The notes beneath the pieces are model-generated. The model made no database searches. It saw nothing but the letters and a program-made list of their open reading frames with translations, and was not told the origin of the DNA. The position numbers were made by a program, and so were the translations under genes. DNA of 64,000 bases, from NCBI GenBank assembly GCA_001179505.1, contig CDMY01000332.1, positions 1 to 64,000 on the forward strand, in the 5' to 3' direction. Shown here piece after piece: positions 1 to 64,000 of the stretch; position 1 is the first letter of the stretch, and each line of letters begins with the position of its first letter. The stretch comes from Vitrella brassicaformis CCMP3155 (lineage: Eukaryota; Protista; Chromerida).

Positions 1-18
1 CGACACACACGTCTTTAC

Positions 19-634
19 TTGGCGTGTGTGTGGTTGAGTTGCTGTTTGGTGTGGGTGAGCTGCGCCGCGAGTGTGGACTCGGCCTCACGCACACGCATCA
101 GCTCGTCAGACAACTCACTCACCTACACGGACAGAGAGAGAGAGAGAGAGGTCAATGGCTGCATCTGCCCGGTGTCTCTCTCTGTCTGTCTGTGTGTGAC
201 CTTCTTGTTGTGTTGCTGCTGGAGTGCATTGATTTGTGCGTCGTGTTGTTTGTTGAGGGTGGCAATCTGTCGGTCCATCTGGGTGAGCTGATCGTGGAGG
301 GCCGCTGATGTCTCGATGAAGCTCTTCTCGTGCGCCTCCACGGCATCCGCCCGACCAGCCAACGAACACAACACACCCAACTCTGCAGACACACACAAAC
401 ACGCACACACAGAGAGAGGTGTGAGTAAGCAACCAGTGCAGTGTGTGTGTGTGTCAATGGCGTGCCTTTGTCTTTGTCTTGTATGATGGCGAGTAGATCT
501 TTGTGGCGCCCCTCCCCCTCCCGGATCTGCTTCTGCAGATCGCACCGACGGCGGGCGGCGATGAACGAGGCGTGCAGCTCGTCCACCTCTCGCAGCACAC
601 CCGACGCATCCAAATGAACCGGCGCTTCCTCCAT
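19..634 (-). CDS. Coiled-coil hypothetical protein, 3' end runs off the window (exons ~634-470, ~345-201, 122-19)
   Basis: Spliceable open frames read MEEAPVHLDASGVLREVDELHASF..., AVEAHEKSFIETSAALHDQLTQMDRQIATLNKQHDAQINALQQQHNKK and VSELSDELMRVREAESTLAAQLTHTKQQL, with heptad-like composition. Introns carry GT..AG ends and (GT)n tracts. It could be the 3' part of the next gene. Confidence 0.6.
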
Positions 635-1011
635 CTGTCGGTCTTGTTGCAATCAATTGATTCACATCGACATTCTATTGAAGAGAGGAAAGAGTTGTCG
701 TGATTTGTCTGTTTGTGTGTCTCTGTCTGTTTCCATCCGTCCATGCGTACACATATATACGTAGGTAGGTGCGATCCAGACAGACAGACGGACAGACAGA
801 CGGCCATGGTACACACAGACGGCGGGAGAAGGCAAAACCGCCACACAATAATATTACAGAGGGCCGGAGAGACCCCCCTCCTGCGCTCGCCTTTCGTCCT
901 CCCTGAATTGGCAAAGAAACAATCACTCCCACATCGATCACATCCTCAGCCTCGCTCCATGCGATCCATCGCTCAGCAATCACCCAGCAAATCAGCAAAT
1001 TGGCCACCAGA

Positions 1012-2535
1012 CTAACGCAGGCAGATCACATCACTTTCCGCCCTCTGCTGTTGCTCTTCCGCCTCGCACGCTGGTCGAGCCCTCCTTCTTGTCTTCATCG
1101 CCAAGCGCCACCTCTGCCAGCGCCTGCGTGACCCACACCAACCGTCACATCGATCCATCACCAACTTTCTGCCGTGATGTGCGTCGTTGACCTTCAGAAA
1201 CAGATTCAGCTCAGACGTGTTGCCGTGCGTGCGCTTTCGGCTGCCGGGCGGCATACGGCGGCCCTCCTCGCCACCACTGCTGTCGTCTCCTGGCGCGTCC
1301 GACGCCTCCAGCGCCTCTAGCAGCGCCAGCGACGGGAGGTTCGTCGATGATGAAGGCTTGGAGGCGTCTTGCACAGGGTTGGACGATGACGACCTGGGAT
1401 GAGACAAACAAGGGTGACAAACAGTGATGAACAGAGGCCAAGGATTGATCATGGATTGGATTGTGCGAACCGGTGTGTGAATGGCTCCCTTGCGTCTTCG
1501 GTGTCCTGCAGCTGAGCGCGCACGTGAGCAGGAAACATCCGCAGACGACCAGAGCTGGGCCAACACACGCGACACAAAAGAATGGTCCAAACGACGCGAG
1601 TGAACAGGCAGCCCGACTCTCTTCACTTACGTGCGTCTTTGCGAGACTGCCTCGACGCCCTTGCCCTCATCTTCCCCGAGTCCCTCATCGCCACCGCCTC
1701 TCTTGCCCTTGCGCGATGTCTTGGTCCCCTGCGCCTTCTTCGATCCACCCTTCACGTTGTCTTGCTCCAACTCCTCCCGCACCAGCTTTGCCAGGTACTT
1801 GAGGCGGTCACTGAGGCGGGGTGTCTTCCGCTTTCCTTGGACGGGCATACGGCCCGTGAGCCTCTCCAGGGACTGTGTGAGTGGGCCGAGGTGTTGAATG
1901 AACGTCTGTAGCTCTCGTGAGTCGAGCTCCTTTTCGTCGTCATCGGCCACAGACCCTCCGAGCACGGCTATCGAAGCGGCGGGATCGGTCTGTTTGCTCG
2001 TGCGGCTCTTGGCGGTGTCACGCAGGATAAGGGGGGTTGTGTTGGCGGCCGTGTGGGGGGCGGGAGGGCCGCACAGGACCGAGAGCAGGCACTGAGTCGT
2101 GTCCGCGGCCGAGCCACTGGTAGCTGAGGGCACGAAGGTGCCCGCGCCCATGCGGCGACGCTTGCTGTGTGGCGTCTGCTGCAGGTACTGCATCAGATCA
2201 CGATACCGCTCGTCCATCTGGAACCCGGCTCTTCCGACGAACGGGGTGGTGGAGAGGCTGGCTGCTGCAAAAGCAGGGGGTGGCTTGACTGACGGCGTCC
2301 GCGAGACGGGCGGGGCGGGCGATTCTTCATGGGCAGACGACGAGAGGCCGAAAGGGTTGGCGGGTGCTTGGATGGTCAGGTCAGGGAGTGGGCTCACAGC
2401 GACGGGCGGCGTCTGGCCGTCATCGTGGTGCTGCACGCTGGGCGCCGTCGTGGGAGTCTGCAGCGGGCTGGCCGGGCGCTCTTTCTCTTGCACTCCATCC
2501 AGGTGCGGCAGGCTGAGACAAGCGGGAAATGTCAA
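1012..2535 (-). CDS. Hypothetical low-complexity protein (exon 2535-1631, intron, exon ~1393-1012)
   Basis: 302-aa ORF ends at a GTAAGT donor at 1630. An acceptor near 1394 continues into SSSNPVQDASKPSSSTNLPS... No recognisable domain. Confidence 0.55.
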
Positions 2536-2689
2536 GGAAAAGTGAACACAGCGATCTTGACTTTTTCTTTTGGCTCACCTTGGTCTCCCGTTCACGCCAT
2601 CCCTCTCAGCCATGGGCTCAGCAAGTGGCGAATCTTTGCCGCAGCACCAGCGGTTTCAGGCTGCACCCTAGGCGCCTGTGCGAGCTTGG

Positions 2690-2776
2690 TGAGTGTTCTT
2701 TTTTCCTTTCTCCCTCTTGCCTGGCTTTGAGCGGCGTGGCCATGTACCCCCGGCAGTCGTTCCTTGTTGTTTTCAG
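2690..2776 (+). other. Probable 5'-UTR intron of the CK2 alpha gene
   Basis: GTGAGT donor at 2690, pyrimidine-rich interior, TTTTCAG acceptor at 2776, upstream of the CK2 start codons. Confidence 0.5.
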
Positions 2777-2940
2777 AGTGTGACGTTGCTGCTTTATGGG
2801 TGGATTGGTGACTGCACCGGCACCTCAGGCATCCCGCAACTCACTCAGCTGACTGAGCTTCGCCCAGGCCTCCATCTTACCCACCCGCCACTCTACCGCT
2901 GCTCACTCGGCGAGGCAGCCGAGTCGGCGGTTGGTGTTGT

Positions 2941-5051
2941 ATGCTCAAGAGTGGCGTGCGGCGTATGGCGACCATGGCTTCTTCTCGCAGCTCGTGTCCG
3001 CCCCGTCTGTATGCCCAGGTGAATGCGACTCGTCCGCGGGAGTACTGGGACTACGAGATGCTGCAGATCAACTGGGGCAACCAGGACCACTATGAGGTGG
3101 TCCGGAAGATCGGCCGCGGCAAGTACTCTGAGGTGTTTGAGGGCATCAACAGTGTGACTGGCGACAAGTGCGTCATCAAGATCCTCAAGCCCGTCAAAAA
3201 GAAGAAGATCAAGCGAGAGATCAAGATACTGCAGAACCTCTTTGGCGGACCCAACATTGTCAAGCTCCTCGACGTCGTCAGGGACCAACAGTCCAAGACG
3301 CCCAGCCTGGTGCGTGCGGAGGGAGAATCGATAAGCTAGGGAGGGCGGGGGGGGCCTGCCTGCCTGTGATGTCGGCGCACACACACGCAGCACATCCATG
3401 CCCATGCATTGAATAGTGGATGGGTGTTTTTGTGTGTGGTGTGGTGTGTGGGTTCTGTTCTGTGTCATCATGATGCAGATCTTTGAGTACATCAACAACA
3501 CGGATTTCAAGACCCTCTACCCCACACTGACGGACTACGACATCCGGTACTACATCTACCAAGTGCTTCGGGTGGGCAATGGGGCCGGCGGGCGGGCGGG
3601 TCGGTGGATTGACTGACTGATGGGCGGGCGGGCAACACACTCACGCACTCTCTCGCTCACTCTCGTGGCTGGCTGGCTGGCTGGGTGCGGTTGGTGCATT
3701 TGGTGTCTGTGCCTGTGCCTGTGCCTGTGTGTGTCAGGCTCTTGACTACAGCCACTCACAGGGCATCATGCATCGTGACGTCAAGCCACACAATGTCATG
3801 ATCGACCACGACAAGAGGTCAGTCAGTGAGGTGCGCATGCGCACCGGGTGTTGACTCAATGCAATGAAGGTGGATGTGTGGTGCGCATATGATATGTGTG
3901 CAGGCATCTTCGTTTAATCGACTGGGGTTTGGCTGAGTTCTATCACATGGACAGGGAATACAACGTCAGGGTAAGTAGTGGGTCACGAAGGGAGGGAGGC
4001 GCCAACGACTCCCTCACACGACGTGTGCGGCATTCCAGTGCCTCTCTCTCTGTGTGTCTGTGTGTGTGTGTGTGTGATTGATAGGTAGCGTCTCGTTATT
4101 ACAAGGGTCCCGAGTTGCTGGTGGATTTGCAGCACTATGACTACTCGCTCGACGTCTGGAGCCTCGGATGCATGCTGGCAGGAATGGTCAGTCAGTGACT
4201 GATTGCTGGTGCAGCCAGCGTGTGCTGTCTGGGATGCTGTGACAACCAACCGTGGAGGCAGTGGTGTGCCTGTCGGTGTGTTGGTGGTTGTGTGTGTGCA
4301 GGTGTTTAAGAAGGAGCCCTTCTTCCACGGCCACGACAACTACGACCAGCTCGTCAAAATCGCACGCGTCCTCGGTCAGCGTATGTCCACCACACCGAAT
4401 CAATCGCACATACGCACACACACGCGCACATCCATGGTGTGATGTGGTGTGGTGTGGTGTTTTGTGATGTGTCGTGCAGGGACGGACGGGCTGTACACGT
4501 ATGTGGACAAGTATCAGCTTGAGCTGGACCCGCACTTCGATGACATACTGGGCAGGTCGGTGAAGTCAGACCACACAGGCAGCCAGCCAGCCAGGCAGTC
4601 GTATGTGTTATATTTACTTGTGTGAGTACTTGGGTGCTTCTGCGCCGTGCCGTGTGTTGTGTGTGGGGTTGTGTTGTGGTTGGTTCAACCAGGCACAGTC
4701 GAAAGCCGTGGAGCAAGTTCATCACGCCCGAGAACCAGCACCTGGTGTCCAACGACGTCATCGACCTCATCGACAGAATGCTCGTATACGACCATGTATG
4801 TGAACATGTTCCCACACACTCCCCTACCCTAGCCACCCGCCCAGCCCACTCGTTTGTCTTTGTGTGTGTGTGTGTGTCAGGCTGAGCGCATCGTGCCCCG
4901 TGAGGCGATGCAGCACCGGTATTTCCAGCCCATTCAGGCGGAGCTGCAGCGTGACGATGCGGCGGCCAGTGCGGCCATGCAGGACGTCCCTAACCCGCAC
5001 AATGACGCCCAGGCCGGGCCCATGCCCTCACAGTCGGCCTCCATGAGATGA
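2941..5051 (+). CDS. CK2A: Casein kinase II catalytic subunit alpha; 9 exons (2941-3309, 3479-3571, 3738-3817, 3904-3970, 4085-4186, 4302-4374, 4480-4555, 4693-4795, 4881-5051); start may be 2965 or 2974
   Basis: Diagnostic motifs [74 protein letters not shown] all join in frame across GT-AG introns. Confidence 0.98.
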
Positions 5052-6011
5052 CGGACGACACACGCAGGGGAGGGAGGGAGGGAGGTACGGGTGGTGGCCT
5101 TTCGCTTTTGTGCCTGGAGAGATGGATGGGTGGGTGGGTGGGTCCATTCCATCCATCCATGAGCAGTCAGGGAGTGAGTGAGCGGGGGAGTGGGTGCCGT
5201 TTCTCTCCTCTCGTGTCATTCATGTCCACTCATCTGCCTGTCACGTCCCTCCCTCCCTCCCCCTCCTCTGTCTGTAGACAGGCGAGGCCTGCCTGAGTGA
5301 GGTAGGGATGTGTGTGCTGTGTTGTGTTGTGTTGCCTTGGTTGATGCACGCTTGATACGCCGCATCCCGTAAGTGAGCCGCTCTGTGGCGTGCACACGGA
5401 ATCGCAACACACACAGACATGACAGACATCACAGACATGGCAGGCAGGCAGGCTCCCTCCCTCCCTCCGTCCCTTCCCTCTTGTGCCGCACACACAGGCT
5501 TCTCTGCTGCGTGCGAAGTCGGTATTTCCTGTCTGCCTGCCTGCCTGCCTGTCCCTACCTCTTGCATGTCGATATGCCTGCCTGCCTGCGTGCGAAGCAG
5601 TACCTCTGCCTGCCTGCTTTGCTTCCCTCCCTCCCTCCCTCAAGTGTTCGCTGTGTGTCGACTGACAAGCAAGCCAAGCTCTGGCGGCGGCTGGTGGGTG
5701 GTGGGTGGGCTGATACATGCGGACACTGACTGACTGACTGACTGAGAGACAGACTGACTGATTGATGGTATGTAGTACAATAAACAGGTATTTGTCACCC
5801 ACCGCAAGAAGAAGGAATTTACGGACGAAATAAATAATAGGACATCCTCAAGGCTAAATCGTCCAGTAAGTGCGGTAGCCGAGCCGAACCGGCCCCCGCA
5901 CCCCAACACGCACGCACAGGAGCAGAAGAAGAATAGAATTGCGAACCAACAAGCAAGCAAGCCGCACACGGCCTAGGCCCGTGAGCTGCTGCAGACAGAG
6001 GAGATAATATC

Positions 6012-6191
6012 ATGTTTTACAAGACCAAGATGTGCCCGGCGTGGCTGAGGGGCCACTGCCCCGTCGGACCACGATGCACCTACGCTCACTCACAGGTAAG
6101 TCTGATAGAGATAAAGAGGGAGGGAAGGGGGGAGGGACCGGGAGGCAGGGAGGGAGGAGAGAAGAGGGAAATAGATGGCGTGACGTGACAC

Positions 6192-6222
<31 letters not shown>

Positions 6223-7201
6223 TCAGGGCGAGATGCGACCGCTGCCCAACTTGGAGAAGACTAAAGTCCGTCCGTCAGCTCAGCCAGGCAGCTAGCTGGG
6301 ATGGGCAGGAGGGAGGGAGGCGTTAATCTTGGTGTGGTGTTAACTTGATGTGGTTGGTTGGTGTGGTGTGCAGCTGTGTGAGTCTGTGCGGAAGAAGCTC
6401 CCGTGTGAGGTTCCCGACTGCCGCTACGCACACTCACAGGAGGAAATGCGGCCCTCACCCGAGCTCTCAGAATACAAAACCTCCATGTGCCTCTTCTACA
6501 GACAAGGTAGGTGAGAAGCTGTCTGTGTGTCGATGGATGGGCTCACACACCATGGCTGTCTGTCTGCCTGTCTGTCTGCCTGTCTGTGTGCAGGTCGGTG
6601 TTTGAACGGCGATAAATGTCGGTTTGCCCACGGCCGGGGGGACCTCCGCTCGCGCCGCACACCCACACCCGCAGCCACACCGCCCTCGGTGGTCGACGAT
6701 GATACCACCACCAGCACCACCAGCACGACGACGCCCATCGAGCACCACGCGCGTGACGGCAACTCGGTCATCTTGTTCACCAGGAGCAAAGAGAGATTCG
6801 TCGACACTGACGCGGTGGTCGGACCGGGGGCGGCACCCTACTGTAGCCCCTATCACTATCACCACCACCAGAGCGAGAAGCCGACCGACTATTACAACGG
6901 ACCGCCGCACTACACGTAGGGCCCCGCACCCATCGGTCACGACGGCCACACACACGTCACACGCGTCCTCTGTCCTCTGGCCTCTTCATTCAGGCTGGCG
7001 AGTGAGTATCATTCCTTCTCGGCCGTGCCCGGTGCGACGCACCACCCCGACCCACACCCCTACTCCCGCCCGCCGCCGCCGCCATACGACCCAGACACCC
7101 CTCACGAGACGGCAACGTGGGGCAAATCGTTCACGGCAGCCGTCAGCCGAGGGTGGGTGGCTGGGCAGCTCAGATAAGCCGTGGGAATGCACCTTGTGAC
7201 G

Positions 7202-7238
<37 letters not shown>

Positions 7239-7599
7239 TCTGCAGGTCGGTGTTTGGCCGTCTGGTGAATATCTGTGGGATCTGTTATGAGCGGGAGTCA
7301 GACGTCAAGCTGATGCCCTGCAGGGAGGTCAAGATGTGCTATGTCTGCTGGGACGCACACAAGCGCAGGTTTGAGGAGCTGCTGGCGCAGACACGGGCGG
7401 CCGGCAAGCCCACTGCTGCCGCTGAGGAGCCAAAGCTGCTGTGCCCATTCTGCCGACGGTGAGTGAGACATACGATGGATGGATGGATGGGGATGTCTCC
7501 CTCTCTGTGTGTGTATGTGTGTGCAGAGAGGTGTTGTTTGCGGGCAGCAAGACGGATGTCGTCCGTTGGGCTCTGCAGGACCTCGAGAACGACGAGTGA
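6012..7599 (+). CDS. Triple CCCH zinc-finger protein with C-terminal RING-like domain; 7 exons (6012-6095, 6227-6265, 6374-6506, 6594-6915, 6994-7152, 7246-7458, 7527-7599)
   Basis: YKTKMC..C..C.YAH, KTKLC..C..C.YAH and YKTSMC..C..C.FAH fingers. C-terminus reads CGIC-x11-CREVKMCYVC...CPFC. All splice phases are consistent through to TGA 7597-7599. Confidence 0.88.
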
Positions 7600-10500
7600 G
7601 TGAGGTCTGCCTGGTCTGCCTCAGGACCGTTCGTTTTAAACGAAGTGGTTTGTCGCCTCTTTATTAACGAGCGAGATAGATTATGTCATGGTTTTCGGTG
7701 TGGTGGGGATTGGGGGTGGTGTGACTGACTGCCTGCGTCCACACGCGGGAATTGTGTGACGAATCAATGGGCTGGCTGTACTTGTGTCTGTCGAGATGAC
7801 AGCAGTACCTCCCTTCCCCTCCCCTCGGCGGTGAGGGAGGGTATGTGTGTGCGAGTGTGTGTAGTGATCAAAGTGCGTGTGTGGGGGAATTGAATGAGAG
7901 CAAGGGTATTCATCAAGGCACACACACACTCATATCATGGGGTGGTTGGTTGGTTCGCAACACGCGCAGTCGAGACGACTGACAAACAGGGAGGAAAAAA
8001 AAAGTGCGTCGTACGACATACCTCGACAGCCACCAGCACGAACACGACAACGAGAAGTGAGTGAGTCAGTCAGTGGACGGCAGACAGACAGATAGACGCT
8101 CAGGTATACACACACACTTCTCCCGACACTCCCCTCAGACACGGGACGATGCTGTCTGTAATGGTGATACCTCTCGACCTCCCTCCCTCCAACATACCAA
8201 AACTCCCTCTCACCCGGCTCGGCTCCCTTCTCTCTCTCATCCCTCTATATGAACCTTCACGCACCCAGGGAGGCAGCCACACACATCGGCCCGCCCGGCC
8301 GGCCCAATGGCGGGCTGACAAATACAGACACAGACGCAGGCACAGGCACAGGCACAGGCACAGGCATGCAGCCAGCCAGCCAGCCAGCCGTCGTGCAAGT
8401 GAGTTGGTGAGTGCGTCTGACTGCCCCGACCTGGCTGGGCTGGCAACAAATAGCGGTAGGTACACAGGCACAGCACACTCGCAGGCAAGTAGGGAGGGAG
8501 GCAGCCAACGACCTACAGATTTATGCAAGGGGATGGCATGGCATGGGATATTCATGATGTGTCGACGGCCAAAACATGCTGGATGGATGGATGGGTCTCT
8601 CGATCCTCCATCACATCACGCGCACGACACGATAAAGAGAGACAGACACTCGCGAGCACCACCCAAGCCCCCGGCCAGACACACACTGCCACCCAACAGT
8701 ATGGTATATGGTACACACATGAGCGGGTACGGGACGAGTGGGCTGTGCGTGTGTGGGTGGGTGGGTGGGTCGGTCGGTCTCTCTCTCTCTCTCTCGTCTT
8801 GGTTATGCCTGCCCTCACAAAACTGCTGCAGAACCAAACCGACTAAACCAACTTCCGTGGCAAAAACAGACGGACGGACGGACGGCGGGAAAGCCTCACC
8901 CCACCAATCATTCGGGGCCGATGCTGCGCAGGAAGGAGCCTTCTGAGGCGTCTGCTGCCGCGTGTCGTGGCGCCATTCCTTTGGCGCGGGACACACGGCA
9001 ACAGTCGCCTCACTAAGAGCTAGCCACACGCACCGGACCCACTCATCGGAAACTGTGCGGACAGCAAACACGGCCATCCATCTCTCTCCCCCCCTCTCTC
9101 TCTCTCCCCGTCTGTCCATCCATCCATCCATCCATCCATCCGCAAGTACCCTTGGTGTCTGCCTGCCTGTCGCCTGCCTCTAGTAGAGCAGCCTCTCTAC
9201 CTGCATGGATGGGACAGCTGACCTCACACAAAGGGCGGGCGCGGCATACTTCGTCTGTCTGTCTTGACACACAGAACGAAAAGGGTTGAAAAATCCGCCG
9301 CTCACGAACGATTAGTGTAATCGTGTGTGCTCATCTCATCTACCAGTCAGTGGCGTGGCTTTCATACCTATAACAGGCAGGCAGGCTTCCTCCTTGGTGT
9401 GTTGGTGCGTTGATATCAGTCACGCAAGCAGTCAGCCAGCCATGTATCAGAGTGTCTTATCTATTGGTCTCATCGTCGATGGAACGAATGGACGGCCTTC
9501 CCTCCTTGGGATCTATCCACCCACCCCACTGGCACACTCACGCATGTCACTCACCTCACCCACACCACCTCACCCACACCAACAAAACGAACGACAACCA
9601 AACAGACAGACAGACAGACAGACAACCACCCGCTCTGTCCCCACTCACTGCCCTCCCCCCTGGCTGCACTGCTCGCTGCCCATTCCCGGCCTCTCTGCAG
9701 GCTGGTGTGATGGAAAAATTGCGATCGATTGGGACGCTACGCTGCCTGTCTGGCTGGCTGTGTGTGGCAGAGAGAGGGAGAGACAAGGCGTGGGCGGGCG
9801 GGGCGGGTGGCTGGCATGGACGAACAAGGCACGCAGTCATTCACTCATTCATTCGACGGCCGACTGAAAACGGACGGATGGATGAATGAATGGATGGATG
9901 GGGGAAGAGGGCAGACAGGAAAGGAATACTATGTGTTGACGTCATCGTGTGGCGTGGCGCCCCCCGTGCGCGTCGTGTCGTGTCGAGTGTCCTCTCCTCT
10001 CTCTCCTCTCAACTTCTCTCCTCTCGCTCTGCTCTACTAGCCGGCTCCCTCACTCACTCAACGAAACGCGTTCGTACGTCCGTATGTATGTGCCCATGCC
10101 AATACCAATACGTACGGACAAAATATATATATAACGGTCTTTGTGTGTGTATGGCGACAACACACACAATAGATAGATAGACAGACAGACAGGCAGGCAG
10201 ACGGACGGACGGACGGACGGAGGGACGGGCCAAGAGGCCAGGCCGCTCCTCCGTGCGGCGCGTGAATCGCTGGATGGATAGATGGACACACGTATGCGTT
10301 GTTTTTGCGTCGTGTGAGCTTGCCTTGCCGACAGTGGGGCGGGGCACAACAAAAAGCACTCACTCTCTGCGAATGAACCTGCCTCCCTGCCATCCATCCT
10401 GCATGTATTGCTTCAACCCCCCTGCCTCCCAATCCCTCGCAATCCCTTCCTCCTGACTCCATGACTCCCACGTCAGGTAGGTTGTTCGTGCAGCAGCCAG

Positions 10501-11400
10501 CCAGCCAGCCAGCCAGTCAGCCATCGGCACGCGCCGTGTTCGGGCGCGTCGCGTCATGCATGGCCTAGCAGCACTCCATCCAAACCATACAAAACTCACC
10601 GCTAACTTGACGAAGAAAACACTCCCTCCCTCCATCTCTCCCTCTCGACCAACCAACCAACCAAAATAGTCAGCCCAAGAGTCAGCCAGCCAGGCGAGCA
10701 GCCAGTCATTCATTCATTCACTCTCGCACTCACAGACATAGACACAGACAGAGACACCCCCTCTGCGTGTGCTGTGCCGCCGCTGTGGAAAAAGAGCCGG
10801 TCTATGCAGACCGGCTTTCCTTGGTGAGGAAAAGCACTCCACTCCCTGCCCGTCCGTCCCGTCCCATCCCATCAGATGGACGCACGCACAGCATGGGGTG
10901 GGCAGAGACGTGACGAGAAAAGGGGCAGGGGGAGGGAGGGGTGGGAGGAATGACACGCCCACAGAAATGCAAGCAGGCAGGCAGGCAGGCAGGCAGCCGG
11001 GGCATTCGCACACCCACTCCTTCCTTCCGTCTATGTGTTTTCCTTCCTGCCTGCCTGCCTGCCTGGCTGTCCTCGGGTGCTTCCATCTCAGCCATCCATT
11101 CAGTCATCATATATTTGTCAAGAGATAATTGACAGATGGCATCCATGCACTCGCTTGTCCAAATCGCCTCCATGAATCTATCCACATATGCCTATGCACA
11201 AATATGTGTCATCATATATTCGATAATTCAGCCAGTCGTGTGTGTCGGTGTGTGTGCCATGCAATCTTCTGCCTACCGGCATCACTGCCGGACGGACGGA
11301 CCAATCAGGTGCACCGGGAAAAACACGCACACGCACGCACGCACGCAGAAGAATCCATCCAGACATCCAGACAGACAGACAGACAGGCTCACGACAAATG
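7600..11400. repeat. Microsatellite-dense intergenic/UTR tract (GACA, CAGC, CATC, CACAGG, GACG units)
   Basis: Direct inspection. The ORFs here are translations of simple repeats. Confidence 0.7.
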
Positions 11401-11519
11401 CAGCCCACGCCACTCATTCAATCACACACCCCACACCCATACCATACCAGTCCCCCCCCTCCCCATGTCCCATGACGACACCACTGCACAAACAGGCCCC
11501 TCCCGAGAGGCGGGCCAGC

Positions 11520-12596
11520 TCAAGTACCGCCCCGTCTGGCCTCCTTTTTGCCCCGCTGCTGCTGCTGCAGGTGCCCCTCTGTTGCTGCACCACTTGCAGC
11601 AGCAGCAGCGGCACCGCTGCCACTGCTATTGCCGTTGGCACCGAGCCTGGCCACCATGGGGGTCGGTTTGGGCTTCTTGACGATGTCAGCCCAGGTCCTC
11701 TTGGCGGGAGCGGGGGGCGCCTCGTCAGCATTGTGGGGCTCTCCCTGCCGCTGCTGCTGGGGGTTCTGCTGCTGCTGCTGCTGCTGGATGTCCCCCCCAG
11801 GACAGCCCTCAAAAGCACGGCCGCCATCCGTCCCGCCCCCCTTGTCCCCCTCGCCCAAGTGGCCGCCCGCCGTGTTGGCCGCCGTCTCCTGCTCCTGCTC
11901 CTGCTGCTGCTGCTGCTGCTGTGTGTTCTTGACCGCTTGGTTAGCTTTGCCTTTGCCACACACGGGGGGCGTGGGGGGGTGGCCCTCGGGCGTCGGTATG
12001 CATGTGTCGCAGGCCGGCGAGTGGGGGAACGGCGTGGCCCCCTCACCCTCGTTGCCTGGCGAAAGAACAGCCCCTCCCTCCTCCTTGGCCGTCGTGTCGG
12101 GCACCGCCAATGTCGATTTGACGGGGGAGGGGGGCGGAGGGGGCGGGGAGACGGTGGTGCCTTGCAAGGCAGAGATGCCCAGCGGGTTGGGCGCCTTGCG
12201 CTCGCGATCGCGATCGCGCTCGCGCGAGCCGCCCACGATACCATGACCATGAGCATGAGCATTAGCTTGAGCAGCAGCGGCCTTAGGCTGTGTCTTGACG
12301 ATGTCCGCCCAGGTGCGGGCGACCGTCTTGTCCTCCGGTCCGCCGCCCCCCGCACTGACGCTAGAAACGTCGGATGAAGCGCCGTCCATAGTGTTCTGGA
12401 CAGAGGACGCCAGCCGTGCGCCGCGGCCGCGGACCTCACTGCAGGTCGAGTCGAGCGAGTGGGGGCTCTCGGGCTGAAGGGGGACGCACCGAGCAGGCGT
12501 GGCCGTGGTGGACGGCGAGTCGGGGAGTGCAGTGGGGGGCTTGGCACAGCCATACATGACCACACAGTCGCTGGTGGAGGACCATTCACACACACA

Positions 12597-12627
<31 letters not shown>

Positions 12628-13015
12628 GCAGCGTACAACATGTGTGCACCCGTTGACTTGACGCACGCACCTCTCCTGACAGGGGAGTCTGAGAGCCAGC
12701 TCCACTCGCGTCTGTGAGTCCTCCTTGTGCTCCCCCTCCCCCTCGCCCTCCCCGAGGAGGTGTGGCTTGTGGCTGCAGCTCATGAGCACTCGGTCGTCAG
12801 CACTCGGCATGCACGGGACACTCAGACACCGACGCAGCGAGGCCACCTCGGCTGTCTCACACGACACACTCAGGAACGTCCGCTTGATGCTGCACGCACA
12901 CACACACAGTCAGTCTGTCATCCGAGGCGCTTCCTGGGAAGCGGTGCGTCGCTCGTTGTGTCTTCTACCTTAAGGAGCCCTCGGCCTTAAAGGCCTGCTC
13001 GGCTATCAACATCAT
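11520..13015 (-). CDS. Disordered protein with N-terminal IKRTFL (VKNTF-like) motif and two TWADIVK motifs; exons 13015-12969, 12889-12671, 12570-11520
   Basis: In-frame splicing gives MMLIAEQAFKAEGSLSIKRTFLSVSCETAEVASLRRCLSVP...ARTWADIVKT...polyQ...AKRTWADIVKK, ~438 aa. The 3' end could splice further from a GTACTT donor near 11526. Confidence 0.75.
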
Positions 13016-13270
13016 AGCGATGGGGAGGGAACCCACCGACGAACGGGCTGTCGCTGGGCTGCGCAACCGTCGATTATGACTCACCTCCTAACTCGCGCCC
13101 TCCTCTTGTCAAAGCTCGCGGGGGGTCAGTTCTGTTACACGGAAATTTCTAATTTAATTTACAACCCTCCTATTTATGTAATGTGGTGATCCTCCTCTTC
13201 TCCATGATTCCGTCGCTCAGAAGCGGAATCACCAGGTGGTCCTTCTTTTTTGTAGAGATAAGCCCAGATG

Positions 13271-13741
13271 CTACTGTTGAAAGGCGTCCGTAAACCGCCG
13301 GCCATCGGTGAATGGGATCCATATGGGCCGATGGGGGCGAGGTGCCTTGGCCTGGATGTCCGGCAGTGGCGCTGCGTGGCTGGGGTCGATGCCAGGCTGC
13401 TGCTCGTGGCTGGGGTCCGGCAGTGGCGCGGCGTGGCTGGGGAGGATGCCGGGCTGCTGCTCATGGCTAGAGTCGATGCCATGCTGCCGCTGCTCTAGAT
13501 AGAGGGTGGCCTTGCTGGATGGACCCAGGAGGGTGGCCTTGCTGGATAGACCTTGGGATAGACCCAGGAAGGGGCTGAGGGAATATGGCCCGTGTGACAC
13601 AATGGCACCGTCTGCGTCGCCACTCTCGGTGAGATCAGCATGTGCCCGCGCCTCGAGCGTTTGAAAATGAGCCGAGGTACAGTCAACATTGCAAAGGACC
13701 ACAAGGAGGACACATCTCCAACGCCATATCATCATAGTCAC
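13271..13741 (-). CDS. Putative small secreted repeat protein
   Basis: 156-aa ORF with a hydrophobic N-terminus (MTMMIWRWRCVLLVVLCNVDCTSA) and repeats SSKATL x2 and SHEQQPGI.PSHAAPLPD x2. Confidence 0.4.
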   Translation of the reverse strand: MTMMIWRWRCVLLVVLCNVDCTSAHFQTLEARAHADLTESGDADGAIVSHGPYSLSPFLGLSQGLSSKATLLGPSSKATLYLEQRQHGIDSSHEQQPGILPSHAAPLPDPSHEQQPGIDPSHAAPLPDIQAKAPRPHRPIWIPFTDGRRFTDAFQQ

Positions 13742-14841
13742 ATCTCCAAAGCCATATCATCGTCACATCGCGACTCTTCCTCCTTTGCTTAGGCCCCCTC
13801 GGCCCCCATTTGAGCGTCTTCCCCCGTCTGGAGATTTGTGGAGCCTTAGCCGAGCCGCCATGATGCGTTTGAGCGGTGCTGCCGCCCTGTCGGTGGGCTT
13901 TGGTTGGTTGGTTATTGTGTCTAACGAGACTCGTGTCTGTAACCCCGGAGGGATCCTGCTGTCTCACGCACTAAACTAGCAGCATGTGCCTTATCGCCAT
14001 CCTGCCACTCCTGGCCGCCACATGGGTATCTGCTTACATGGATGGAGTGGATGGACAATTGCAAACCGATGATTTTTTTGAAAGAGCTGGTGGACAGACA
14101 CATCGAGAGTTAGCTAGTTACTTAAACTACATGGATGTCTGGATGGATGGATGGATGTCTGGATGGACAACCATCCAGTAACTGTCACGCATTCACTCAC
14201 ACACACGGAGCGAACCAAAGGGGCCGCATCACGTCATATCAACCCACCAACCCACCGCTAAGCTAAGCTAGTGTCTCCTGTTGTCCGGTTGCCTGTGTAT
14301 AGTGAGTGGGCAGCGGGGTGAGTGGATGAGCGCATCTGGAGGCGTCCCCCTCCCCTCCCCTCTCCCTCGCGAAGGACACCTTCGTTCATTTGACGCCTGT
14401 GCTGTGTTGGCCACAGGCGGCAGGGAGGACGGAGCCATCAGTCGTGACAGAGAGGGTGGATGGGTGCATACAGACAGACTGGCAGCCACAGACACACAGA
14501 TACCACACCACACACACCAGCCATTCAAGGAAGTGGTGCAAGCAAAACACACACACCACACAAACAGGTCATCTCATCTCAGGTAACTCTTATAGTGAGT
14601 GGCTGAGTGACGGAGTGAGTGAGTCGGCGCGCCGGTAGAGAGAGAGTGTTGATCCATCCATCGACACGCACAAAAGTTTGTGCATAGAAGTCAGTCAGTA
14701 GGGTCGCGCCGCTAGCTATACGACAGACAGACAGACAGACAGGCACCTGTACACACCCCATCTGTCTGTCCATCCAAGGAACGAACGAATCGACAGCCAA
14801 GCAGGCAGAACGTCGTTCGCCAGCTGTCTGTCTAGTGTGTG

Positions 14842-15737
14842 TCATGTTTGCTTGGGGAAATTGCCCGCATTGGCCTGGATGATGCCGACAATCACGCCAA
14901 ACAAACCTGCACACAAAACACATTAAACACACGAGACAGACAGCCACGTTGGCGCCTGTTGGTTGGCTACAATGACTTCATTGTCTGTCTGCAGGCAGGC
15001 CGGCTGACCGAGTGCGCTCCCAAAGATTTCGACAATGAGCATCTTGACGAACAGCGTGGGGTTCTGCGCGTCGCCAAGAGCACACCCACTGCCGCTCACA
15101 CCCACTGCTATCCTGCACACGCACACACACACATACACACCCCAATCGGACCATTCAGCCGTCTGCCTGCCCACCCATCCTCCCATCCACCCACTGCCCA
15201 CCCACCCGCACGAAAGGTTCGATCCGCCGACAGTGATGCCGACCCAAAAGAGGCAGTATCCCGCAGCGATGGCCTCCGGCGGGTATATGCCAGGTGCGGA
15301 TTCCGAGAGCCCTTGCATCTTGTTGACCATGATGATGGCAATGATCACCCCATAGATGGCCACGGCCTCGCAAAAGATGACGCTAATGAGGTTCTTGGAC
15401 CGGATGCGGGGCGCCTTGATGGACGCACCCACCAGAGACGAACCCGTCAGAAATATGCCCCTGACATGACAGTGCAGTCAGTCAAGCAAGACACACACCA
15501 GACAGACAGACAGACAGACAGGGGAGCAGTGAGAATGTGTGTGCAGACGGGCAGTGTGCCACTATGTATGCGTCTGTGCGGTGGGTGCGTGTGTGGCTAC
15601 CACCCACCGCACCGCACATACCATGCAGCTCCGAGGACCGAGAGGCCGAGGGAGAGGGCGATGCCGATTGCCGCCCACGAGTAGGGGTTGATGTGGTAGA
15701 AGACCTCGCCCCACGAGTGAAACGCCTGCGCTGACAT
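14842..15737 (-). CDS. VMA16: V-type H+-ATPase proteolipid subunit c'' (Vma16/ATP6V0B); exons 15737-15622, 15460-15196, 15112-15009, 14906-14842
   Basis: [59 protein letters not shown] ... [31 protein letters not shown], joined in frame. Confidence 0.97.
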
Positions 15738-15976
15738 CCTCCTCGCCGTCTAAAGCGCAATCTGCTCCCTCTGTGGGCTGGCTGATCAATTGGCTGAGGG
15801 AGGGAGCAAGGCGATTGCACAAGCTGATTCGTATTCTCGTCCGTCCAACGCTGCACCCGTGGCCTTCTGCGACTCTTCCCTTCTTTCCCTTTTTGAGCTC
15901 GCAGGTTTTCCTCCTCTCAAACCGCTGCTGCTGCTTACTGAAGTTCCGCTCCCCTCCCTCCTCGGTCCCCAGCTCA

Positions 15977-18577
15977 ATGGTCATTCTGACTTGGAAATGG
16001 AGGAGGAAGGCCACATGCGCAATGTGCCTCGTGGGATGGCTCTGTCGCCTGCTGACGACGCCCATCTCGGCGCATGGGCGTGCATCTTCGCCTCTGGGCT
16101 TCGTCGCAACGACAGGCGGCCGGCCGACCAGGTGGCCGAGGCGGGAGCAGATGAGGAAGCTGATCTACAGGCGGAGATCTGCCGCTGCCATGACCACAGA
16201 CCGGCCCAGAAGACAAGCACATCAGGTGAGAAAGATGGGACAGACAGACAGACGCGTGTACATCACATCCATACCAAAAGGCTTTCACTGTGTCTGTCTG
16301 TTTGTCTGTGTGTTGTCTGTTCTTCTGTGTGTGTGCTGTGGCTGGACAGTCCCCACCGGTGGTCGACAAGAGCAACCGTCGAGCGATGCTCGAAGCGCTG
16401 ATGTCATCCTCTCTGGCCGTCACGGCAGCACTCATGGCCATGCAGCCCACAGCCGCATCAGCGGCATCAGCACAGGCCTCGGGCGAGCTCCTCACCTCTT
16501 CCTCATCGAACAGCGACAAGGATGTGTGTGTATCGTCGGCCGAGTCTGCCTGCCCCTTCATCTGTGAGCAACCACACACGCATCAGACCAGGCAGGCATG
16601 AGCATTCTCCTTGCGAGTGACACATCGCTCTTTCTCTTCTTCTCCATGATTGTGCAGCTATGGAGGAGCTGAATGAGATCAGTCGGCTGGCCGCTGCGGA
16701 GGTGCGGCGTGCGCCGAAGGGCATCGAGGCCGTCGAGCAGCCGCTCCCTGAGTTCTTCCCCGAGCTGACGAGTGAGGGCATGACCTGGCGCAAGGTCTTC
16801 GACTCGGTCAAGGGGGCCGACGTGCTCTACGTGGCCTCCGACACCTACTCTCCCTCCTTCGTCACATACATGGCGCGGTTCCTCCTAAACTACGATGACA
16901 CGTGTGCTGCCTGGTGGCGGCAGCAGCGGCTCACCACACAGGCCGTGGCGGACCCCTCTGAGCGGACCAGGATTCTGCTCAAGAGTTTTGGGGAGTTCTC
17001 GTCGTCTGTCGAGTATGGCTTGCGGCGTTACCGGGGCCAGGCGGGTGTCAACAACCTGCTCAACGTCATGATCCGGCGGTACGGTAACCGGCAGATCCCC
17101 GAGTCGCGACGGCAGCTGGCCCTCCTCTTCTCCCTACTCAGCCAGTACCAGCCCATCAACGCTATCACGGTCAGTCAGCGAGGGAGGCTCTCATGCATCC
17201 ATCGTGCGTCTGGTGTCTTGTTCATCATGCGTGCGTGACTGCAGGTGCTGTCCCGTGCCCTCCCGACCCGTCCAACGTTCGCCTTCTCGCCCTCCCCCGC
17301 GGGCATCCCCTCGCCGGTTTTTGCCAGCATGAAGGAGGAGGAGGGCTTCTTCCTCTCAGACCCAGTCGCGCTGCTCCCCGGAGGCGTCAACCCCATCTTC
17401 GACCTCGAGCTGCAGCGGTATCGTGTGAGCGGCCTGCTGGCCGACCCCAAGATGCTCCTCAGCTACCAGCTGCGCCGTGACGGCTCCGTCAACCTGGACC
17501 AGCCTGTCCTGACGCTGTTTGGGCCGCGGGGGCCCTTCCCCGTGACTCGCGAGAAGCCGCTTGACTGGTCGACCTACGCACTGTTCGCCACTGCTGGTGC
17601 GTTTGCGTGTTCGGCGACGCACGCAGCCGTGATCCCCCTGGATGTGGTCAAGACGAAGCGGCAGACCGACCCGGAACGATTTGACTCTATGGGTCTGATG
17701 CAGGGCGCCATCACCCTGGGGAAAGAGGAGGGCTGGCGCATGCTGCTGCAGGGGGCCCAGGCCACCATCCTGGGCTACCTCTGGTACGGCATCACGGTGT
17801 ACCCTGGCTATGAGTTCTTCAAGCGGCTGTTCGCTTCGCTGGCCGGCCCTGCGGGTGCCATCGAGTTCCGAGTGCCGCTGGTGCTGATGGCCGGTGCGGT
17901 GGCGACGGTCTTCGCTGCTGTGGGCGTCTGTCCGTGTGAGGCGGTGCGCATCCGGATGGTGGCTGACCCCAATTACGCCTCGGGGTTCCTCCCCGCCGTC
18001 CAGCGGCTGACCCGAGAGGACGGCCTGTTGAAGCTCTATGACGGCTTCTGGCCGCTGCTCATCCGGCAGGTGGTCTTTGGCATGATGAAGTTCTTTGTGT
18101 TCGACTCGTTTGCTGAGTTCCTCTTCGATGTGTTTCCGGCATTGGACGACACCACGGCCATGAGCCTGTCTGTGTCGGCCTTCTCGGGGCTGGTGGCCGG
18201 GGTGGCCAGCTCGATTGTGTCGCAGCCGGCCGACACGATTTTGTCGCGCATCAACCAGAGAGGCGGGAGGGAGAGCGCCTTTGAGGTGGTGAGGGACATT
18301 TTTGACAAGTGGGGGCCGCAGGGCTTCTTCTTTGGCCTCGGCAGCCGCTGCGTGTGGGCGGGGTCCATCATCGCCGGACAGTTCTTCCTCTATGACGTCC
18401 TCAAGGCTTCCTTTGGCGTCAGGAATGAAGACCTCATGCTGTCAGTGAGAGACACACTCACACACACACACGCACACGCAGTATCTCGTTCTCGCGTCTG
18501 CTCCTGTGTGTTGTGATTGATGTGTTGTGTTATGTGATGTCAGGTTCATGGATGTGCTGTCGGGGCTGCCGCAGTGA
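15977..18577 (+). CDS. Mitochondrial-carrier-family (phosphate carrier-like) protein with long N-terminal extension and probable plastid targeting; exons 15977-16225, 16350-16563, 16658-17169, 17245-18440, 18544-18577
   Basis: Three PX[DE]XX[KR]X[KR]-type signatures (PLDVVKTKRQ, PCEAVRIRMV, PADTILSRIN). PiC-like RQVVFGMMKF and GLGSR...GQFFLYD. The N-terminus has a hydrophobic signal, a GFV motif and an R/T/A-rich transit-like region. The start codon is inferred. Confidence 0.88.
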
Positions 18578-19335
18578 GTGAGAGGTCTGTACACACATGG
18601 CGTGGCGGCCACCGAGTGAATGCAATGCAGTGCGTGCTGTGGAGTGAGTGAATGAATGACGTACAGATTGTGGTGTGGTAGTGGGGTGGGTCCCGGGGGG
18701 GAAAGGGGGTGGTGGGGTGCAGCTGGTCGGATCATGAGTGAATGAATGAGGCTGAGTTGGTCATGTGTGAGTTTGTTGACGATGAACGGCTGCACGGGTG
18801 TGCATTCACTCATTGTGTTGTGTTTGGGGGGTGGGGTGGGGTGGCGTGGGATGGAGGGGGAGTGTCTGGCAACGATGTGCGCCGGACGGACAGACAGACA
18901 GACAGAGAGGCATAGAAATGAATAATGACAGCGATTGATGAGGGCATCCACGCACTCTGGTCCATACAGCACCAATCATGCGTACAGCCAACACACACAA
19001 CACATGCATCACTGTATCTGTCAGAGCAGACAGGCAGGCGGGCAATCTGATGGAATGAATGTGTCTGAGGCAGGCAGCACACGACAAGGGTGGCATATTA
19101 CACCACATCCTTGCAGACGGGCACATCCATGCAGGCGGGCACGGCAGTCAGGAGGGCAGTAAGGGGACATCAGGGAAGAGATGGGATCGATACATCCGCG
19201 TGTAAAAACGAAAAGACTTCTCCGTCTGTGGTCTTAGACCACCCCCCCCAGAGCATGATACACACCACCACGACAGACACCAAGCCAAACGAGCAGCAGG
19301 CAAACAAACAAGACAGACACACGATCGCGGTGGAT
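18500..19335. repeat. Direct duplication copy 1 (carrier last intron end + last exon + downstream ~800 bp)
   Basis: Aligns by eye with 27720-28612, e.g. tcaggttcatggatgtgctgtcggggctgccgcagtga and gcaggcagcacacgacaagggtggcatattacaccacatcc... are shared. Confidence 0.92.
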
Positions 19336-19813
19336 GAGAGCAGACATCCTGCTCCCAGACTCCTCCACCCATATGGCCCATACGGAGGGCAAACCGTTAA
19401 TGCTCTACCTGGTGGAAAACCGCTCTCTCTGTACGCTTCGAAGCCTATCCGATGCCAGTCGTATACGTAGTCACTATGCGCATGAGATCAGTGTCTATCT
19501 CTCCTCTGTATGTATGTATGCATGTGGTGAGCATGAATGGTGTAATGACGGGGTTGGCTGACGGGTGAGTCGTCCATTACATAATAGACCGCTCTGGTTC
19601 GTCTGTATGTCCGCTGCACACGTATGTGCACACCACCACACACACACACACACCACACGCACACAGACGTCCCGGCCGATCGTCATGTGCAATGTCTAGC
19701 CCAGGGTGCTTATCGATAGATATGCAGGCATGGCTATGTAGAAGCTAGATAGACAGGTGTATAAATGGACGATGGAAGGACACCATTTCAATAATCGTCA
19801 CGTGTCTAATTAG

Positions 19814-20952
19814 TCAGTCGTTTCTCGCCAGACGGGCCATGTACTCTTGAAGCTCATCAAACAGACGTGGCTCACTGCCATCAGTCCGCCCATTGCTCTC
19901 ATATCGGTCAATCAGGACGGCAGTGGCCAGTGCCTTCATGTCTCGAACGTCTCTTGTCAGCTCGGCCAACTCCTGCCTCATCTCACTTATCGCTGCCTGC
20001 ACGTCAGCTGCCTGGCTCTCCTGCGCCTCTATCCTCTCCGCCACGTGTTGGGTGGCGTGTATGGTCTTGTACAGCACGGTGGGCAGGTTGACGTACAGCG
20101 CCTTGTTGTCGTGGCCGCGGTCAACGCTGCTCTCGAACACCGCCTCAGGCCAAACACTTCTCACTTCCTCCGCCAGGACGCCTGACAGACAGGCAGATAG
20201 GCCCACTAAGCTCTCTTTGCTCATCAGGCGATAGGCGTCACTGACCAAATTGCCGCTGTCCTGCGTAAGGGATGCGTCTTCCCCTGTGCGTCTCATCCTG
20301 CGTTCTTCCGTCGTCGTTTTTCCATTGGAAGCTGTAGAAGTCAATCTTCTTGATGGCTTCCATCGCTGCCATTCCCCCCTGGGCAGTCTCCTTGCTGACG
20401 CGTGTCTTGTACCTGCCGTCGCTCAGCGCGCCATAGAACTGGCTGAAGAGGCCTCCAGCGTATATCTCGTACAGAGGAAAGTCAGTACCACACCCCAACA
20501 TGCCTGCAGACACACGGACACACACAACCAGCCATGTGTACTCCGTGTGCACTTTATTTGGTGATGCAGGCGCCCTCACCGTATCCCTGCAGGAGCGCAT
20601 TGTCAGCTTGCAGGTCGGCAGCCCCAAGAGATGGGTCGTCCCCTGAAGCCTCAGGCAGCACACGCACGCAATGAGCACACATACATCAAGCACGGGGAAT
20701 CGTTCGCCTACCGCACTGGAAGGTGGCGTATTGCCGCAGTGCGGCTCCTGTGCTGTTGTTGACGGCGGGCGCGCCGATGAGACCCTCCTTCGTGGGTGGC
20801 ACGTTGCCACCAGTGGGCTTCGAGAGCTCATCGATCTTCTCGCTTGGGGGTGGGAAAGGGAAAAGCTGTGGTGGGTTCGCCGCTGCTCGACGAGCCCAGC
20901 AACTTGATGCGACGAGGACGAAAAGTTGACACAGCTGCGAAGCTGCGAGCAT
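19814..20952 (-). CDS. Secreted protein with Peptidase S74 / intramolecular chaperone auto-cleavage domain and C-terminal coiled coil; exons 20952-20712, 20642-20580, 20503-20246, 20181-19814 (309 aa)
   Basis: Signal peptide MLAASQLCQLFVLVASSCWARRAAA. GMLGCGTDFPLYEIYAGG resembles tail-fibre G.VGIGT..P repeats. AL-SDGRYK..(MEAIKKIDFYSFQWK)..RQFGVLAEEVRSVWPEAV..LYVNLPTVLYKTIHATQHVAERIEAQE matches the SDxRxK...GxIAQEV..V.PEAV...coiled-coil pattern. Exon lengths sum to 930 nt with consistent phases. Confidence 0.82.
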
Positions 20953-20984
20953 CGTAGCGTACAGCCGTTCATTGTACACGTGTG

Positions 20985-21395
20985 GTCTTAGACCACCCCC
21001 CCCAGAGCATGATACACACCACCACGACAGACACCAAGCCAAACGAGCAGCAGGCAAACAAACAAGACAGACACACGATCGCGGTGGATGTTCACAGACC
21101 CTCAGTGATCTCACGCGCCATCCACCCCATCAGCAGCAGCGGTTTCAGGGAGCATCCTAGGTGGCCTGACGGCCAAGTCCCCTGTCGGTCTGTCCAACAT
21201 GAAACAGGCACCCTAACATGCAACCCGGACACGAAACACGCAGCACGCAGAGGGCAGATGCAGCAGACAGGAGGATATGCAATGCATAGGGCAGACCGTT
21301 AGCGGTTAGGTAAAACCGTTTTCTTCCCTCTTTTCTCCTGCCTGTCGTCTACGTAATCACTGTGCGCATGAGATCAGTGTCTATCTCTCCTCCGT
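20985..21395. repeat. Third, interrupted copy of the 19229-19505 segment, lying in the divergent promoter of the cassette
   Basis: gtggtcttagaccaccccccccagagcatg...cacgatcgcggtggatg is identical to 19229-19338. tcactgtgcgcatgagatcagtgtctatctctcctc matches ~19470-19505. Confidence 0.88.
21136..21154 (+). promoter_or_regulatory. Candidate telo-box-like promoter motif (GCAGCGGTTTCAGGGAGCA)
   Basis: Perfect 19-nt match to 28771-28789 (minus strand) and a 13-nt core match at 2648-2660. All three lie just upstream of start codons. Confidence 0.4.
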
Positions 21396-21396
21396 G

Positions 21397-24300
21397 ATGC
21401 CGAGTCGATTTAGATTGACTCTCGTGAGCACGTGCCTCTTCGCATTTCTACGCGCATGGCTTCTTGAACTTCGCGTGGCCGTCGACGCACAGTTCACAGC
21501 CGCCTGCGTATTTGGCAACAATCGCAAAGCAGAGGGAGCCACGAGAACAGCTTCAGCGGGACTGCCTTCCCGGTGGGTTAGTGAAGCACCGACATAAAAC
21601 GGGACATGCGTGTGTGTCGTTGTATGCGTGTGTGTGTGTGTGTGTCATTACAGAGGTGCCGCCGGCTGGCCTGAAGCTGTCGACGTGTTCCCCACACCCC
21701 CTGCTGTACTTCAGAGATGACGAAGGCGAAGAGAGGGCTTTGGGGCAGTGCGTGGCTGGTAAGTGAAGTCACGAACCGCTTCATTCACATCCCTATGTCT
21801 TCCCTTTGCAGAGGATGACCTGAAGAGACGACTGCGAACAGCACAGAAGAACGCCCTCGGTGTTCCTGTGAGCGCTACTGGGGAGGGCATTCTCTGCGGT
21901 GCTGTGGATGGCAACGGCGGCACGGCTGCTCTTTCTGTCTGCCCGCCGGACCGACCAATCTGTGCACGCTCCAGCGACCAGCGCTTCTGCTTCTGCCTTG
22001 CTGATGAAACAGGCGCGAAGAGCCACAATGCCACATCCAATCCCAACAATTGCATGTGCATTTGCTAATGGTGAGCTGAGTCGTCAGCCCGAAGGCACTC
22101 CATCGCTGGTCAGAGGCGTTCTTCAAGGCCAGCCATCCTCTCTCTGTTTCCCGCCTTCCCTCGACCCCTGCATCAACCCAGTCAATCCCTTCGCGCCCAA
22201 CCTCGACTGCTACGATGCTCTCGAGGTCGTGGAGATTGCCGACACGAGCGGCGTCGACCCTGCATCGCTCGCAATGGGCGACCACAACAAGAACCCAAGA
22301 GCGTTTTCGCAACTCGTGCCTGGGACTTATCTGATGGAAGACGTCAAGTCGGATGCTTGGGCGGATGCGATTGAGAATGTGGGCGACACGGACAGCTGCC
22401 TGCGCATCCAGGGAAGAATGGAGGACTCCGACGAGGACTTCTCCATCGATCTGTCATGCAACACGACTGAGGGTGTGTCTGCCATCCTCCCTTTCGACTG
22501 TCCTGACGTGGGCCTCTGCTCGGTGCGAGATGGCAACGTATTCAAACCTGCACTCGTAAGTGGGAGACATGATGGAGAGAAGAGATGGGTCGGCACCATC
22601 TTCATGCGCCTGATGCGCGTGCGTCGATTGCCTGATGTGTGTGCGTCGATCAGCTTGTGATTCAGGGCGTGTTGAAGGTGGTCAACGCCAGTGAGGCCGA
22701 CTGCGTCGGCCTTGAGGCGCAGATCGAGCTGACAGCGTGAATGCAAAGACAGCCTGAGGCATTCATAGGGCTCACTGCATGTTTCTTGCCTGTGTCTCTG
22801 TTTGTGTGCAGCACCGGATTGGTCGATGAAGCGATCTCTGGTCGAGCTCGCTCCGCCAACTACACAGCCGAGCAGCGAATCACGATCTTTGCTGAAGGAG
22901 AAGAGACAGAGCTCATTACCACACGTGGCATTGCTCTGGTCAGTCCAGCCGCCAACTCTGACTTGGGGCTGCTCACGTTTCCCAGCACGGTGCCCGCCGG
23001 CTGCCCTTCCCTGCTCAAGCAGCGCATCTTCACGATCACATCGGGCGACGTGGCGGCAGGCGGGGTGATCGCGGCCACTGCATCCGGATACAGTTACGAT
23101 CAGAACGACACTGTAGTCTCAAAGGTAAACACGTAGAAGCGAGGGACAGCACCTGCATTGCGATCCCCTTTCTGGTTTTGTCTGCTGCATGCAGAAAGTG
23201 TTTGAGGTCGAGATAGGCTCTGGCAAGTCTGCCGATTTCAACGAGGTCTGCCGCGAGGCGGCTGAAGAGGATCGCATTTCCGCAGAGCAGGAGCGGCTGG
23301 TGACTGAGCAAGCGGCGATAGGTGTGGACCCTTCTCGTGCATTGGTCGGCATCGAGGCACCCTCTCTGTGGTTCCCGCTTTTCAAGACAGGCCCAAGCCC
23401 GTTCTTCCCCCTGTTCAATGCGCGAAGGGTGGCACGCTATTCGGTGACCAGGGAATTTAACCCCGATGAGATTGCGGACGAGTTCGGCGTTACTGACCGA
23501 GACCGAGAGCAGTCGAAGATCTTCTTGTGGAGAAGAGTGTTTGATTTCATATCTGTTCAAGCCGACATCAGTCGGCCTATAAGCTATGTCCAGATCTTAT
23601 GTGCCGAGAACGTGACGGTTCTACCGGTGACATTCAAGCTGGAGAATCTGGAGACGGGCAGCTCTCTCGATCTCATCCTCAAGGCACAACTGGGCTCCTT
23701 ACTCGACCAGGATGCAGGCGGTGAGACAGAGAAAACACCCTTCTGGAGCCATCCGTTTGCAATCGTTTTTTTTGTTTGTTCATGCTCAGTTTATGTTGAG
23801 TGCCGACGCCGTGTGCTGCAGACTCTCCCAGTTGGCTTCGCCGACACATATCAAATCCCTGGCGGCCTCACAGCAGGCTCGATCGCTGCTGTTGGAGTCG
23901 ATCCTAAGGTGTGGGCGCTCGGAGACAACGTGTTCGTGGACGTGCTGATCAAAGACGGAGAAGGTGGATCCACCACGACGTCACTGAGAGATGAGGGGAT
24001 TGTTGCTAATCTCCAACAGCACAACTGCATCGGTGTGACAGAGACCAAGCAGAGAGAAATCAGCGCGACGGTGTTGGTGTACGAGAGACAAGAGGAGGGC
24101 AATCGGGCCAGCGAGGAGGTCATCTTGGACACGACCTGCGAGATCGGCTTCGAATGCTTTGCAGCGTGTCCCGAGCCCAGGTTGCCGGTCTCCAGCCCCG
24201 CGGCAGTGCAGAATAGGACGTATCAGCTTCTCGATGCACCCTTCAGAACTGCAACGTCAGAGTGGACTATTACATCTGGCACAATGGAACCAGCTCGTTA

Positions 24301-27300
24301 TTCTTCTGGACCTCTTCCTCTGTTCGATTCTCGTTACGATACGAGAGGATGTACTGACAATCGCTTTACTGATTCAAGCTGCACGAGGACCGTCGATGAG
24401 AAGATCTATAGCTGCGCGCCCGACCAAGGGACGGGCATCGGCGTGCAAGTGAAGGTCGAGTACGATTCAGCAGCACTCGATAGCAGAATCACCCATGGCT
24501 TCTTTGAGCCCTTGGCGTTGGCGAATGTCTTCATCAAAGGGGCGGTCTGGCAAGTCTATCCCCCTGAATGCGCAGGTACTTAAGCCGTACGATGATTCAA
24601 ATATATGTGGATCAGCTTATCCTCTGTTTTCTTCTGGTAGAACAGGCAGCATTGTCTTTGTCGAAGGTAGCGGATAGCGTGGGTGACGGCAGGAAACCGT
24701 CTCTGCTGTGCCGTGATTTGATGCAGGCGATCTTCTTGTTGGAGTGGGCTTTCAAAACAACTTCATACAGCCACAAGAAGGCCGGGGTTACTTTGGAGAT
24801 GAGGTCAACACTCAGCTCGATGATTTGATATTTGCACGGGGGCAAGAGGGGCAAGAGGGGCTTCATTTCGGCATTCCAGAGGCGCTGCTGACTTCAAGCG
24901 TGCGGCTGATGAAGGTGGAATACACTCTACTGAGTCTTGCTGAAGAAGCGACGATTGAAGCATGCTTCAACGCAAACAAGTCCAGAAAGGTCTCAACGAA
25001 GGATCTTGTCTTTCATCCGGACGGCCAAACAAAAACAAAGATCTCATACTTTGATGTGTCTCGATTTAACGGTGATCTCCAGGTAGGCCGTGTATGTGTG
25101 TGCACTGATTGCAGGGACTTTTTTTGTTACTCTTGCATATGCGTATTTTGCAGGAGATCCAGTCCGAGTCTTTTGGTGCTCCACTGCTGAACGATGATGA
25201 GCTTGGGCTTAAGTCTTTCTTGCACATTGACTCGAATATCGAAGGCGACATATTTAGCCTGAGTTCGTCTGTATTACTCGGCAACCTTACCAACTTCTGC
25301 GACGAGACCAACAAGAGTGAGCAGGCCACACGAGCATGCAAGCGATCGTGTTTCTCTGCCACTGTATTTGCCTGCGTGAATGTGTACGCTCCAGTTTTGA
25401 TTCAGTGCCAACCTGCGAAGCGGCTGCAGCTCGTGGCAGACCATGGATCGAGGGCTGCTGATGATGAACTTGTCAACTCCATCGCAACTGTGGTGTCATC
25501 AGGCGCTGGCTTTGACTACATTGCCAATCTCACCGCCCCTCCGGGCTTTGATTTGTCGTGCAACATCAGCGAAGCATCGGAGATTTTTCGGCTGACAATG
25601 TCGAACAGAGAGGGTGGACACCTCGTGTACGCCGACACGGCGTACATCGACCATGACATTCAGAATTATCTGATTCGTACTGTGCCGTTGAGTGTTGGCT
25701 TTAGAAGAGCGAATGGGGAGACGGGAAAGGTAGACGCCCTCTGTCCTGTGGCAATCGACTGCTGTAAGGAAACATAGGGAAACATCGGCTAAGAACACCA
25801 CTTATTTCTTGTGTGTCCGTGAATGTGTATCAGTGCTGCCGGAGAGGGCACCACGGCCTGTTTTCGACCCAAGTCCTGACAACACGTCCATTGCGAGACC
25901 CCCCCGGCCTCCGGCTTCTACACCGCTGCCCGGGAGAGATGATTTCTGTCCAGGTAGCTTCAAGGAAGCAGACAGGGCCTTGTAGCAAGGGACGGTTACC
26001 TTTTCCTCTTCCCTTTTTAGAGCCGCTGCTCTTCGAAGCAGCGGGCAATCTCTCAACACTGCAGGACCTGCGGCTCCCCACCGGTCTACATCCCCACGTC
26101 ATATGGAATGCTCGATCTATCAGTCCCTTCATTGTTGTGGCGCTAGACGCCGGAGAGGATGGGGTTGCCACCCTATCAGTTGTGGATCTCTTAATATTCG
26201 GCAATCGTGTCATTGGGGAGTAATCCGTGACCTGCTAAAAAAGAAAGAGGCTTCCTGTGTCATGATTAATACACATGTGCTGCAGGGAAAGAGTGACTGT
26301 CGAAGCCGTATCTGATTTTACATCTGGTACCTTCGAGTTGGTCGTCGTAGTGCTGACACGAAACATCAATGGAGCTGCTGACGGCATCGGCATACAGGTA
26401 TATGACGATAGAAGCAAAAGAGTCACACGAAACTGGCTGGCTTCTTCGTGCCCTGCCTGTCCTCCAGGCCTTGTGTGTCAATGGCCCATGCAATGCCAAG
26501 TTGGTTGTATTTGAGCACACTGGCGATTGCATTCCAAGAGCAGTCGATGGGAAGGTGTTCGGTGTGAGTGAGACTATCGACTTAGAGGCTCTCCCGCTTC
26601 TCCCTTCTCCTCCGGCGCCTCCAGGAGGTCGTCTGCCGAGACCGTGCCCAGGCAAGCGCAGGAAATACACTACTGCACACATGCCTGCTTGGAATACGTG
26701 CAGGTTCCCTTTTGGGCCCAATCAACGGCTCGCTGGAAGCGGGGAACCCGACGAGCATTGATAGTATATCTGGTCCTTTTCCTGCTTGCTTCGTCATCGT
26801 GGCTTTGGATTCACTCACTATGGGTGATAGTGACTTATTCGTATACAACCCGTCCACAGGGTAAGGAAAGGTAGCAGTTGGTGTGCAATAGACTGAATGA
26901 TGCATCCGTACAGGGACGGCGTCATTAGCGATAAAAAAAGTGATGGTATAATAGATAGTTACGAGGATGTGGTGGTGGTTGATGTCTGTGCTTTTGGAGG
27001 GAGTTTTTCCTTTGGTGTGAGCGATCGCTTCAATGCCACTCTAAGGCGGAAAAGAATGCTATGCGTGCTCTTCTTTCAGGTGTCATGTTACTCCGGGCCT
27101 TGTGAATGGGTGCGCATTGAATGCGTAGCAAAGAGAATACCTTTGTTGCTATATTTCCTCTCCTTTGTTTCTTGCAGGAACTTATTCCTTTCGATCATGA
27201 CGGCAATTGCATGCCCTCGCTGCCTTACGGGGTGAAAGTGATTGGGATCGATACCAAAATCGATCCGACACTTCCTGTTTTCCCAGGACGCTGACAGCTA

Positions 27301-27426
27301 CACGCTGAGTCTTCTGCTGTCAAGAGAGTCTTTTACAAGTAGTGAGTTTGCGTGCGTGCATGTGATTTTTCCCTATTTAAGAATCTGCACCTCAACACAG
27401 ACATCGAGATGGAATTCCCTCTTTGA
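21397..27426 (+). CDS. Very large (roughly 1400-1500 aa) secreted Cys-containing, beta-rich protein of unknown family; about 20 exons, some boundaries uncertain
   Basis: Signal-like MPSRFRLTLVSTCLFAFLRAWLLELRVAVDA. Long ORFs (21899-22660, 22741-23136, 23189-24583, 24744-25190, 25109-25777, 26369-26761) are each bounded by splice sites and can be chained in phase to a TGA at 27424-27426. Many N-x-S/T sequons. Confidence 0.72.
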
Positions 27427-27719
27427 GTGGGCGACACACGCACATGCAATTATACATGTATGTGAGGAGAGCTGTGGGCTATGGACTGTGGTGCTGTATG
27501 CGCGTAGTGGCGCCACCTGCGTCAGTCAATGCACCTGTTCTCAGACACAATAGATCTATGCTCAGACCTCCCCCTGTCGTCCACCCAACCAAATGTCGTT
27601 CACATACATGGATTGACGAAGGTATGGAGTCCATCAAGCCATACAGTGACAACCATACCTTACCGAGAACCACTCTCGCCTCTCTCTTTCTCTCTCTCTC
27701 TCTGTCTGTGTGTGTGTGT

Positions 27720-28612
27720 TGTGATTGATGTGTTGTGCTGTGTGGTGTCAGGTTCATGGATGTGCTGTCGGGGCTGCCGCAGTGATGGAATGGCACACAC
27801 ATGACGGACGGCCACCGAGTGAATGCGATGCATGCCGTTCCGTTCCGTGCCGTGCTGTGCTGTGGAGTGAGTGAATGACGTACTCATAAGTACAACCAAT
27901 ACATCATTAAATGTGGTGTGGTAGTGGAAGGGGAGGGGGTGGGCTGGTGGGTGTGCAGCTTGTCGGCTCGTGAGTGAATCAATCGATAAGCCTGAGTCCC
28001 GTGCGTGTGTGGGTGGGTGAATGCAATGCAATGCAATGTGTGAGTTTGTTGAGGATGGACGTGCAAGATGGCTGGATGGCTGCGAGGCTACACCACCTGG
28101 GTGTGCATTCAGTCTTGGTGTTTGGGGAGTGTCTGGCAAGGATGGACGCCGGACAAAAGACAGACAGACAGATAGACAGACAGAGACAGAGACAGAGGCA
28201 TTGACAGGGATGATTGATGAAGGCATCCACGCAGTTCTGGTCCGTCCGTACAGCGCCAACCATGCGCACAGCCAGCCAACACACACAACACATGCATCAC
28301 TGTATCAGTCAGAGCAGACAGGCAGCCGGGCAATCTGATGGAATGAATGTGTCTGAGGCAGGCAGCACACGACAAGGGTGGCATATTACACCACATCCTT
28401 GCAGACGGGCACATCCATGCAGGCGGGCACGGCAGTCAGGAGGGCAGTAAGGGGACATCAGGGAAGATATGGGATCGATGCATCCGCGTGTAAAAACGAA
28501 AAGACTTCTCCGTCTGTGGTCTTAGACCACCCCCCCAGAGCATGATACACACCACCACGACAGACACCAAGCCAAACGAGCTGCAGGCAAACAAACAAGA
28601 CAGACACACGAT
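27720..28612. repeat. Direct duplication copy 2, including an orphan copy of the carrier terminal exon (FMDVLSGLPQ*)
   Basis: Matches 18500-19335 with substitutions and microsatellite length changes. No upstream carrier exons precede it. Confidence 0.92.
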
Positions 28613-28799
28613 GACAGCAAACACACAGGAGGCATGCTCGGTGTGTGCGTGTGACAGAAAATTCACAGAGACACACGCATATATACAATCACCCCTACGC
28701 AAAAGCCACAGATATGCACTGGTTTCTTCGACTTTCTTCGACCGTTTAACTTTCTGTTTCACCGAAACCCTGCTCCCTGAAACCGCTGCGACTCACACC

Positions 28800-29951
28800 A
28801 TGGCCACAAGCAGCACCGCTGAGAGGACACATCAAAGATGGCTTTTATCGTTCCTTTCGGCGGCGCTCTCAGCGTCAACGTGGTGGCAGTGCACAGCGCT
28901 TCATGGGAGGTTGGTACATCCTTCAACGACGGCAGCAAGATCAACTCCGCATCCTCCCGCATTCAGCATGACACCGCTGCCGCACTTACCGTTCATCGCT
29001 CCGTCTGGTCCAACGAAGCGACGACATTCTGGCCCTTCCCGTGTGCATGCCCACGCTGGTGATTCGGAGAAAAGGCGGGCACGGCTTCTTCGTCGGCTGC
29101 CGTTCGCGCCCGCCTCCGATGCGTCTGACTCATCGCTGAAGGGCATGGCCACCACAGCGACCGAAGAGGAGGTGGTCGCTGCAGCTCCACCTGCTGCCTC
29201 TTCATTAGTGCCTACGACAGAAGGCACGCGGCTGACACTGTATGCCGAGAGGAAAGGGAGCCTTGCATTCGAGGAGAACGAGGGGGAGAGGAGTCTTCGG
29301 GGTGAGGGACGAAGGAAGGCACACTGACTGTCTGCCTCATGTACTGCCATTCGTGTGTGTGTGTGTGTGCCTGCCTGCTCAGAGTACCTTTCTCTACCTG
29401 CCGAGGAATACTCTGTCCTCGACCCTCAAGCAATCACCCGTATCAACGCGACGGCTTTCATCTACACGATGCAGCCCTTGACCTTCCTCTCCCTCAAGGT
29501 GGCGCCAGAGATGCTTGCAATCGTCGATGTGGATGCCTCCGTCCCCTCATCCCTAATCCGAGTGGTGGATGGGCGCATCGGCATGAAGGGCAGTGAGGCA
29601 TTGAGTGCCGGGATGCTGTCGTCTGCACAGAGGGCTCTCAACAGCGTTACCATACGCTCCTCCAACCTGTCCACCATCTCGGCCGACCGGGTGAAGTGCA
29701 AGCGGACAGGCAAGGAGAACCCTATTGTTAACTGCGAAACACGGCTGGAGGTCTCGTTCACCATCAGCAACTCGAGCCTCGTCCCGCCCGAAGTGGTGCT
29801 GCGAGCAGGCACCTGGTGTCTGCAGAAGACACTCAATCGGCTGGTCCCTGCATTCCTCGGCCGGCTACGTGCTGACTACAGGCTATGGGCTGTGGGCGAT
29901 GATAGCCGCACGCCGCCGGCCGTCTCGGGAGGCATGGGGGGGATGGAGTGA
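28800..29951 (+). CDS. DUF1997-family protein, probably plastid targeted; exons 28800-29301, 29383-29951
   Basis: SLREYLSLPAEEYSVLDPQAITRI..F and GTWCLQKTLNRLVPAFLGRLRADYRLWAVG resemble DUF1997 ends as recalled. The N-terminus has a hydrophobic signal followed by a P/S/R-rich transit-like segment. Confidence 0.8.
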
Positions 29952-30382
29952 CCTGAAGCCCAGCCTGTCTGCCAGTGCGAGGGGCGGGGCAGGCAGTTTG
30001 GCACAGAGGCGTCTTTTTGGTCCTCTGCCTGTGCGCTTGGTTGGCTGAGGAGAGGGAGGGAGGGAGAGATCATCCAGTCAGATGCCTGCAGGCAGTTTTG
30101 GTGCCGCGGTGGGTCCTTTGGTGGGGATTGGGGAGTGATATCTGCTGGTGGCTGTACATGTATTTGTGGTGCGACGGCGGCATGCACCATTTAGGTCGGA
30201 CCACTGAGATCCTGATGGGATAAAACCTTGCATTCCATGCGCCATTCATGCTTCATCTCAACGGCAGTCGACACACACGACTCGGAGTGACTCCGGAACC
30301 GGGGGGCGCCCCCAGTCTTCAAGTTGTCGCGTCGCGAAAGTTCATTCAGTGCTGGAAGACATTCACTAGAGCTCAGTTGACG

Positions 30383-33300
30383 ATGGCGTCTCTGCCGAAC
30401 GGTGCCAATGCCAATGCCAACGACATCATCGAACTGGAGGGTGGGAGGACACGCAGTGGCACGAGGAGAGAGCCTCCTCATTTGGCCAGTGCGAGTGCCG
30501 TCTCTCTTTGTGCGTGCGTGTGTGTGTGTTGCATTGTCATGCATTCAGAGGAGATAGATGAGGACTACGAGCCGTCTCAGGAGGAGATCCTCGAGTATGC
30601 CGAGTGGCTGGGCATGGACAAGGAGGAGGACAAAGACCTGCTTTGGATTGCCAAGGAGGCCCTCAAGGCGCCACTCCCGGCCGAATGGAAGCCATGCCAG
30701 ACCAGCAAGGGCGGAGAGATCTTCTACTTCAACTACCGAACACACGAGAGCCAGGTCAGGCAGCCCACACACATTCACACGCGCAGCTAGTCATGGAGAC
30801 GGGCCGATAGACACGCCCTGGAGATTGTGTGGCTGTGCGCACGTGTGTATCTTATCTTGTGTGTGACGGCCTGCAGTGGGACCATCCATGTGACGCATAC
30901 TACCGCAAGCTGCTGCAGGACTACAAGGCCAAGAGAGCCAAAGCCAAGGGGGAGCCAGACAGGGGGGACGCGGCAACCAGGAAGAGCAAAGACAGAGACA
31001 AGGGCGACAGAAAGAAGAAGAGCAAGAAAGCCAGGCAGCAGGGCGGCAAGGAGACACCCAAAGACGCCGACAGCAGTGCGTCAGGGGCGAGCAGCGGCCG
31101 GGGCGGTGGAAAGCCGCCTCTCCCAGACCTGCGGCTACCAGTTCAGTCCAAGCAAGGCACGCTTTTCGGCAAACCTGACGACTGGCTGCTCAAGTCGTCA
31201 CCCAGAGAGGAGGAAGAGACACCGGCAGACAAGAGCGCTGCGTCGAGCAAGAGGGGGAATGCAGAGGACGAGAGGCTGGCTCGCGAGGTCCTGAATGACA
31301 TATTCCAGCTGGGCAGGGGCAGGGCTGAGGGCGGAAAGGGGGCGGCCTCCAAGGGGTACCGGAGAGGCAAGCCGGAGGAGACAGACTCCTGGAGCAGCTA
31401 TGAGTCGGACGAGAGCGACGAGCCGCTTCCGCCTGACGAGGACCCGGCTAGAAAGGCCATGGCGTCAGTACCCGTCTTGCCAACAGCCAAGACGCAACAC
31501 CCTGACGCCACGAAAACCCAAGGCGATATCGCAGGCGAGCTCAAGACGCCAAGGGGAGTCCCGCAAATGAGCCCTCGGCCAAGGGAGAAGGAGAACGGAC
31601 CCGGTGTGGACAAGGGTCTTCCCCCGAAGACCCCAAGAGAAACGAGCAATGAGGCCTCAGTCCGTGGCAGCAGCGTCGACCCCGAGGGTGACTACGGCGT
31701 GTATCGCGTGGCTGAGGGCATGTCAGAGGATCCCATCCAGAAGGCCATCGCACATCTGTTCGCCTATGAGCGGCGCAAGTCTGCCGACAGGGGCCAGGGA
31801 GTTGGGGAGCCCACCGCATCGCACGACCAGGGGATGCGCAGGGCGGAGCTGCCACGTCGCGACAGCGAGCCGCTGGATGTGATCAAAGAGGAGCCTGAGA
31901 AAGAGGAGGCCGAGGAAACCGAAGACGAGAGCGAGAGGCCACCAACATCGACCGCCGAACCGCCAGCCATGTTTCAGCAGGCTGTGTCCATCGACGAGCA
32001 GCGGCCCGACGTTCCCCCTGAGTCGGCAGGCAAGCCGGTGGACATCGCTCCCACTGTTGGTGCCCCAGTGCCTGTCGAGCATCATGACGAGCCACTGGTG
32101 TCTCCGCGCCACGTGTTGCAGCCATCCGTGTCTCGGCCAGCTCTTGCCCCCTTTCGCCCGGACCTTTCCCCTTCTGGCAGCATTCCATTGCCCGTGCCTG
32201 ATGCCACGGCCAAGCCGGTCGGGGGGCTGGATGTGCCACCTCCTCAACCATCAGCGCAGAGCACCATGGCGCCGTCAATCTCGAGGCCATCGACAGGTGA
32301 AAGCGAGTGGTGACCTCGTGTGTGTCCCTGCATGCGCTCCTCAATTGCGTGCCTGTGTGTGCAGGAATGACAATCGCAATGGACGGTACAGCGCCTCCCG
32401 CCGCCCAGCCTCCTGTTCAGCTGTCTGCTCGGCGAGAGGATCACGTGCATGATAAGGGCGATGAGGGGAAGGGTTACGTGTCTCGTGATGAGGATGAGCC
32501 AACCAGGACCACACAGAGGGCATGGGAGGCACCCGGGGCCAGCTCAACTGACGCATCAGAGGTACCAAAGACAGAACCTCATCTATGTGGAGCAGCAAAT
32601 CAGTATCTGCCATCCATCCATTCCACGTGCAGACTTTCTTGCAGACGACCACGTCCTCCACACACACCGGCCGCGCTTCCCCCGACACCGATGCCCCCCC
32701 TCGGGTGCCGTCCTTCCCCCTCCATCCATCCGTCTCCCCCACCATACCGCCCTACCCACTGCACCCGGGCTTCCAAACCCCACGTGCACCCGAAGCCGGC
32801 ACCTATGGTCAGGGGACCACCGACACCGCTGAGTTGGTGCGGCTGGTGCAGCAGCTGCTGGGGGGCATGGCTGGGGGGACACTGGGGGGCGGCGGTGTGG
32901 GGTGGCAGCGTGAGGTGCAGTGGTCGATGCAGCAGATGAGGGAGGAGATCGTGCCCGCCGTGAGGCGACTGTCGGACAAAATCGACGTCAACATGAGGCT
33001 GCAGGAGGAGGTCAGACGCAGAAGGCCTTGTGTCTCATAGGAAATTGTGTGTGTGCATCCGTCTTGTCATTGTGTGCAGGTTCATGAGTTGCGTCAGCTG
33101 GTGAGGACGCTGCGGCTGGAGTTGGATGAGTACAAGGCGGAGACACACCTCACGCGCATGAAAGAAAAACTCGCTAGCGTTGAGCCCGCAAGGCACCCAC
33201 CACCACCACCACCACCCGCACCGGTGCCAGCTTCGGCATCCATGCCCGCACCAGCAGCAGGCCAAGACAGTGGACAGGTCGCGTCAGTCAATACTACACC

Positions 33301-34474
33301 CCGAAAACCTCCCTCCCCTCATTTGTGTGACATGATGCTCTGCTTTTTCTTGTTTGTTTTCAGCTAACCTCTGATGTGTTCCCGACCTACCGCCTGGTCC
33401 CTGAGCTGCCAGCAGCAGAAACATCGTCCTCACCCCAGTACATCTTCTCGCGGTCGCCTGCGTCCCCCTCACCTCGACTGGCGGCTGTCCTGGAGACATC
33501 GTCCACACAACCACCGCCGCCCATGCCCACCATGACGCGGTCAGAGGGTGACCGGCTGCTGGTCGTGCCGCCACTGCATGTCAGCGGGCTGTCGTCCGAG
33601 AGGAGCACTGGGCGACCGCCTCTGCTGCTTGGTAAGGACGGCCACTTGGCCTTTGGAATGCGAGCTGATGTGCGTCTGTGTTTTGGTGTGTGTTCAGGGA
33701 GCGCCCGGGCGGCGCCAGTGAGTCAAGCATCGGCGTACTCGTATTCTGCGTCGCATGTGTCGCCTCGCGAGCGGTGGGCTCTGCCCACCTACTGGGCCAC
33801 ACGGAGGGACAGGGGCTACACACACACTATAGGCAAGACAACCCTCACAAGGAGAAGCCCGGCAGCAGGTGAGGCAACCACCACCATTAATAAATATCTG
33901 CATGTACACGGCATACACAATCCACTCTTCTGTCTGCAGGCTACTCTCGCCCTTCGCACCAGCTGCTGAAGCCCGCCGGCTACTTGACTGAGCGGCGGAC
34001 GACCGAGGAGACCCTCGAGCAGGCAGCAGCAGCCGCGGTCTCAGTGTCAACCTCTGCTCGACGAGACACCGACGAGTGCCTCATGACGGCCGCATCCAAG
34101 CTGGAGAGGCGCAAGATGGAGCTGAGACATGAGCGGGACGCCCTGATGGCCGATCGGTGGCGGTGGGAGAGGGACATGGAGTCGTGCATGGGCCGCATGA
34201 AGGCGTCAATGAGTGAGTCGTCTCGGCGTGATGCCAAGGTGGAGTATGACCTGCTGGGGGAGGTGCGGGGGGTGCTGGAGAGGAGGACTGAGCAACTCAA
34301 CGAGGCCATGAGGTCGGTGAGGGGGAGACAGGGGGAGACAGGGAGAGACATGCAAAAGAGAAAGATCGGCCTTTGTGTGACTATGTGACTGTATGATTAT
34401 GTAGGGACGCCCGTCGTGGTGAGGAGAAGCTGAGGGAATGGAGGGACAGGCTCGGGCAGGTCAGCACTTACTGA
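30383..34474 (+). CDS. CEP164: CEP164-like WW-domain centriolar protein with C-terminal coiled coil; ~10 exons
   Basis: EEIDEDYEPSQEEILEYAEWLGMDKEEDKDLLWIAKEALKAPLPAEWKPC...YFNYRTHESQ|WDHPCD is the CEP164 N-terminal WW module. There is a long disordered middle and a coiled-coil end (LERRTEQLNEAMR) with stop at 34472-34474. Orthology is inferred from the N-terminus only. Confidence 0.85.
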
Positions 34475-35041
34475 CAAAACACAAATCCATTGCTGATCTG
34501 ATCGATCGTCATTTTTCCGTCGGTGTGTGCATGTGTCGTGTGTTGTGCCCGCAGCATACGTCGAGCAGTGTTGCTGCCGCAGTCTGACGTGTCATCAAGT
34601 AACTTGGAGCATTTTTTGCTTTCCACCGATCGAGCGATGACACACATATACACTTGCGTGTGGTCGGCCAGACGGCCGTCTCCGTCTTCATAAACCAGTC
34701 ATCTTTGTATGTGCTGGCTGCACTATCATTTGTCTCATCGATTGACATTGCGCAAAGAGACGGTCTCAGAGGAAAACACACCCAGAAATATAAAGTGTAG
34801 GCAGCAATACAACCAATGCATTCGTGTCCGCCTCTCTCCCTCTTTCCCTCCCTCAGGCCCACCCTCTGCTCCGATTCTCAGTTGCCTGAAGGGTCTCTTG
34901 CTCCGTCATACGAGCAAGAGTTGAAACATACGCACGAGGGATATGTAGGGAATCGTCCAAAGGACGACCCTACGCAACGGCACCACAACCCTCACTACCG
35001 ACCCTCTTGTCACTACTTCTACGGGTATCGTTTCCCCTCCT

Positions 35042-36330
35042 TTAGTAGCCCATGTTGTGTCGCACGTCCCGCGCCGTGTCTGTGATGCGCAGCCGCCCCA
35101 GTATGCACCGCAGCTCGTGCAACACCGCTGTTTCGATGCCATGCTCGAGCGGGTTGTCATCGGGCGGTGGCGGCAGGGGGTGGGCGGCCAGGAGGGGGGC
35201 AATGATGTGGTTGAGCTCCTTGTTGGTCAGGTCATACTGCTGTGGCACCTGCCCCCCGTTGGCCTGGCTCACGCGGAGCCCGAAGAGGGCACAGCGGTTC
35301 GTGTAGAGGTAGTGGCGCTCGGCAACCTCTGCAGTGTTCTGGCACTGACACGCACACACACACAGTGAGACACACAATTGTGTCATTCAAGTGTCATTGT
35401 CCCTGCTCATTGCCCGTGGTCTGTGTGTGTGTGTGTGTGTGTCTGACGGATGGCGATGATTTGCTGGAATAGCAGCTGCTTGAAGTTGTTGTCCATCCGA
35501 CGCGCCCTATTGACCAGCCTGGTGGTCTCTGCCCGTCTCTGCTGGGCCGTCATGCCACTGTCGTAGAGGTGACGATTCACCCCCCTCATCGCCGACGATT
35601 CACCCCCCTCATCGCCGCCCGTTGCGCATTGTTGAGCCCAAACACCTGCCGGAAGAAGAACCTCCTCGGCACCTGGGTGTCTGGGCCCTGCGCCATCCTA
35701 ATGAAGAGCACCCCGCCAAGGTAACGCCACATGATCTTGCGCGTCCCCTGGGCGAGCTGTGGCTGGCGGGGCAGGGCAGCGATGATGAGGCGGGCGATGG
35801 GCACACCGACGCAGCAGAACCACACGTATAAACGAGAGCGCAGCTCTGATAGACAGTGTTGTGTGTGACGACTGTTGTGTGTCCCATCCATAAGTGGAGA
35901 CCTACCATGGCAGGGTTGCGGCCGCCATACGTGGCATATCGCGTTGATAAATATCCGCTCATAACTGACCAAGCAACAAAAGCCATGCGCAAAATGTGTC
36001 AATCTCTGGGCAATGAGCTTCTTGAGTGCATACTTCCATTGCGCATCTTGTCCGATTGTGTTGCCGTTGGCCTGCAAGTAGTCGACTATGTCCATCACGT
36101 AGTGGGCCAGGATGATGGTAACGTGCTGCATGCAGACCGGCAAAAAGGGAAGAACACACATCAATAAGTCAAGCATGAAAGACATGGCGCATTGGATCAT
36201 CCATCCATCTGATAAGTGACGCTCAATGACCGGGCATCGTGACGCTGTGTGGGCGAGGGCGACAGCTGTTGAGCTCTACGGTATCAGCAAGAGCGACAAA
36301 GGATGGAGAGTAGGTCACCAAGAAGAATGG
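35042..36330 (-). pseudogene. Disrupted gene: in-frame TAG in the first exon plus a 23-bp frameshifting tandem duplication
   Basis: Frame HPLSLLLIP*SSTAVALAHTASRCP|HVTIILAHYVMDIVDYLQ... runs to RAAMRGVNRRR*, while the shifted frame resumes MRGVNRHLYDSG. The duplication is at 35571-35616. Confidence 0.6.
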
Positions 36331-36627
36331 ATGAGTCCAGGATGACAGCCGTTCCGAACACAAAAAGCGACAGCCCCAGAAATGATACCTACATGCGCTC
36401 GACACGAAAGCAGGGCAGGTCCCTCGAAGGTGATGCCTTCTCCTTTGACTCCCTTACATCTTTCCATGGATTGAATATCCCTGCTGTTTTCTTCATTTTC
36501 TTCTCTTCCTTGAACTTCGGCTGTGTTCGCTTTTCGCGATCTGCATAAAGAAAGAAACGCAATCGATATGGCAGCTATTATGGCTACAATGCTCTGCACT
36601 GGTGACCACCTTCCTTGAAGGCCGTCT

Positions 36628-37460
36628 CTAAGGCGTTGACTGTTTTCTGATGTCACTGACAAGCCTCTCTCCGAGCGCTGACAAAGACGACAGTAAATGA
36701 AGTCTGCATGCTGGAATGAAGAACCTCATACAGGGTGGAACAAATACTGAGCGCTGGATGAGGGATGTGAAGGCCTCATTGTCCTTTCTCGTGGCATAGA
36801 GGCGTTCCACAAGTTGAGGGTCTTCGGCGAGTGCGATAGCAAGCTGGTCGTACTCGCCGTTGCCGTATTCGGAGGTCGATTTTACCACATGAAGCACTGT
36901 CTTGAGCCTGTCGCTTGTCCCGCTCGTGTCGCTTTCGCTCGGCATCATCACCAAGGTGTCATGCCCTCCCCCTTGGCCCGTACTTGGTGCGAGATGAAAT
37001 TGTGCAGCTCCTGGTTCGTCTCCTCGTATCGCTGCATCACCGTCCGGAGGGTGGCGGGGTGCAGGTCCTGTTCCGGATGGCGGGCTAGGCTGGGCGGCAG
37101 TGGTGTCAAGTCTTCCTCCTCTTCTAGTGGGCCAGGATGATGGTGAGTTGCTGCATGAGAGACCGGCACAAAGGCACACACGAGAGACTGCCTGAATAAG
37201 TGGATAAGTGACGCTCGATGACTGACCTCATTGGTGTGGTGGTGCCTAGCACTGAAGTCTATCAGATGCCCATAAATCTCCCTATGATCAGGAAACAGCA
37301 GCCAGCGACCGCAATCGGCATCGCGCCCTCATGCGTCTTGCATCCGGCAGCGGACCGGCCATATGTGACGCTGTGTGGGCGAGGGCGACAGCTGTTGAGC
37401 TCACGAGTGTCAGCAAGAGCGATAAAGGATGGAATAGGTCACCAGAGGGATGATGCCGAA
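36628..37460 (-). pseudogene. Diverged paralog of the 35-36.3 kb locus sharing only the 5' module; probably decayed
   Basis: 37125-37450 aligns with 36100-36330 (gtgacgctgtgtgggcgagggcgacagctgttgagctc; gtgggccaggatgatggt). It has an ~150-nt insertion and TAG where the paralog has TAC. Confidence 0.45.
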
Positions 37461-37825
37461 CCAGTGGTTTTTTATTTTTTTTTAACGGCCCGTCTCCGTC
37501 TCGATTCTCGACAGGCGGGAGACAAGCTGTCAATCTTGTACTTTCCACTCCGGATGCATCGAGACAGATGAAGCCCGAAGGCTAAAGAGAAAAGCGGCTG
37601 CAGTCACACATCTATCTACATTGGCATGAATCAATCCGTCAGCCCTCCGTAGCAAGTACTCATGAACGCCCACACGCATGTCTCTCCTCACCATCTCCGA
37701 CAGACTCTCTCTCTCTGTCTTCTACACGCCCACCCAAGGGTCTGTCTGTCTGCCCGGCCGTGGCCCTCACACGGCCTTGTCTATCTATCTGCGTATCTGT
37801 CGGTCTATCTATCTACCCGTTGCCC

Positions 37826-40474
37826 TCAAGGGTACTCGCGGAACTCGACCGAGTCCGACCGGTAGATGGTGGGCGGCAGCTGCCACGAGTTGCCCGGTTC
37901 CCAGTAGATGTCCAGATGTCTGGCAACAAGCACGGACAGCAACACATCCATCCATCCATCCATTCACTCATTCGTCCATGGAAGTGTGTGTGTCGTCTTA
38001 CGCGTAGATGTCGGGCTTGTATGTCACGTAGGACATGGGCGAGATGCAGTTGAGAGTCTGTGGCGTGGCAGTGGCACCTCCACGTCCCCCCTTCCACAGG
38101 GGCGCGAGCCCCTTGGCGCGCAGGTCGTTGAGCACACGATGGACGTCTTTCTGGTCCGTGAAGTCCCTCGTGTGCACACCGAGCATGTACAGGCGGCGAC
38201 CTCGGTCGTCCTCCTTGGGCTCGACGGTGTGCTTGGCAGCTGGGCCGAGCTTCCCCTCGCTGTGCAAATCGATCGCGCGAGCACAGGCCGTGCGCAGGTT
38301 GTTCTCTCCATCTGGGAGAGGGCAACAACAGAAACGTATCCACATATGTCATCGCATCAGACAGATGCACTTTTCTTGAGGTGCAGCCAGGCCAGCTCGT
38401 CTGTCCGACCAAAATGGAGCATCCATTTGCCGGCCACGCACCCCATCTCGGCCGCCAGCTGGAGGAGCCTCTCCTTGATGACGGTGTTCTTGCCGCCGTG
38501 CGCTTGGTCCGTCAGAATCTGCAGACCCCTCGACTGGATCTTGGCAATGTCATAGTGATTCTCTCCCGTCGGCTCGTTCCACAGATAGTGATACTGAGTG
38601 TCGCGCTTGTGTTTGGCGCCTTGAGATGGCTGGCCAGCGGGCGGGTGCGATGGATGGGGAGGGCAGGATGGAGCGCGCCTCTTCTCGGTCTCTCGAGACA
38701 ACGCTGAGCACAAACCACAAACATCACACAAGACCACACCACACCCATGACACCACATCCATCCATCCACCCACCCGCCGCCCAGGTACCTGAGTGCTTG
38801 ATGCCCGCCTTCTGCTGCTGCTGCTGCTGCTGCTGCTGATGGGTGCGGTCAGCCCCAGCGTTGATCTCCCTCATCAGCTGCATCGCCAGGGCGTGGTCGG
38901 CTTCCTCCTGGCGCTTGCGGCAAAGCTCTTCGTCCGTCATGGAGGCATCCAGGTCCATGGCGGTGGGCTGGGAGGGACCTGCCGGCGCTGCGGCCGCTGC
39001 AGCAGATGCCGATGCGCTCACGCCGGATGAGGTGGCGCCGGCTGTGGTCTTGGCGGCCTTGGCCTGCTTCTCGCCCTCCTCCTTGCGCTTCAGGTACTCC
39101 TCGTCTGTGAAGTCGTTGGAGCTGTACTGCGTCACGGGCGACAGGCGCAGATCCGCCCACGTGCCTGTGTTGCCAGAATACACGTCCAAAATCCTGATCA
39201 ACCAACCAATACACACACATGCGCAGCGCACAGAGAGGGAGGGAGAGCGCACAAAGCACAGCACAGCACAGCACAGCACGTGAGTGAGTCGGTATATGCG
39301 GTGCATGGGTTCCTGCTGGCTGCCGTACGTACGTCAGCAGATCGAGCTTGTAGCGGACTCGTTTGTTGCCCCTGAACTCCTCACCACCACCGCCGCCGCC
39401 CTGCTGCTGCTGCTGCTGCTGGTGGTCATCTCCAGGCGTCCCGTCGGCCACCACACCGATCTTGCGGAGGCCGTTGAGGACGCGCTTGACCTCCTGCCGG
39501 TCGCGGAAGTCGGGACTGTACACACAGATGACGTACATGGGGCCGCTGGGCCTCAGGGCGCACTTGGAGCAGTTGCCCAGCTGCCCCTGGCTGGTCGCCA
39601 ACGCCACACGACGCCACGCCTCATCTATCATGTCATCACCTGCAGTGCAATGCATGCATGCATCAGCATCACACGGACGCACGGACGGACGGACGGACGG
39701 ACGGACGGACGGCAACACCACAAGACACAGTAAGTAACGTCCATCAATGCATTGCAAAGAGGCCTTCCTTCCTTGCTTCCTTCCTTGCCTCCTTGCTTCT
39801 GTCTTTCCTTCTCACCCACCGAAGTAGAGGAGCCACTTGCCGGTGACGCACTTGGTGTCGATGGCCAACTGCGTCAGTCGCTCCAGGGTCTCCTTGCGAA
39901 TCACCCCCCTCTTGGCCCCGGGCTGCTTGAGCTTCTCGCGACAATCGAGCAGAATGGCCTCGCCTCTGGCCTCGATGGCCTTGACCTCCTGCTCCGAGAA
40001 CTCAGGCTCAGGCTGGCCGCCGTCATGCCGCACCAACCGCCACCTGCCACGCAGCGTCTCGTGCACCTGATGGCTGGCGCGTGTGCTGCTGGGGTTGGCC
40101 AAGGGCAGATGCGATGAATGGTTGCCCCTGGTCGGGGGGGGTCGGGCCTGCTGCTGCTGCTGCTGATGGGTGCGGTCAGCCCCAGCGTTGATCTCGCCCG
40201 ACAGCTGCATCGCCAGGGCGTGGTCGGCTTCCTCCTGGCGCTTGCGGCAACGCTCCTCGTCCGTCATGGAGGCATCCAGGTCCCTGGCGGCGGGCTGGGA
40301 GGGACCTGCCGGCGCTGCGGCCGCTGCAGCAGATGCCGATGCGCTCACGCCGGATGAGGTGGCGCCGGCTGTGGTCTTGGCGGCCTTGGCCTGCTTCTCG
40401 CCCTCCTCCTTGCGCTTCAGGTACTCCTCCTTTCTGCGCTTGCGGATCTCAGCCAGCTGAGATTCTGAATCCAT
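37826..40474 (-). CDS. Protein with two DUF1917/UPF0696 (C11orf68-like, eIF4E-like fold) domains; exons 40474-39820, 39639-39333, 39193-38790, 38703-38371, 38311-38002, 37919-37826
   Basis: Domain 1: CVTGKWLLYFG..EAWRRVA..GQLG..KC..YVICVYSPDFRDRQEVKRVL..RYKLDLLTILDVYSGN. Domain 2: CVAGKWMLHF..GKLG..LGVHTRDFTDQKDVHRVL..TYKPDIYAHLDIY..NSWQLPPTIY. All exons join in frame. Confidence 0.85.
38822..40429. repeat. Near-identical ~280-bp internal repeat (38822-39102 and 40148-40429)
   Basis: Both copies encode EEYLKRKEEGEKQAKAAKTTAGATSSGVSASASAAAAAAPAGPSQP...EEADHALAMQL..EINAGADRTHQQQQQ with only a handful of substitutions. Confidence 0.95.
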
Positions 40475-40616
40475 CAGACGAGGCTTCCAATGCACATTCG
40501 CCCGTTCATTCCCCTTTTCGGGAAAGCTCGCAAAACCCTGCACCCTTTCCGAAACCCTGCGAGTTGCGCAGCGGATCAATCCGTTTTGGCGGCTTTCCTG
40601 CTGCGGGAGTCAGAGG

Positions 40617-42743
40617 ATGCGGCTGCGGGAGCGGGAGGATGCGCCCCTTGACGTCCTCGACCCATCCTATCTCCGGCACATCACCGACGCAGATGACCTT
40701 TCATCCGTCCGGAGCGTCGAGCTGTGCGTGGATGTGGACGAGCAGCCCATCGCCGAGTTGGGGGAGCTCCTGCCCTCTCTGCGTCACCTGCGGCTCAATG
40801 GGTCCAACGTGCCGTCGCTTCGGGAGCTGGGCGTGCGGTTCGGCTGTTTGCGGGTGCTGTGGCTGACGCGCTGCGGAGTGAGGGATCTGGGAGGGGTGCA
40901 GGGGCTGCCTGCACTGCAGGAACTCTATCTGGCGTTTAATGCTATCGAAGAGCTCTGGCCGCTGGCAGGTGCGATGGATGAATGAATGCACTCACCCCAC
41001 ACACACAGACACAATCACACACATACGCACATACACACACACATACACACGCATCTCCGTTCCCTGTGTGTGCATGGTTTTTGCCGTCTGTCCATCCGTC
41101 AGGCCACGAGTGTCTGGAGGTTCTCGACCTCGAGGGCAATGAGTTGCGGTCGTTGCAGGAGGTGACCTTCCTCACATCATGCCCGGCTCTCAGACACCTG
41201 ACCCTCCAGGCCAACCCCCTCACACACGACCCCGCCTTCTCGCCCCAGTGGGTGGCCGAGCGGCTGCCACAGCTGCAAACCCTCGACGACGCCCCGCTGG
41301 GCAGCAGGAGCGGGCTGCTCGAGGTGGAGGAGGTCGGCGAGGAGAGCGAGGAGAGGCAGCAGGAATCGGAGCCTGACGAGTGGGACGAGGTGCCGTCTGG
41401 CCGTGGTGTTCCGGTGCCGACTTATGCGCGAGGGCATGAGGTAGAGGTGCTCGACCTGTCGCAGCTCGACGCCATCGAGGAGGAGAACGAGGAGGACAAT
41501 GGTCCGATGGGTGGCCCCTCGGGCGGTGGCTTCTCGTCTGGGTCGTGCAACCCTTGCCTGTCGGCCATGCCCCCTCTGGAGTGTCTAGTGTCGTCTCCGC
41601 GGCTGAGAAGGATGAAGGCCGACGTCGAGAGGGATATGGGCAGGGAGGGCGATGCGGCAGAATCGGCCGCAGCTGGTGGTGCGGTTCGTGGTGGCGGTGA
41701 TGTGTTTCCTGGTGAGCCTGCGGAGGAGGAACTGCTCGTTGAGAGCATCAAGGTGAGTGGGGTAAGGGTGTCTGACGATGGACTTGCGCGACTCGAGAGG
41801 TTCTTTGGCTTGGTTGGGTTGATTCAGGCGTGTCGGAGCGCTGCTGCCACGGTGTCAGCTGCCTCATCCAGCAGCGCATCGCGGGCGTCACACCGCCCCA
41901 CATCGGCTGCAGCACTCAACCAGAGGACGCACATGCCATCCAGACCCCGTAAGTTGACAAACCGAGACCACTGGACATCCTGTGCGCGTGTATCTATCGC
42001 TGCCTGCCACTGTCTGCATCCTTCAATTCAGAGAGCGCGGCGTCCCACCACGGGCCCTTCCCGGTCCCCCCTCCCCTCTCCCTTCGCCGCCCCTCCACTC
42101 CAGCCGTCCCGCCCCCCTCGCTCGTGTATCATCACCGGCCTGCATCGGACTTCGGCTGGGTGGCCGACGAACAGCATGGTGCGGCCGACAGCGGTGTGTC
42201 AGACCTCACTGTCGGCACTGATCGCAGCTTCGCGGGCAGCCCCTTGGCGGCTATCCGCCACAGTAGACAGAGGAGCACGCAGAGTGCGCGTGTTGGGGAG
42301 AGGGGGAGGGGCGGTGGTGGTGCCGGCGGTGTGTTGGGCATCCGTGCACTGATGGCTCAGGTGCGGCTGGAGGCGGCCACGACCATGAGTGCTGAGGAGA
42401 GGGAGTGGATGAAGCAGCAGCAGAGGCAACACAGTAGACAAGTACGAACGGCCAGCGGCACCTTTACACATGCATAGAGTGTCATCAAACGGGTGTGTAT
42501 CTGTTTTCTCAGCATCGTCGCATCGTGACGCCTCCCGCCCCCTCCCAGGCCCCACAGCCGCCATCCACGCCCAGCGACTCCGCATTCGTCCGCCGCAGAG
42601 TGCCGAGTTGTCGTGTTCATGGCGCTGCCGCGGAGGAAAGCAAGGAGGGCGGGCTGCGCGTCAATGAGGCGGAATGTCACAGTGCCGGCAGCACAGCGGC
42701 CACCAGGGCGCCCACGAGTGCCCAGAGCAGTGGGGTGGGGTGA
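40617..42743 (+). CDS. LRRC56: LRRC56-like leucine-rich-repeat protein (ciliary dynein assembly/transport factor family); exons 40617-40968, 41103-41752, 41828-41948, ~42031-42441, ~42512-42743
   Basis: LGELLPSLRHLRLNGSNVPSLRELG...LRVLWLTRCGVRDLGGV..LPALQELYLAFNAIEEL..L..HECLEVLDLEGN..L..CPALRHLTLQANP, plus the later SDLTVG...GSPLAAIR motif. 3' boundaries are approximate. Confidence 0.82.
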
Positions 42744-43082
42744 GGGGAGGACGCATCGGTGGGTTGGCATGGCACGTGTATGGGATGGGTGGTGTTTGAC
42801 ATCCGTACACGTACCCATACGTACGTGTTGTGAAGCGATCGGATCGGCAGACCGGACCGATGCATGCGTTGATTGACTCGACTCGTGTGTGTGCTGTGCC
42901 TTCATTCATTCATTCGTTGATGGCCAGAGGGATGGAAGGATGGAGGGATGGATGTTGGGTGCACGTACGTCTCGCATGCATCCAGCGGACAGATAGAGCG
43001 TCGGCACTCAGCCGCTGAGCTCAGGCTGAGCCAAGGAGAGCTGCACATGGCCTCATGTCTCTCTGAGGCGTCTCTCCCCCTC

Positions 43083-44638
43083 TCACAAGAAAGACCATTC
43101 TGAGTTGCGTCGCTTGGTGTACTTGGTCCCACGGGGGGCGAACCGCAGCCGGAACAGGCCCATGACGGGGGTGTGGTCACTGAGTCGTATTGACGGGAAG
43201 GAGTTGTAGCCACACCTGCATCAGTCAGTGTCCACACACACACACACACACACAGAGGGAGCTTTCCCCTAGGCCTCGCTGCATGGGTCGGTCGCTCACC
43301 CGACGAGTGCCCACCGCACAGACCAGCTCCGGGCGAAGACTCTGTCACAGTACTGAGGGCAGTGCTAAAGTTTTAAGACACAGGGGACAGCGTCTGATCA
43401 GAAAACTGGATGACATCGTGAGAGCAGTACCTCCTCCATGTAGCATATTCCTGACACCACACAGGCAGACAATTGATTGAGAACAGACAGACAGACAGAC
43501 GTGTGTATTTCCGGCCTCATTGGATTGGGATGTCTCCCTCCCTCCCTCTCTCCCTCCCTCCCTCCCTCCCTCTCCCCCTCTGTGTGTGTGTGTGTGTGTG
43601 CGGACATGCAGTGAACGTCCTCGAGTGCGCACCTGCTCTGCACAGCTTCAGTTGGGTATTCTCGATGGCCTGCATGCCTTCCACTGTCTTGTCCATCGAA
43701 ATCGTGGCGTTGCCCGCTGCCCCACCCGCGGCCGTGCGCATGCTAGGCGGCACAAACGCCAGGCATCGGTAGCCGAGGCGGTCGACCATTTCCTCAGTGG
43801 TAGCCTCTTCTTTCTACTTCAGCCTCCTGCAGTCGTGACGCTTGACGGGCTCACTCCGACTCTGCAGGCCAGCAAAAAGACATGCGTGACTCAAGCGAGA
43901 AATCGACCGACCGATCGACCGACCGGTCTGTCTGTCTGTCTGTCTCTCGCATGTGTGACATACATACACACAAACAAAGACACAAACCGACGATGGGTAG
44001 GTGGAATGTGGGCAAAAAGTCGATGGCCATCTCCTTCCACTCGGCGTCGAGGAAACAGCACAGCTCGTTGTCTCCTCCTTGCTCTTCCGGCAGTGGTGGG
44101 CTATCTTAGTTCTGCCTCCTCCACAGCCCCGTCGACCTCCAGGTATTTTGCTCTGATGGGCGTCATGTTGCCTGTCCACAAATTGACATAACCCTCGTCC
44201 GGCTGACCCAGGATTTCTGTCAAGAACATAGGCTTCCGAATGTATGTGTTGGACAGAATGTATGAACCGGAGAAGGGATGCCACGGCATGGAAAAGTATC
44301 TGTCGAAGCAAGTGTCAGGGAGACTGTCCTGGAGATTCCCCGGGATGCCTCGGGGGTTGAAGTCGGCATTGACGATTGCGACGTCACACGCCAGCAAGTG
44401 TTCTGCCTCTGTTGCTTCAGCGGTGCCGCCGCCGAATGCTTTGAAAATGGTGGAAGCCTGCTTGATGCGGCTGGTGGGCGATGCCGTGCTGTCGAGGTGA
44501 GCCCCGCCGAAGCACAGCTGTAAGCTGGTTCGAGCGCCGGTCGGTGTCTTCCACCAGATGGGGATTTTGGCCAGAACGGCCTCCTTGGTTGCGGTAGTCC
44601 TGCCCTGCCCGCTGGCTGTCTTGAACTGCGCGGTGACA

Positions 44639-44676
<38 letters not shown>

Positions 44677-45725
44677 CGAGACACAAAGGAGACACACTCA
44701 CAGATGATGTCCCCCCCCACACCCCCACACTCTGTGCGACCTTTTCTGACCGCATTGACGGCAGCCGTCTTGAGTGCCGTCTTGCGTGGGCCCCCTGCGT
44801 CGTGCTGCATGAAGGAGAGCTCCGCGGCCTTGACTTGATCACCTTTGACCAACGAGAAACGATCCATCTCGAGCAACACGGCCATGACCACCCCGTCTCG
44901 CGTGTCGGGCAGTCCTGCTTCAACCCTAGGGACTTCCGCCTGGCCCTCGGAGACGTAGAGCGATCCCCACAAGTAGATCGGCACTTTGTGAATGTTTTTG
45001 ATAAACCGTGGGACGAGCCAGTGGGCGGGGTAGTGGCCACTGAAGGAGGGGGTCGCAGCCGCCGAGCTCTTTGCAGCCTTTGCGTCGGCGTCGAAGATCA
45101 GCAACGAGTAGAAGTGTTCCTTGGCCCAATGGTGCAACCTGCAGGCAGACGATAGGTGTGCGGTGTGCAATGTGTTGGCTGCACAAAGGCATCTCCTACG
45201 TGGTCCCGGCCGCTCACCACCTGCCCAGCCCGGCTTCGCCGTTCTCCTGCACATCAACCAACCAACCAACGAGGATGCCCAATGGGTTCACTCATTGATT
45301 CATTCATTCATTGACTCCTTCTTTCTCACGCACTGCTTGCCTGCAGTGTCAGATGGATGACCGCGCCCTCCCCATCAACATCAGCACTGCACGTCGCGAG
45401 CAGCGTCCCCAACGCCGAGAAGAGCTCGTCCCCGGTCACGCCACCGGTGGCCGCCTTGCCACTCTCGCTGCCTGCATCTGTCGGAAAAATGTCCTCATCA
45501 CACATAATGAGGCCGACACAAGACATGCATGAACACCCCTTGGCTGCCTGCCTGCCTGCACAGCCTATGTATGGTCTTACTGTATGTGACGGAACAAAGG
45601 CCGATGGCGGGCTGCTGGTCGCTGCTGCACTTGTCCGACAGTGGCAGCTGCCAAGGGGCGTCGGCGAGGGAGCTGGTGCGACACAGCGACAGGAACAATA
45701 GCAAAGTGGACGCAAGGAAGGTCAT
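43083..45725 (-). CDS. Inositol-polyphosphate 5-phosphatase-like EEP enzyme with N-terminal signal peptide; multi-exon, middle exons uncertain
   Basis: MTFLASTLLLFLSLCRTSSLA signal. IHLTLQ|EN (via a GC donor at 45340 and a 26-nt exon 45246-45221), TKEAV, LCFGGAHL, AIVNADFNPR, YCDRVF and SDHTPV occur in the canonical 5-phosphatase order. Confidence 0.72.
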
Positions 45726-45899
45726 GGTCAGCGAGACGAGACGCTGGTGTCACGGTGGGCCTTATGCATCCGGCCCATGTGGCCAGGCTGTTCGACGAGC
45801 TCAAGTTCGTCCGACCGTGACGTGACTGATATCCTGTACCAGTGACTTGAAGATAAGAATCATGCCCACCGGTATGTAGTCCTTTACCCACTCACTCAC

Positions 45900-48600
45900 T
45901 CTCACTCATGTACATACAGCCGGAGCCAGCTTGTCTTGTTGTTGTATGCAGTTCTACGATAAAAAGGCATCGCCCATCCACCCCATCCATCCATCGTCGG
46001 CCTGCTGCATGCATGACGCACCCTCACGATGGCACACGGAGGAGGTCCCCTTCCTCTGTCCATCTTGGCTTTTTGCTCGCGCGTTGGGGCGTGTGCATGT
46101 CTGATGCAAGGATGGCCACTCCCTCTCTCACTCCCTCACTTGTTCCACCTATGGGACCTAAATACTCATAATACGTGTGACAGACGGACAGACAGCTGCG
46201 CAGGGAGACACCCAAACACAGAGACACACAGACGCTCACATGGGCGAGGGTGGTGCGTGGTGTGGCGAGATGTGAATATGATGTGTCCGCTCCCTGCCTG
46301 TCTGCCCCCCTCCCCCCTTAGGGATACATACATCACACACATCACAGTGCTGCATTCGTGGCCTGCCTGCCTGCCTGTAATGATACAGTTACTCAACTGA
46401 GTCAGTCAGTCAGCTGGGGTGGGTGTGGTGGCGATGTATGTGACGGCTGTCCGCACCAGGGTCACTTACGATAAAAGGCCGGTATGCACACACCACGGCG
46501 ATTAGATACATTATCACATACCCACAGTGACGCATGGATGGATGGATAGATGGATGGGTGGCACCTGGATGGATGGATGGAGCAGATGTCCCAACCGACC
46601 GACCGACAGACAGGGAGAGAGGAGGGGATAGGAGAAAAAGGAAGCGACCACGCCAGTGAGGTGAGGTGAGGAGCAAAGCAAAAATGACACACGGACAACG
46701 CTGGCTGGCTCAAAACAGACAGACACACCGACACAGAAAGAGACACTGAGACACTGAGACGGACGGACGGACGAACAGGCAGTCAGCGAGCCGGAAAAGC
46801 AAAACCGACGATGAATGAATGAATGGATGGACCAATCAGCCAGTCAGTCAGTCAGTCGACAAAACAAGAGGGGCCACTGCGCTGCCTTCCGTTGCGTCGT
46901 GTGAGTGAGTGCAGGGGCGAATTGCCATGTGCGACCACATGCATCCGACCCACATCACACTCACACACACACACACACACGCGTAACCCCACACCACCAA
47001 TATATATAAGACACACAGACAGACAGACAACCAACCAAACGACCGAACGACCGAACGAACGAACGAATGAGAGCGCCTCCCTCCCTCCCTCATTTCACAA
47101 ACCAACCATGCACACCGCGGCTATGCAGGCAGCCGCCATCAGGGAAATGTCATGGCGCCCGCCCATTGTCTGTCTGTCTGTCTGTCTGTCTTTCAGCAAT
47201 ATCGGTGCGATGCAGCACGGTAAGGCACCCCCAACGCTTGATCCCCCCATCCCCCCCCTGCGGGTGCCTGCCGCTTACGAAAACCAGACAAACGCAATTT
47301 CCTGCATATACATGTCCACATTGCTTTGCTGCGAATTATCACCATCACCGCAACACACACCAGGGCATGCACACACACACACGCAGCGTGTCAGTGAGGC
47401 GGGACTATGTGTGGATGGATGGACGGATGGATGGATGGAGAGAAGGCAAAAGCAACTGACCGACGATCAGGCGCTGCGCCGTGCCCATGGGGTATGCGGC
47501 GCGTTCTCTGTCTGTTGAAAACCACCGCGCCTCTCCGTCGCCTCCCTGGTTGAAAAATGATCACAACACAGCTCACACATCACTCAGCAGACTCGCTTGT
47601 CTCGACTCGCGCCCATAGGGACACCGACACGCACGTCAGCCACCCAGGCAGGCAGACGGACAGGTGGACACCCAGGCATGCCGCCAGAAATAACACTTAA
47701 CCCCTCTCTGAATGCCGCGCCCCATCCTCTCTCTGTAAAGATATAAAGCTATAACACACCAACACAACACACCGTCTCCTGTCTGTCTATCTGTCTGTCT
47801 GTCGGTCGGTCGGTCGGTCTCGCCCGCACCCACACCACACCCAGCGCACAGAGAGAGCCCAGTGAGTGGCCATCAGCAGCAGCAATGCACCCTGGGTGGG
47901 TACCCACCTCCACCTCCACACACACATAAACAGACAGCAACACGCTAAATGTACATGCCACCCCACGCCACGCCCCCGACCACCGCCGCCACCAGGCCTC
48001 TCCAAATCCACCCAACCAACCCCACCCGCCGCTGGCAGCCCTCCAGCCCTCCAGCCAGCTGTCGTGTGATGGGTAATAATGTCTCCTCGCTCCCCTCTCC
48101 CCCTCTCCCTCCCCCTCTTGATCCTTGGCTTAGCCGGCTGACTGAGCTGGGCTCTACACGAGAGAGAGTGGGGTGGGTGATGATGGACATTCATTCATTC
48201 ATTCATTCAGTCAGTCAGTCAGTCAGTTATTCAATGGCGTGAGTGACCCACACGGACCCCTGGCTATAGACCGCACACACACACACTCACACATCAGACA
48301 GACGGACAGGAACATGCATATTGATGGGGACACATGTGGGTGCATGGATGGGTGGATGGATAAAAGGGCGAGGGGCCTGCCTGCCTGCCTGTCTGTCTGT
48401 CTGCTGGCCTGTCTTGCGGCGCTGGACATTGCAGCGTCCTTCACACGCACACAAACACACACACACACATGACACACAAGAAGACAGAGAGGGAGGGAGG
48501 GAGGGAGGGAGAAAGGAGTGGTGGAGTAGGAACCGAGCAGGGCGGGAGCACTCTGCTGGGTCGCTCTCCGGCTTGCCATCAGCCCATCATTCAATCAGTC
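45900..48600. repeat. Microsatellite-dense intergenic tract
   Basis: GATG, GACA, CAGT, CA and GAAC repeats. No credible spliced coding frame found. Confidence 0.65.
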
Positions 48601-48623
48601 GGTCGTTCACTCGATAATAATCA

Positions 48624-49143
48624 TCATGTCCACGCGAGCCCCAAAACCGGTAGCCCCACGCCGCATATCAACACTGCACACACACACACACACACACAGA
48701 GCGAAAGCACAATCGAGCTGTTGGTTGCCCGTGCCTGATGCCTGAGTGTGTGTTAACGCGTGGCTCACGCACTCACCGGTGTAAGCGGCGAGTGCTGGTC
48801 CATAGTGCGTCATGAAGTACTTGGGCGACAGAAAAGCATCGGGGGGCTGGACAGGTGCGACACCAGCAGCGGAGCCACCAGCACCAGCACCATCAGCACC
48901 ATCACTACCACTACCAGCGTCTGCAAGGGCTGTGATGCTCACGGGCCTCCTCCGCCCTGGGTCAAGGCACACACAAGGGCAGATGGTGCCAGCAGTGGGT
49001 GTGTGTAGAGAGTGTGTGTGTGTGTGTGTGCAGGTACCCGTGACAGCGATGGCGGCGGCCAGCATGTTTTCCGCGGCGAGGGCCTGGCCCACACACCCGC
49101 CAAGCACCGTCATGCTCAGCATTGACGACACCGACAGACCCTA

Positions 49144-49180
<37 letters not shown>

Positions 49181-52100
49181 GGGTGCATGCAGAGCAATCA
49201 TCGGCCACCGTGCAGTACCATCTCTGTGGCCGTAGCTGCGGCGAGTCTTGCCAGCAACAGGTTGCTGATGACGACGCTCCCGCTGCCCACCCCCACCAGC
49301 ACCCCAAAGGCAAACAGCACCAGACCCACCACCTCCTCGGCACCGGCCAGCGGGACAGCCAGGCTGCCGCCCAGCAACCGACCAATGACGTCTGCAGGGG
49401 TCTCCTCTGGCCGCATCGTCAGTGTGGGCGTGTTGAACAGCTGCGCAAACAGGACGCCGAACAGCAGCGACAGGGCGGGGCCGCGGAAGAGCCGCGCGGA
49501 GTGGAGAAATGGCGACACGGGCGACTTGCTGGTGGGAGAAGAGACGGACGACACACAGGGAATGAAATGAGTGGCACACTTGTGTGTGGGTGGGTGGGTG
49601 GGTGGCTTTGGGGGCTGGGCTTGGGGGTTACTTACCGTGAGTATGCGAGGATGATGGCAGCGAGTAGGATGAAGGGGAGTATGAAGGGGAGTGCCAGGGT
49701 GGGGTAAACCCACTTGGCGTCGGGCACCCGGAAGACCTGCTCCAGCTCCATCACGATCGCCGCGCTGATCCGGAAGACTCCGAAGTTCCGAAACGACACC
49801 TGACACACACACACACATACACACACACACAATCTCCCTCTCTCTCTCTGGGTGTGTGTGTGTGTTTGTCCATTTCTTGAGTACCTACCTGTCCGTGTGG
49901 GTCAGTGGCTTTGAGGTAGGTGTCTAGCCCGACTTGCGGGAGGCGCATGAGCAGCAGCATCACCCATGAGAGGATAAGGGCGAACCACCCCCACCCCATC
50001 CGCTCACGCTGCAAACTCTGCAGACGAGACGCTGATGACGCCTCACGGTTGACACCCTTTAACACACACACACACACACACAGGGAGGGAGAGAGAGAGA
50101 GGTACGTGTGTGTCTCTGGGACTCCTTTGTGGGGCGTGTGTGTGGCCGTTCGCTCAGCTCACCTCTGGTCCCTTGGTGTTGTCCCGTTTGTGGGGTGCAT
50201 TGTGCGAGTGTGCGAGCCCCAGGAGCGCCCTTCCCTCGCTCTGCGTGATGACCACCGGCAGCCGCCTCCCATAGACCTTGGCCAGCATGTCCTTGACCTC
50301 CATCTCCTCCAACACCCGTCGCACACCCTCGCCGCCCACATCCACCTGAAGCCGCGCGTTGCGCACCTCCGCCCCACCCATGGCCTCGCCCTTCGCCCCA
50401 GCCTTGCGCACAACAGCCCGCCGACGGTCGGCGAGCGGCGTGGGTGTGACGGTCAGGCTGCTCGCCGGGGTGGGCTGTGCCGTGCTGGCTGACATGTTGC
50501 CGTGTCGGAGTGAGGGTGCCTCGGGCGAGGAGAACTGGCTCCAGTGTGTGTGGGTCTGGGGGCTGTCGACGCCAGAGCGGATGATGTAGTCATCGGGGAG
50601 GCCGCGGGCGGCGACTGCTGGGAGCATCCGGGGGACCTCTGGCTCGAGCACCTTGACGTCGCGCAGAGAGGGGGAGGGGAGGGGGGACATGCCCACACCG
50701 CGGGAGCGACGACCCGCTAAACACACACACACACACACACAGAGAGAGAGAGCGGGATGGATGGATGGATGGAGAGGAGAGGGATGGGGGAGAGCTGACC
50801 TTTTCTGGCGGCGGGTGACTTCTGCTTCTTCTTTCCGTAGCCGTAGACGCCGTGCTCCGGGTCGCAGCCACAGGCGCTGATGGCCGACATGGCCCTGGAG
50901 ATGGGCCAGCAGTCGGGCTCGCTGCTGGTGTCGCTGATGGCGTTGGAACTCATCTCGGGGTACGACTCGCTCCGGCAGATCTCCACATCCATGTCGGCAC
51001 CCTCCTCATCGGCCACACGGGCCTGGCCCTCGTCCGGCGGAGTCCACACTGACGAACCTGCACACACGCATGTAATGGAGGGTGGTGGGGGTGGTGGGTC
51101 GTGTGGCTTAAGCTTACTGAATGGGCGTTCGTCTCTCAGCAGCTGTGTGTAGGTGCGTCCCTCCGGGTCTTCCGACTCCCCGGGCAGCGCCGACAGCATC
51201 AGCGACGTCAGGCTCTCCACCGCACCGACACCTGCACCGGTCCCCTCAGCCTCCCCCTCTCCCTCCCTCTTGGCATCCTCTTTGCCCTTCTCCTTTTCCT
51301 TCTCGTTGAGCTCTTTGCCGCCTTCTGGTGGTGTGGGTGGTGGTGCGCCCAGGGTCTGCTCCATGAGCGTCTTGAACGGTCTGGCTGGCGGGGTCTCGGT
51401 GTCCTCTTCTTGCTGCTCCGGTTGTTGGTGCTGGTCCGCTCGCCCGGCGGGCTCGGCGTGAGGTGGGATGGGTGCCCTGGGAGGCACCTGTGGGGCGCTC
51501 CACGACTCCTCTGACAGCTCTTCTTGAAGGCGCCCTGCCGCCGCTGCTGCTGGTGCTGGTGCTGGTGGTGGTGCTGCGGTGAGGTTAAACGTGTCGCCCT
51601 CTCCCTCTTCCTCTCCCTCTGCCCATGCCTCCTCCTCTCCCTGATGGTATTGCCTGCGGTGGATGGGCGACGACTGCTCGCTGCTGTTGTTGCTGCGGCC
51701 CATGTACTGGGCTATCACGTCAGACGGCGCCGAGAACGACTGCGCCTTGTCCTGCTCGCTCACGCGGCCATCATCCCCATCCCCATCCCCATCCCCATCC
51801 CCACCGGCACCTGCCTCGGCCTCTGCATCCTCCTCCTCGCCCTCCTCCGGGATGGGCCCCTGGGCAATCGGCTGGAAGCCCGTCAGGTTGGGGTGCACAA
51901 TCGCCAGCGGCTGGCTGAGGTTGGGTGTCGGCGACCGCTCAGGCTCCCACACACCGCTGTGGGGGGTCGGCGTCGTCACAGAAGCAGCCGGCCGCGTCGA
52001 GGGCGTCTCGCGTGCCCCACGCTCCATCGACTTGTCCGACGCCCCGCCGTGTACGCGGCCCTCACTGAGGGTGTCCGAGTGCACCGATGAGTCGGTAAAG

Positions 52101-53316
52101 TCGCTGGGGTGCCTCTCAAGTGCGGGTCCAGTGGCCTCGAGCAGCTGGAATGAGGGCCCCAGGAAGAACTTGAGCCTGATTGCGGTGAGAGTGAGCCCGG
52201 TGCCGACGATGCCGCCCCCAAGGATGCCGAGTTGTGAGTGGATGAGGCAGAGGGCGGCTGCGGGGACGGTGGTGGCGAGGGATGCGAAGAGGATGAAGGG
52301 GGTCGACTGGCGCAGCGCCTTGAGACCGCCGCACTGACACGCCACCAGAATGGGAACCACCTGGTGTCGTGACACACACACATGACGCAACAAGGGCACA
52401 CGAAACACATCATGACGCACACACGAATGAATGGCAAAGCGCATCCGTGTGTCCCCAAAGATGCAAACAGCATACATACCGCCGAGCAGAGTGCCATGAC
52501 GGCCATGGTCTTGACGGCGGTCTCGATCATGACTTCCTCCATGCCCTCATCGAAGGGCACCAGCAGGCCCTCCATGGAGCTCCCGTCCGTGGCCTCAGTG
52601 GGCACGAACTGCAGACCGAACCAAATGGGCAGCCCGCTTGTGCCGCCCATCAGCGCCAGAGGCGCCAGGGCTGCGCCCGCAGTGAGGGCGGCCGACGGGG
52701 GCCACCCGAGGGCGTTCAGCAGCAGAGAGGCGAAGACGCCACCGCTGCCAAGACTGAGAGGAGGGGAGAGGACAGCCGAACGAACAGGTAGGCAGGTAGC
52801 CTGTGCGTGTGTTGTTGTGTGATTGTTTACCCGATGAGTCCCTCCACGATGAAGCTGAGTCCCACGGTGATGGCCATCATCTCTGCCGCGGGGTGGCGCC
52901 CACACGCCTCCCGCAACACGCTGCACACACCACCCCTGAACACACACACACACAGCGCCACAGCAAAGGCGGTCACACACAGGAACGGGAGCGTCACGGG
53001 GGGTGTCAACTCCCACTGCCTGCCCCTTGGTCGCTCACATGAGCCTTGACGTGAGCATGACTCTGAAGAAGACGATCCCGGCGAACACGGCTGACAATGG
53101 GATGAGGGCGTTGAGCAGCCCCACGACGAGCGCCGCGTTGACCTGGTCGGACCTGCTGTTGACGAAGAACATCCGGGCGATGTAGAGGAGCAGCGCCGAG
53201 AGGAACAGACAGACTGCCGAGCCGAACCGCGCCCTCTTGGGCAGCAGGGAGATGCCGACCAGGAAGATCAGAGGGATGGACAGCACGCCCGCCTCTGCCT
53301 CCTCGCCGATGTCCAT
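48624..53316 (-). CDS. L-lactate permease (LctP family)-like multipass transporter with a large disordered internal insertion; ~10 exons
   Basis: GLLNALIPLSAVFAGIVFFRVM, GLSFIVEGLIG, LLLNALGWPP..A..GGTSGLPIWFG, GVLVGVGSGSVVISNLLL and LGGCVGQALAAENMLAAAIAV follow the LctP motif order as recalled. The last exon gives ...YTVLICGVGLPVLGLAWT*. Confidence 0.78.
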
Positions 53317-53490
53317 CGCTGTGCGGACCGCCGGATCTTCCTCTTCTTCCGGGAGGAGTCTGCGAGCTTTTTTGAGAGCCAAGCTCGCGTCTCGACTCTC
53401 GCCCACCCCCCTCTCTTCTTCTTTTTTCGAGGACCGAAGGCCAACCGACCTTCACCGAACAGCTCGTTTGTGGGGTGCTCATCCATCACC

Positions 53491-54096
53491 ATGGCTGACG
53501 TGTCCGAGGCGTTTCGCAGCTTTGCTGGCGGGGCGAGCGAACTGGACGGCCGGCAGTTCGTCAAACTCTGGTTAGCATAGCAGCCTGGGGGTGGGGTGGA
53601 CGGTGACGGCCCGGGCAGCCCCATGCCCATGTTCTGTGTTTGTGTTGCTGTGCAGCAAGGTGAGGCCACGTGCTGTGGGGCTCCACCTCGGGCGGTCGAT
53701 TGCTCGGCGTGCGCACCTTTCTCTCTCTCTCTCGCTCTCTCTCCGTGTGTTCGATTCTGTCTGTGTGTCTGTCTGTGCGCTTGTGATTGGTCGACCAGGA
53801 CTGCAGAATCATCGACTCCAAGTGCACTTCCACTGACGTACGTGAGCGACGGATGGCAGAATTTGCCGTCGTTTCTTCATCCATTGAATGATAAGAGTGG
53901 TATTCGTTGCCTGCCTGCCTGGCTGGCTGGCTGGCTGGCTGGCTGCAGGTGGACCTGATCTTCGCCAAAGTCAAGCAGAAGGCCGCAAGGAAGGTCGACA
54001 GCAGGGAGGGGAGGGAGGGAGGGAGGGAGGGACAGGACAACCAAGCAGCTGACTTATGGGAGACACGACGCCCTTCCCATACACATGGTTCCGGTG

Positions 54097-54131
<35 letters not shown>

Positions 54132-55043
54132 TGTGTTGGATGTTGTCACCATGTCAGATCAATTTGTTTGAGTTTGAGCAGGCCCTGGAGCTGCTGGCCG
54201 AGAAGAAAAAGATCTCCGTTTCTGACCTCAAGAACAAAATCGGCTCCTCACAGGGTCCGTCTGTGAACACACACACTCAGACACAGAGACAGAGAGAGAT
54301 AGAGAGAGAGAAAGGGACACCATCCGTGTGGTGTGAATGATGTGTGTGTATGTGTGTCGGTGGCTGGACGGGTGCCCTCACTGCACGTGGCACGGTGTCA
54401 GGACCCGTTCTCACCGGCACCAAGACCGAGGCTGTCAAGTAGGACACACACCACACACGAGACCACGAGACACACACTGATCTTCATATCCTCTGTCTGT
54501 ATGTCTCTCTCTCTGTACCTGTGTGTGTGTGCAGGTTCTATGACGACAAGTCGACGGTAAATGACCACAGTGGGAATGAAGGGGAATGAGGGCGTGTGAG
54601 GGTCTGCTGGCATTGTGTGACACCTACCTGTCTCTCACTCACTGCTGACTCTGACTCTGACTCTCACTCTGCTGCATCGGGTGACTGTGGCCCCGGTGCG
54701 GTGCTTGCAGTTCACGGGTGTGCACCAGCACGGCGGTCCCTCGACGGTCGACAAGGGGCGAAACAAATTCTCAGACCTCTCTGAATTCTGCGGTACACAC
54801 ACACACAGACAGAGGCACGTGTGTGTGAAGGGCAGAATGTGCGCACACACACACCCCTAAACATAAACATACCTCTGTCTGTATCCCATCGGTGTGTCTT
54901 GTGTTGATCGCATTGCCTGCAGACCGCACCCCTGCCGACGTCAGAGGTGCTGCAATGACTGACTGGCAAAAGAGCTGGCTGATTTGTGGGGCCGTGAATG
55001 TGTGTGTGCCGGTGTGAGTGCAGGCATCAAGTCGCTCAAGTAA
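53491..55043 (+). CDS. TPPP: Short-type TPPP/p25-alpha (tubulin polymerization promoting protein), ~149 aa; exons 53491-53570, 53656-53659, 53799-53837, 53949-53993, 54158-54254, 54412-54438 region, 54535-54556, 54711-54792, 54923-~54945, 55024-55043
   Basis: LDGRQFVKLCKDCRIIDSKCTSTDVDLIFAKVK..ARKI...FEQALELLAEKK...GPVLTGTKTEAVKFYDDKSTFTGVHQHGGPSTVDKG..SDLSEFCDRTPADVRG. Confidence 0.95.
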
Positions 55044-55483
55044 CCGACTAACTAACGGGCTTCATACTTGCACCCACACATCGGCACCGAAATGGACGAG
55101 GGAGTAAATGTTGTATGGTGTCTGCTGCCTGATGAACGGGGGTTGGGTGGGAGGGAGGGAGACCCTGAAGTGCGCTGTGTGTGGGGTATGGGCGTGTGTG
55201 CACCTAGAGAGGGCTTCATTTCGTTTGCTCCCTGTCTGTCTGTCTGTCTGAGTGAATGAAGTATGTGTGTGGATGGATGGATGGATTGCCTCATACTGAC
55301 CGACGAACGATATACAGAGGTTCACGCACCAATGTAGACATCTGAGCCAGCGCATTGGATGACTCAATCACTGACTGCATTTAAGTGCTCAGCGGTCCGG
55401 GTCGACCCAGGCATGTATCCACACAAACACTCGACTCACACAGACCCTGCCTGCCTGCCTGCCTGCCAACGTCCCTGTCTGTC

Positions 55484-56329
55484 TTATCTGTCACCAGATC
55501 GTCTTGCCGTCCTATCGCCTCCCATGAGCCTCTCTGCCTGTTCCCCCATCCCCATCTCCTCACTAACATCCGCGTCCTCTCTCTCGACCCCGCCGCCCAA
55601 CTTGCTCAGCTGCACCATCAGCAGGTGCAGCAAATAGCCAGGGGGGCCCGCCGCAAACGTGACAGCCAGGGCAAACGAAGTGTTGATGCCCCTCCGGAGG
55701 CCATCGAGATAGATGAGCTGACCAGCCAGGAGGTCCCAGGTAAGTGCATGTGCCCACTCCTCGGCAACGAAGATGGGAGATTCGCGCATCTGTACCATTG
55801 CTGAGAGCCGGATGACCGCCTCGCTGACGAAGAATGTCCCCAGTTCTTGCGCGTCAGGCTGCCCGAGACCGTAGACGAACATAGAGAGCTGACAGAGGGC
55901 CGTGAGGGCCACGGGGATGGGTGTCTTCATGACGCTTTGCGTCAGGGACCAGTTCGGCAGGAAGACCATGAGCAGCCAGAAAGGTGTGACCCCGCAATTG
56001 GCCAGTGTGAATGCAATCGCCTCGGGTGTGTCCAGCTCGGGCGTGGGCAGGGAGAGGGCAAGCGACGTACCACTGTGCCGGTGTTGGCGTCGACTCATCG
56101 GCCGCCAATCGGTCCCCCGTTTTTGCGGTGACAGAGAGAGCAGCGGTCTGCGGAGTGGCTGCGTTGTGAGTTCCGCTGTGGCCGGGACGGGGGAGACGAA
56201 TGCCGAAGGACCGGCTGCGGCCGCTGCATTGCAGAGGGCTGACAGCTTTGTCAAGATCAGCAGGGGCAGTAGCCGCAGAAATCGCTGCTCGGCTGTGAGT
56301 GACAATGTCCTCAACATCACCCTCAACAT
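55484..56329 (-). CDS. ABA4: ABA4-like (DUF4281) neoxanthin-biosynthesis-associated membrane protein, plastid targeted; apparently intronless
   Basis: FTLANCGVTPFWLLMVFLPNWSLT, EEWAHALTWDLLAGQLIYLDG and AAGPPGYLLHL. The N-terminal signal ends at AAAAGPSAFVSP, followed by a basic transit-like segment. Confidence 0.88.
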   Translation of the reverse strand: MLRVMLRTLSLTAEQRFLRLLPLLILTKLSALCNAAAAAGPSAFVSPVPATAELTTQPLRRPLLSLSPQKRGTDWRPMSRRQHRHSGTSLALSLPTPELDTPEAIAFTLANCGVTPFWLLMVFLPNWSLTQSVMKTPIPVALTALCQLSMFVYGLGQPDAQELGTFFVSEAVIRLSAMVQMRESPIFVAEEWAHALTWDLLAGQLIYLDGLRRGINTSFALAVTFAAGPPGYLLHLLMVQLSKLGGGVEREDADVSEEMGMGEQAERLMGGDRTARRSGDR

Positions 56330-56958
56330 GAATGCTAGTTGGCTCCGCAGGCAGCTCGCAAACGCGTAAGGACACTCCGTTAAACCTTGCATGCAAATTC
56401 TGATGGTAGCTGTTGTGTGTTTGGCTTTCACATGCTGTCAGTGACACGCACTGACTGTCATGACAGGGTACTTCCCAACTTTCGGCATGACGGTGGATGA
56501 TTCAAAAATCATCACGAGATGCAGGCAAGTGATACCCACCCAGTCACATGGCACAGACACATTGCCATATGACTCACTTGTTACCCTCAAAGTCGTACAG
56601 CAGAACATGTTCGCGCCGCCCGCCAGGCGTCCACCAAATATGGTCACCTTTTGCTTTCATCTATTTTCCTGCCATGTCTCAATGACAAACGAAAAGCCTG
56701 GACAGAGCTCGGCCTACTAGAAAGAGCAGCATTTGGTAAGGGCCCCAACATACCTTCATTCTTACCGGCCCAGCATCGCCCCACTTCTCCTCACCCATGG
56801 CACGCATAGTGTAGATCGCAAACAGCATGTACCAAGTCGATATACTACACAAGAAGCCAACATACAGGACAAAGAAAAGTGACGGTGCAATTGATGAGTC
56901 TCACCAGCAAAGGCCAGTCCAGAGACACATAAGGCATCTGCACCATACTACACTGCTC

Positions 56959-59107
56959 TCATATTCCGCTCGCACCATTGGCAGGTTGTTCCACCGAATT
57001 AACACAACAAACAGCACGTGGAGAGACGAACAACAAATGGGCCGCAATGTGAGGTATACGCTTTCGGGTCCCTGTGTTCCTTACCGCTTCGAAGGCACAC
57101 TCGATGATGACCAGGACAAGTAGACGAGCCATACCTTGTAGAAAGCTGACATGCGACGAATCACTGCCCCATATCTGATTGCTTATGAGAACCACCAGAT
57201 TCGAGAAAAGCAAGACGGTGACCTCCAGAAAGGCCCACACCCTGATTTGCTCCGATAAAGCTCTCAGGTAGCGAGGGCTCACGTCCAAAGAGGCGAGAGC
57301 CGATTGTAGATTGGTCGGGGGGTGAGACACGATCGGCTCTTCCGCAATGTAGGAAAGGCCCGCTCTCAGTATTCGGCTACTCGTCATGCTGGCATTTTCG
57401 TGTCTCGCAGTGTCGTGGTCCTTGCGCGAGGACAATGAGGTGATTTTTCTCATTTTCTCTACCGCCGCAATAGTTTTGCTGTCATTAGAGGAAGGCCGCG
57501 TTGCCTTTCGCCTCCTGTCTCTCAGAAATCTTCGCGCAGCGATAAAGAGTAGTATCCAGTATGGTAGGAAGATGTCACTCAGGAGGTCCAATCTGAAAGC
57601 AGCAAGCCAGCAGATCGATGCAAATACAAGAAAAGGCAAGTGTCTGCGCCATGGCCAGGCCGCTTACAACGAAATCAAGACCGAATAAAAAATCTTTGCG
57701 GACAGCCTAACCATTTCCGCCTGCAGCAGGCGAGGGTAGATCACGAGAACCATCTTAATCAGAATTGCGAGGTATCCGTTGAGCGTCGGTGGCCCCTCCT
57801 GCGTCGACACACATATATATCGACACACATATACATACTTCCTTTTACTTGTTTTCGAAGCTCACTTTCATCGATCTCGCAAGCTTCGAAATGAGCGAGA
57901 TAATGGGTAGCATGGCAAGGACGAATATGAGCGCCCTTCGCGTCTTGTCAGCATCAGTTGTCGTTGCTTTTACTGTAGAGCGTACGAAGTGTCCCAGCAC
58001 GCCCAGAGCTACAATGCCCGCCGCGCAGGCAGTGCCTGCTTTGACTGCATAGCCCCACTTGTTCCTGACGCCCAGCGACTTTGCAGCTGTGTAGAAGTGT
58101 GCGTACGGCCATATCAAGGAGCACACCAAGAAAAGCCAAAAGACGCATCGTAGCGAGCGGCGATCCCAATGAGCGTGATAAGCCACCGAAACCATAATGC
58201 TGAGCGTTAAGGGTGTTACGACCAACCACCATGACGTCTTGAGGCGTGATATGATCTTGGGCAGGTTGCATCCATCGGTCAGGTGGAGAAGGAAGAGGTA
58301 GACCGTCAAGACCATCACAGCCCGGCTAACGATGTCAAAGGTGAGGCCGACTACGGTTGAATCACAGGCGAAGCCCATAGCGATCACATAGAGGATGAAA
58401 ATGCCCGCAAGTGCCATGCCCCTGAGCAGCTTCCTCGTAGTGACTTTGATGACTTGACAGACAGTCACACGGAGGGGCCCAGGGTCAAAAGTGGCGCCCA
58501 CTAGCACCTGCTGCGAGCTGCCGTCGGGTCTTAAGACCGTCTCGTATGTAAGCCTTGTCTCCTTCTCTTCATAAGCAGCGTCATAGCCTGCCGCCTCGCG
58601 AAACCTGCCAATGGGGGATGCAGCGACGAGACATGACACAAAAAAGGGGCCACCCTGCACTTTTCGCAGTGGTTCTTCTCTTATTGCTCACTCGTGCACC
58701 AATGCATTAAGCGCCTGCTCCTCTCGTGGCAACGCATGACCCTCCTCTGCGTAATCTTCATTGGCGTCCACGTTGTTCGCGTCATCGGCCATGCTCGATC
58801 GTCTCATTGTTGCGGCTGTAGTGACTGACGCGAAGGTCGCTCGTCTCTCTTGCTTCTCGTCGCCGAGCTCAGCTGCCGTGATAGCAACGGGCTCTCCACT
58901 CTTAGTAGCCACCGCGCCGTCAGTGTCATGCTTGTGTTCTTCGCCTGTCAGGTGGCCGGCTGTAAGGGTACTTTGCGGCGAGAACCTGAGCGTCACCTCG
59001 GACACAGTGGCGCATGGCTCGTCACCGTAGGCTTGGGAAGGCCTTGCGGTCTCCCAAATGGGATGATCATCCGACACGGACGAAGCCCCCCCGCTGATCT
59101 CTGTCAT
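56959..59107 (-). CDS. Multipass membrane protein of unknown family (roughly 8-10 hydrophobic helices), disordered N-terminus; ~4+ exons, 3' end uncertain
   Basis: ORFs 58688-59155, 57845-58660, an exon near 57790-57665 (EGPPTLNGYLAILIKMVLVIYPRLLQAEM) and 56959-57639 can be joined through GT-AG introns. Confidence 0.62.
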
Positions 59108-59623
59108 CAAACAGCGGAAAGAAAGGCCCCATGTGATTGCTCCTTGTGTGTTCATTCATCAATCATTCATTCGTGGCAGGGGGGTGACTGACCTCTTCGT
59201 AGACCGTTATTCATGGACCGAAAGTCGTCTTGACGCCGCCCCTCACCTCCGTCATTGCTTTGTACACAGCCCGCATCCATTGGGGTCTGCCGATTCAGTG
59301 CCGAATCTGCCACACTCATCGGCGGTGACTCGACTGTCTCAGCCTCTTTGCCATATACATGCTGATCTGAAGCTGTCTGAAGCACTTTGCCGTATACATG
59401 CTGATATAGTGCCCACTTATCCAGGCTATCGCGAGCCGGGAAGAGATCCAAGGCTCGCCAACGCCGCAGCCTTGACGAAGAGTATGGCTATCGCTGCTAT
59501 ATGGAGTCTGATGAAGAACTGATAGATAGCTGTTATTTCTTGTCGTTGTCCGCTCGCCTCGTCGTCCGCCAGCCGAGGTTGTTCGGTTCGGTTCTGTGAG
59601 TGAGGCGTGTCGTCCCTGAGGGA

Positions 59624-62600
59624 ATGGATCCCGCTTCGCCTGATGCTGAGGCCGCCACGACACAATGCTCAGACTATGAGCACTTCCTCACTCAGTACGT
59701 GAGCACACCCGACTGCTGCACACAGAGAATAGCGGGTTAGAAGCCACGGAGAGCTTTTCTGCCTTGTTCTGTCGCTTCCTTTACTGCAGGAGCCCAAATC
59801 AGCCCCTCTGGGAAGGCCCGGTAGGCTCGCTGCAGTGTCTGAGTTGCAAAGGCACCCTGAGATGTGGCAGGCAGGCCCAAGTCAATGTGTCTGTGTGTCT
59901 GTGTGGCTGCAGAAACCGGTCGCATCCTCCCAAGAGAGAGAGCCCATATCGCTGGTCGTCTACTCACAGCAGACCCACACCGACTCCAGCACAGAGTCGC
60001 CCGCCACCAACAGCCAAGGCGACGCCGAGCGGTCCTTCTCCACCCTCCTGCACACACAGACGGACGGTGGCGATGTCGATGACCAAGGCGTATCTGCCAG
60101 CAGCTGTGGTGGCACTGCGGGGGTCAGGAAGGGCGGGCGTCGGAGGAACAACGGCGGTGAGCGGGAGGGGTCCTATGTGGAGGGGTATGGATCGGAGGGC
60201 GACGGCAGCGAGTGGCGGGAAAAGGAGGGGGTCGTGGGGGCTGACCACCACCTGCAGCAGCAGCAGCTCCTGAGGGCGCGTGCTGCAGGTAGGGACGGAC
60301 GGACGTCGGCATCCATACAATTATGCCTGGGTGTGTGGTGGGTGCATATGGTATGGTGGTATCAGGGCGTGGTTTGGGCAGGGGCCTTTCTCGACAGGTA
60401 CGCCTACAGGCACACGAGAGAACCAGAGGACCACACGCACACATCACACGGATGGACGGCCTGCCTGCCTGCCTGCCACTCTGTGTGGGTGGGGGGTTAG
60501 GTCGGTCCCCCTCCGTTGTCGCGTCGCCCCTCGTCGACGAACGTGCCCCCCGCGATGCCTGGCGCCGCTGAGGTGCTCAAGGCTGGCCAGGGGACCAAGA
60601 TAATAGTAGACGCCCGCAAGCCTGTTTTCTCTCAAGGTGATATGTGGATCGACAGACACCAGCACGTCGTGTGCTGTGTCCATGTGTCCATGTGGCTGGT
60701 TGTGGCTGTGCAGACCACTTCCCGCCTCTCAACGCAGCGTTGAATCGGTCACCGACGAAAAAGTCAGCGACCGACGATGGGTGGGCCTTCGTGCCTTGCG
60801 AGAACCCTTCCCTCCCTCCCTCCGTCCTTTGGTCTTGTTGGTGTGCAGCTGTCCCGCTCGTGTGTCGTCTCCCGTCGGCGACGGCAAGTGCCCCCTGCCG
60901 CACGCCGCCCTGCCCCTTAACAAGCGCATGGCGCATCCTCATGGGGACGAGCAGCCCCCACCTGACTACGATGTGCGTGAACACCCGCGGGACTCGGACA
61001 GACAGACAGCCTCACTGACGGTTACGGCGAGTGGTTTTTTTCTGTGTGTGCGCGCGCATATAGGAGGTGGGCAGTGGGGGCAGCAGCACGCCCCGGCCAT
61101 CACTGGCCAAGGGCTCTGTGTGGGAACGGAGGAAGCACCACCACCAGAACCAATACCAACACCAGCATAACCAGCGGCGACAGGAGCAGCAGGCGCCACA
61201 GGGCGTGCAGGCGTTTCCCCGTCGGAGTGCGTTGGATCCCGTCTCGCCCACGCACAAGAGCGACCAAGGCGCCACAGACACGGCAGACGCATCAGCTCAC
61301 GAGTAACCCCGCACTCACACGCACACACACAGAGGGGGAGAGGCTTTGGTGGGTGGTGGTCTTGTTGTCTTCCGTCCACCTGTCGATCTGTCTGTCTGTC
61401 TGTCTGAGTGTGTGCAGGAGGCCCCCTCCATCCGGCGGCGAGCCACAGGCTGCCCCCGACCTGGAGAGGCTGCTCATCAACTTGGCCCACCCCTCCCGCC
61501 CCACCAGCGCCGCCCAATCCGAGATGACCACCTGCAGCCACTCCTCTCACGCCACCCGACACACCCCCGCCAGCACCACCACCAGCAGCGACAAACACAA
61601 CAACAGGCGCCATCCCGGTGACTCTGCCGACCCCTACGCATCGCAGTCGTCCACACCCATGTCTCGCTCGTCGGGGCGGGACGGCTCGCCAGCCGCTGGT
61701 GGCACTGGGACGTTCCGGCACCCCCGTGCAAACGGCAATGGCATTGTCGTCAATGGCTGGCCCCCTGGCAGTGTGAGCAGCAGCGACTGGACGGCTGGTG
61801 CGAGAGGCAGCCTGAGGAGGGGGCCATCACCAGCACCATCAGCATCAGCAGCAGTCAACGGTCATGGTGCCGATGGAAGTGGGTTAGAGTGGCGGACGCG
61901 GCAGCCCGACGAGGGCCCCACGGCCAGATGGGACATTCCTCCCCCCCGGGGCCGAGGAGGGCGCCGGCCGCCCTCCATGCACAGAGGAGGGAGTGGGGGT
62001 GCTTATGCTCCCTACCGGTACCCACGCCCCCGCCCGCCGCCTTATCAGTCGCTCGCGCACACGCACATCCCGGATCAGCCGCTGCGGCAGGAGTGGCGCC
62101 CCACTTCAAGCAAGGCGGCACAGCAAGAGGAGAATGGTGGTGGTCCTGACGGTGTGGGTGGTGGGGATGGTGAGAGCGTGAGTGCTCCGTGCACGCCGCG
62201 GGCTGGCCCACGGGGCGCTGGGCGGGATGGCCACCACGGGGGTGGGCGAGGCCACGGGTGTGCGCCGCCTGAGCCGAAGCCGATATCGTATTGGTATAGG
62301 GAGCAGCCCGTGGGGTCGCTGGCGCATTGTGGGGTGTTCCAGCACCTGAGTGCCGAGGTAGACCAGTTCGTCGCGTCGGTCGACCACCATATCAAAACAA
62401 AGGTAGACGGGGGGAGGTGCGCTGGACAAACACTCACACACACATGGATGGATGGATGTGTGTTGTGTGTGTCCGGTGTGGTGATATTTACTGTAGGAGG
62501 GGGCGCGGCGGGAGCAGATGCTTTGTGTGCTGAGGGCACTCATATTGGCCTTCTTCGAAGAGAACCGCAAAAAGTGAGAAGCTCACCGCAGGCACAGAAC

Positions 62601-64000
62601 CAAGCGAGCCACCGTGTGGCCCCCGTGTGTGTGTCCTCCATCCCTCCATTCTCTCTCCCAACGACCACCAGATATCGCAGGGCACAGGCGGACCAGCCGA
62701 TAGGTGTGGAGGTGTTCGGGTCGTACAGCACCAACCTGTTCCTGCCCACCTCCGACATCGACCTGGCCATCGTCAACGTGGAGCTGCCGGCCGCCGACCC
62801 CCACCCTCTGGCATATGACTTCACACAGGAGCTCCTCCTCAGCATCGCAGAGTGGATCGACGTACGACACACACACACACACACACATGGATGGATGGAT
62901 GTGTGTGTGTGTGTGGTGTGTGTGTTCAGCCGCGCTCGGCTCACAACGAGCGGGACCATCCCGAGCTGCATGAGTGGATCAGTGGGGTGCAGTTCATCCC
63001 AGCCAAGACCCCACTGCTGACGGTGAGGACCACCACGAGCGTCGAGGGCCACACTACGCAGATCGACATATCGGTGGTGACGGGAAAGCACCACGGCATA
63101 CAGACGGCCAAACTCGTCCAGGTCAGCTGACTTGAGCTGAGGAATCACGCAATTCATCTCTCTCTCTCTGTGTGTCTGTCTGTCTGTCTGTGTCTGTCAG
63201 CGATATTGCGAGGGGCTGCCGACTCTGCGGCCGCTGGTGTTGGTGCTGAAGCACCTGCTGAGCCAACGGGGGATGAACAAGCCGTTCGAGGGCGGCCTGT
63301 CGTCATACGCCCTCACTCTCATGGCAATCGCATTCCTGCAGACACCCCAGCTCTACAACAACGCCCACACAGACGTCGGTAAGTCAGTAACTCACTAAGG
63401 GCCACCTGACTGCTGACTGCTGCACTGCACTTGAACCAGCCATACCAACCATTTGCACACCAGACCACACCTTTGCTATGTGTGTGCTGTGCAGGCCAGC
63501 AGCTGTGCAGTCTGTGTGCCTTCTACGGCGGTGTGGCGGTGCCGTCCGGTGCGCATCTGCTGGTGCCCAAGCATATCAACGGCCTCGGCCAAATCGTTCC
63601 GGTCACTTTCTTCGACTACAAGTACAGAAGACCCTCCATCCATCCATCCATGCATCCATCCATCCATGTGTATCTGCATGCATGTGTGTGTGTGTGTCCC
63701 TCCCGTCAGTTTGCTGGGCATCAGTGTGCGGCCGCCCCACGAGCAGCAGCAGCAGCAGCAGGGCCAGCACCACGAGCGGCCGCCCGCCTTGTTCTCCCTG
63801 GTGCCGTTCAATGGGCCCCTGGACGGCTCGCGGCTGTGCGTCGAGGACCCCATGGACCGCACAAACAACGTCGGCAGAACCGCATTCAACATTTCTGAGA
63901 TACAGGTCAGTGAGTGAGTGCGGTGTGAGCGGATGGACGCAGGCCTGACGCCTGTGAGTGACCATGGCGTCGTCTGTGTGTGTGTGTGTGTGTGTGTGCA
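59624..64000 (+). CDS. TRF4: TRF4/TENT4-like non-canonical poly(A) polymerase with long disordered N-terminus; 3' end beyond the window, 5' exon structure uncertain
   Basis: VEVFGSYSTNLFLPTSDIDL, AKTPLL, QIDISV, LRPLVLVLKHLLSQRGMNKPFEGGLSSYAL and LCVEDPMDRTNNVGRTAFNI match the Pol-beta nucleotidyltransferase plus PAP-associated domain. Confidence 0.9.

What the first reader, a model, noticed from the sequence alone, without database searches (positions are those of the whole stretch)
18500..28612. ~8.4 kb two-gene cassette inserted between ~0.85 kb direct duplications
The end of the carrier gene plus ~800 bp downstream appears at 18500-19335 and again at 27720-28612, where the terminal exon is orphaned. 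Collapsing the copies restores a simple carrier-to-DUF1997 order. The insert has shorter, mostly microsatellite-free introns and, by eye, more A/T-ending codons than its neighbours, and no transposase. This looks like a foreign or translocated module integrated by recombination or via a circular intermediate. The copies have diverged, which argues against an assembly artefact.
Basis: partly seen in the sequence, partly recalled or inferred. Interest (0 to 1): 0.78.

Follow-up and report, generated by a model that had tools for sequence, protein, structure and literature searches.

The report
Nested flank duplications around two Vitrella genes
In this stretch of the alga Vitrella brassicaformis, an 0.84-kb piece holding the end of a carrier gene really is repeated on both sides of an 8.4-kb block, but the two genes in that block are home-grown Vitrella family members rather than foreign DNA, so this is an ordinary, if tidy, local rearrangement.

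Summary
The repeat is real: 18497-19332 recurs at 27704-28609, including a letter-perfect orphan copy of the carrier's 10-codon last exon. The window is Vitrella brassicaformis CCMP3155 (carrier = CEM02648.1).

19227-19512 recurs at 20981-21399, so a 110-bp piece (T) exists three times and the Peptidase_S74 gene has its own direct repeats.

The 8.4-kb block holds two spliced, head-to-head genes:
- a secreted Peptidase_S74-domain gene (19814-20952, minus strand), confirmed by a transcript-derived protein;
- a large secreted-protein gene (21397-27294, about 20 short GT-AG introns).

Every detectable relative of the large gene is from Vitrella, with at least six paralogues on other scaffolds. The S74 gene has 64-69% paralogues on another scaffold. 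I found no transposase, terminal inverted repeats, RNA genes or gaps.

The scarcity of microsatellites is real. Low GC3 is a 5'-to-3' gradient in the large gene only, and 56-60 kb shows a similar island.

"Foreign" is rejected. My best reading is two short local templated duplications of flanking DNA, later partly homogenised by gene conversion. Insertion of the genes with target duplication remains a serious rival.

The parts
15977..18577 (+). Mitochondrial-carrier (SLC25A3-like) gene, CEM02648.1. The last intron is 18441-18543 and the terminal exon is 18544-18577 (FMDVLSGLPQ + stop).
   Evidence: Pfam PF00153 E 3.6e-43. P0002 and P0122 are 100% identical and were mapped by tblastn.
18497..19332 (+). 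Duplication 1, copy A: the last 47 nt of the carrier's final intron, the terminal exon, the presumed 3' UTR (UTR bounds not mapped here) and downstream DNA.
18993..19332 (+). High-identity core of duplication 1. It is 98.5% identical to 28281-28609, while the surrounding duplicated DNA is 47-88% identical. Inferred to be a gene-conversion tract.
19227..19512 (+). Duplication 2, copy 1. Element T (19227-19336) starts with the palindrome GTGGTCT-T-AGACCAC followed by C8. An 11-nt block, a diverged spacer and a 60-nt block (19453-19512) follow.
19814..20952 (-). Secreted Peptidase_S74 (intramolecular chaperone) domain gene with 4 exons and 3 introns. The signal-peptide-like N-terminus (judged by eye) starts at the ATG at 20952.
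   Evidence: PF13884 scores 41.7 bits against a cutoff of 22 on the transcript-derived P0127. Sequence read.
20981..21399 (+). Duplication 2, copy 2. It fills nearly all of the 444-bp head-to-head region between the S74 ATG (20952) and the large gene's ATG (21397). T' at 20981-21090 is 100% identical to T, and the 60-nt block at 21339-21399 is 90% identical.
21397..27294 (+). Large secreted-protein gene with no Pfam domain, a member of a Vitrella-only family. Homology to paralogues supports it up to 25763. The 3' extension (exons 25834-25953, 26021-26219, 26286-26397, 26468-26563, 26625-26860, 26914-27016, 27080-27124 and 27178-27294) is inferred from a stop-free chain with eight GT-AG introns of 53-70 nt.
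27704..28609 (+). Duplication 1, copy B. It starts in a (CT)n/(TG)n tract and ends 190 bp upstream of the DUF1997 ATG. It contains T'' (28515-28612, 98% identical to T).
27752..27785 (+). Orphan copy of the carrier's terminal exon. A 40-nt perfect match runs from the splice acceptor to the stop codon and ends exactly at the stop.
28800..29951 (+). DUF1997 gene (5' part). Its ATG at 28800 lies 187 bp after T''.
   Evidence: PF09366 E 5.1e-16. Sequence read.

Best explanation
The S74 gene and the large gene are resident Vitrella genes forming a normal head-to-head pair that shares a 444-bp promoter region. Short pieces of flanking DNA were copied around them, not the genes themselves. In one event a copy of the pair's promoter region (T-p-q-r, about 0.3-0.4 kb) was placed beyond the 3' end of the S74 gene, next to the carrier's downstream DNA. 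In another event the 0.84-kb carrier 3' end, including T, was copied into the gap between the large gene's 3' end and DUF1997.

Both events are DNA-level, same-orientation copies over less than 10 kb. Their breakpoints lie in a microsatellite and at a hairpin followed by C8. That is what replication template switching or break repair by templated synthesis (MMBIR/FoSTeS/SDSA-type) produces. Gene conversion among the nearby copies later kept T and a 340-bp core almost identical while the rest drifted to 70-88%.

Shown: the repeats, their limits, the gene content, and the native family membership. Inferred: the direction (flank copied rather than genes inserted), the repair mechanism, and the gene conversion.
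For: - Two overlapping direct duplications, with T in three copies.
- Duplication 1 starts mid-intron, so it was made at the DNA level, not from RNA.
- Copy 2 of duplication 2 is essentially the whole S74/large-gene intergenic region and ends at the large gene's ATG. Head-to-head pairs are over-represented in Vitrella, and the genome is compact with few transposable elements (PMC4501334).
- Both genes have introns. The S74 gene matches a spliced transcript-derived protein at 100%. Their only relatives are Vitrella paralogues at 41-83% (large gene) and 64-69% (S74). These are much less alike than the flank repeats (85-100%), so no donor of matching age is seen.
- No transposase, terminal inverted repeats, tRNA or Rfam hits.
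- Bimodal identity supports conversion. T plus 11 nt is 117/117 identical beside blocks at 90% and roughly 70%, and the 340-bp core is 98.5% beside 47-88%.
- The left limit of duplication 2 sits at a perfect 7+7 palindrome that occurs in the window only in the three T copies.
Against: - The same layout follows from insertion of the genes with duplication of the target. Collapsing the copies gives a plausible 0.95-kb carrier-to-DUF1997 spacer.
- The block differs from its neighbours: microsatellite coverage is 0.29% against 5.5%, introns are 53-95 nt, and GC3 falls to about 0.5.
- T and T' (100%) are closer than T and T'' (98%). That fits 'duplication 2 is younger' slightly better, although conversion blurs this.
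- A closer paralogue of the large gene could be hidden inside a 50% cluster or outside the length window of the word search.
- No outgroup or second assembly was available.
Confidence: 0.45

Rival explanations
1. The genes were inserted. The original order was carrier, then the 0.84-kb segment, then DUF1997. First the large gene, then the S74 gene, arrived from elsewhere in the Vitrella genome. Each arrival came with a tandem duplication of the target (0.84 kb, then 0.3-0.4 kb), with the new gene at the duplication junction. The mechanism would be template switching to a distant locus and back, capture of a DNA fragment at a staggered break, or re-integration of a circular DNA.
For: - The nested A-X-A pattern, with exactly one gene per event.
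- Collapsing the repeats restores a simple two-gene order.
- The block is poor in microsatellites and has lower GC3 than its neighbours.
- Both genes belong to dispersed multigene families, so copies do move around this genome.
- T and T' are identical, which suits a younger second event.
Against: - No donor of matching age was found. The best paralogues are 41-83% and 64-69% identical at the protein level.
- The S74 gene would have landed with only 28 bp upstream of its ATG and would have had to borrow a promoter.
- A similar low-GC, microsatellite-free island at 56-60 kb has no flanking repeats, so that composition does not mark insertions.
- A single-crossover integration of a circle would need the circle to carry the 0.84-kb carrier 3' end already.
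Confidence: 0.3
2. The layout is an assembly artefact. It would be a wrong join in a short-read assembly at the thrice-repeated 110-bp T element, or two haplotypes or paralogous loci stitched in series, so the local order shown is not the true one.
For: - T is 98-100% identical in three places and could mislead a short-read assembler.
- The assembly is a shotgun draft of 1,064 scaffolds made from reads that were about 80% bacterial (PMC4501334).
Against: - The two 0.84-kb copies differ by 12-50% over most of their length, with many indels, so both must exist in the genome.
- There are no N gaps.
- 110 bp should be short enough for read pairs to span (the library details were not checked).
- Transcript-derived proteins P0002 and P0127 match the genes on either side of copy A.
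Confidence: 0.1
3. The block is foreign DNA or a mobile element: horizontally transferred, viral, or a cargo-carrying transposon that integrated here.
For: - Peptidase_S74 is best known from phage tailspikes.
- Lower GC and GC3 in part of the block.
- Direct repeats at both ends.
Against: - About 20 GT-AG introns, and a spliced transcript-derived protein for the S74 gene.
- Only Vitrella relatives for the large gene among 1.84 billion representatives.
- S74 paralogues sit elsewhere in Vitrella.
- No transposase, integrase or reverse transcriptase, and no terminal inverted repeats.
- The 'terminal repeats' contain a host intron fragment and a host exon.
Confidence: 0.03

Closest known systems
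Short templated or interspersed duplications, and tandem duplications with junctional insertions, attributed to replication template switching (FoSTeS/MMBIR) or break repair
   Same: Same-orientation copies of 0.3-0.8 kb placed within 10 kb. Breakpoints lie in a microsatellite and at a hairpin-forming palindrome. Two events overlap at one site. No recombinase gene is present.
   Different: The events are old (12-30% divergence outside the converted tracts), so junction microhomology can no longer be read. No donor or empty site was available. The mechanism is inferred from the layout only.
Campbell-type (single-crossover) integration of a circular DNA
   Different: It needs a circle that already carries the carrier's 3' end. 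It does not explain the second, overlapping duplication. No circle, att-like site or recombinase was seen.
LTR retrotransposons and other transposons with target-site duplications
   Same: Direct repeats flank an internal segment.
   Different: The repeats hold a host intron fragment, a coding exon and the DNA after its stop codon. There is no gag/pol, transposase or terminal inverted repeat. At 0.3-0.84 kb the repeats are far longer than known target-site duplications.
Concerted evolution by gene conversion between nearby repeats
   Same: Sharply bounded tracts (117 nt at 100%, 340 nt at 98.5%) lie inside older, diverged duplicates within 9 kb of each other.
   Different: Conversion is inferred from the identity profile alone. 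Selective constraint on T (it lies in two promoter regions) is not excluded.
Peptidase_S74 intramolecular chaperone domain proteins (phage endosialidase tailspikes; eukaryotic MYRF)
   Same: The minus-strand gene has the domain above Pfam's threshold, starting at an SDGRYK motif and followed by a coiled-coil-like tail.
   Different: It is a short (about 290 aa) secreted protein with introns in an alga. It has no tailspike or DNA-binding part and no match in PDB sequences.

Membership tests
Horizontally acquired / foreign DNA island | Closest relatives lie outside the host lineage | tested here: not met
   Large gene: 7 hits in 1.84e9 representatives. Five are NCBI/UniProt Vitrella proteins, one clusters at 90% with one, and one (P0001) is an unnamed JGI sequence. 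S74: the nearest hits are Vitrella CEM11937.1 and CEM11939.1.
Horizontally acquired / foreign DNA island | Gene structure unlike the host (no or odd introns) | tested here: not met
   Three introns in S74, confirmed by the 100% spliced transcript-derived protein P0127. About 20 GT-AG introns in the large gene.
Horizontally acquired / foreign DNA island | Composition deviates from the host as a block | tested here: inconclusive
   GC3 forms a gradient from 0.68 to about 0.5 inside one gene. S74 is normal at 0.66-0.71. A similar island exists at 56-60 kb.
Horizontally acquired / foreign DNA island | Absent from the same site in sister taxa or strains | not testable with these tools
Two metagenome scans found nothing.
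DNA transposon / cargo-carrying mobile element | Transposase, integrase or recombinase gene | tested here: not met
   Pfam on the main ORFs (70 aa or longer) of both strands in 19.3-27.7 kb found none.
DNA transposon / cargo-carrying mobile element | Terminal inverted repeats and a short target-site duplication | tested here: not met
   Only (CA)n/(TG)n complementarity was found. The flanking repeats are 0.3-0.84 kb.
LTR retrotransposon | Two LTRs flanking gag/pol | tested here: not met
   The repeats contain the carrier's intron end and terminal exon. No reverse transcriptase or integrase.
Simple tandem duplication | The whole unit is repeated head to tail | tested here: not met
   Only the 0.84-kb and 0.3-kb flanks recur. 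The genes between occur once in the window.
Template-switch / repair-mediated duplication (with or without junctional insertion) | Same-orientation copies at short range, made at the DNA level | tested here: met
   Direct repeats 1.75 and 9.2 kb apart. Duplication 1 begins mid-intron.
Template-switch / repair-mediated duplication (with or without junctional insertion) | Microhomology or templated bases at the junctions | tested here: inconclusive
   The right junction lies in CT/TG low-complexity DNA and the duplication 2 limit lies at a palindrome. Divergence hides the original junctions.
Peptidase_S74 domain proteins | PF13884 match above the gathering score | tested here: met
   41.7 bits against a cutoff of 22 on P0127. 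26.3 bits on the genomic ORF.
Peptidase_S74 domain proteins | Ser-Lys catalytic dyad and self-cleavage | not tested
   An SDGRYK motif sits at the domain start. Its role as the dyad is recalled from the phage K1F enzyme and was not tested here.
Mitochondrial carrier family (left neighbour) | Three Mito_carr repeats | tested here: met
   PF00153, 3 stretches, E 3.6e-43.

The most novel reading that the evidence does not exclude
Vitrella may have a recurrent way of dropping single, promoter-less genes into intergenic DNA while duplicating 0.3-0.85 kb of the target. The hotspot would be the T element (palindrome plus C8). Two such events would be nested here, and other repeat-X-repeat layouts occur in the same window (36.2/37.4 kb and 38.8/40.1 kb). 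That would be a gene-capture process with target duplications far longer than any known transposase makes, and a route by which lineage-specific secreted-protein families spread through the genome.
Probability: 0.1. Interest if true: 0.6.

Novelty: new member of a known kind. Interest (0 to 1): 0.25.

Why it matters
The finding documents a clean, nested example of local duplication in a compact protist genome. It leaves behind an orphan coding exon and a spare copy of a bidirectional promoter region, both raw material for new gene ends.

It also improves the local annotation. The large gene probably runs 1.5 kb further than homology to its paralogues shows, and it belongs to a family seen only in Vitrella.

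It does not point to gene transfer or to a new mobile element. Its wider value depends on whether the repeat-gene-repeat pattern proves common across the genome.

Tried and rejected
This ruled out synteny with Chromera, donor loci, and UTR evidence on which exon copy is used.
- Two metagenome scans, with the window exon and with P0001, found no relative.
- Rfam and tRNA scans of the whole window: nothing.
- Folding T and the 340-bp core as RNA gave z-scores from -1.2 to +0.4, so there is no sign of a structured RNA.
- Terminal inverted repeat search: only microsatellite complementarity.
- Pfam on the large gene, its paralogues and the tail ORFs: no domain.
- PDB sequence search with the S74 protein: none.
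- AlphaFold on the 262-aa exon with 8 paralogues gave pLDDT 40, too poor to use, so no fold search was run.
- Paper supplements hold nothing on S74 or DUF1997.
- The idea that the tail at 25.8-27.7 kb is an empty spacer or a third gene was rejected in favour of a 3' extension of the large gene.
- The idea that the orphan exon is read in frame from the good donor at 27622/27623 was rejected, because a TGA lies two codons before that donor in the required phase.
- The joined spliced model of the large gene was used only inside a script to check phase and stops. It was not searched, folded or handed to any tool. All searches were exon by exon, by reference.
- No contig looked human.


Full report
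**Organism and setting.** The carrier gene's product is 100% identical to a transcript-derived JGI protein (P0002). It clusters with CEM02648.1 / A0A0G4EWL2 of Vitrella brassicaformis CCMP3155, on a 116,552-bp scaffold. According to the genome paper, Vitrella has a compact 72.7-Mb genome with only 1.5 Mb of transposable elements, a median intergenic distance of 92 bp, and an excess of head-to-head gene pairs (PMC4501334).

**The observation.** A self-comparison of the window and a pairwise alignment confirm a direct duplication. Copy A is 18497-19332 and copy B is 27704-28609. The BLAST blocks are 18505-18633 / 27713-27835 (88%, E 4e-37) and 18857-19325 / 28124-28612 (91%, E 0.0). The piece between is 19333-27703, or 8,371 bp. 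The window has no N runs.

The duplication starts 47 nt before the end of the carrier's last intron (GT at 18441, AG at 18543). It contains the terminal exon, 18544-18577, which encodes FMDVLSGLPQ plus the stop. The copy at 27752-27785 is identical. Because intron sequence is included, the copy was made from DNA, not from mRNA.

Identity along the pair is bimodal:
- about 87% at 18497-18640;
- 47-88% with many indels in the G/T-rich middle;
- 98.5% over the last 340 bp (18993-19332).

The last 110 bp of copy A (19227-19336, here called T) occur a third time at 20981-21090 with 100% identity. That identity continues 11 nt beyond the end of duplication 1. After a diverged spacer, a 60-nt block (19453-19512) recurs at 21339-21399 at 90%.

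So there is a second duplication, 19227-19512 / 20981-21399, that overlaps the first, and T is simply their overlap. T begins with a perfect palindrome (GTGGTCT-T-AGACCAC) followed by C8. That palindrome occurs in the window only in the three T copies, against 0.17 matches expected by chance. The left limit of duplication 2 lies exactly at it.

**Gene content of the block.**

*The S74 gene.* On the minus strand, 19814-20952 is a four-exon gene. Its spliced product is matched at 100% by a transcript-derived protein (P0127), which carries a Peptidase_S74 domain (41.7 bits against a cutoff of 22). The first exon, read from the ATG at 20952, starts with a signal-peptide-like stretch. Paralogues CEM11937.1 and CEM11939.1 (64-69% identical) lie together on a 77,888-bp scaffold.

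*The large gene.* On the plus strand a large gene starts at the ATG at 21397, directly after the 60-nt block. It has no Pfam domain. The word search found one unnamed relative (P0001). That protein spans several window exons with the introns removed, which fits the exon structure.

Because this left the protein open, and because the 'foreign' claim rests on who its relatives are, I ran the full HMMER scan. It found seven relatives among 1.84 billion representatives. Five resolve to NCBI or UniProt Vitrella proteins on five other scaffolds. One clusters at 90% with a Vitrella protein, and P0001 is an unnamed JGI sequence. No Chromera or other taxon was hit.

Identity to the closest paralogue, CEL93052.1, falls from 83% in the 5' exons to 41% in the 3' exons.

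*The tail.* Homology to paralogues ends near 25763, at a conserved CP..C motif. From a strong donor there, a chain of eight further exons reaches a TGA at 27292-27294. The chain has matching phases, no in-frame stop, and eight GT-AG introns of 53-70 nt. I therefore read 25.8-27.3 kb as a 3' extension of this gene, not as spacer. This is an inference.

I joined the exons only inside a script, to check phase and stops. I did not search, fold or submit the joined model. All searches were exon by exon, by reference.

*How the two genes sit.* They are head to head with 444 bp between their ATGs, and copy 2 of duplication 2 fills almost all of that space.

**Is the block foreign or mobile?** No.
- Both genes have ordinary spliceosomal introns. 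The S74 gene's spliced product is matched at 100% by a transcript-derived protein.
- Both belong to Vitrella families.
- No transposase, integrase or reverse transcriptase turned up on the main ORFs of either strand.
- There are no terminal inverted repeats beyond microsatellite complementarity, no tRNA, and no Rfam family.
- The 'terminal repeats' contain a host intron fragment and a host exon.

**Composition.** The scarcity of microsatellites is real: 0.29% of 21400-27670 against 5.5% elsewhere. The introns are short.

GC3, however, is not uniformly low. The S74 exons (0.66-0.71) and the large gene's 5' exons (0.68) are close to the typical genes of the window, where GC3 is mostly 0.68-0.82 (0.58 for the first DUF1997 exon). 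GC3 then drifts down to about 0.5 toward the 3' end, in parallel with the falling identity to the paralogue.

A second low-GC, microsatellite-free island at 56-60 kb has no flanking repeats. This composition therefore does not mark insertions.

**How it arose.** The layout is a-T-pqr-[S74]-T'-pqr'-[large gene]-a''-T''-DUF1997. Two histories fit it equally in number of events.

- *History (i): flank copying.* The two genes are a resident head-to-head pair. Their promoter region was once copied to the far side of the S74 gene. Later the carrier's 3' end plus T was copied to the far side of the large gene.
- *History (ii): gene insertion.* Carrier and DUF1997 were once neighbours. The large gene and then the S74 gene were inserted, each with a tandem duplication of the target.

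I favour (i) at about 0.45, against 0.30 for (ii), for three reasons:
- It needs only two short, neutral, local copies, of a size typical for templated repair.
- It leaves a normal Vitrella head-to-head pair intact. Under (ii), the S74 gene would have to land with 28 bp of upstream DNA and borrow a promoter.
- No paralogue is as similar to either gene as the flank repeats are to each other.

Against (i): the block's distinct composition, the tidy carrier-to-DUF1997 order after collapsing, and T = T' being slightly closer than T and T''. A close paralogue of the large gene could also be hidden by 50% clustering or by the length window of the word search.

Either way, the breakpoints (mid-intron microsatellite, palindrome plus C8) and the absence of any recombinase point to replication template switching or break repair, not to a transposon. 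A single-crossover integration of a circle would require the circle to carry the carrier's 3' end already, and it does not explain the second duplication.

**Later history.** T plus 11 nt is 117/117 identical between copies 1 and 2. Next to it lie a block at 90% and a spacer that is only partly alignable (roughly 70% by eye). At 10% or more divergence, 117 unchanged bases have a chance of about 4e-6. The 340-bp core between copies A and B shows the same contrast. Gene conversion between nearby repeats is the simplest cause. Constraint on T, which lies in two promoter regions, is not excluded. T shows no RNA-structure signal.

**The orphan exon.** The perfect match between the two copies runs 40 nt from the splice acceptor to the stop codon and ends exactly there. 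Shuffling the alignment columns gives P about 1.5e-4. That overstates the case. The exon in copy A is under selection, so only changes in copy B count, which by my estimate gives a chance of roughly 0.01-0.07. The flanking DNA is also slippage-prone.

A good donor lies 129 nt upstream (27622/27623), but the frame needed to read FMDVLSGLPQ has a TGA two codons before it. Whether the exon copy is used is open and needs RNA-seq.

**Artefact?** Both 0.84-kb copies must exist, since they differ by 12-50% over most of their length. A wrong join at T cannot be excluded from sequence alone, but 110 bp should be spannable by read pairs. I give this 0.1.

**Limits.** I therefore could not fetch paralogue loci, Chromera synteny or transcript UTRs. 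Both metagenome scans were blank. The structure model of one exon was too poor to use. No sequence looked human.

**Verdict.** This is a real and neatly nested pair of local duplications around two native, lineage-specific genes. The 'foreign module' reading is rejected. The 'inserted module' reading is possible but not favoured. It is of modest interest unless the pattern proves recurrent across the genome.

Noticed in passing
window 56000-60000: A second low-GC (0.50-0.56) island with no perfect microsatellites at all. It holds long minus-strand ORFs (56962-57663, 57848-58687, 58691-59155) without Pfam hits and with GC3 0.56-0.63. It has no flanking direct repeats.
   Followed up: partly
window 38821-39102 and 40148-40429: A 282-bp direct repeat at 97% identity, 1,327 bp apart. 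It is GC-rich and stop-free on the minus strand (ORFs 38852-39811 and 39815-40609). It looks like a duplicated exon or two adjacent paralogous exons. Only the 282 bp recur, not the unit between.
   Followed up: partly
window 36228-36320 and 37353-37444: A 95-bp direct repeat (90%) flanking about 1.0 kb of low-GC DNA (0.51). A shorter motif (GATAAGTGACGCTC.ATGAC) also recurs at about 36211 and 37203. This is the same repeat-X-repeat layout as the main finding, on a smaller scale.
   Followed up: partly
window 21812-22014 versus protein P0129 (CEL93052.1): The annotated N-terminus of the closest paralogue resembles an out-of-frame translation of this exon (window ORF 21872-22657). This suggests that the paralogue's gene model starts in the wrong frame or is 5'-truncated, and that the two loci are very alike at the DNA level here.
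   Followed up: no
window 25763-27294: The large gene appears to carry a C-terminal extension of about 340 aa (eight short exons) that has no counterpart in the annotated paralogues and no Pfam hit. It may be a fused extra module.
   Followed up: partly
window 21397-25763 and paralogues P0129-P0138: This is a family of about 1,000-1,250-aa, Cys-rich, signal-peptide-bearing proteins with no Pfam domain and no detectable relative outside Vitrella, not even in Chromera. Two members, CEM00729.1 and CEM00731.1, lie on one scaffold.
   Followed up: partly
window 14926-15477 (-), 40982-42349 (+), 55487-56437 (-), 60981-63017 (+): Other genes recognised by Pfam: a proteolipid subunit (ATP-synt_C), weak sub-threshold LRR matches, an ABA4-like protein, and a nucleotidyltransferase-domain protein. 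GC3 is 0.68-0.71.
   Followed up: no
protein cluster of P0002: The 90% cluster of the carrier protein also lists four unrelated-looking 55-aa proteins (P0123-P0126). This is probably a clustering quirk of the database.
   Followed up: no

What the first reader, a model, noticed from the sequence alone, without database searches (positions are those of the whole stretch)
19814..20952. Secreted eukaryotic protein with a phage tailspike-type S74 self-cleaving chaperone
After removing three introns, the 309-aa protein has a signal peptide, a short tail-fibre-like segment (GMLGCGTDFPLYEIYAGG), an intact Ser-x4-Lys dyad (S~129-DGRY-K~134; codons 20423-20421 and 20408-20406), the GVLAEEV..VWPEAV motif and a coiled coil. 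Such domains trimerise beta-helical tailspikes (for example endosialidase) and the transcription factor MYRF, then cut themselves off. A small secreted version would release only ~100 aa of trimeric passenger. The ORF track hides it because the domain is split across two frames by a 64-nt intron (20182-20245).
Basis: partly seen in the sequence, partly recalled or inferred. Interest (0 to 1): 0.85.

Follow-up and report, generated by a model that had tools for sequence, protein, structure and literature searches.

The report
Algal secreted protein with self-cleaving S74 domain
This is a real, expressed, intron-containing gene of the alga Vitrella brassicaformis that encodes a small protein, probably secreted, ending in the self-cleaving trimerisation domain known from phage tail fibres and the animal factor MYRF; databases already label the domain, but nobody has studied the protein.

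Summary
The minus-strand model has four exons and three GT..AG introns of 69, 76 and 64 nt. It gives 930 nt, or 309 aa, identical to a deposited Vitrella brassicaformis CCMP3155 protein. Two independent transcript assemblies have all three introns removed at exactly the predicted junctions.

The spliced protein hits Pfam PF13884 (Peptidase_S74) at 41.1 bits against a cutoff of 22. S129, D130, R132 and K134 fall in invariant columns of an alignment with 37 relatives. AlphaFold models match only intramolecular-chaperone (ICA) domains in the PDB: MyRF, phage GA-1, endosialidase and T5.

The N-terminus is the only hydrophobic segment and looks like a signal peptide. There is no DNA-binding domain and no transmembrane segment, so this is not a MYRF.

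A 431-aa Vitrella paralogue (44% identity) has a textbook signal peptide, a ~200-aa Pro/Thr-rich region, the same pre-cleavage module and the same intron position. Frameshifted transcribed copies also exist. Neighbouring genes are ordinary cellular ones, and no close viral or bacterial relative was found.

Secretion, trimerisation and cleavage at L128|S129 are inferred, not shown. UniRef already names the protein a Peptidase S74 domain protein. I rate this a new member of a known kind, of moderate interest.

The parts
20953..21241 (-). 5' UTR as far as transcript contig L001 reaches. It has no intron, contains several upstream ATGs (including an out-of-frame one at 20972) and includes one copy of the 119-nt direct repeat.
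20712..20952 (-). Exon 1 (CDS): Met1 through the first base of the G81 codon. It holds the predicted signal peptide (residues 1-20, 20893-20952), a Pro-rich linker and the start of the module conserved with the paralogue.
20643..20711 (-). Intron 1, 69 nt, GT..AG, absent from transcripts.
20580..20642 (-). Exon 2, 63 nt (residues 81-102).
20504..20579 (-). Intron 2, 76 nt, GT..AG, absent from transcripts.
20246..20503 (-). Exon 3. It holds the tail-fibre-type pre-cleavage motif (residues 102-128, 20424-20503) and the first three quarters of the S74 domain.
20406..20423 (-). Catalytic motif S129-D-G-R-Y-K134. Ser is at 20423-20421 and Lys at 20408-20406. The predicted scissile bond is L128|S129.
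   Evidence: the Ser-Lys dyad is defined in PMC8326128 and PMC3742443
20182..20245 (-). Intron 3, 64 nt, GT..AG, phase 1 inside the codon of the invariant G188. It is absent from transcripts, and the paralogue P0003 gene has an intron at the same position.
19814..20181 (-). Exon 4 (CDS and stop). It holds the end of the S74 domain (GVLAEEV..WPEAV..ALYVNLP), the long C-terminal helix (residues 222-284, 20080-19892) and the C-terminal tail. The stop codon is at 19816-19814.
19262..19813 (-). 3' UTR, at least as far as transcript contig L002 reaches. It includes the second copy of the direct repeat.
19227..19345 (.). Direct repeat, copy 1 (in the 3' UTR). It is the end of a longer repeat at 18505-19336 that recurs at 27713-28612.
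20981..21099 (.). Direct repeat, copy 2 (in the 5' UTR, 29 nt upstream of the ATG), 97-100% identical to copy 1.

Best explanation
The locus is a genuine, transcribed and spliced nuclear gene of the chromerid alga Vitrella brassicaformis.

Domain layout of the 309-aa product:
- an N-terminal signal peptide (about residues 1-20);
- a passenger of about 108 aa (residues 21-128) with no known domain, which ends in the G-x-x-G-x-G-T-x-x-P motif typical of tail-fibre stalks;
- a complete intramolecular-chaperone auto-processing (ICA, Peptidase S74) domain, residues 129 to about 221;
- the domain's C-terminal coiled-coil helix, residues 222-284.

Most likely mechanism, by homology with endosialidase and MYRF. 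The chain enters the ER. Three chains are brought together by the C-terminal coiled coil and the ICA beta-ring. The short upstream stalk folds as a trimer. The Ser129-Lys134 dyad then cuts the L128-S129 bond. This yields a small N-terminal trimer and a separate 181-aa ICA trimer.

The paralogue carries a ~200-aa Pro/Thr/Asp-rich, mucin-like passenger in front of the same module. This suggests the family makes extracellular, probably glycosylated, trimeric surface or wall fibrils. The S74 domain would then serve as a removable C-terminal trimerisation propeptide, working like the collagen C-propeptide.

Shown here: gene structure, splicing, expression, domain identity, conserved catalytic residues, fold similarity, cellular genomic context and the paralogue family. 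Inferred: ER import and secretion, trimerisation, cleavage and the role of the passenger.
For: Gene and expression:
- The gene model equals the deposited protein.
- Two transcript assemblies are spliced at all three junctions.
- The protein cluster is also present in MMETSP and EukProt sources.

Domain:
- PF13884 scores 41.1 bits against a cutoff of 22 and covers 57 of 58 profile positions.
- PHROGs matches fall on the C-terminal ends of tail-fibre families.
- S129, D130, R132, K134, G188, P199 and V202 are invariant in 38- and 36-sequence alignments.
- The profile of that alignment hits the MyRF ICA domain 7dc3 at 2e-23, plus phage and Bdellovibrio fibre structures.

Structure:
- The domain-only model has pLDDT 80.2.
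- The only Foldseek PDB hits with E<=1e-3 are chains of 7dc3. The next hits are 3gud, 3gw6 and 4uw8, all ICA domains.
- 167 viral models match at E<=1e-3. The 50 listed are phage tail-fibre, neck-appendage, baseplate or ICA/S74-domain proteins, plus one S74 protein of Micromonas pusilla virus SP1.

Secretory routing:
- The only hydrophobic segment is residues 1-20.
- Paralogue P0003 has a textbook signal peptide (MKFLRLVILAFLLVANVRA|Q).
- The two Cys of the mature part (C80, C106) are conserved in the paralogue, and an N-x-S/T sequon lies at residues 65-68.

Resident eukaryotic gene:
- It has three introns, the last at the same position in the 44%-identical paralogue.
- Neighbours encode a mitochondrial carrier, ATP-synt_C, DUF1997 and a WW-domain protein.
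- GC content is the same as the surrounding sequence.
Against: - No experiment or trimer model supports cleavage or trimerisation here.
- The passenger (residues 25-124) is modelled with pLDDT below 50, so its fold is unknown.
- Foldseek TM-scores are modest (0.45-0.51 to MyRF ICA), as expected for a monomer model of an intertwined trimer, but this is not strong evidence.
- The signal peptide lacks a basic n-region and was not scored with a dedicated predictor. In an alga with a four-membrane plastid, a signal peptide can also be the first half of a plastid-targeting sequence.
- The 5' UTR has several upstream ATGs, including one 20 nt before the start, so use of Met1 is not proven.
- The Vitrella domain is divergent. 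It has a 10-25-residue loop insertion after W162. phmmer finds no PDB sequence and tblastn finds no phage.
Confidence: 0.7

Rival explanations
1. Relic of an integrated virus. On this view the gene is a leftover fibre gene from a polinton-like virus, virophage or giant virus. It is still transcribed but has no host function, and it is on its way to decay like its frameshifted paralogues.
For: - S74 domains are reported as ubiquitous in polinton-like viruses integrated in protist genomes, usually at the C-terminus of fibre proteins (PMC12220804). They also occur in algal giant viruses.
- One of the BFVD matches is an S74 protein of Micromonas pusilla virus SP1.
- The Vitrella family includes transcribed copies with frame breaks, one with Arg at the catalytic Ser position.
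- The gene is bracketed by 119-nt near-identical direct repeats.
Against: - The 309-aa ORF is intact and all catalytic and invariant residues are kept.
- It has three spliceosomal introns. One sits at the same position as in a paralogue that has diverged to 44% identity, on another scaffold and among cellular genes, which argues for long residence and selection.
- No annotated gene within 10 kb has a viral Pfam domain.
- No relative was found in IMG/VR with the family's own motifs, and none in INPHARED phages.
- A viral or bacterial origin of the domain long ago remains possible and is compatible with the main explanation.
Confidence: 0.1
2. A permanent trimerisation module. The S74 domain folds and trimerises but does not cut, or cuts only conditionally. 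The full-length 30-kDa chain, with its unusually long coiled coil, would then be the functional secreted trimer.
For: - The C-terminal helix (63 residues) and the extra C-terminal helix at 293-306 are longer than in most relatives aligned. This suggests the C-terminal part has a role of its own.
- The Arg that stabilises the oxyanion in endosialidase comes from the upstream beta-helix (PMC8326128), and no equivalent could be identified here.
- The passenger is very short.
Against: - S129, D130, R132 and K134 are all retained with the canonical spacing.
- In MyRF the dyad is sufficient for cleavage without contacts from the stalk (PMC8326128).
- The one family copy that lost the Ser is also frameshifted, as expected if the Ser matters.
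Confidence: 0.1
3. Organelle-targeted rather than secreted. The N-terminal hydrophobic segment would be the first part of a bipartite plastid-targeting sequence, or an ER-retention route, so that the protein acts inside an endomembrane compartment.
For: - Vitrella has a complex plastid that is reached through the ER.
- The region after the predicted signal peptide (RRAAANPPQLFPF...) is basic, Ala/Pro-rich and poorly conserved.
Against: - The paralogue's signal peptide is followed directly by an acidic Pro/Thr-rich, mucin-like region. That is typical of extracellular glycoproteins and unlike a transit peptide.
- The conserved Cys pair and the sequon fit a lumenal or extracellular fate.
- No targeting predictor could be run.
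Confidence: 0.08
4. A MYRF-type membrane-bound transcription factor, or bacterial or phage contamination of the assembly.
For: MyRF ICA is the top structural hit. The nearest non-Vitrella sequence relatives are bacterial.
Against: - There is no NDT80/PhoG DNA-binding domain, no MRF C-terminal domains and no transmembrane segment after the ICA domain. An N-terminal signal peptide would put the whole chain in the lumen.
- phmmer finds no pairwise similarity to MyRF.
- Contamination is excluded by the introns, the spliced transcripts and the flanking eukaryotic genes on a 116-kb scaffold.
Confidence: 0.01

Closest known systems
ICA (Peptidase S74) domain of phage tailspikes and fibres: K1F endosialidase (3gw6), GA-1 neck appendage (3gud), T5 L-shaped fibre pb1 (4uw8)
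   Same: - It has the same Pfam family, the same S-D-x-R-x-K motif with Ser-x4-Lys spacing, and the same conserved G-[FV]-[IL]-A-[QE]-E-V..P-E-x-V block.
- The domain is C-terminal, follows a G-x-V-G-I-G-T-x-x-P stalk motif and ends in a C-terminal helix.
- These are the structural hits that follow MyRF in the Foldseek lists.
   Different: - The gene is in a eukaryotic nucleus with introns, not in a virus.
- The passenger is about 108 aa with no depolymerase or receptor-binding domain, against hundreds to thousands of residues in phage proteins.
- Pairwise similarity to phage sequences is below the tblastn threshold.
- A loop insertion follows W162, and the coiled coil is longer.
MYRF / MrfA, the only experimentally studied eukaryotic cellular protein with an ICA domain that I know of or found in these searches
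   Same: It is a eukaryotic cellular protein that uses the ICA domain. MyRF is the best structural match (7dc3, E about 1e-4, TM 0.45-0.51), and the Ser-Lys dyad is the same.
   Different: - It has no NDT80-type DNA-binding domain, no transmembrane anchor and no MRF_C domains.
- It has an N-terminal signal peptide instead of a cytosolic N-terminus.
- There is no specific sequence relationship.
- It is not a member of the MYRF family.
Bacterial chromosomal 'tail fiber domain-containing proteins' and Bdellovibrio fibre proteins (8ond, 8ojn, 8oml)
   Same: - They are the nearest non-Vitrella sequence relatives, at 27-33% identity over stalk motif, S74 domain and coiled coil.
- They are cell-encoded, and some are as small as 208-370 aa.
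   Different: They are prokaryotic and have no introns. Most have long repeat-rich passengers. The similarity is too low to name a donor.
Fibre proteins of polinton-like viruses and algal giant viruses that end in a C-terminal S74 domain
   Same: They occur inside protist genomes or in the viruses of protists, with the S74 domain at the C-terminus of a trimeric fibre (PMC12220804, PMC12906663, PMC13659346).
   Different: - Those proteins are large and modular (laminin-G, collagen or FhaB repeats) and sit in viral gene clusters.
- This gene is small, spliced and lies among cellular genes.
- No viral relative was found in IMG/VR.
Collagen C-propeptide (functional analogy only)
   Same: It is a C-terminal domain that nucleates trimerisation of a Pro-rich extracellular chain and is then removed. 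This fits the paralogue P0003 best.
   Different: There is no homology. The collagen propeptide is removed by a separate protease, not by itself. This comparison rests on my own general knowledge, not on a tool result.

Membership tests
Peptidase S74 / ICA domain (PF13884) | Match to the family HMM above the curated cutoff | tested here: met
   41.1 bits against a cutoff of 22, E 2.2e-10, residues 129-202, profile positions 1-57 of 58. Exon 3 alone gives 29.1 bits.
Peptidase S74 / ICA domain (PF13884) | Catalytic Ser-x4-Lys dyad at the start of the domain, equivalent to endoNF S911/K916 and MyRF S587/K592 | tested here: met
   S129 and K134 are invariant in alignments A1 and A3, together with D130 and R132. 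The codons were verified. The definition of the dyad comes from PMC8326128.
Peptidase S74 / ICA domain (PF13884) | ICA fold: a beta-strand ring followed by a C-terminal helix | tested here: met
   The AF2 domain model has pLDDT 80.2. The only PDB hits with E<=1e-3 are chains of MyRF ICA, followed by 3gud, 3gw6 and 4uw8. TM-scores are modest (0.43-0.51).
Peptidase S74 / ICA domain (PF13884) | C-terminal triple coiled coil that drives trimerisation | tested here: inconclusive
   There is a single long helix at 222-284 with pLDDT 87-97 and a clean heptad register. The oligomeric state cannot be modelled with the single-chain tool.
Peptidase S74 / ICA domain (PF13884) | Trimeric beta-helical or fibrous stalk immediately upstream of the cleavage site | tested here: inconclusive
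   The sequence motif is conserved: G105, P111 and G119 are at least 90% conserved in both alignments, and G107 in A1. The monomer model is low-confidence there.
Peptidase S74 / ICA domain (PF13884) | Autoproteolytic release of the domain after folding | not testable with these tools
   This needs expression of wild type against S129A or K134A mutants.
MYRF-type membrane-bound transcription factor | NDT80/PhoG-like DNA-binding domain N-terminal to the ICA domain | tested here: not met
   Pfam finds only PF13884 above threshold, and the N-terminal 128 aa have no domain hit.
MYRF-type membrane-bound transcription factor | Transmembrane segment C-terminal to the ICA domain (type II topology) | tested here: not met
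   The hydropathy scan finds a hydrophobic stretch only at residues 1-20.
Virion tail fibre or tailspike (phage, polinton-like virus, giant virus) | Encoded within a viral genome or an integrated viral element with hallmark genes | tested here: not met
   Genes within 10 kb on either side encode a mitochondrial carrier, ATP-synt_C, DUF1997 and WW-domain proteins, plus four products without a Pfam hit. The paralogue sits among glycosyl hydrolase, kinase and amylase genes.
Virion tail fibre or tailspike (phage, polinton-like virus, giant virus) | Long fibrous, receptor-binding or depolymerase passenger | tested here: not met
   The passenger is about 108 aa and has no domain.
Eukaryotic secretory-pathway protein | Cleavable N-terminal signal peptide | tested here: inconclusive
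   A hydrophobic h-region at residues 7-20 with small residues at -3/-1 (C-W-A) is read from the sequence, and the hydropathy scan supports it. The paralogue has a canonical signal peptide. No SignalP or TargetP was available.

The most novel reading that the evidence does not exclude
Chromerid algae may have domesticated a phage- or virus-type ICA domain as a self-removing trimerisation propeptide for their own extracellular proteins. This family would include a mucin-like fibril (the 431-aa paralogue) and a minimal ~100-aa trimer (this gene). It would be the first eukaryotic cellular use of the domain outside MYRF, and the first in the secretory or extracellular space. Alternatively, the released 181-aa ICA trimer with its unusually long coiled coil could itself be the functional product.
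Probability: 0.3. Interest if true: 0.6.

Novelty: new member of a known kind. Interest (0 to 1): 0.4.

Why it matters
The ICA/S74 domain is a textbook case of a viral module reused by cells. The only eukaryotic cellular example studied so far, as far as I know and as far as these searches show, is the transcription factor MYRF. There the domain works on the cytosolic face of the ER.

This Vitrella gene and its paralogue have an N-terminal signal peptide and no membrane anchor. If the signal peptide works as predicted, the domain has been recruited a second time in eukaryotes, with the opposite topology, apparently to build small secreted trimers.

If cleavage is confirmed, the protein would be a compact natural system of about 290 aa for studying trimerisation-dependent autoproteolysis. 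It would also point to unknown surface or wall components in the closest photosynthetic relatives of apicomplexan parasites.

The value is tempered in two ways. The domain call already exists in public databases. S74 domains are also common in viruses that integrate into protist genomes.

Tried and rejected
- phmmer of the protein against PDB sequences found nothing at E<=1. Only the alignment profile reached MyRF and the phage structures.
- Word-indexed homology searches with the exon-3 region and with the full protein returned only the protein itself and its 259-aa fragment.
- The exhaustive phmmer search gave only 43 hits at E<=1e-3. Apart from the query's own 259-aa fragment (P0001), the only close ones were Vitrella's own paralogue and fragments of frameshifted paralogous transcripts.
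- Cluster look-ups of 20 hits gave no taxonomy beyond Vitrella.
- Contexts of three distant hits were bacterial. This is too distant to name a donor.
- The profile search with A1 was flooded by long bacterial tail-fibre proteins and showed no eukaryotic relatives in the top 120. It therefore says nothing about how common such proteins are in other protists.
- The search for related loci failed with A1 because no stretch was conserved enough. With A2 on IMG/VR, 47 pattern matches were found but none was confirmed.
- tblastn of residues 95-260 against 50,697 phage genomes found no match.
- NCBIfam gave nothing relevant on the exon pieces.
- The weak CCP_MauG, MCPsignal and coiled-coil Pfam hits on exon 4 are below their cutoffs and fall on the long helix, so I treat them as coiled-coil noise.
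- A literature search for chromerid or dinoflagellate S74 proteins found no paper that combined the terms.
- An AlphaFold trimer, a signal-peptide or plastid-targeting predictor, and a phylogeny that includes MYRF and viral S74 domains could not be run with the tools and sequences on hand.
Full report
**What is in the sequence**

It has four exons: 20952-20712, 20642-20580, 20503-20246 and 20181-19814. They are separated by three GT..AG introns of 69, 76 and 64 nt. The CDS is 930 nt and encodes 309 aa plus a stop.

Exon 3 sits in the frame of ORF 20238-20972 and exon 4 in the frame of ORF 19814-20344. The 64-nt intron lies in phase 1, inside the codon of G188. The codons given for S129 (20423-20421) and K134 (20408-20406) are exact.

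**Identity of the locus, and cDNA evidence**

A homology search with the exon-3 region returned a 309-aa protein, P0002. It is deposited as an unnamed protein product of Vitrella brassicaformis CCMP3155 and named by UniRef 'Peptidase S74 domain-containing protein'. It is also present in MMETSP and EukProt sources. P0002 is identical to my spliced translation. The window carries the same numbering as scaffold CDMY01000332.1 of GCA_001179505.1.

A 259-aa fragment of the same protein (P0001) is encoded as one uninterrupted ORF on two JGI contigs, L001 and L002. Aligned to the window, both contigs break exactly at the three predicted junctions. They run on into a 5' UTR reaching 21241 and a 3' UTR reaching at least 19262. 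They are therefore spliced transcripts.

**The domain**

- Exon 3 alone hits PF13884 at 29.1 bits (cutoff 22), over profile positions 1-43 of 58.
- The spliced protein scores 41.1 bits, E 2.2e-10, over positions 1-57 of 58, at residues 129-202.
- PHROGs matches fall on the extreme C-termini of tail-fibre families.
- In alignments with 37 and 35 relatives from an exhaustive search, S129, D130, R132, K134, G188, P199 and V202 are invariant. G105, P111, G119, W162 and A191 are at least 90% conserved in both alignments, and G107 in A1.
- The Ser-x4-Lys spacing is the same as endosialidase S911/K916 and MyRF S587/K592, both of which are required for cleavage (PMC8326128; PMC3742443).
- The segment GMLGCGTDFPLYEIYAGG aligns with the family's pre-cleavage stalk motif G-x-V-G-I-G-T-x-x-P-x-Y-x-L-x-V-N-G.

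**Structure**

- The full-length monomer model has mean pLDDT 67.5. The signal-peptide helix, the S74 core and a 63-residue helix (222-284, pLDDT 87-97) are confident. Residues 25-124 score below 50.
- A domain-only model of residues 95-290 reaches pLDDT 80.2.
- For both models, the only PDB hits with E<=1e-3 are chains of the MyRF ICA crystal structure 7dc3 (TM 0.43-0.51). They are followed by GA-1 3gud, endosialidase 3gw6 and T5 4uw8, all ICA domains.
- 167 viral models match at E<=1e-3. The 50 listed are phage tail-fibre, neck-appendage, baseplate or ICA/S74-domain proteins, plus one S74 protein of Micromonas pusilla virus SP1.
- The long helix has one clean heptad register, with 12 of 17 a/d positions on V/I/L/M/A. 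This fits the triple coiled coil that drives trimerisation in MyRF.

**Topology**

The only hydrophobic stretch is residues 1-20, with C-W-A at positions -3 to -1. There is no later transmembrane segment, and no other Pfam domain is above threshold. The mature part has two Cys (C80 and C106) and one N-x-S/T site.

I could not run a signal-peptide or plastid-targeting predictor. ER entry is therefore an inference. It is strengthened by the paralogue described next.

**Family in Vitrella**

An exhaustive phmmer search of 1.84 billion representatives gave only 43 hits at E<=1e-3.

- The closest hit after the query's own 259-aa fragment (P0001) is P0003 (CEM12505.1, 431 aa, 44% identity), also from Vitrella but on another scaffold among cellular genes.
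- P0003 has a textbook signal peptide followed by about 200 aa rich in Thr, Pro, Gly and Asp. It then carries the same module, which is conserved from about 80 residues before the cleavage site through the S74 domain and includes both Cys.
- Its last intron interrupts the same F-G|V-L-A position as intron 3 here.
- Two further hits (P0004 and P0032) are fragments of Vitrella transcripts that are spliced but frame-broken. L005, L006 and L007 are identical in three independent assemblies and 70-85% identical in nucleotides to the window's exons and upstream region. They carry Arg at the catalytic Ser position.
- L004 carries a 3' fragment of a family member behind an unrelated 429-aa ORF.

The family therefore has two intact genes and at least two decayed, transcribed copies.

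**Origin**

- All other hits are about 27-33% identical. Where a genomic context could be read, they sit in bacterial genomes.
- A profile search returned bacterial 'tail fiber domain-containing proteins'.
- There is no pairwise similarity to MyRF or any other PDB chain. No tblastn hit appears in 50,697 phage genomes, and no confirmed relative appears in IMG/VR.
- The literature shows that S74 domains are ubiquitous at the C-termini of fibre proteins of polinton-like viruses integrated in protist genomes (PMC12220804). They also occur in prasinoviruses and Heterosigma akashiwo virus. An old viral or bacterial origin is therefore plausible.
- The gene now behaves as a resident nuclear gene. It has introns and host-like GC content. 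Its neighbours encode a mitochondrial carrier, an ATP-synthase c-type subunit, a DUF1997 protein and a WW-domain protein.
- The donor cannot be named from these data.

**Mechanism proposed**

The steps, in order:

1. Signal-peptide-directed ER entry.
2. Trimerisation nucleated by the coiled coil and the ICA ring.
3. Folding of the short upstream stalk.
4. Cleavage of L128|S129 by the Ser129-Lys134 dyad.
5. Release of an N-terminal trimer of about 108 aa per chain and a 181-aa ICA trimer.

The paralogue's mucin-like passenger suggests that the family builds extracellular trimeric surface or wall fibrils. The S74 domain would act as a self-removing trimerisation propeptide. All of these steps are inferred from homology and sequence features. 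None is demonstrated here.

**Comparison and verdict**

The protein meets the tested sequence and fold criteria of the S74/ICA family. It fails the defining features of MYRF: it has no DNA-binding domain and no C-terminal membrane anchor. It also fails those of virion fibres: it has no viral context and no long passenger.

It is best described as a eukaryotic, cell-encoded counterpart of the small bacterial S74-capped fibre proteins.

I score interest at 0.4 and rate the finding a new member of a known kind.

Noticed in passing
window 19227-19345 and 20981-21099; also 19453-19509 and 21339-21395: The S74 gene is bracketed by direct repeats of 119 nt (97-100% identical) and 57 nt (91%). One set lies in the 5' UTR, 29 nt upstream of the ATG, and the other in the 3' UTR. 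Independent transcript assemblies contain both copies, so the arrangement is real. It may mark a segmental duplication or an insertion event.
   Followed up: partly
window 18505-19336 and 27713-28612: An 830-900-nt non-coding repeat (78% identity) lies between the mitochondrial-carrier gene and the S74 gene and recurs 9 kb away. Its end is the 119-nt repeat above. The 3' part of transcript contig L001 matches the 28-kb copy better (98.9%) than the local one (96.9%), so L001 may be a chimeric assembly.
   Followed up: partly
L005:383-1201, L006, L007 (identical); L004:1727-2216: These are transcribed, spliced but frame-broken paralogues of the S74 gene in Vitrella. One has Arg in place of the catalytic Ser. 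The other is a 3' fragment lying behind an unrelated 429-aa ORF. Their genomic loci were not located.
   Followed up: partly
L003:6001-7446 (CDMY01000436.1): The intact paralogue P0003 (431 aa) has a signal peptide and a ~200-aa Thr/Pro/Gly/Asp-rich low-complexity region before the same pre-cleavage module and S74 domain. It lies next to a glycosyl hydrolase family 3 gene.
   Followed up: partly
window 20953-21241, minus strand: The 5' UTR is at least 290 nt long and has several upstream ATGs. One is an out-of-frame ATG at 20972, only 20 nt before the start codon, which opens the 244-aa mechanical ORF. This could affect translation of the S74 protein.
   Followed up: no
window 38821-39102 and 40148-40429; 36228-36320 and 37353-37444; 62426-62480 and 62869-62920: Further short direct repeats lie elsewhere in the window (97%, 89% and 91% identity). 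(CA)n/(TG)n microsatellites are frequent, for example at 18441-18485, 19629-19653 and 21621-21646.
   Followed up: no
window 15977-18577, plus strand: The neighbouring gene encodes a mitochondrial carrier protein. The single 423-aa ORF at 17245-18516 scores 145.7 bits for Mito_carr, and the annotated product is 734 aa. It ends within about 1.3 kb of the S74 gene's stop codon, tail to tail.
   Followed up: partly

What the first reader, a model, noticed from the sequence alone, without database searches (positions are those of the whole stretch)
19814..27426. Candidate two-component secreted fibre/surface system: S74 protein head-to-head with a giant secreted protein
Both genes have signal peptides, start 445 bp apart on opposite strands, share the atypical cassette composition and lie together between the duplicated flanks. 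Hypothesis: a co-regulated module in which the auto-processing trimer is a fibre, tip or folding helper for the large beta-rich protein, forming an extracellular appendage, wall or extrusome component. I know of no described system like this in alveolates.
Basis: inference. Interest (0 to 1): 0.85.

Follow-up and report, generated by a model that had tools for sequence, protein, structure and literature searches.

The report
Vitrella S74 gene beside secreted-protein gene
This is one of three diverged copies of a gene cluster specific to the alga Vitrella, in which a small secreted protein with a phage-type self-cleaving "S74" domain lies head-to-head with a ~1,100-residue secreted protein; the "giant" gene is really two genes, and nothing yet shows that the neighbours work together.

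Summary
The window is Vitrella brassicaformis. The S74 gene (CDS 19814-20952, minus strand, 4 exons, 309 aa) is confirmed by two intronless transcript contigs that match the window at 100% (L008) and 97-100% (L007). It has a Pfam S74 hit and an SDGRYK motif. Its ATG lies exactly 445 bp from the ATG of a plus-strand gene at 21397. Direct repeats of about 850 bp flank the block.

The "giant" gene is two genes:
- **Big gene (21397-25777):** an 11-exon, 1,110-aa ORF from a Vitrella-only family of at least 10 secreted, cysteine-rich paralogs.
- **Third gene (25834-27294):** a homolog of a separate ~340-390-aa secreted-protein gene. Here it is inverted and lacks its own 5' exon.

The trio recurs at two other Vitrella loci at 67-78% nucleotide identity, so the adjacency is inherited by segmental duplication. 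One of those copies has a decayed S74 gene. At least seven more distant paralogs of the big gene have no S74 neighbour. Head-to-head pairs are ordinary in this genome (20 of 53 neighbouring pairs), and the intergenic DNA is not conserved between copies.

Functional coupling is therefore untested. No transcript of the window's big gene was found. Both structure models were unusable. Interest is moderate to low.

The parts
18496..19345 (.). Left copy of the flanking direct repeat. It lies within the 3'UTR of the S74 mRNA and begins about 20 bp before the end of the upstream mitochondrial-carrier ORF.
   Evidence: the repeat finder; alignment; transcript L007 extends to 18857; carrier Pfam hit
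19262..21241 (-). S74 transcription unit as covered by the transcript contigs. Exons are 20711-21241, 20579-20643, 20245-20504 and 19262-20182 (L007 reaches further, to about 18857).
   Evidence: Intronless contigs matching the window with GT-AG gaps: L008 at 100%, L007 at 97-100%
19814..20952 (-). S74 coding region: 309 aa with a signal-peptide-like N-terminus, a ~108-aa pre-domain, the SDGRYK cleavage motif at residues 129-134, the chaperone domain and a helical acidic tail.
19934..20423 (-). Coding span of the S74 / C-terminal intramolecular chaperone domain, interrupted by the intron at 20183-20244.
   Evidence: Pfam PF13884 covers P0001 residues 79-152. PHROG tail-fibre C-termini cover residues 76-220. 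Mapped through the exon coordinates.
20981..21090 (.). Third copy of a 110-nt element, 100% identical to 19227-19336 and about 98% identical to 28515-28612. It lies inside the S74 5'UTR.
20953..21396 (.). Divergent intergenic region between the two ATGs (444 bp). The S74 mRNA 5' end reaches at least 21241, leaving at most 155 bp to the big gene's ATG. It has no detectable similarity to the equivalent regions of the paralogous clusters.
21397..25777 (+). Big gene. An 11-exon model with canonical GT-AG introns of 60-369 nt gives an uninterrupted 1,110-aa ORF with a signal-peptide-like start, a QFTAAC motif and 2.8% Cys. It belongs to a Vitrella-only family.
25834..27294 (+). Homolog of the separate 'third' gene, which is 344 aa at L001 and 386 aa at L002. 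It is inverted here relative to both paralogous clusters, and its signal-peptide exon was not found. Either a truncated relic or spliced onto the big gene.
27704..28632 (.). Right copy of the flanking direct repeat.

Best explanation
The region is one copy of a three-gene segmental duplicon specific to Vitrella brassicaformis. It is not a two-gene system with a giant partner.

**Gene 1 (minus strand).** A 309-aa protein with this layout: signal peptide, a ~108-residue N-terminal piece, then a phage-type S74 C-terminal intramolecular chaperone domain with the Ser-Lys motif SDGRYK, then a helical tail. By analogy with the family (inferred, not shown), it would enter the secretory pathway, trimerise through the S74 domain, and cut itself at Ser129. 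That would release a short trimeric N-terminal piece.

**Gene 2 (plus strand, 21397-25777).** A ~1,110-aa secreted, cysteine-rich protein from a family of at least 10 members found only in Vitrella. The fold is unknown. The most likely role is a disulphide-bonded extracellular or wall/surface protein (inferred).

**Gene 3 (25834-27294).** A copy of a ~340-390-aa secreted-protein gene. A local rearrangement has inverted it and removed its 5' exon, so it now sits on the same strand behind gene 2. That is why the DNA can be read as one 6-kb gene.

**Arrangement.** The head-to-head placement arose once and was copied with the whole block. The two promoters share at most ~155 bp plus the big gene's 5'UTR, so some shared regulation is possible. 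Physical or functional coupling of the products is not shown.
For: - **Organism and family.** All homologs of both genes are V. brassicaformis CCMP3155 proteins or Vitrella transcript ORFs.
- **S74 gene.** It is spliced and transcribed: L008 matches the window at 100%, L007 at 97-100%. Pfam S74 scores E 1.5e-10 over the full profile. Residues 76-220 match the last ~120-130 positions of several phage tail-fibre PHROGs, with E down to 3.9e-12. The SDGRYK motif is conserved in paralog P0010.
- **Big gene.** Exon and intron positions are shared with paralog gene models. An 11-exon ORF of 1,110 aa has no internal stop. Homology to full-length paralogs ends at 25762, near their C-termini. A signal peptide plus QFT.AC motif is shared across the family.
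- **Third gene.** It is separate and convergent at L001 and L002, with its own signal peptide. It is inverted in the window, and its 5' exon was not found there.
- **Duplication of the whole block.** Nucleotide identity to L001 and L002 is 67-78%, and introns align at 47-85%. dS is similar for S74 (0.59) and the big gene (0.69), with omega 0.35 and 0.29.
- **Ordinary arrangement.** 20 of 53 adjacent annotated gene pairs are divergent, with gaps of 63-2509 bp.
Against: - No transcript or annotated protein of the window's own big gene was found in the 266-1732 aa range. Its expression and true 3' end are therefore unknown.
- A frame-compatible splice from the donor at 25764 into the third-gene region exists, so a fused product cannot be excluded.
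- One 5' exon shared with distant paralogs (a Cys-rich module) could not be joined by a canonical intron. The 1,110-aa model skips it, as annotated paralog model P0016 does.
- Both AlphaFold models were unusable, with pLDDT 29.8 and 42.4. Trimerisation, cleavage and the fold of the big protein are inferred, not shown.
- Signal peptides were judged only by hydropathy and conservation.
- Retention of an intact, constrained S74 gene next to the big gene in two of three copies is also what a functional pair would show.
Confidence: 0.7

Rival explanations
1. A true functional module. The S74 protein and the big protein (perhaps with the third protein) are co-expressed from the shared divergent promoter and assemble outside the cell. 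The S74 trimer would act as an anchor, tip or in-trans folding aid for the large protein.
For: - The S74 mRNA 5' end lies at most 155 bp from the big gene's ATG.
- All three products carry signal-peptide-like N-termini.
- The trio is kept together at three loci.
- S74 and the big gene are both under purifying selection since duplication.
Against: - Adjacency is inherited with the duplicon.
- In L002 the S74 copy has lost the catalytic motif and carries frame disruptions and stops, while its big gene is still annotated.
- L009 and L003-L006 paralogs lack any S74 neighbour.
- The intergenic DNA is not conserved.
- Known S74 domains act in cis on their own polypeptide (established knowledge of the family).
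- There is no sequence similarity among the three products.
- No transcript was found for the window's big gene although S74 transcripts were.
Confidence: 0.17
2. A relic of foreign DNA, viral or bacterial. The block would be a domesticated fragment of an integrated virus or transferred island, which would explain the phage-type S74 domain, the lower GC and the flanking repeats.
For: - The S74 domain is otherwise typical of phage tail fibres and occurs in giant algal viruses (PMC13659346).
- GC is 53.9% inside the repeats against 59% outside.
- Direct repeats flank the block.
Against: - All three genes have spliceosomal GT-AG introns at positions shared between copies.
- No capsid, polymerase, integrase or transposase domain was found in the block.
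- No relative was found in IMG/VR, GenBank phages or GTDB genomes. The nearest metagenomic hits are only 26-30% identical.
- The paralogous clusters match the GC of their surroundings.
- The big family has at least 10 dispersed host-like members.

Ancient transfer of the S74 domain alone remains likely, but it does not make the block an element.
Confidence: 0.08
3. An LTR-type or other mobile element, with the 850-bp direct repeats as its terminal repeats.
For: - Direct repeats of about 850-930 bp enclose about 8.4 kb.
- The block is multi-copy.
Against: - The repeats are absent from the other two copies of the block and from all other fetched loci.
- There are no gag, pol or integrase domains.
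- The left repeat is simply the S74 3'UTR.
- Identity is uneven: 98% in the last 360 bp and indel-rich elsewhere.
- The 110-nt core of the repeat recurs in the S74 5'UTR, which points to local duplication.
Confidence: 0.03

Closest known systems
C-terminal intramolecular chaperone domain (peptidase S74, PF13884) of phage endosialidases and tail fibres, for example K1F endosialidase and the T5 L-shaped tail fibre
   Same: - Pfam match over the whole profile.
- Matches to the C-terminal ~120-130 positions of phage tail-fibre PHROGs.
- Ser...Lys motif SDGRYK at the start of the domain.
- A long helix after the domain (low confidence).
   Different: - Encoded by a nuclear gene with three spliceosomal introns and a signal peptide.
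- Only ~108 residues precede the cleavage serine, against hundreds to more than 1,000 in fibres.
- About 40-50 residues follow the region matched by the phage profiles.
- No PDB chain is detectable by sequence.
- Cleavage and trimerisation are untested.
MYRF / MrfA-type eukaryotic ICA (S74) proteins
   Same: A eukaryotic protein that uses an S74-type domain, which in MYRF mediates trimerisation and self-cleavage (established knowledge).
   Different: - No NDT80 DNA-binding domain.
- No transmembrane segment after the domain.
- It has an N-terminal signal peptide instead, so the topology and logic differ.
S74-domain proteins of giant algal viruses, for example HaV53_86 of Heterosigma akashiwo virus (PMC13659346)
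   Same: An S74 domain in a protist-associated setting. In some versions it is attached to large adhesin-like or beta-helical regions.
   Different: - There the S74 domain and the large region lie in one polypeptide.
- Here the large protein is a separate gene on the other strand and shows no adhesin domain.
- No viral relative was found.
Lineage-specific secreted cysteine-rich gene families and divergent (bidirectional) gene pairs in compact alveolate genomes (Woo et al. 2015, PMC4501334)
   Same: - A Vitrella-only family of at least 10 signal-peptide proteins of ~1,100-1,250 aa.
- Head-to-head spacing of a few hundred bp is typical of the genome.
   Different: This particular family is uncharacterised. 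It has no Pfam, NCBIfam, PHROG or PDB match.

Membership tests
Peptidase S74 / C-terminal intramolecular chaperone domain (PF13884) | Profile match above the curated threshold | tested here: met
   P0001 (the window's own spliced product) scores 41.7 bits against a cut-off of 22, E 1.5e-10, profile positions 1-57 of 58. Paralog P0010 scores 41.4 bits.
Peptidase S74 / C-terminal intramolecular chaperone domain (PF13884) | Catalytic Ser with Lys five residues downstream (S-D-x-R-x-K) at the start of the domain | tested here: met
   SDGRYK lies at residues 129-134 of the 309-aa protein and is identical in P0010. The motif definition comes from established knowledge of the family.
Peptidase S74 / C-terminal intramolecular chaperone domain (PF13884) | Domain sits at the C-terminal end of a long trimeric fibre or beta-helix passenger | tested here: not met
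   Only ~108 mature residues precede the serine, with no repeat or fibre domain. PHROG matches are confined to the chaperone part.
Peptidase S74 / C-terminal intramolecular chaperone domain (PF13884) | Trimerisation and autoproteolysis | not testable with these tools
   Needs protein-level data.
Peptidase S74 / C-terminal intramolecular chaperone domain (PF13884) | Three-dimensional fold of the chaperone domain | tested here: inconclusive
   The AlphaFold model has mean pLDDT 42.4 from a 3-sequence alignment. Fold search was not run because the model is unreliable.
MYRF-type membrane-tethered transcription factor | NDT80 DNA-binding domain before, and a transmembrane helix after, the S74 domain | tested here: not met
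   No NDT80 hit. No hydrophobic 19-mer in P0001 or P0010.
Vitrella big secreted cysteine-rich family (unnamed; P0003, P0005, P0008, P0011, P0012, P0014, P0015, P0016) | Signal peptide followed by a QFT.AC motif, ~1,100-1,250 aa, conserved cysteines, shared intron positions | tested here: met
   - The window starts MPSRF... and carries QFTAAC.
- phmmer scores E 7.8e-166 to 3e-10 against seven representatives.
- Intron positions are shared with P0015, P0003 and P0016.
- Invariant Cys columns are present.
Co-regulated two-gene module | Adjacency conserved beyond what common descent of a duplicated block explains | tested here: not met
   S74 neighbours occur only in the three copies of the duplicon. 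They are absent at L003-L006 and L009. One S74 copy has decayed.
Co-regulated two-gene module | Correlated expression | not testable with these tools
   S74 transcripts were found in two samples. None was found for the window's big gene. The metagenome collection does not hold those transcript contigs, because the positive control failed, so the negative scan says nothing.
LTR retrotransposon or integrated virus | Hallmark genes (gag/pol/integrase, or capsid/polymerase) between terminal repeats | tested here: not met
   No such Pfam hit on any ORF of the block. The repeats are not found around the other copies.

The most novel reading that the evidence does not exclude
A eukaryotic extracellular assembly in which a phage-derived S74 mini-protein, reduced to a signal peptide, a ~108-residue stub and the self-cleaving trimerisation domain, acts on or with a separate large lineage-specific secreted protein made from the same divergent promoter. 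That would be an S74 chaperone or anchor working between polypeptides rather than within one.
Probability: 0.1. Interest if true: 0.75.

Novelty: new variant of a known kind. Interest (0 to 1): 0.33.

Why it matters
S74 domains are known from phage and viral fibres and from MYRF-type transcription factors. A spliced, transcribed, signal-peptide-bearing S74 protein with almost no passenger is an unusual architecture in a free-living relative of apicomplexans. It suggests the self-cleaving trimerisation module has been re-used for something other than folding a fibre.

The neighbouring ~1,100-aa protein belongs to a Vitrella-only family of secreted cysteine-rich proteins with no recognisable domain. 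That family is a candidate for wall or surface biology.

If the neighbours did cooperate, it would be a new kind of secreted assembly. On present evidence the locus is mainly a useful correction: two genes were read as one, and the linkage comes from duplication.

Tried and rejected
- **Structure, big family.** Paralog P0015 with an 11-sequence alignment gave pLDDT 29.8, which is unusable.
- **Structure, S74 protein.** A 3-sequence alignment gave pLDDT 42.4, also unusable. Fold search was not run on either model.
- **PDB sequence or profile searches.** With the big-family alignment, P0001 and the S74 alignment: no hits even at E 1-10.
- **Domain searches.** Pfam, NCBIfam and PHROGs on big-family proteins, and Pfam on third-gene exons, found nothing credible.
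- **S74 relatives elsewhere.** GenBank phages (tblastn), IMG/VR and GTDB genomes: none.
- **Metagenome scans.**
  - The scan for the big gene's largest exon found nothing.
  - A control scan with the S74 protein did not recover the known transcript contigs, so that negative is uninformative.
  - The control scan did find two distant prokaryote-type S74 ORFs at 26-30% identity.
- **Third-gene CDS.** Enumerating GT-AG introns to rebuild the annotated third-gene CDS gave too many solutions. I used conserved open segments instead.
- **Spliced models.** They were tested only inside scripts (length, stops, splice sites). The joined sequences were not sent to any search or folding tool, and searches were made exon by exon or with database paralogs.
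- **Rfam and tandem repeats.** Nothing relevant.
- **Literature.** No paper on S74 proteins in chromerids.


Full report
**Organism and setting**

The window is eukaryotic: 58% GC, with short GT-AG introns. Every homolog of the two genes comes from Vitrella brassicaformis, either CCMP3155 genome proteins or Vitrella transcript ORFs. That genome is compact, at 72.7 Mb with 22,817 genes and little transposon content (PMC4501334). The gene to the left of the region, at 17245-18516, is a mitochondrial carrier.

**The S74 gene**

The raw minus-strand ORF gives a Pfam S74 hit. The search with its last exon returned P0001, a 259-aa ORF identical to the window.

P0001 comes from two JGI contigs, L007 and L008, on which the ORF is uninterrupted. 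Aligned to the window, L008 matches at 100% and L007 at 97-100%. The alignments break into blocks at 20711-21241, 20579-20643, 20245-20504 and 20182 down to 19262 (L008) or about 18857 (L007). These contigs are therefore spliced transcripts. The gene is real, has four exons and is expressed in two samples.

The full ORF runs from ATG 20952 to the stop at 19814-19816 and encodes 309 aa. The spliced product shows these features:
- **Pfam.** PF13884 scores E 1.5e-10 over the whole profile.
- **PHROGs.** Residues 76-220 of P0001 match the last ~120-130 positions of several phage tail-fibre families, with E down to 3.9e-12.
- **Motif.** The domain begins with SDGRYK, the Ser...Lys spacing expected of this self-cleaving family. 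Paralog P0010 has the same motif.
- **Passenger.** Only ~108 residues lie between the predicted signal-peptide end and the serine.
- **Other architectures.** There is no NDT80 domain and no transmembrane segment.
- **Structure.** The structure model was poor at pLDDT 42.4. PDB sequence searches were empty.

**The 'giant' gene is two genes**

The largest open segment, 23129-24580, found seven representatives among 1.84 billion proteins. All are from Vitrella. A further search added P0015 and P0016.

Full-length members are 1,171-1,251 aa. They start with a signal peptide followed by a conserved QFT.AC motif, have ~3% Cys and lack a membrane anchor. The window's gene starts at ATG 21397 with the same motif.

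Exon boundaries of the annotated paralogs map onto the window with conserved GT-AG sites. An 11-exon model from 21397 to 25777 gives an uninterrupted 1,110-aa ORF. One cysteine-rich exon near the 5' end is shared with distant paralogs but could not be joined by a canonical intron. The model skips it, as the annotated paralog P0016 does.

Homology to full-length paralogs stops at 25762, which is 15-60 residues from their ends.

Beyond that point, 25834-27294 matches a different gene. That gene is annotated as 344 aa at L001 and 386 aa at L002, and it lies convergent to the big gene at both loci. In the window it is in the opposite relative orientation. The L002 copy has its own signal peptide. 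The corresponding 5' exon was not found anywhere in the window.

A splice from the donor at 25764 into this region would keep the frame for about 120 codons. A fusion therefore cannot be excluded, but nothing supports it. By homology the stop is at 27292-27294, not 27426.

**Linkage elsewhere**

At CDMY01000429 (L001) the order is third gene, big gene (P0015), a fragment of an S74 last exon (P0002), then an intact S74 gene (P0010, 315 aa). At CDMY01000130 (L002) an unannotated S74-like stretch lies head-to-head with the big gene (P0003), followed by the third gene.

Nucleotide identity to the window is 67-78%, and introns align at 47-85%.

Between the window and L001:

| Gene | dS | dN/dS |
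|---|---|---|
| S74 | 0.59 | 0.35 |
| Big gene | 0.69 | 0.29 |

This pattern fits one duplication of the whole block followed by purifying selection on both genes.

The L002 S74 copy has no S-D-x-R-x-K motif in any frame. It shows at least one frame change within what is a single exon in P0010, and stops within the aligned pieces. I take it as decayed.

The next-closest big paralog (P0016, L009) and the more distant ones at L003-L006 have neither an S74 gene nor a third gene beside them.

Several distant paralogs have transcript-derived ORFs. None was found for the window's own big gene in the 266-1732 aa range.

**How unusual is head-to-head?**

Among 53 adjacent annotated gene pairs in the fetched Vitrella loci, 20 are divergent, with gaps of 63-2509 bp and a median near 300. 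A 445-bp head-to-head pair is therefore ordinary in this genome.

The S74 mRNA reaches to at least 21241, leaving at most 155 bp before the big gene's ATG. The promoters must therefore be very close or overlapping. Even so, the 444-bp intergenic sequence shows no similarity to the equivalent regions of L001 or L002 at word size 7.

**Flanks and composition**

The direct repeats are real but local. They are absent from all other fetched loci.

The left copy is part of the S74 3'UTR. A 110-nt piece of the repeat recurs in the S74 5'UTR. A 61-nt piece of the 3'UTR is 90% identical to the sequence just upstream of the big gene's ATG. These point to local duplications around the S74 gene rather than element termini.

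No mobile-element or viral hallmark domain occurs in the block.

The GC difference is modest at 53.9% against 59%. It does not apply to the S74 gene itself and is not seen at the paralogous clusters.

**Interpretation**

The best-supported reading is a lineage-specific three-gene duplicon. Adjacency of the S74 and big genes is inherited. The S74 protein is an unusual, minimal, secreted version of a self-cleaving trimerisation module. The big protein is an uncharacterised secreted cysteine-rich protein. The third gene has been rearranged in this copy. Functional coupling remains possible (I give it about 0.1-0.2), but it has no positive evidence.

**Limits**

- Signal peptides were not run through a dedicated predictor.
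- Both structure models failed.
- Joined spliced models were checked only for length, stops and splice sites inside scripts. They were not sent to search or folding tools.
- The metagenome collection lacks the transcript contigs, so says nothing about expression.

Noticed in passing
window 19227-19336, 20981-21090, 28515-28612; also about 19453-19512 against 21339-21399: A 110-nt element occurs three times: in the S74 3'UTR, in the S74 5'UTR and in the right flank. A 61-nt stretch of the S74 3'UTR is 90% identical to the sequence just upstream of the big gene's ATG. The 3'UTR looks like a compressed relic of the divergent intergenic region.
   Followed up: partly
L007:1709-2255 against window 28067-28612 and 18857-19336: The 3' end of transcript contig L007 matches the right repeat (98.9%) better than the left repeat that actually follows the S74 gene. 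L007 also has 3 mismatches in its first 532 nt, whereas L008 is 100% identical throughout. This could be a strain difference, gene conversion between the repeats, or a chimeric assembly.
   Followed up: partly
L001:7647-8264 (P0002) and L001:10001-11204 (P0010): The paralogous cluster carries an extra, separately annotated 151-aa fragment. It is 97% identical to the last exon of the intact S74 gene 1.7 kb away, which indicates a recent local partial duplication.
   Followed up: partly
L001:6968-7593 and L002:9442-10001: Public gene models P0015 and P0003 appear truncated at the N-terminus. Homology with the window and with P0016's signal-peptide exons continues several hundred bp upstream of their annotated starts. 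The L001 third-gene model also seems to lack its signal-peptide exon, because homology to L002 starts at L001:772.
   Followed up: partly
window 21805-22014: An open segment encodes a cysteine-rich module (C..C..C.C pattern) that is conserved with distant paralogs. UniProt labels one paralog 'thyroglobulin type-1 domain-containing'. In the window no canonical intron links this segment to the next exon, and annotated models of the close paralogs skip it.
   Followed up: partly
window 25834-27294; L001:876-2442; L002:14530-16232: The third protein seems to consist of two tandem modules, each with three recurring motifs: F-V/I-I/V-V-A-L-D, Y-E-x-V-V-V-V and G-P-C-E-F/W ... H-x-G-N-C. It has no Pfam match.
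   Followed up: partly
window 17245-18516: A mitochondrial carrier gene (three Mito_carr repeats, E 3.6e-43) whose ORF end overlaps the start of the left repeat.
   Followed up: no
window 38821-39109 and 40148-40436; 36239-36307 and 37365-37433: Two further pairs of direct repeats elsewhere in the window: 289 nt at 96% identity spaced 1327 bp apart, and 69 nt at 91% identity spaced 1126 bp apart. Their nature is unknown.
   Followed up: no
window 61044-63020 and 40982-42352: Two ORFs with domain hits: a nucleotidyltransferase (NTP_transf_2) domain and leucine-rich repeats. These are ordinary neighbouring genes.
   Followed up: no
L010:487-885: A metagenomic prokaryote-type contig carries a 132-aa ORF that is little more than an S74 domain (Pfam E 3.2e-13), next to a methyltransferase. 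It is another example of an S74 domain with almost no passenger.
   Followed up: partly
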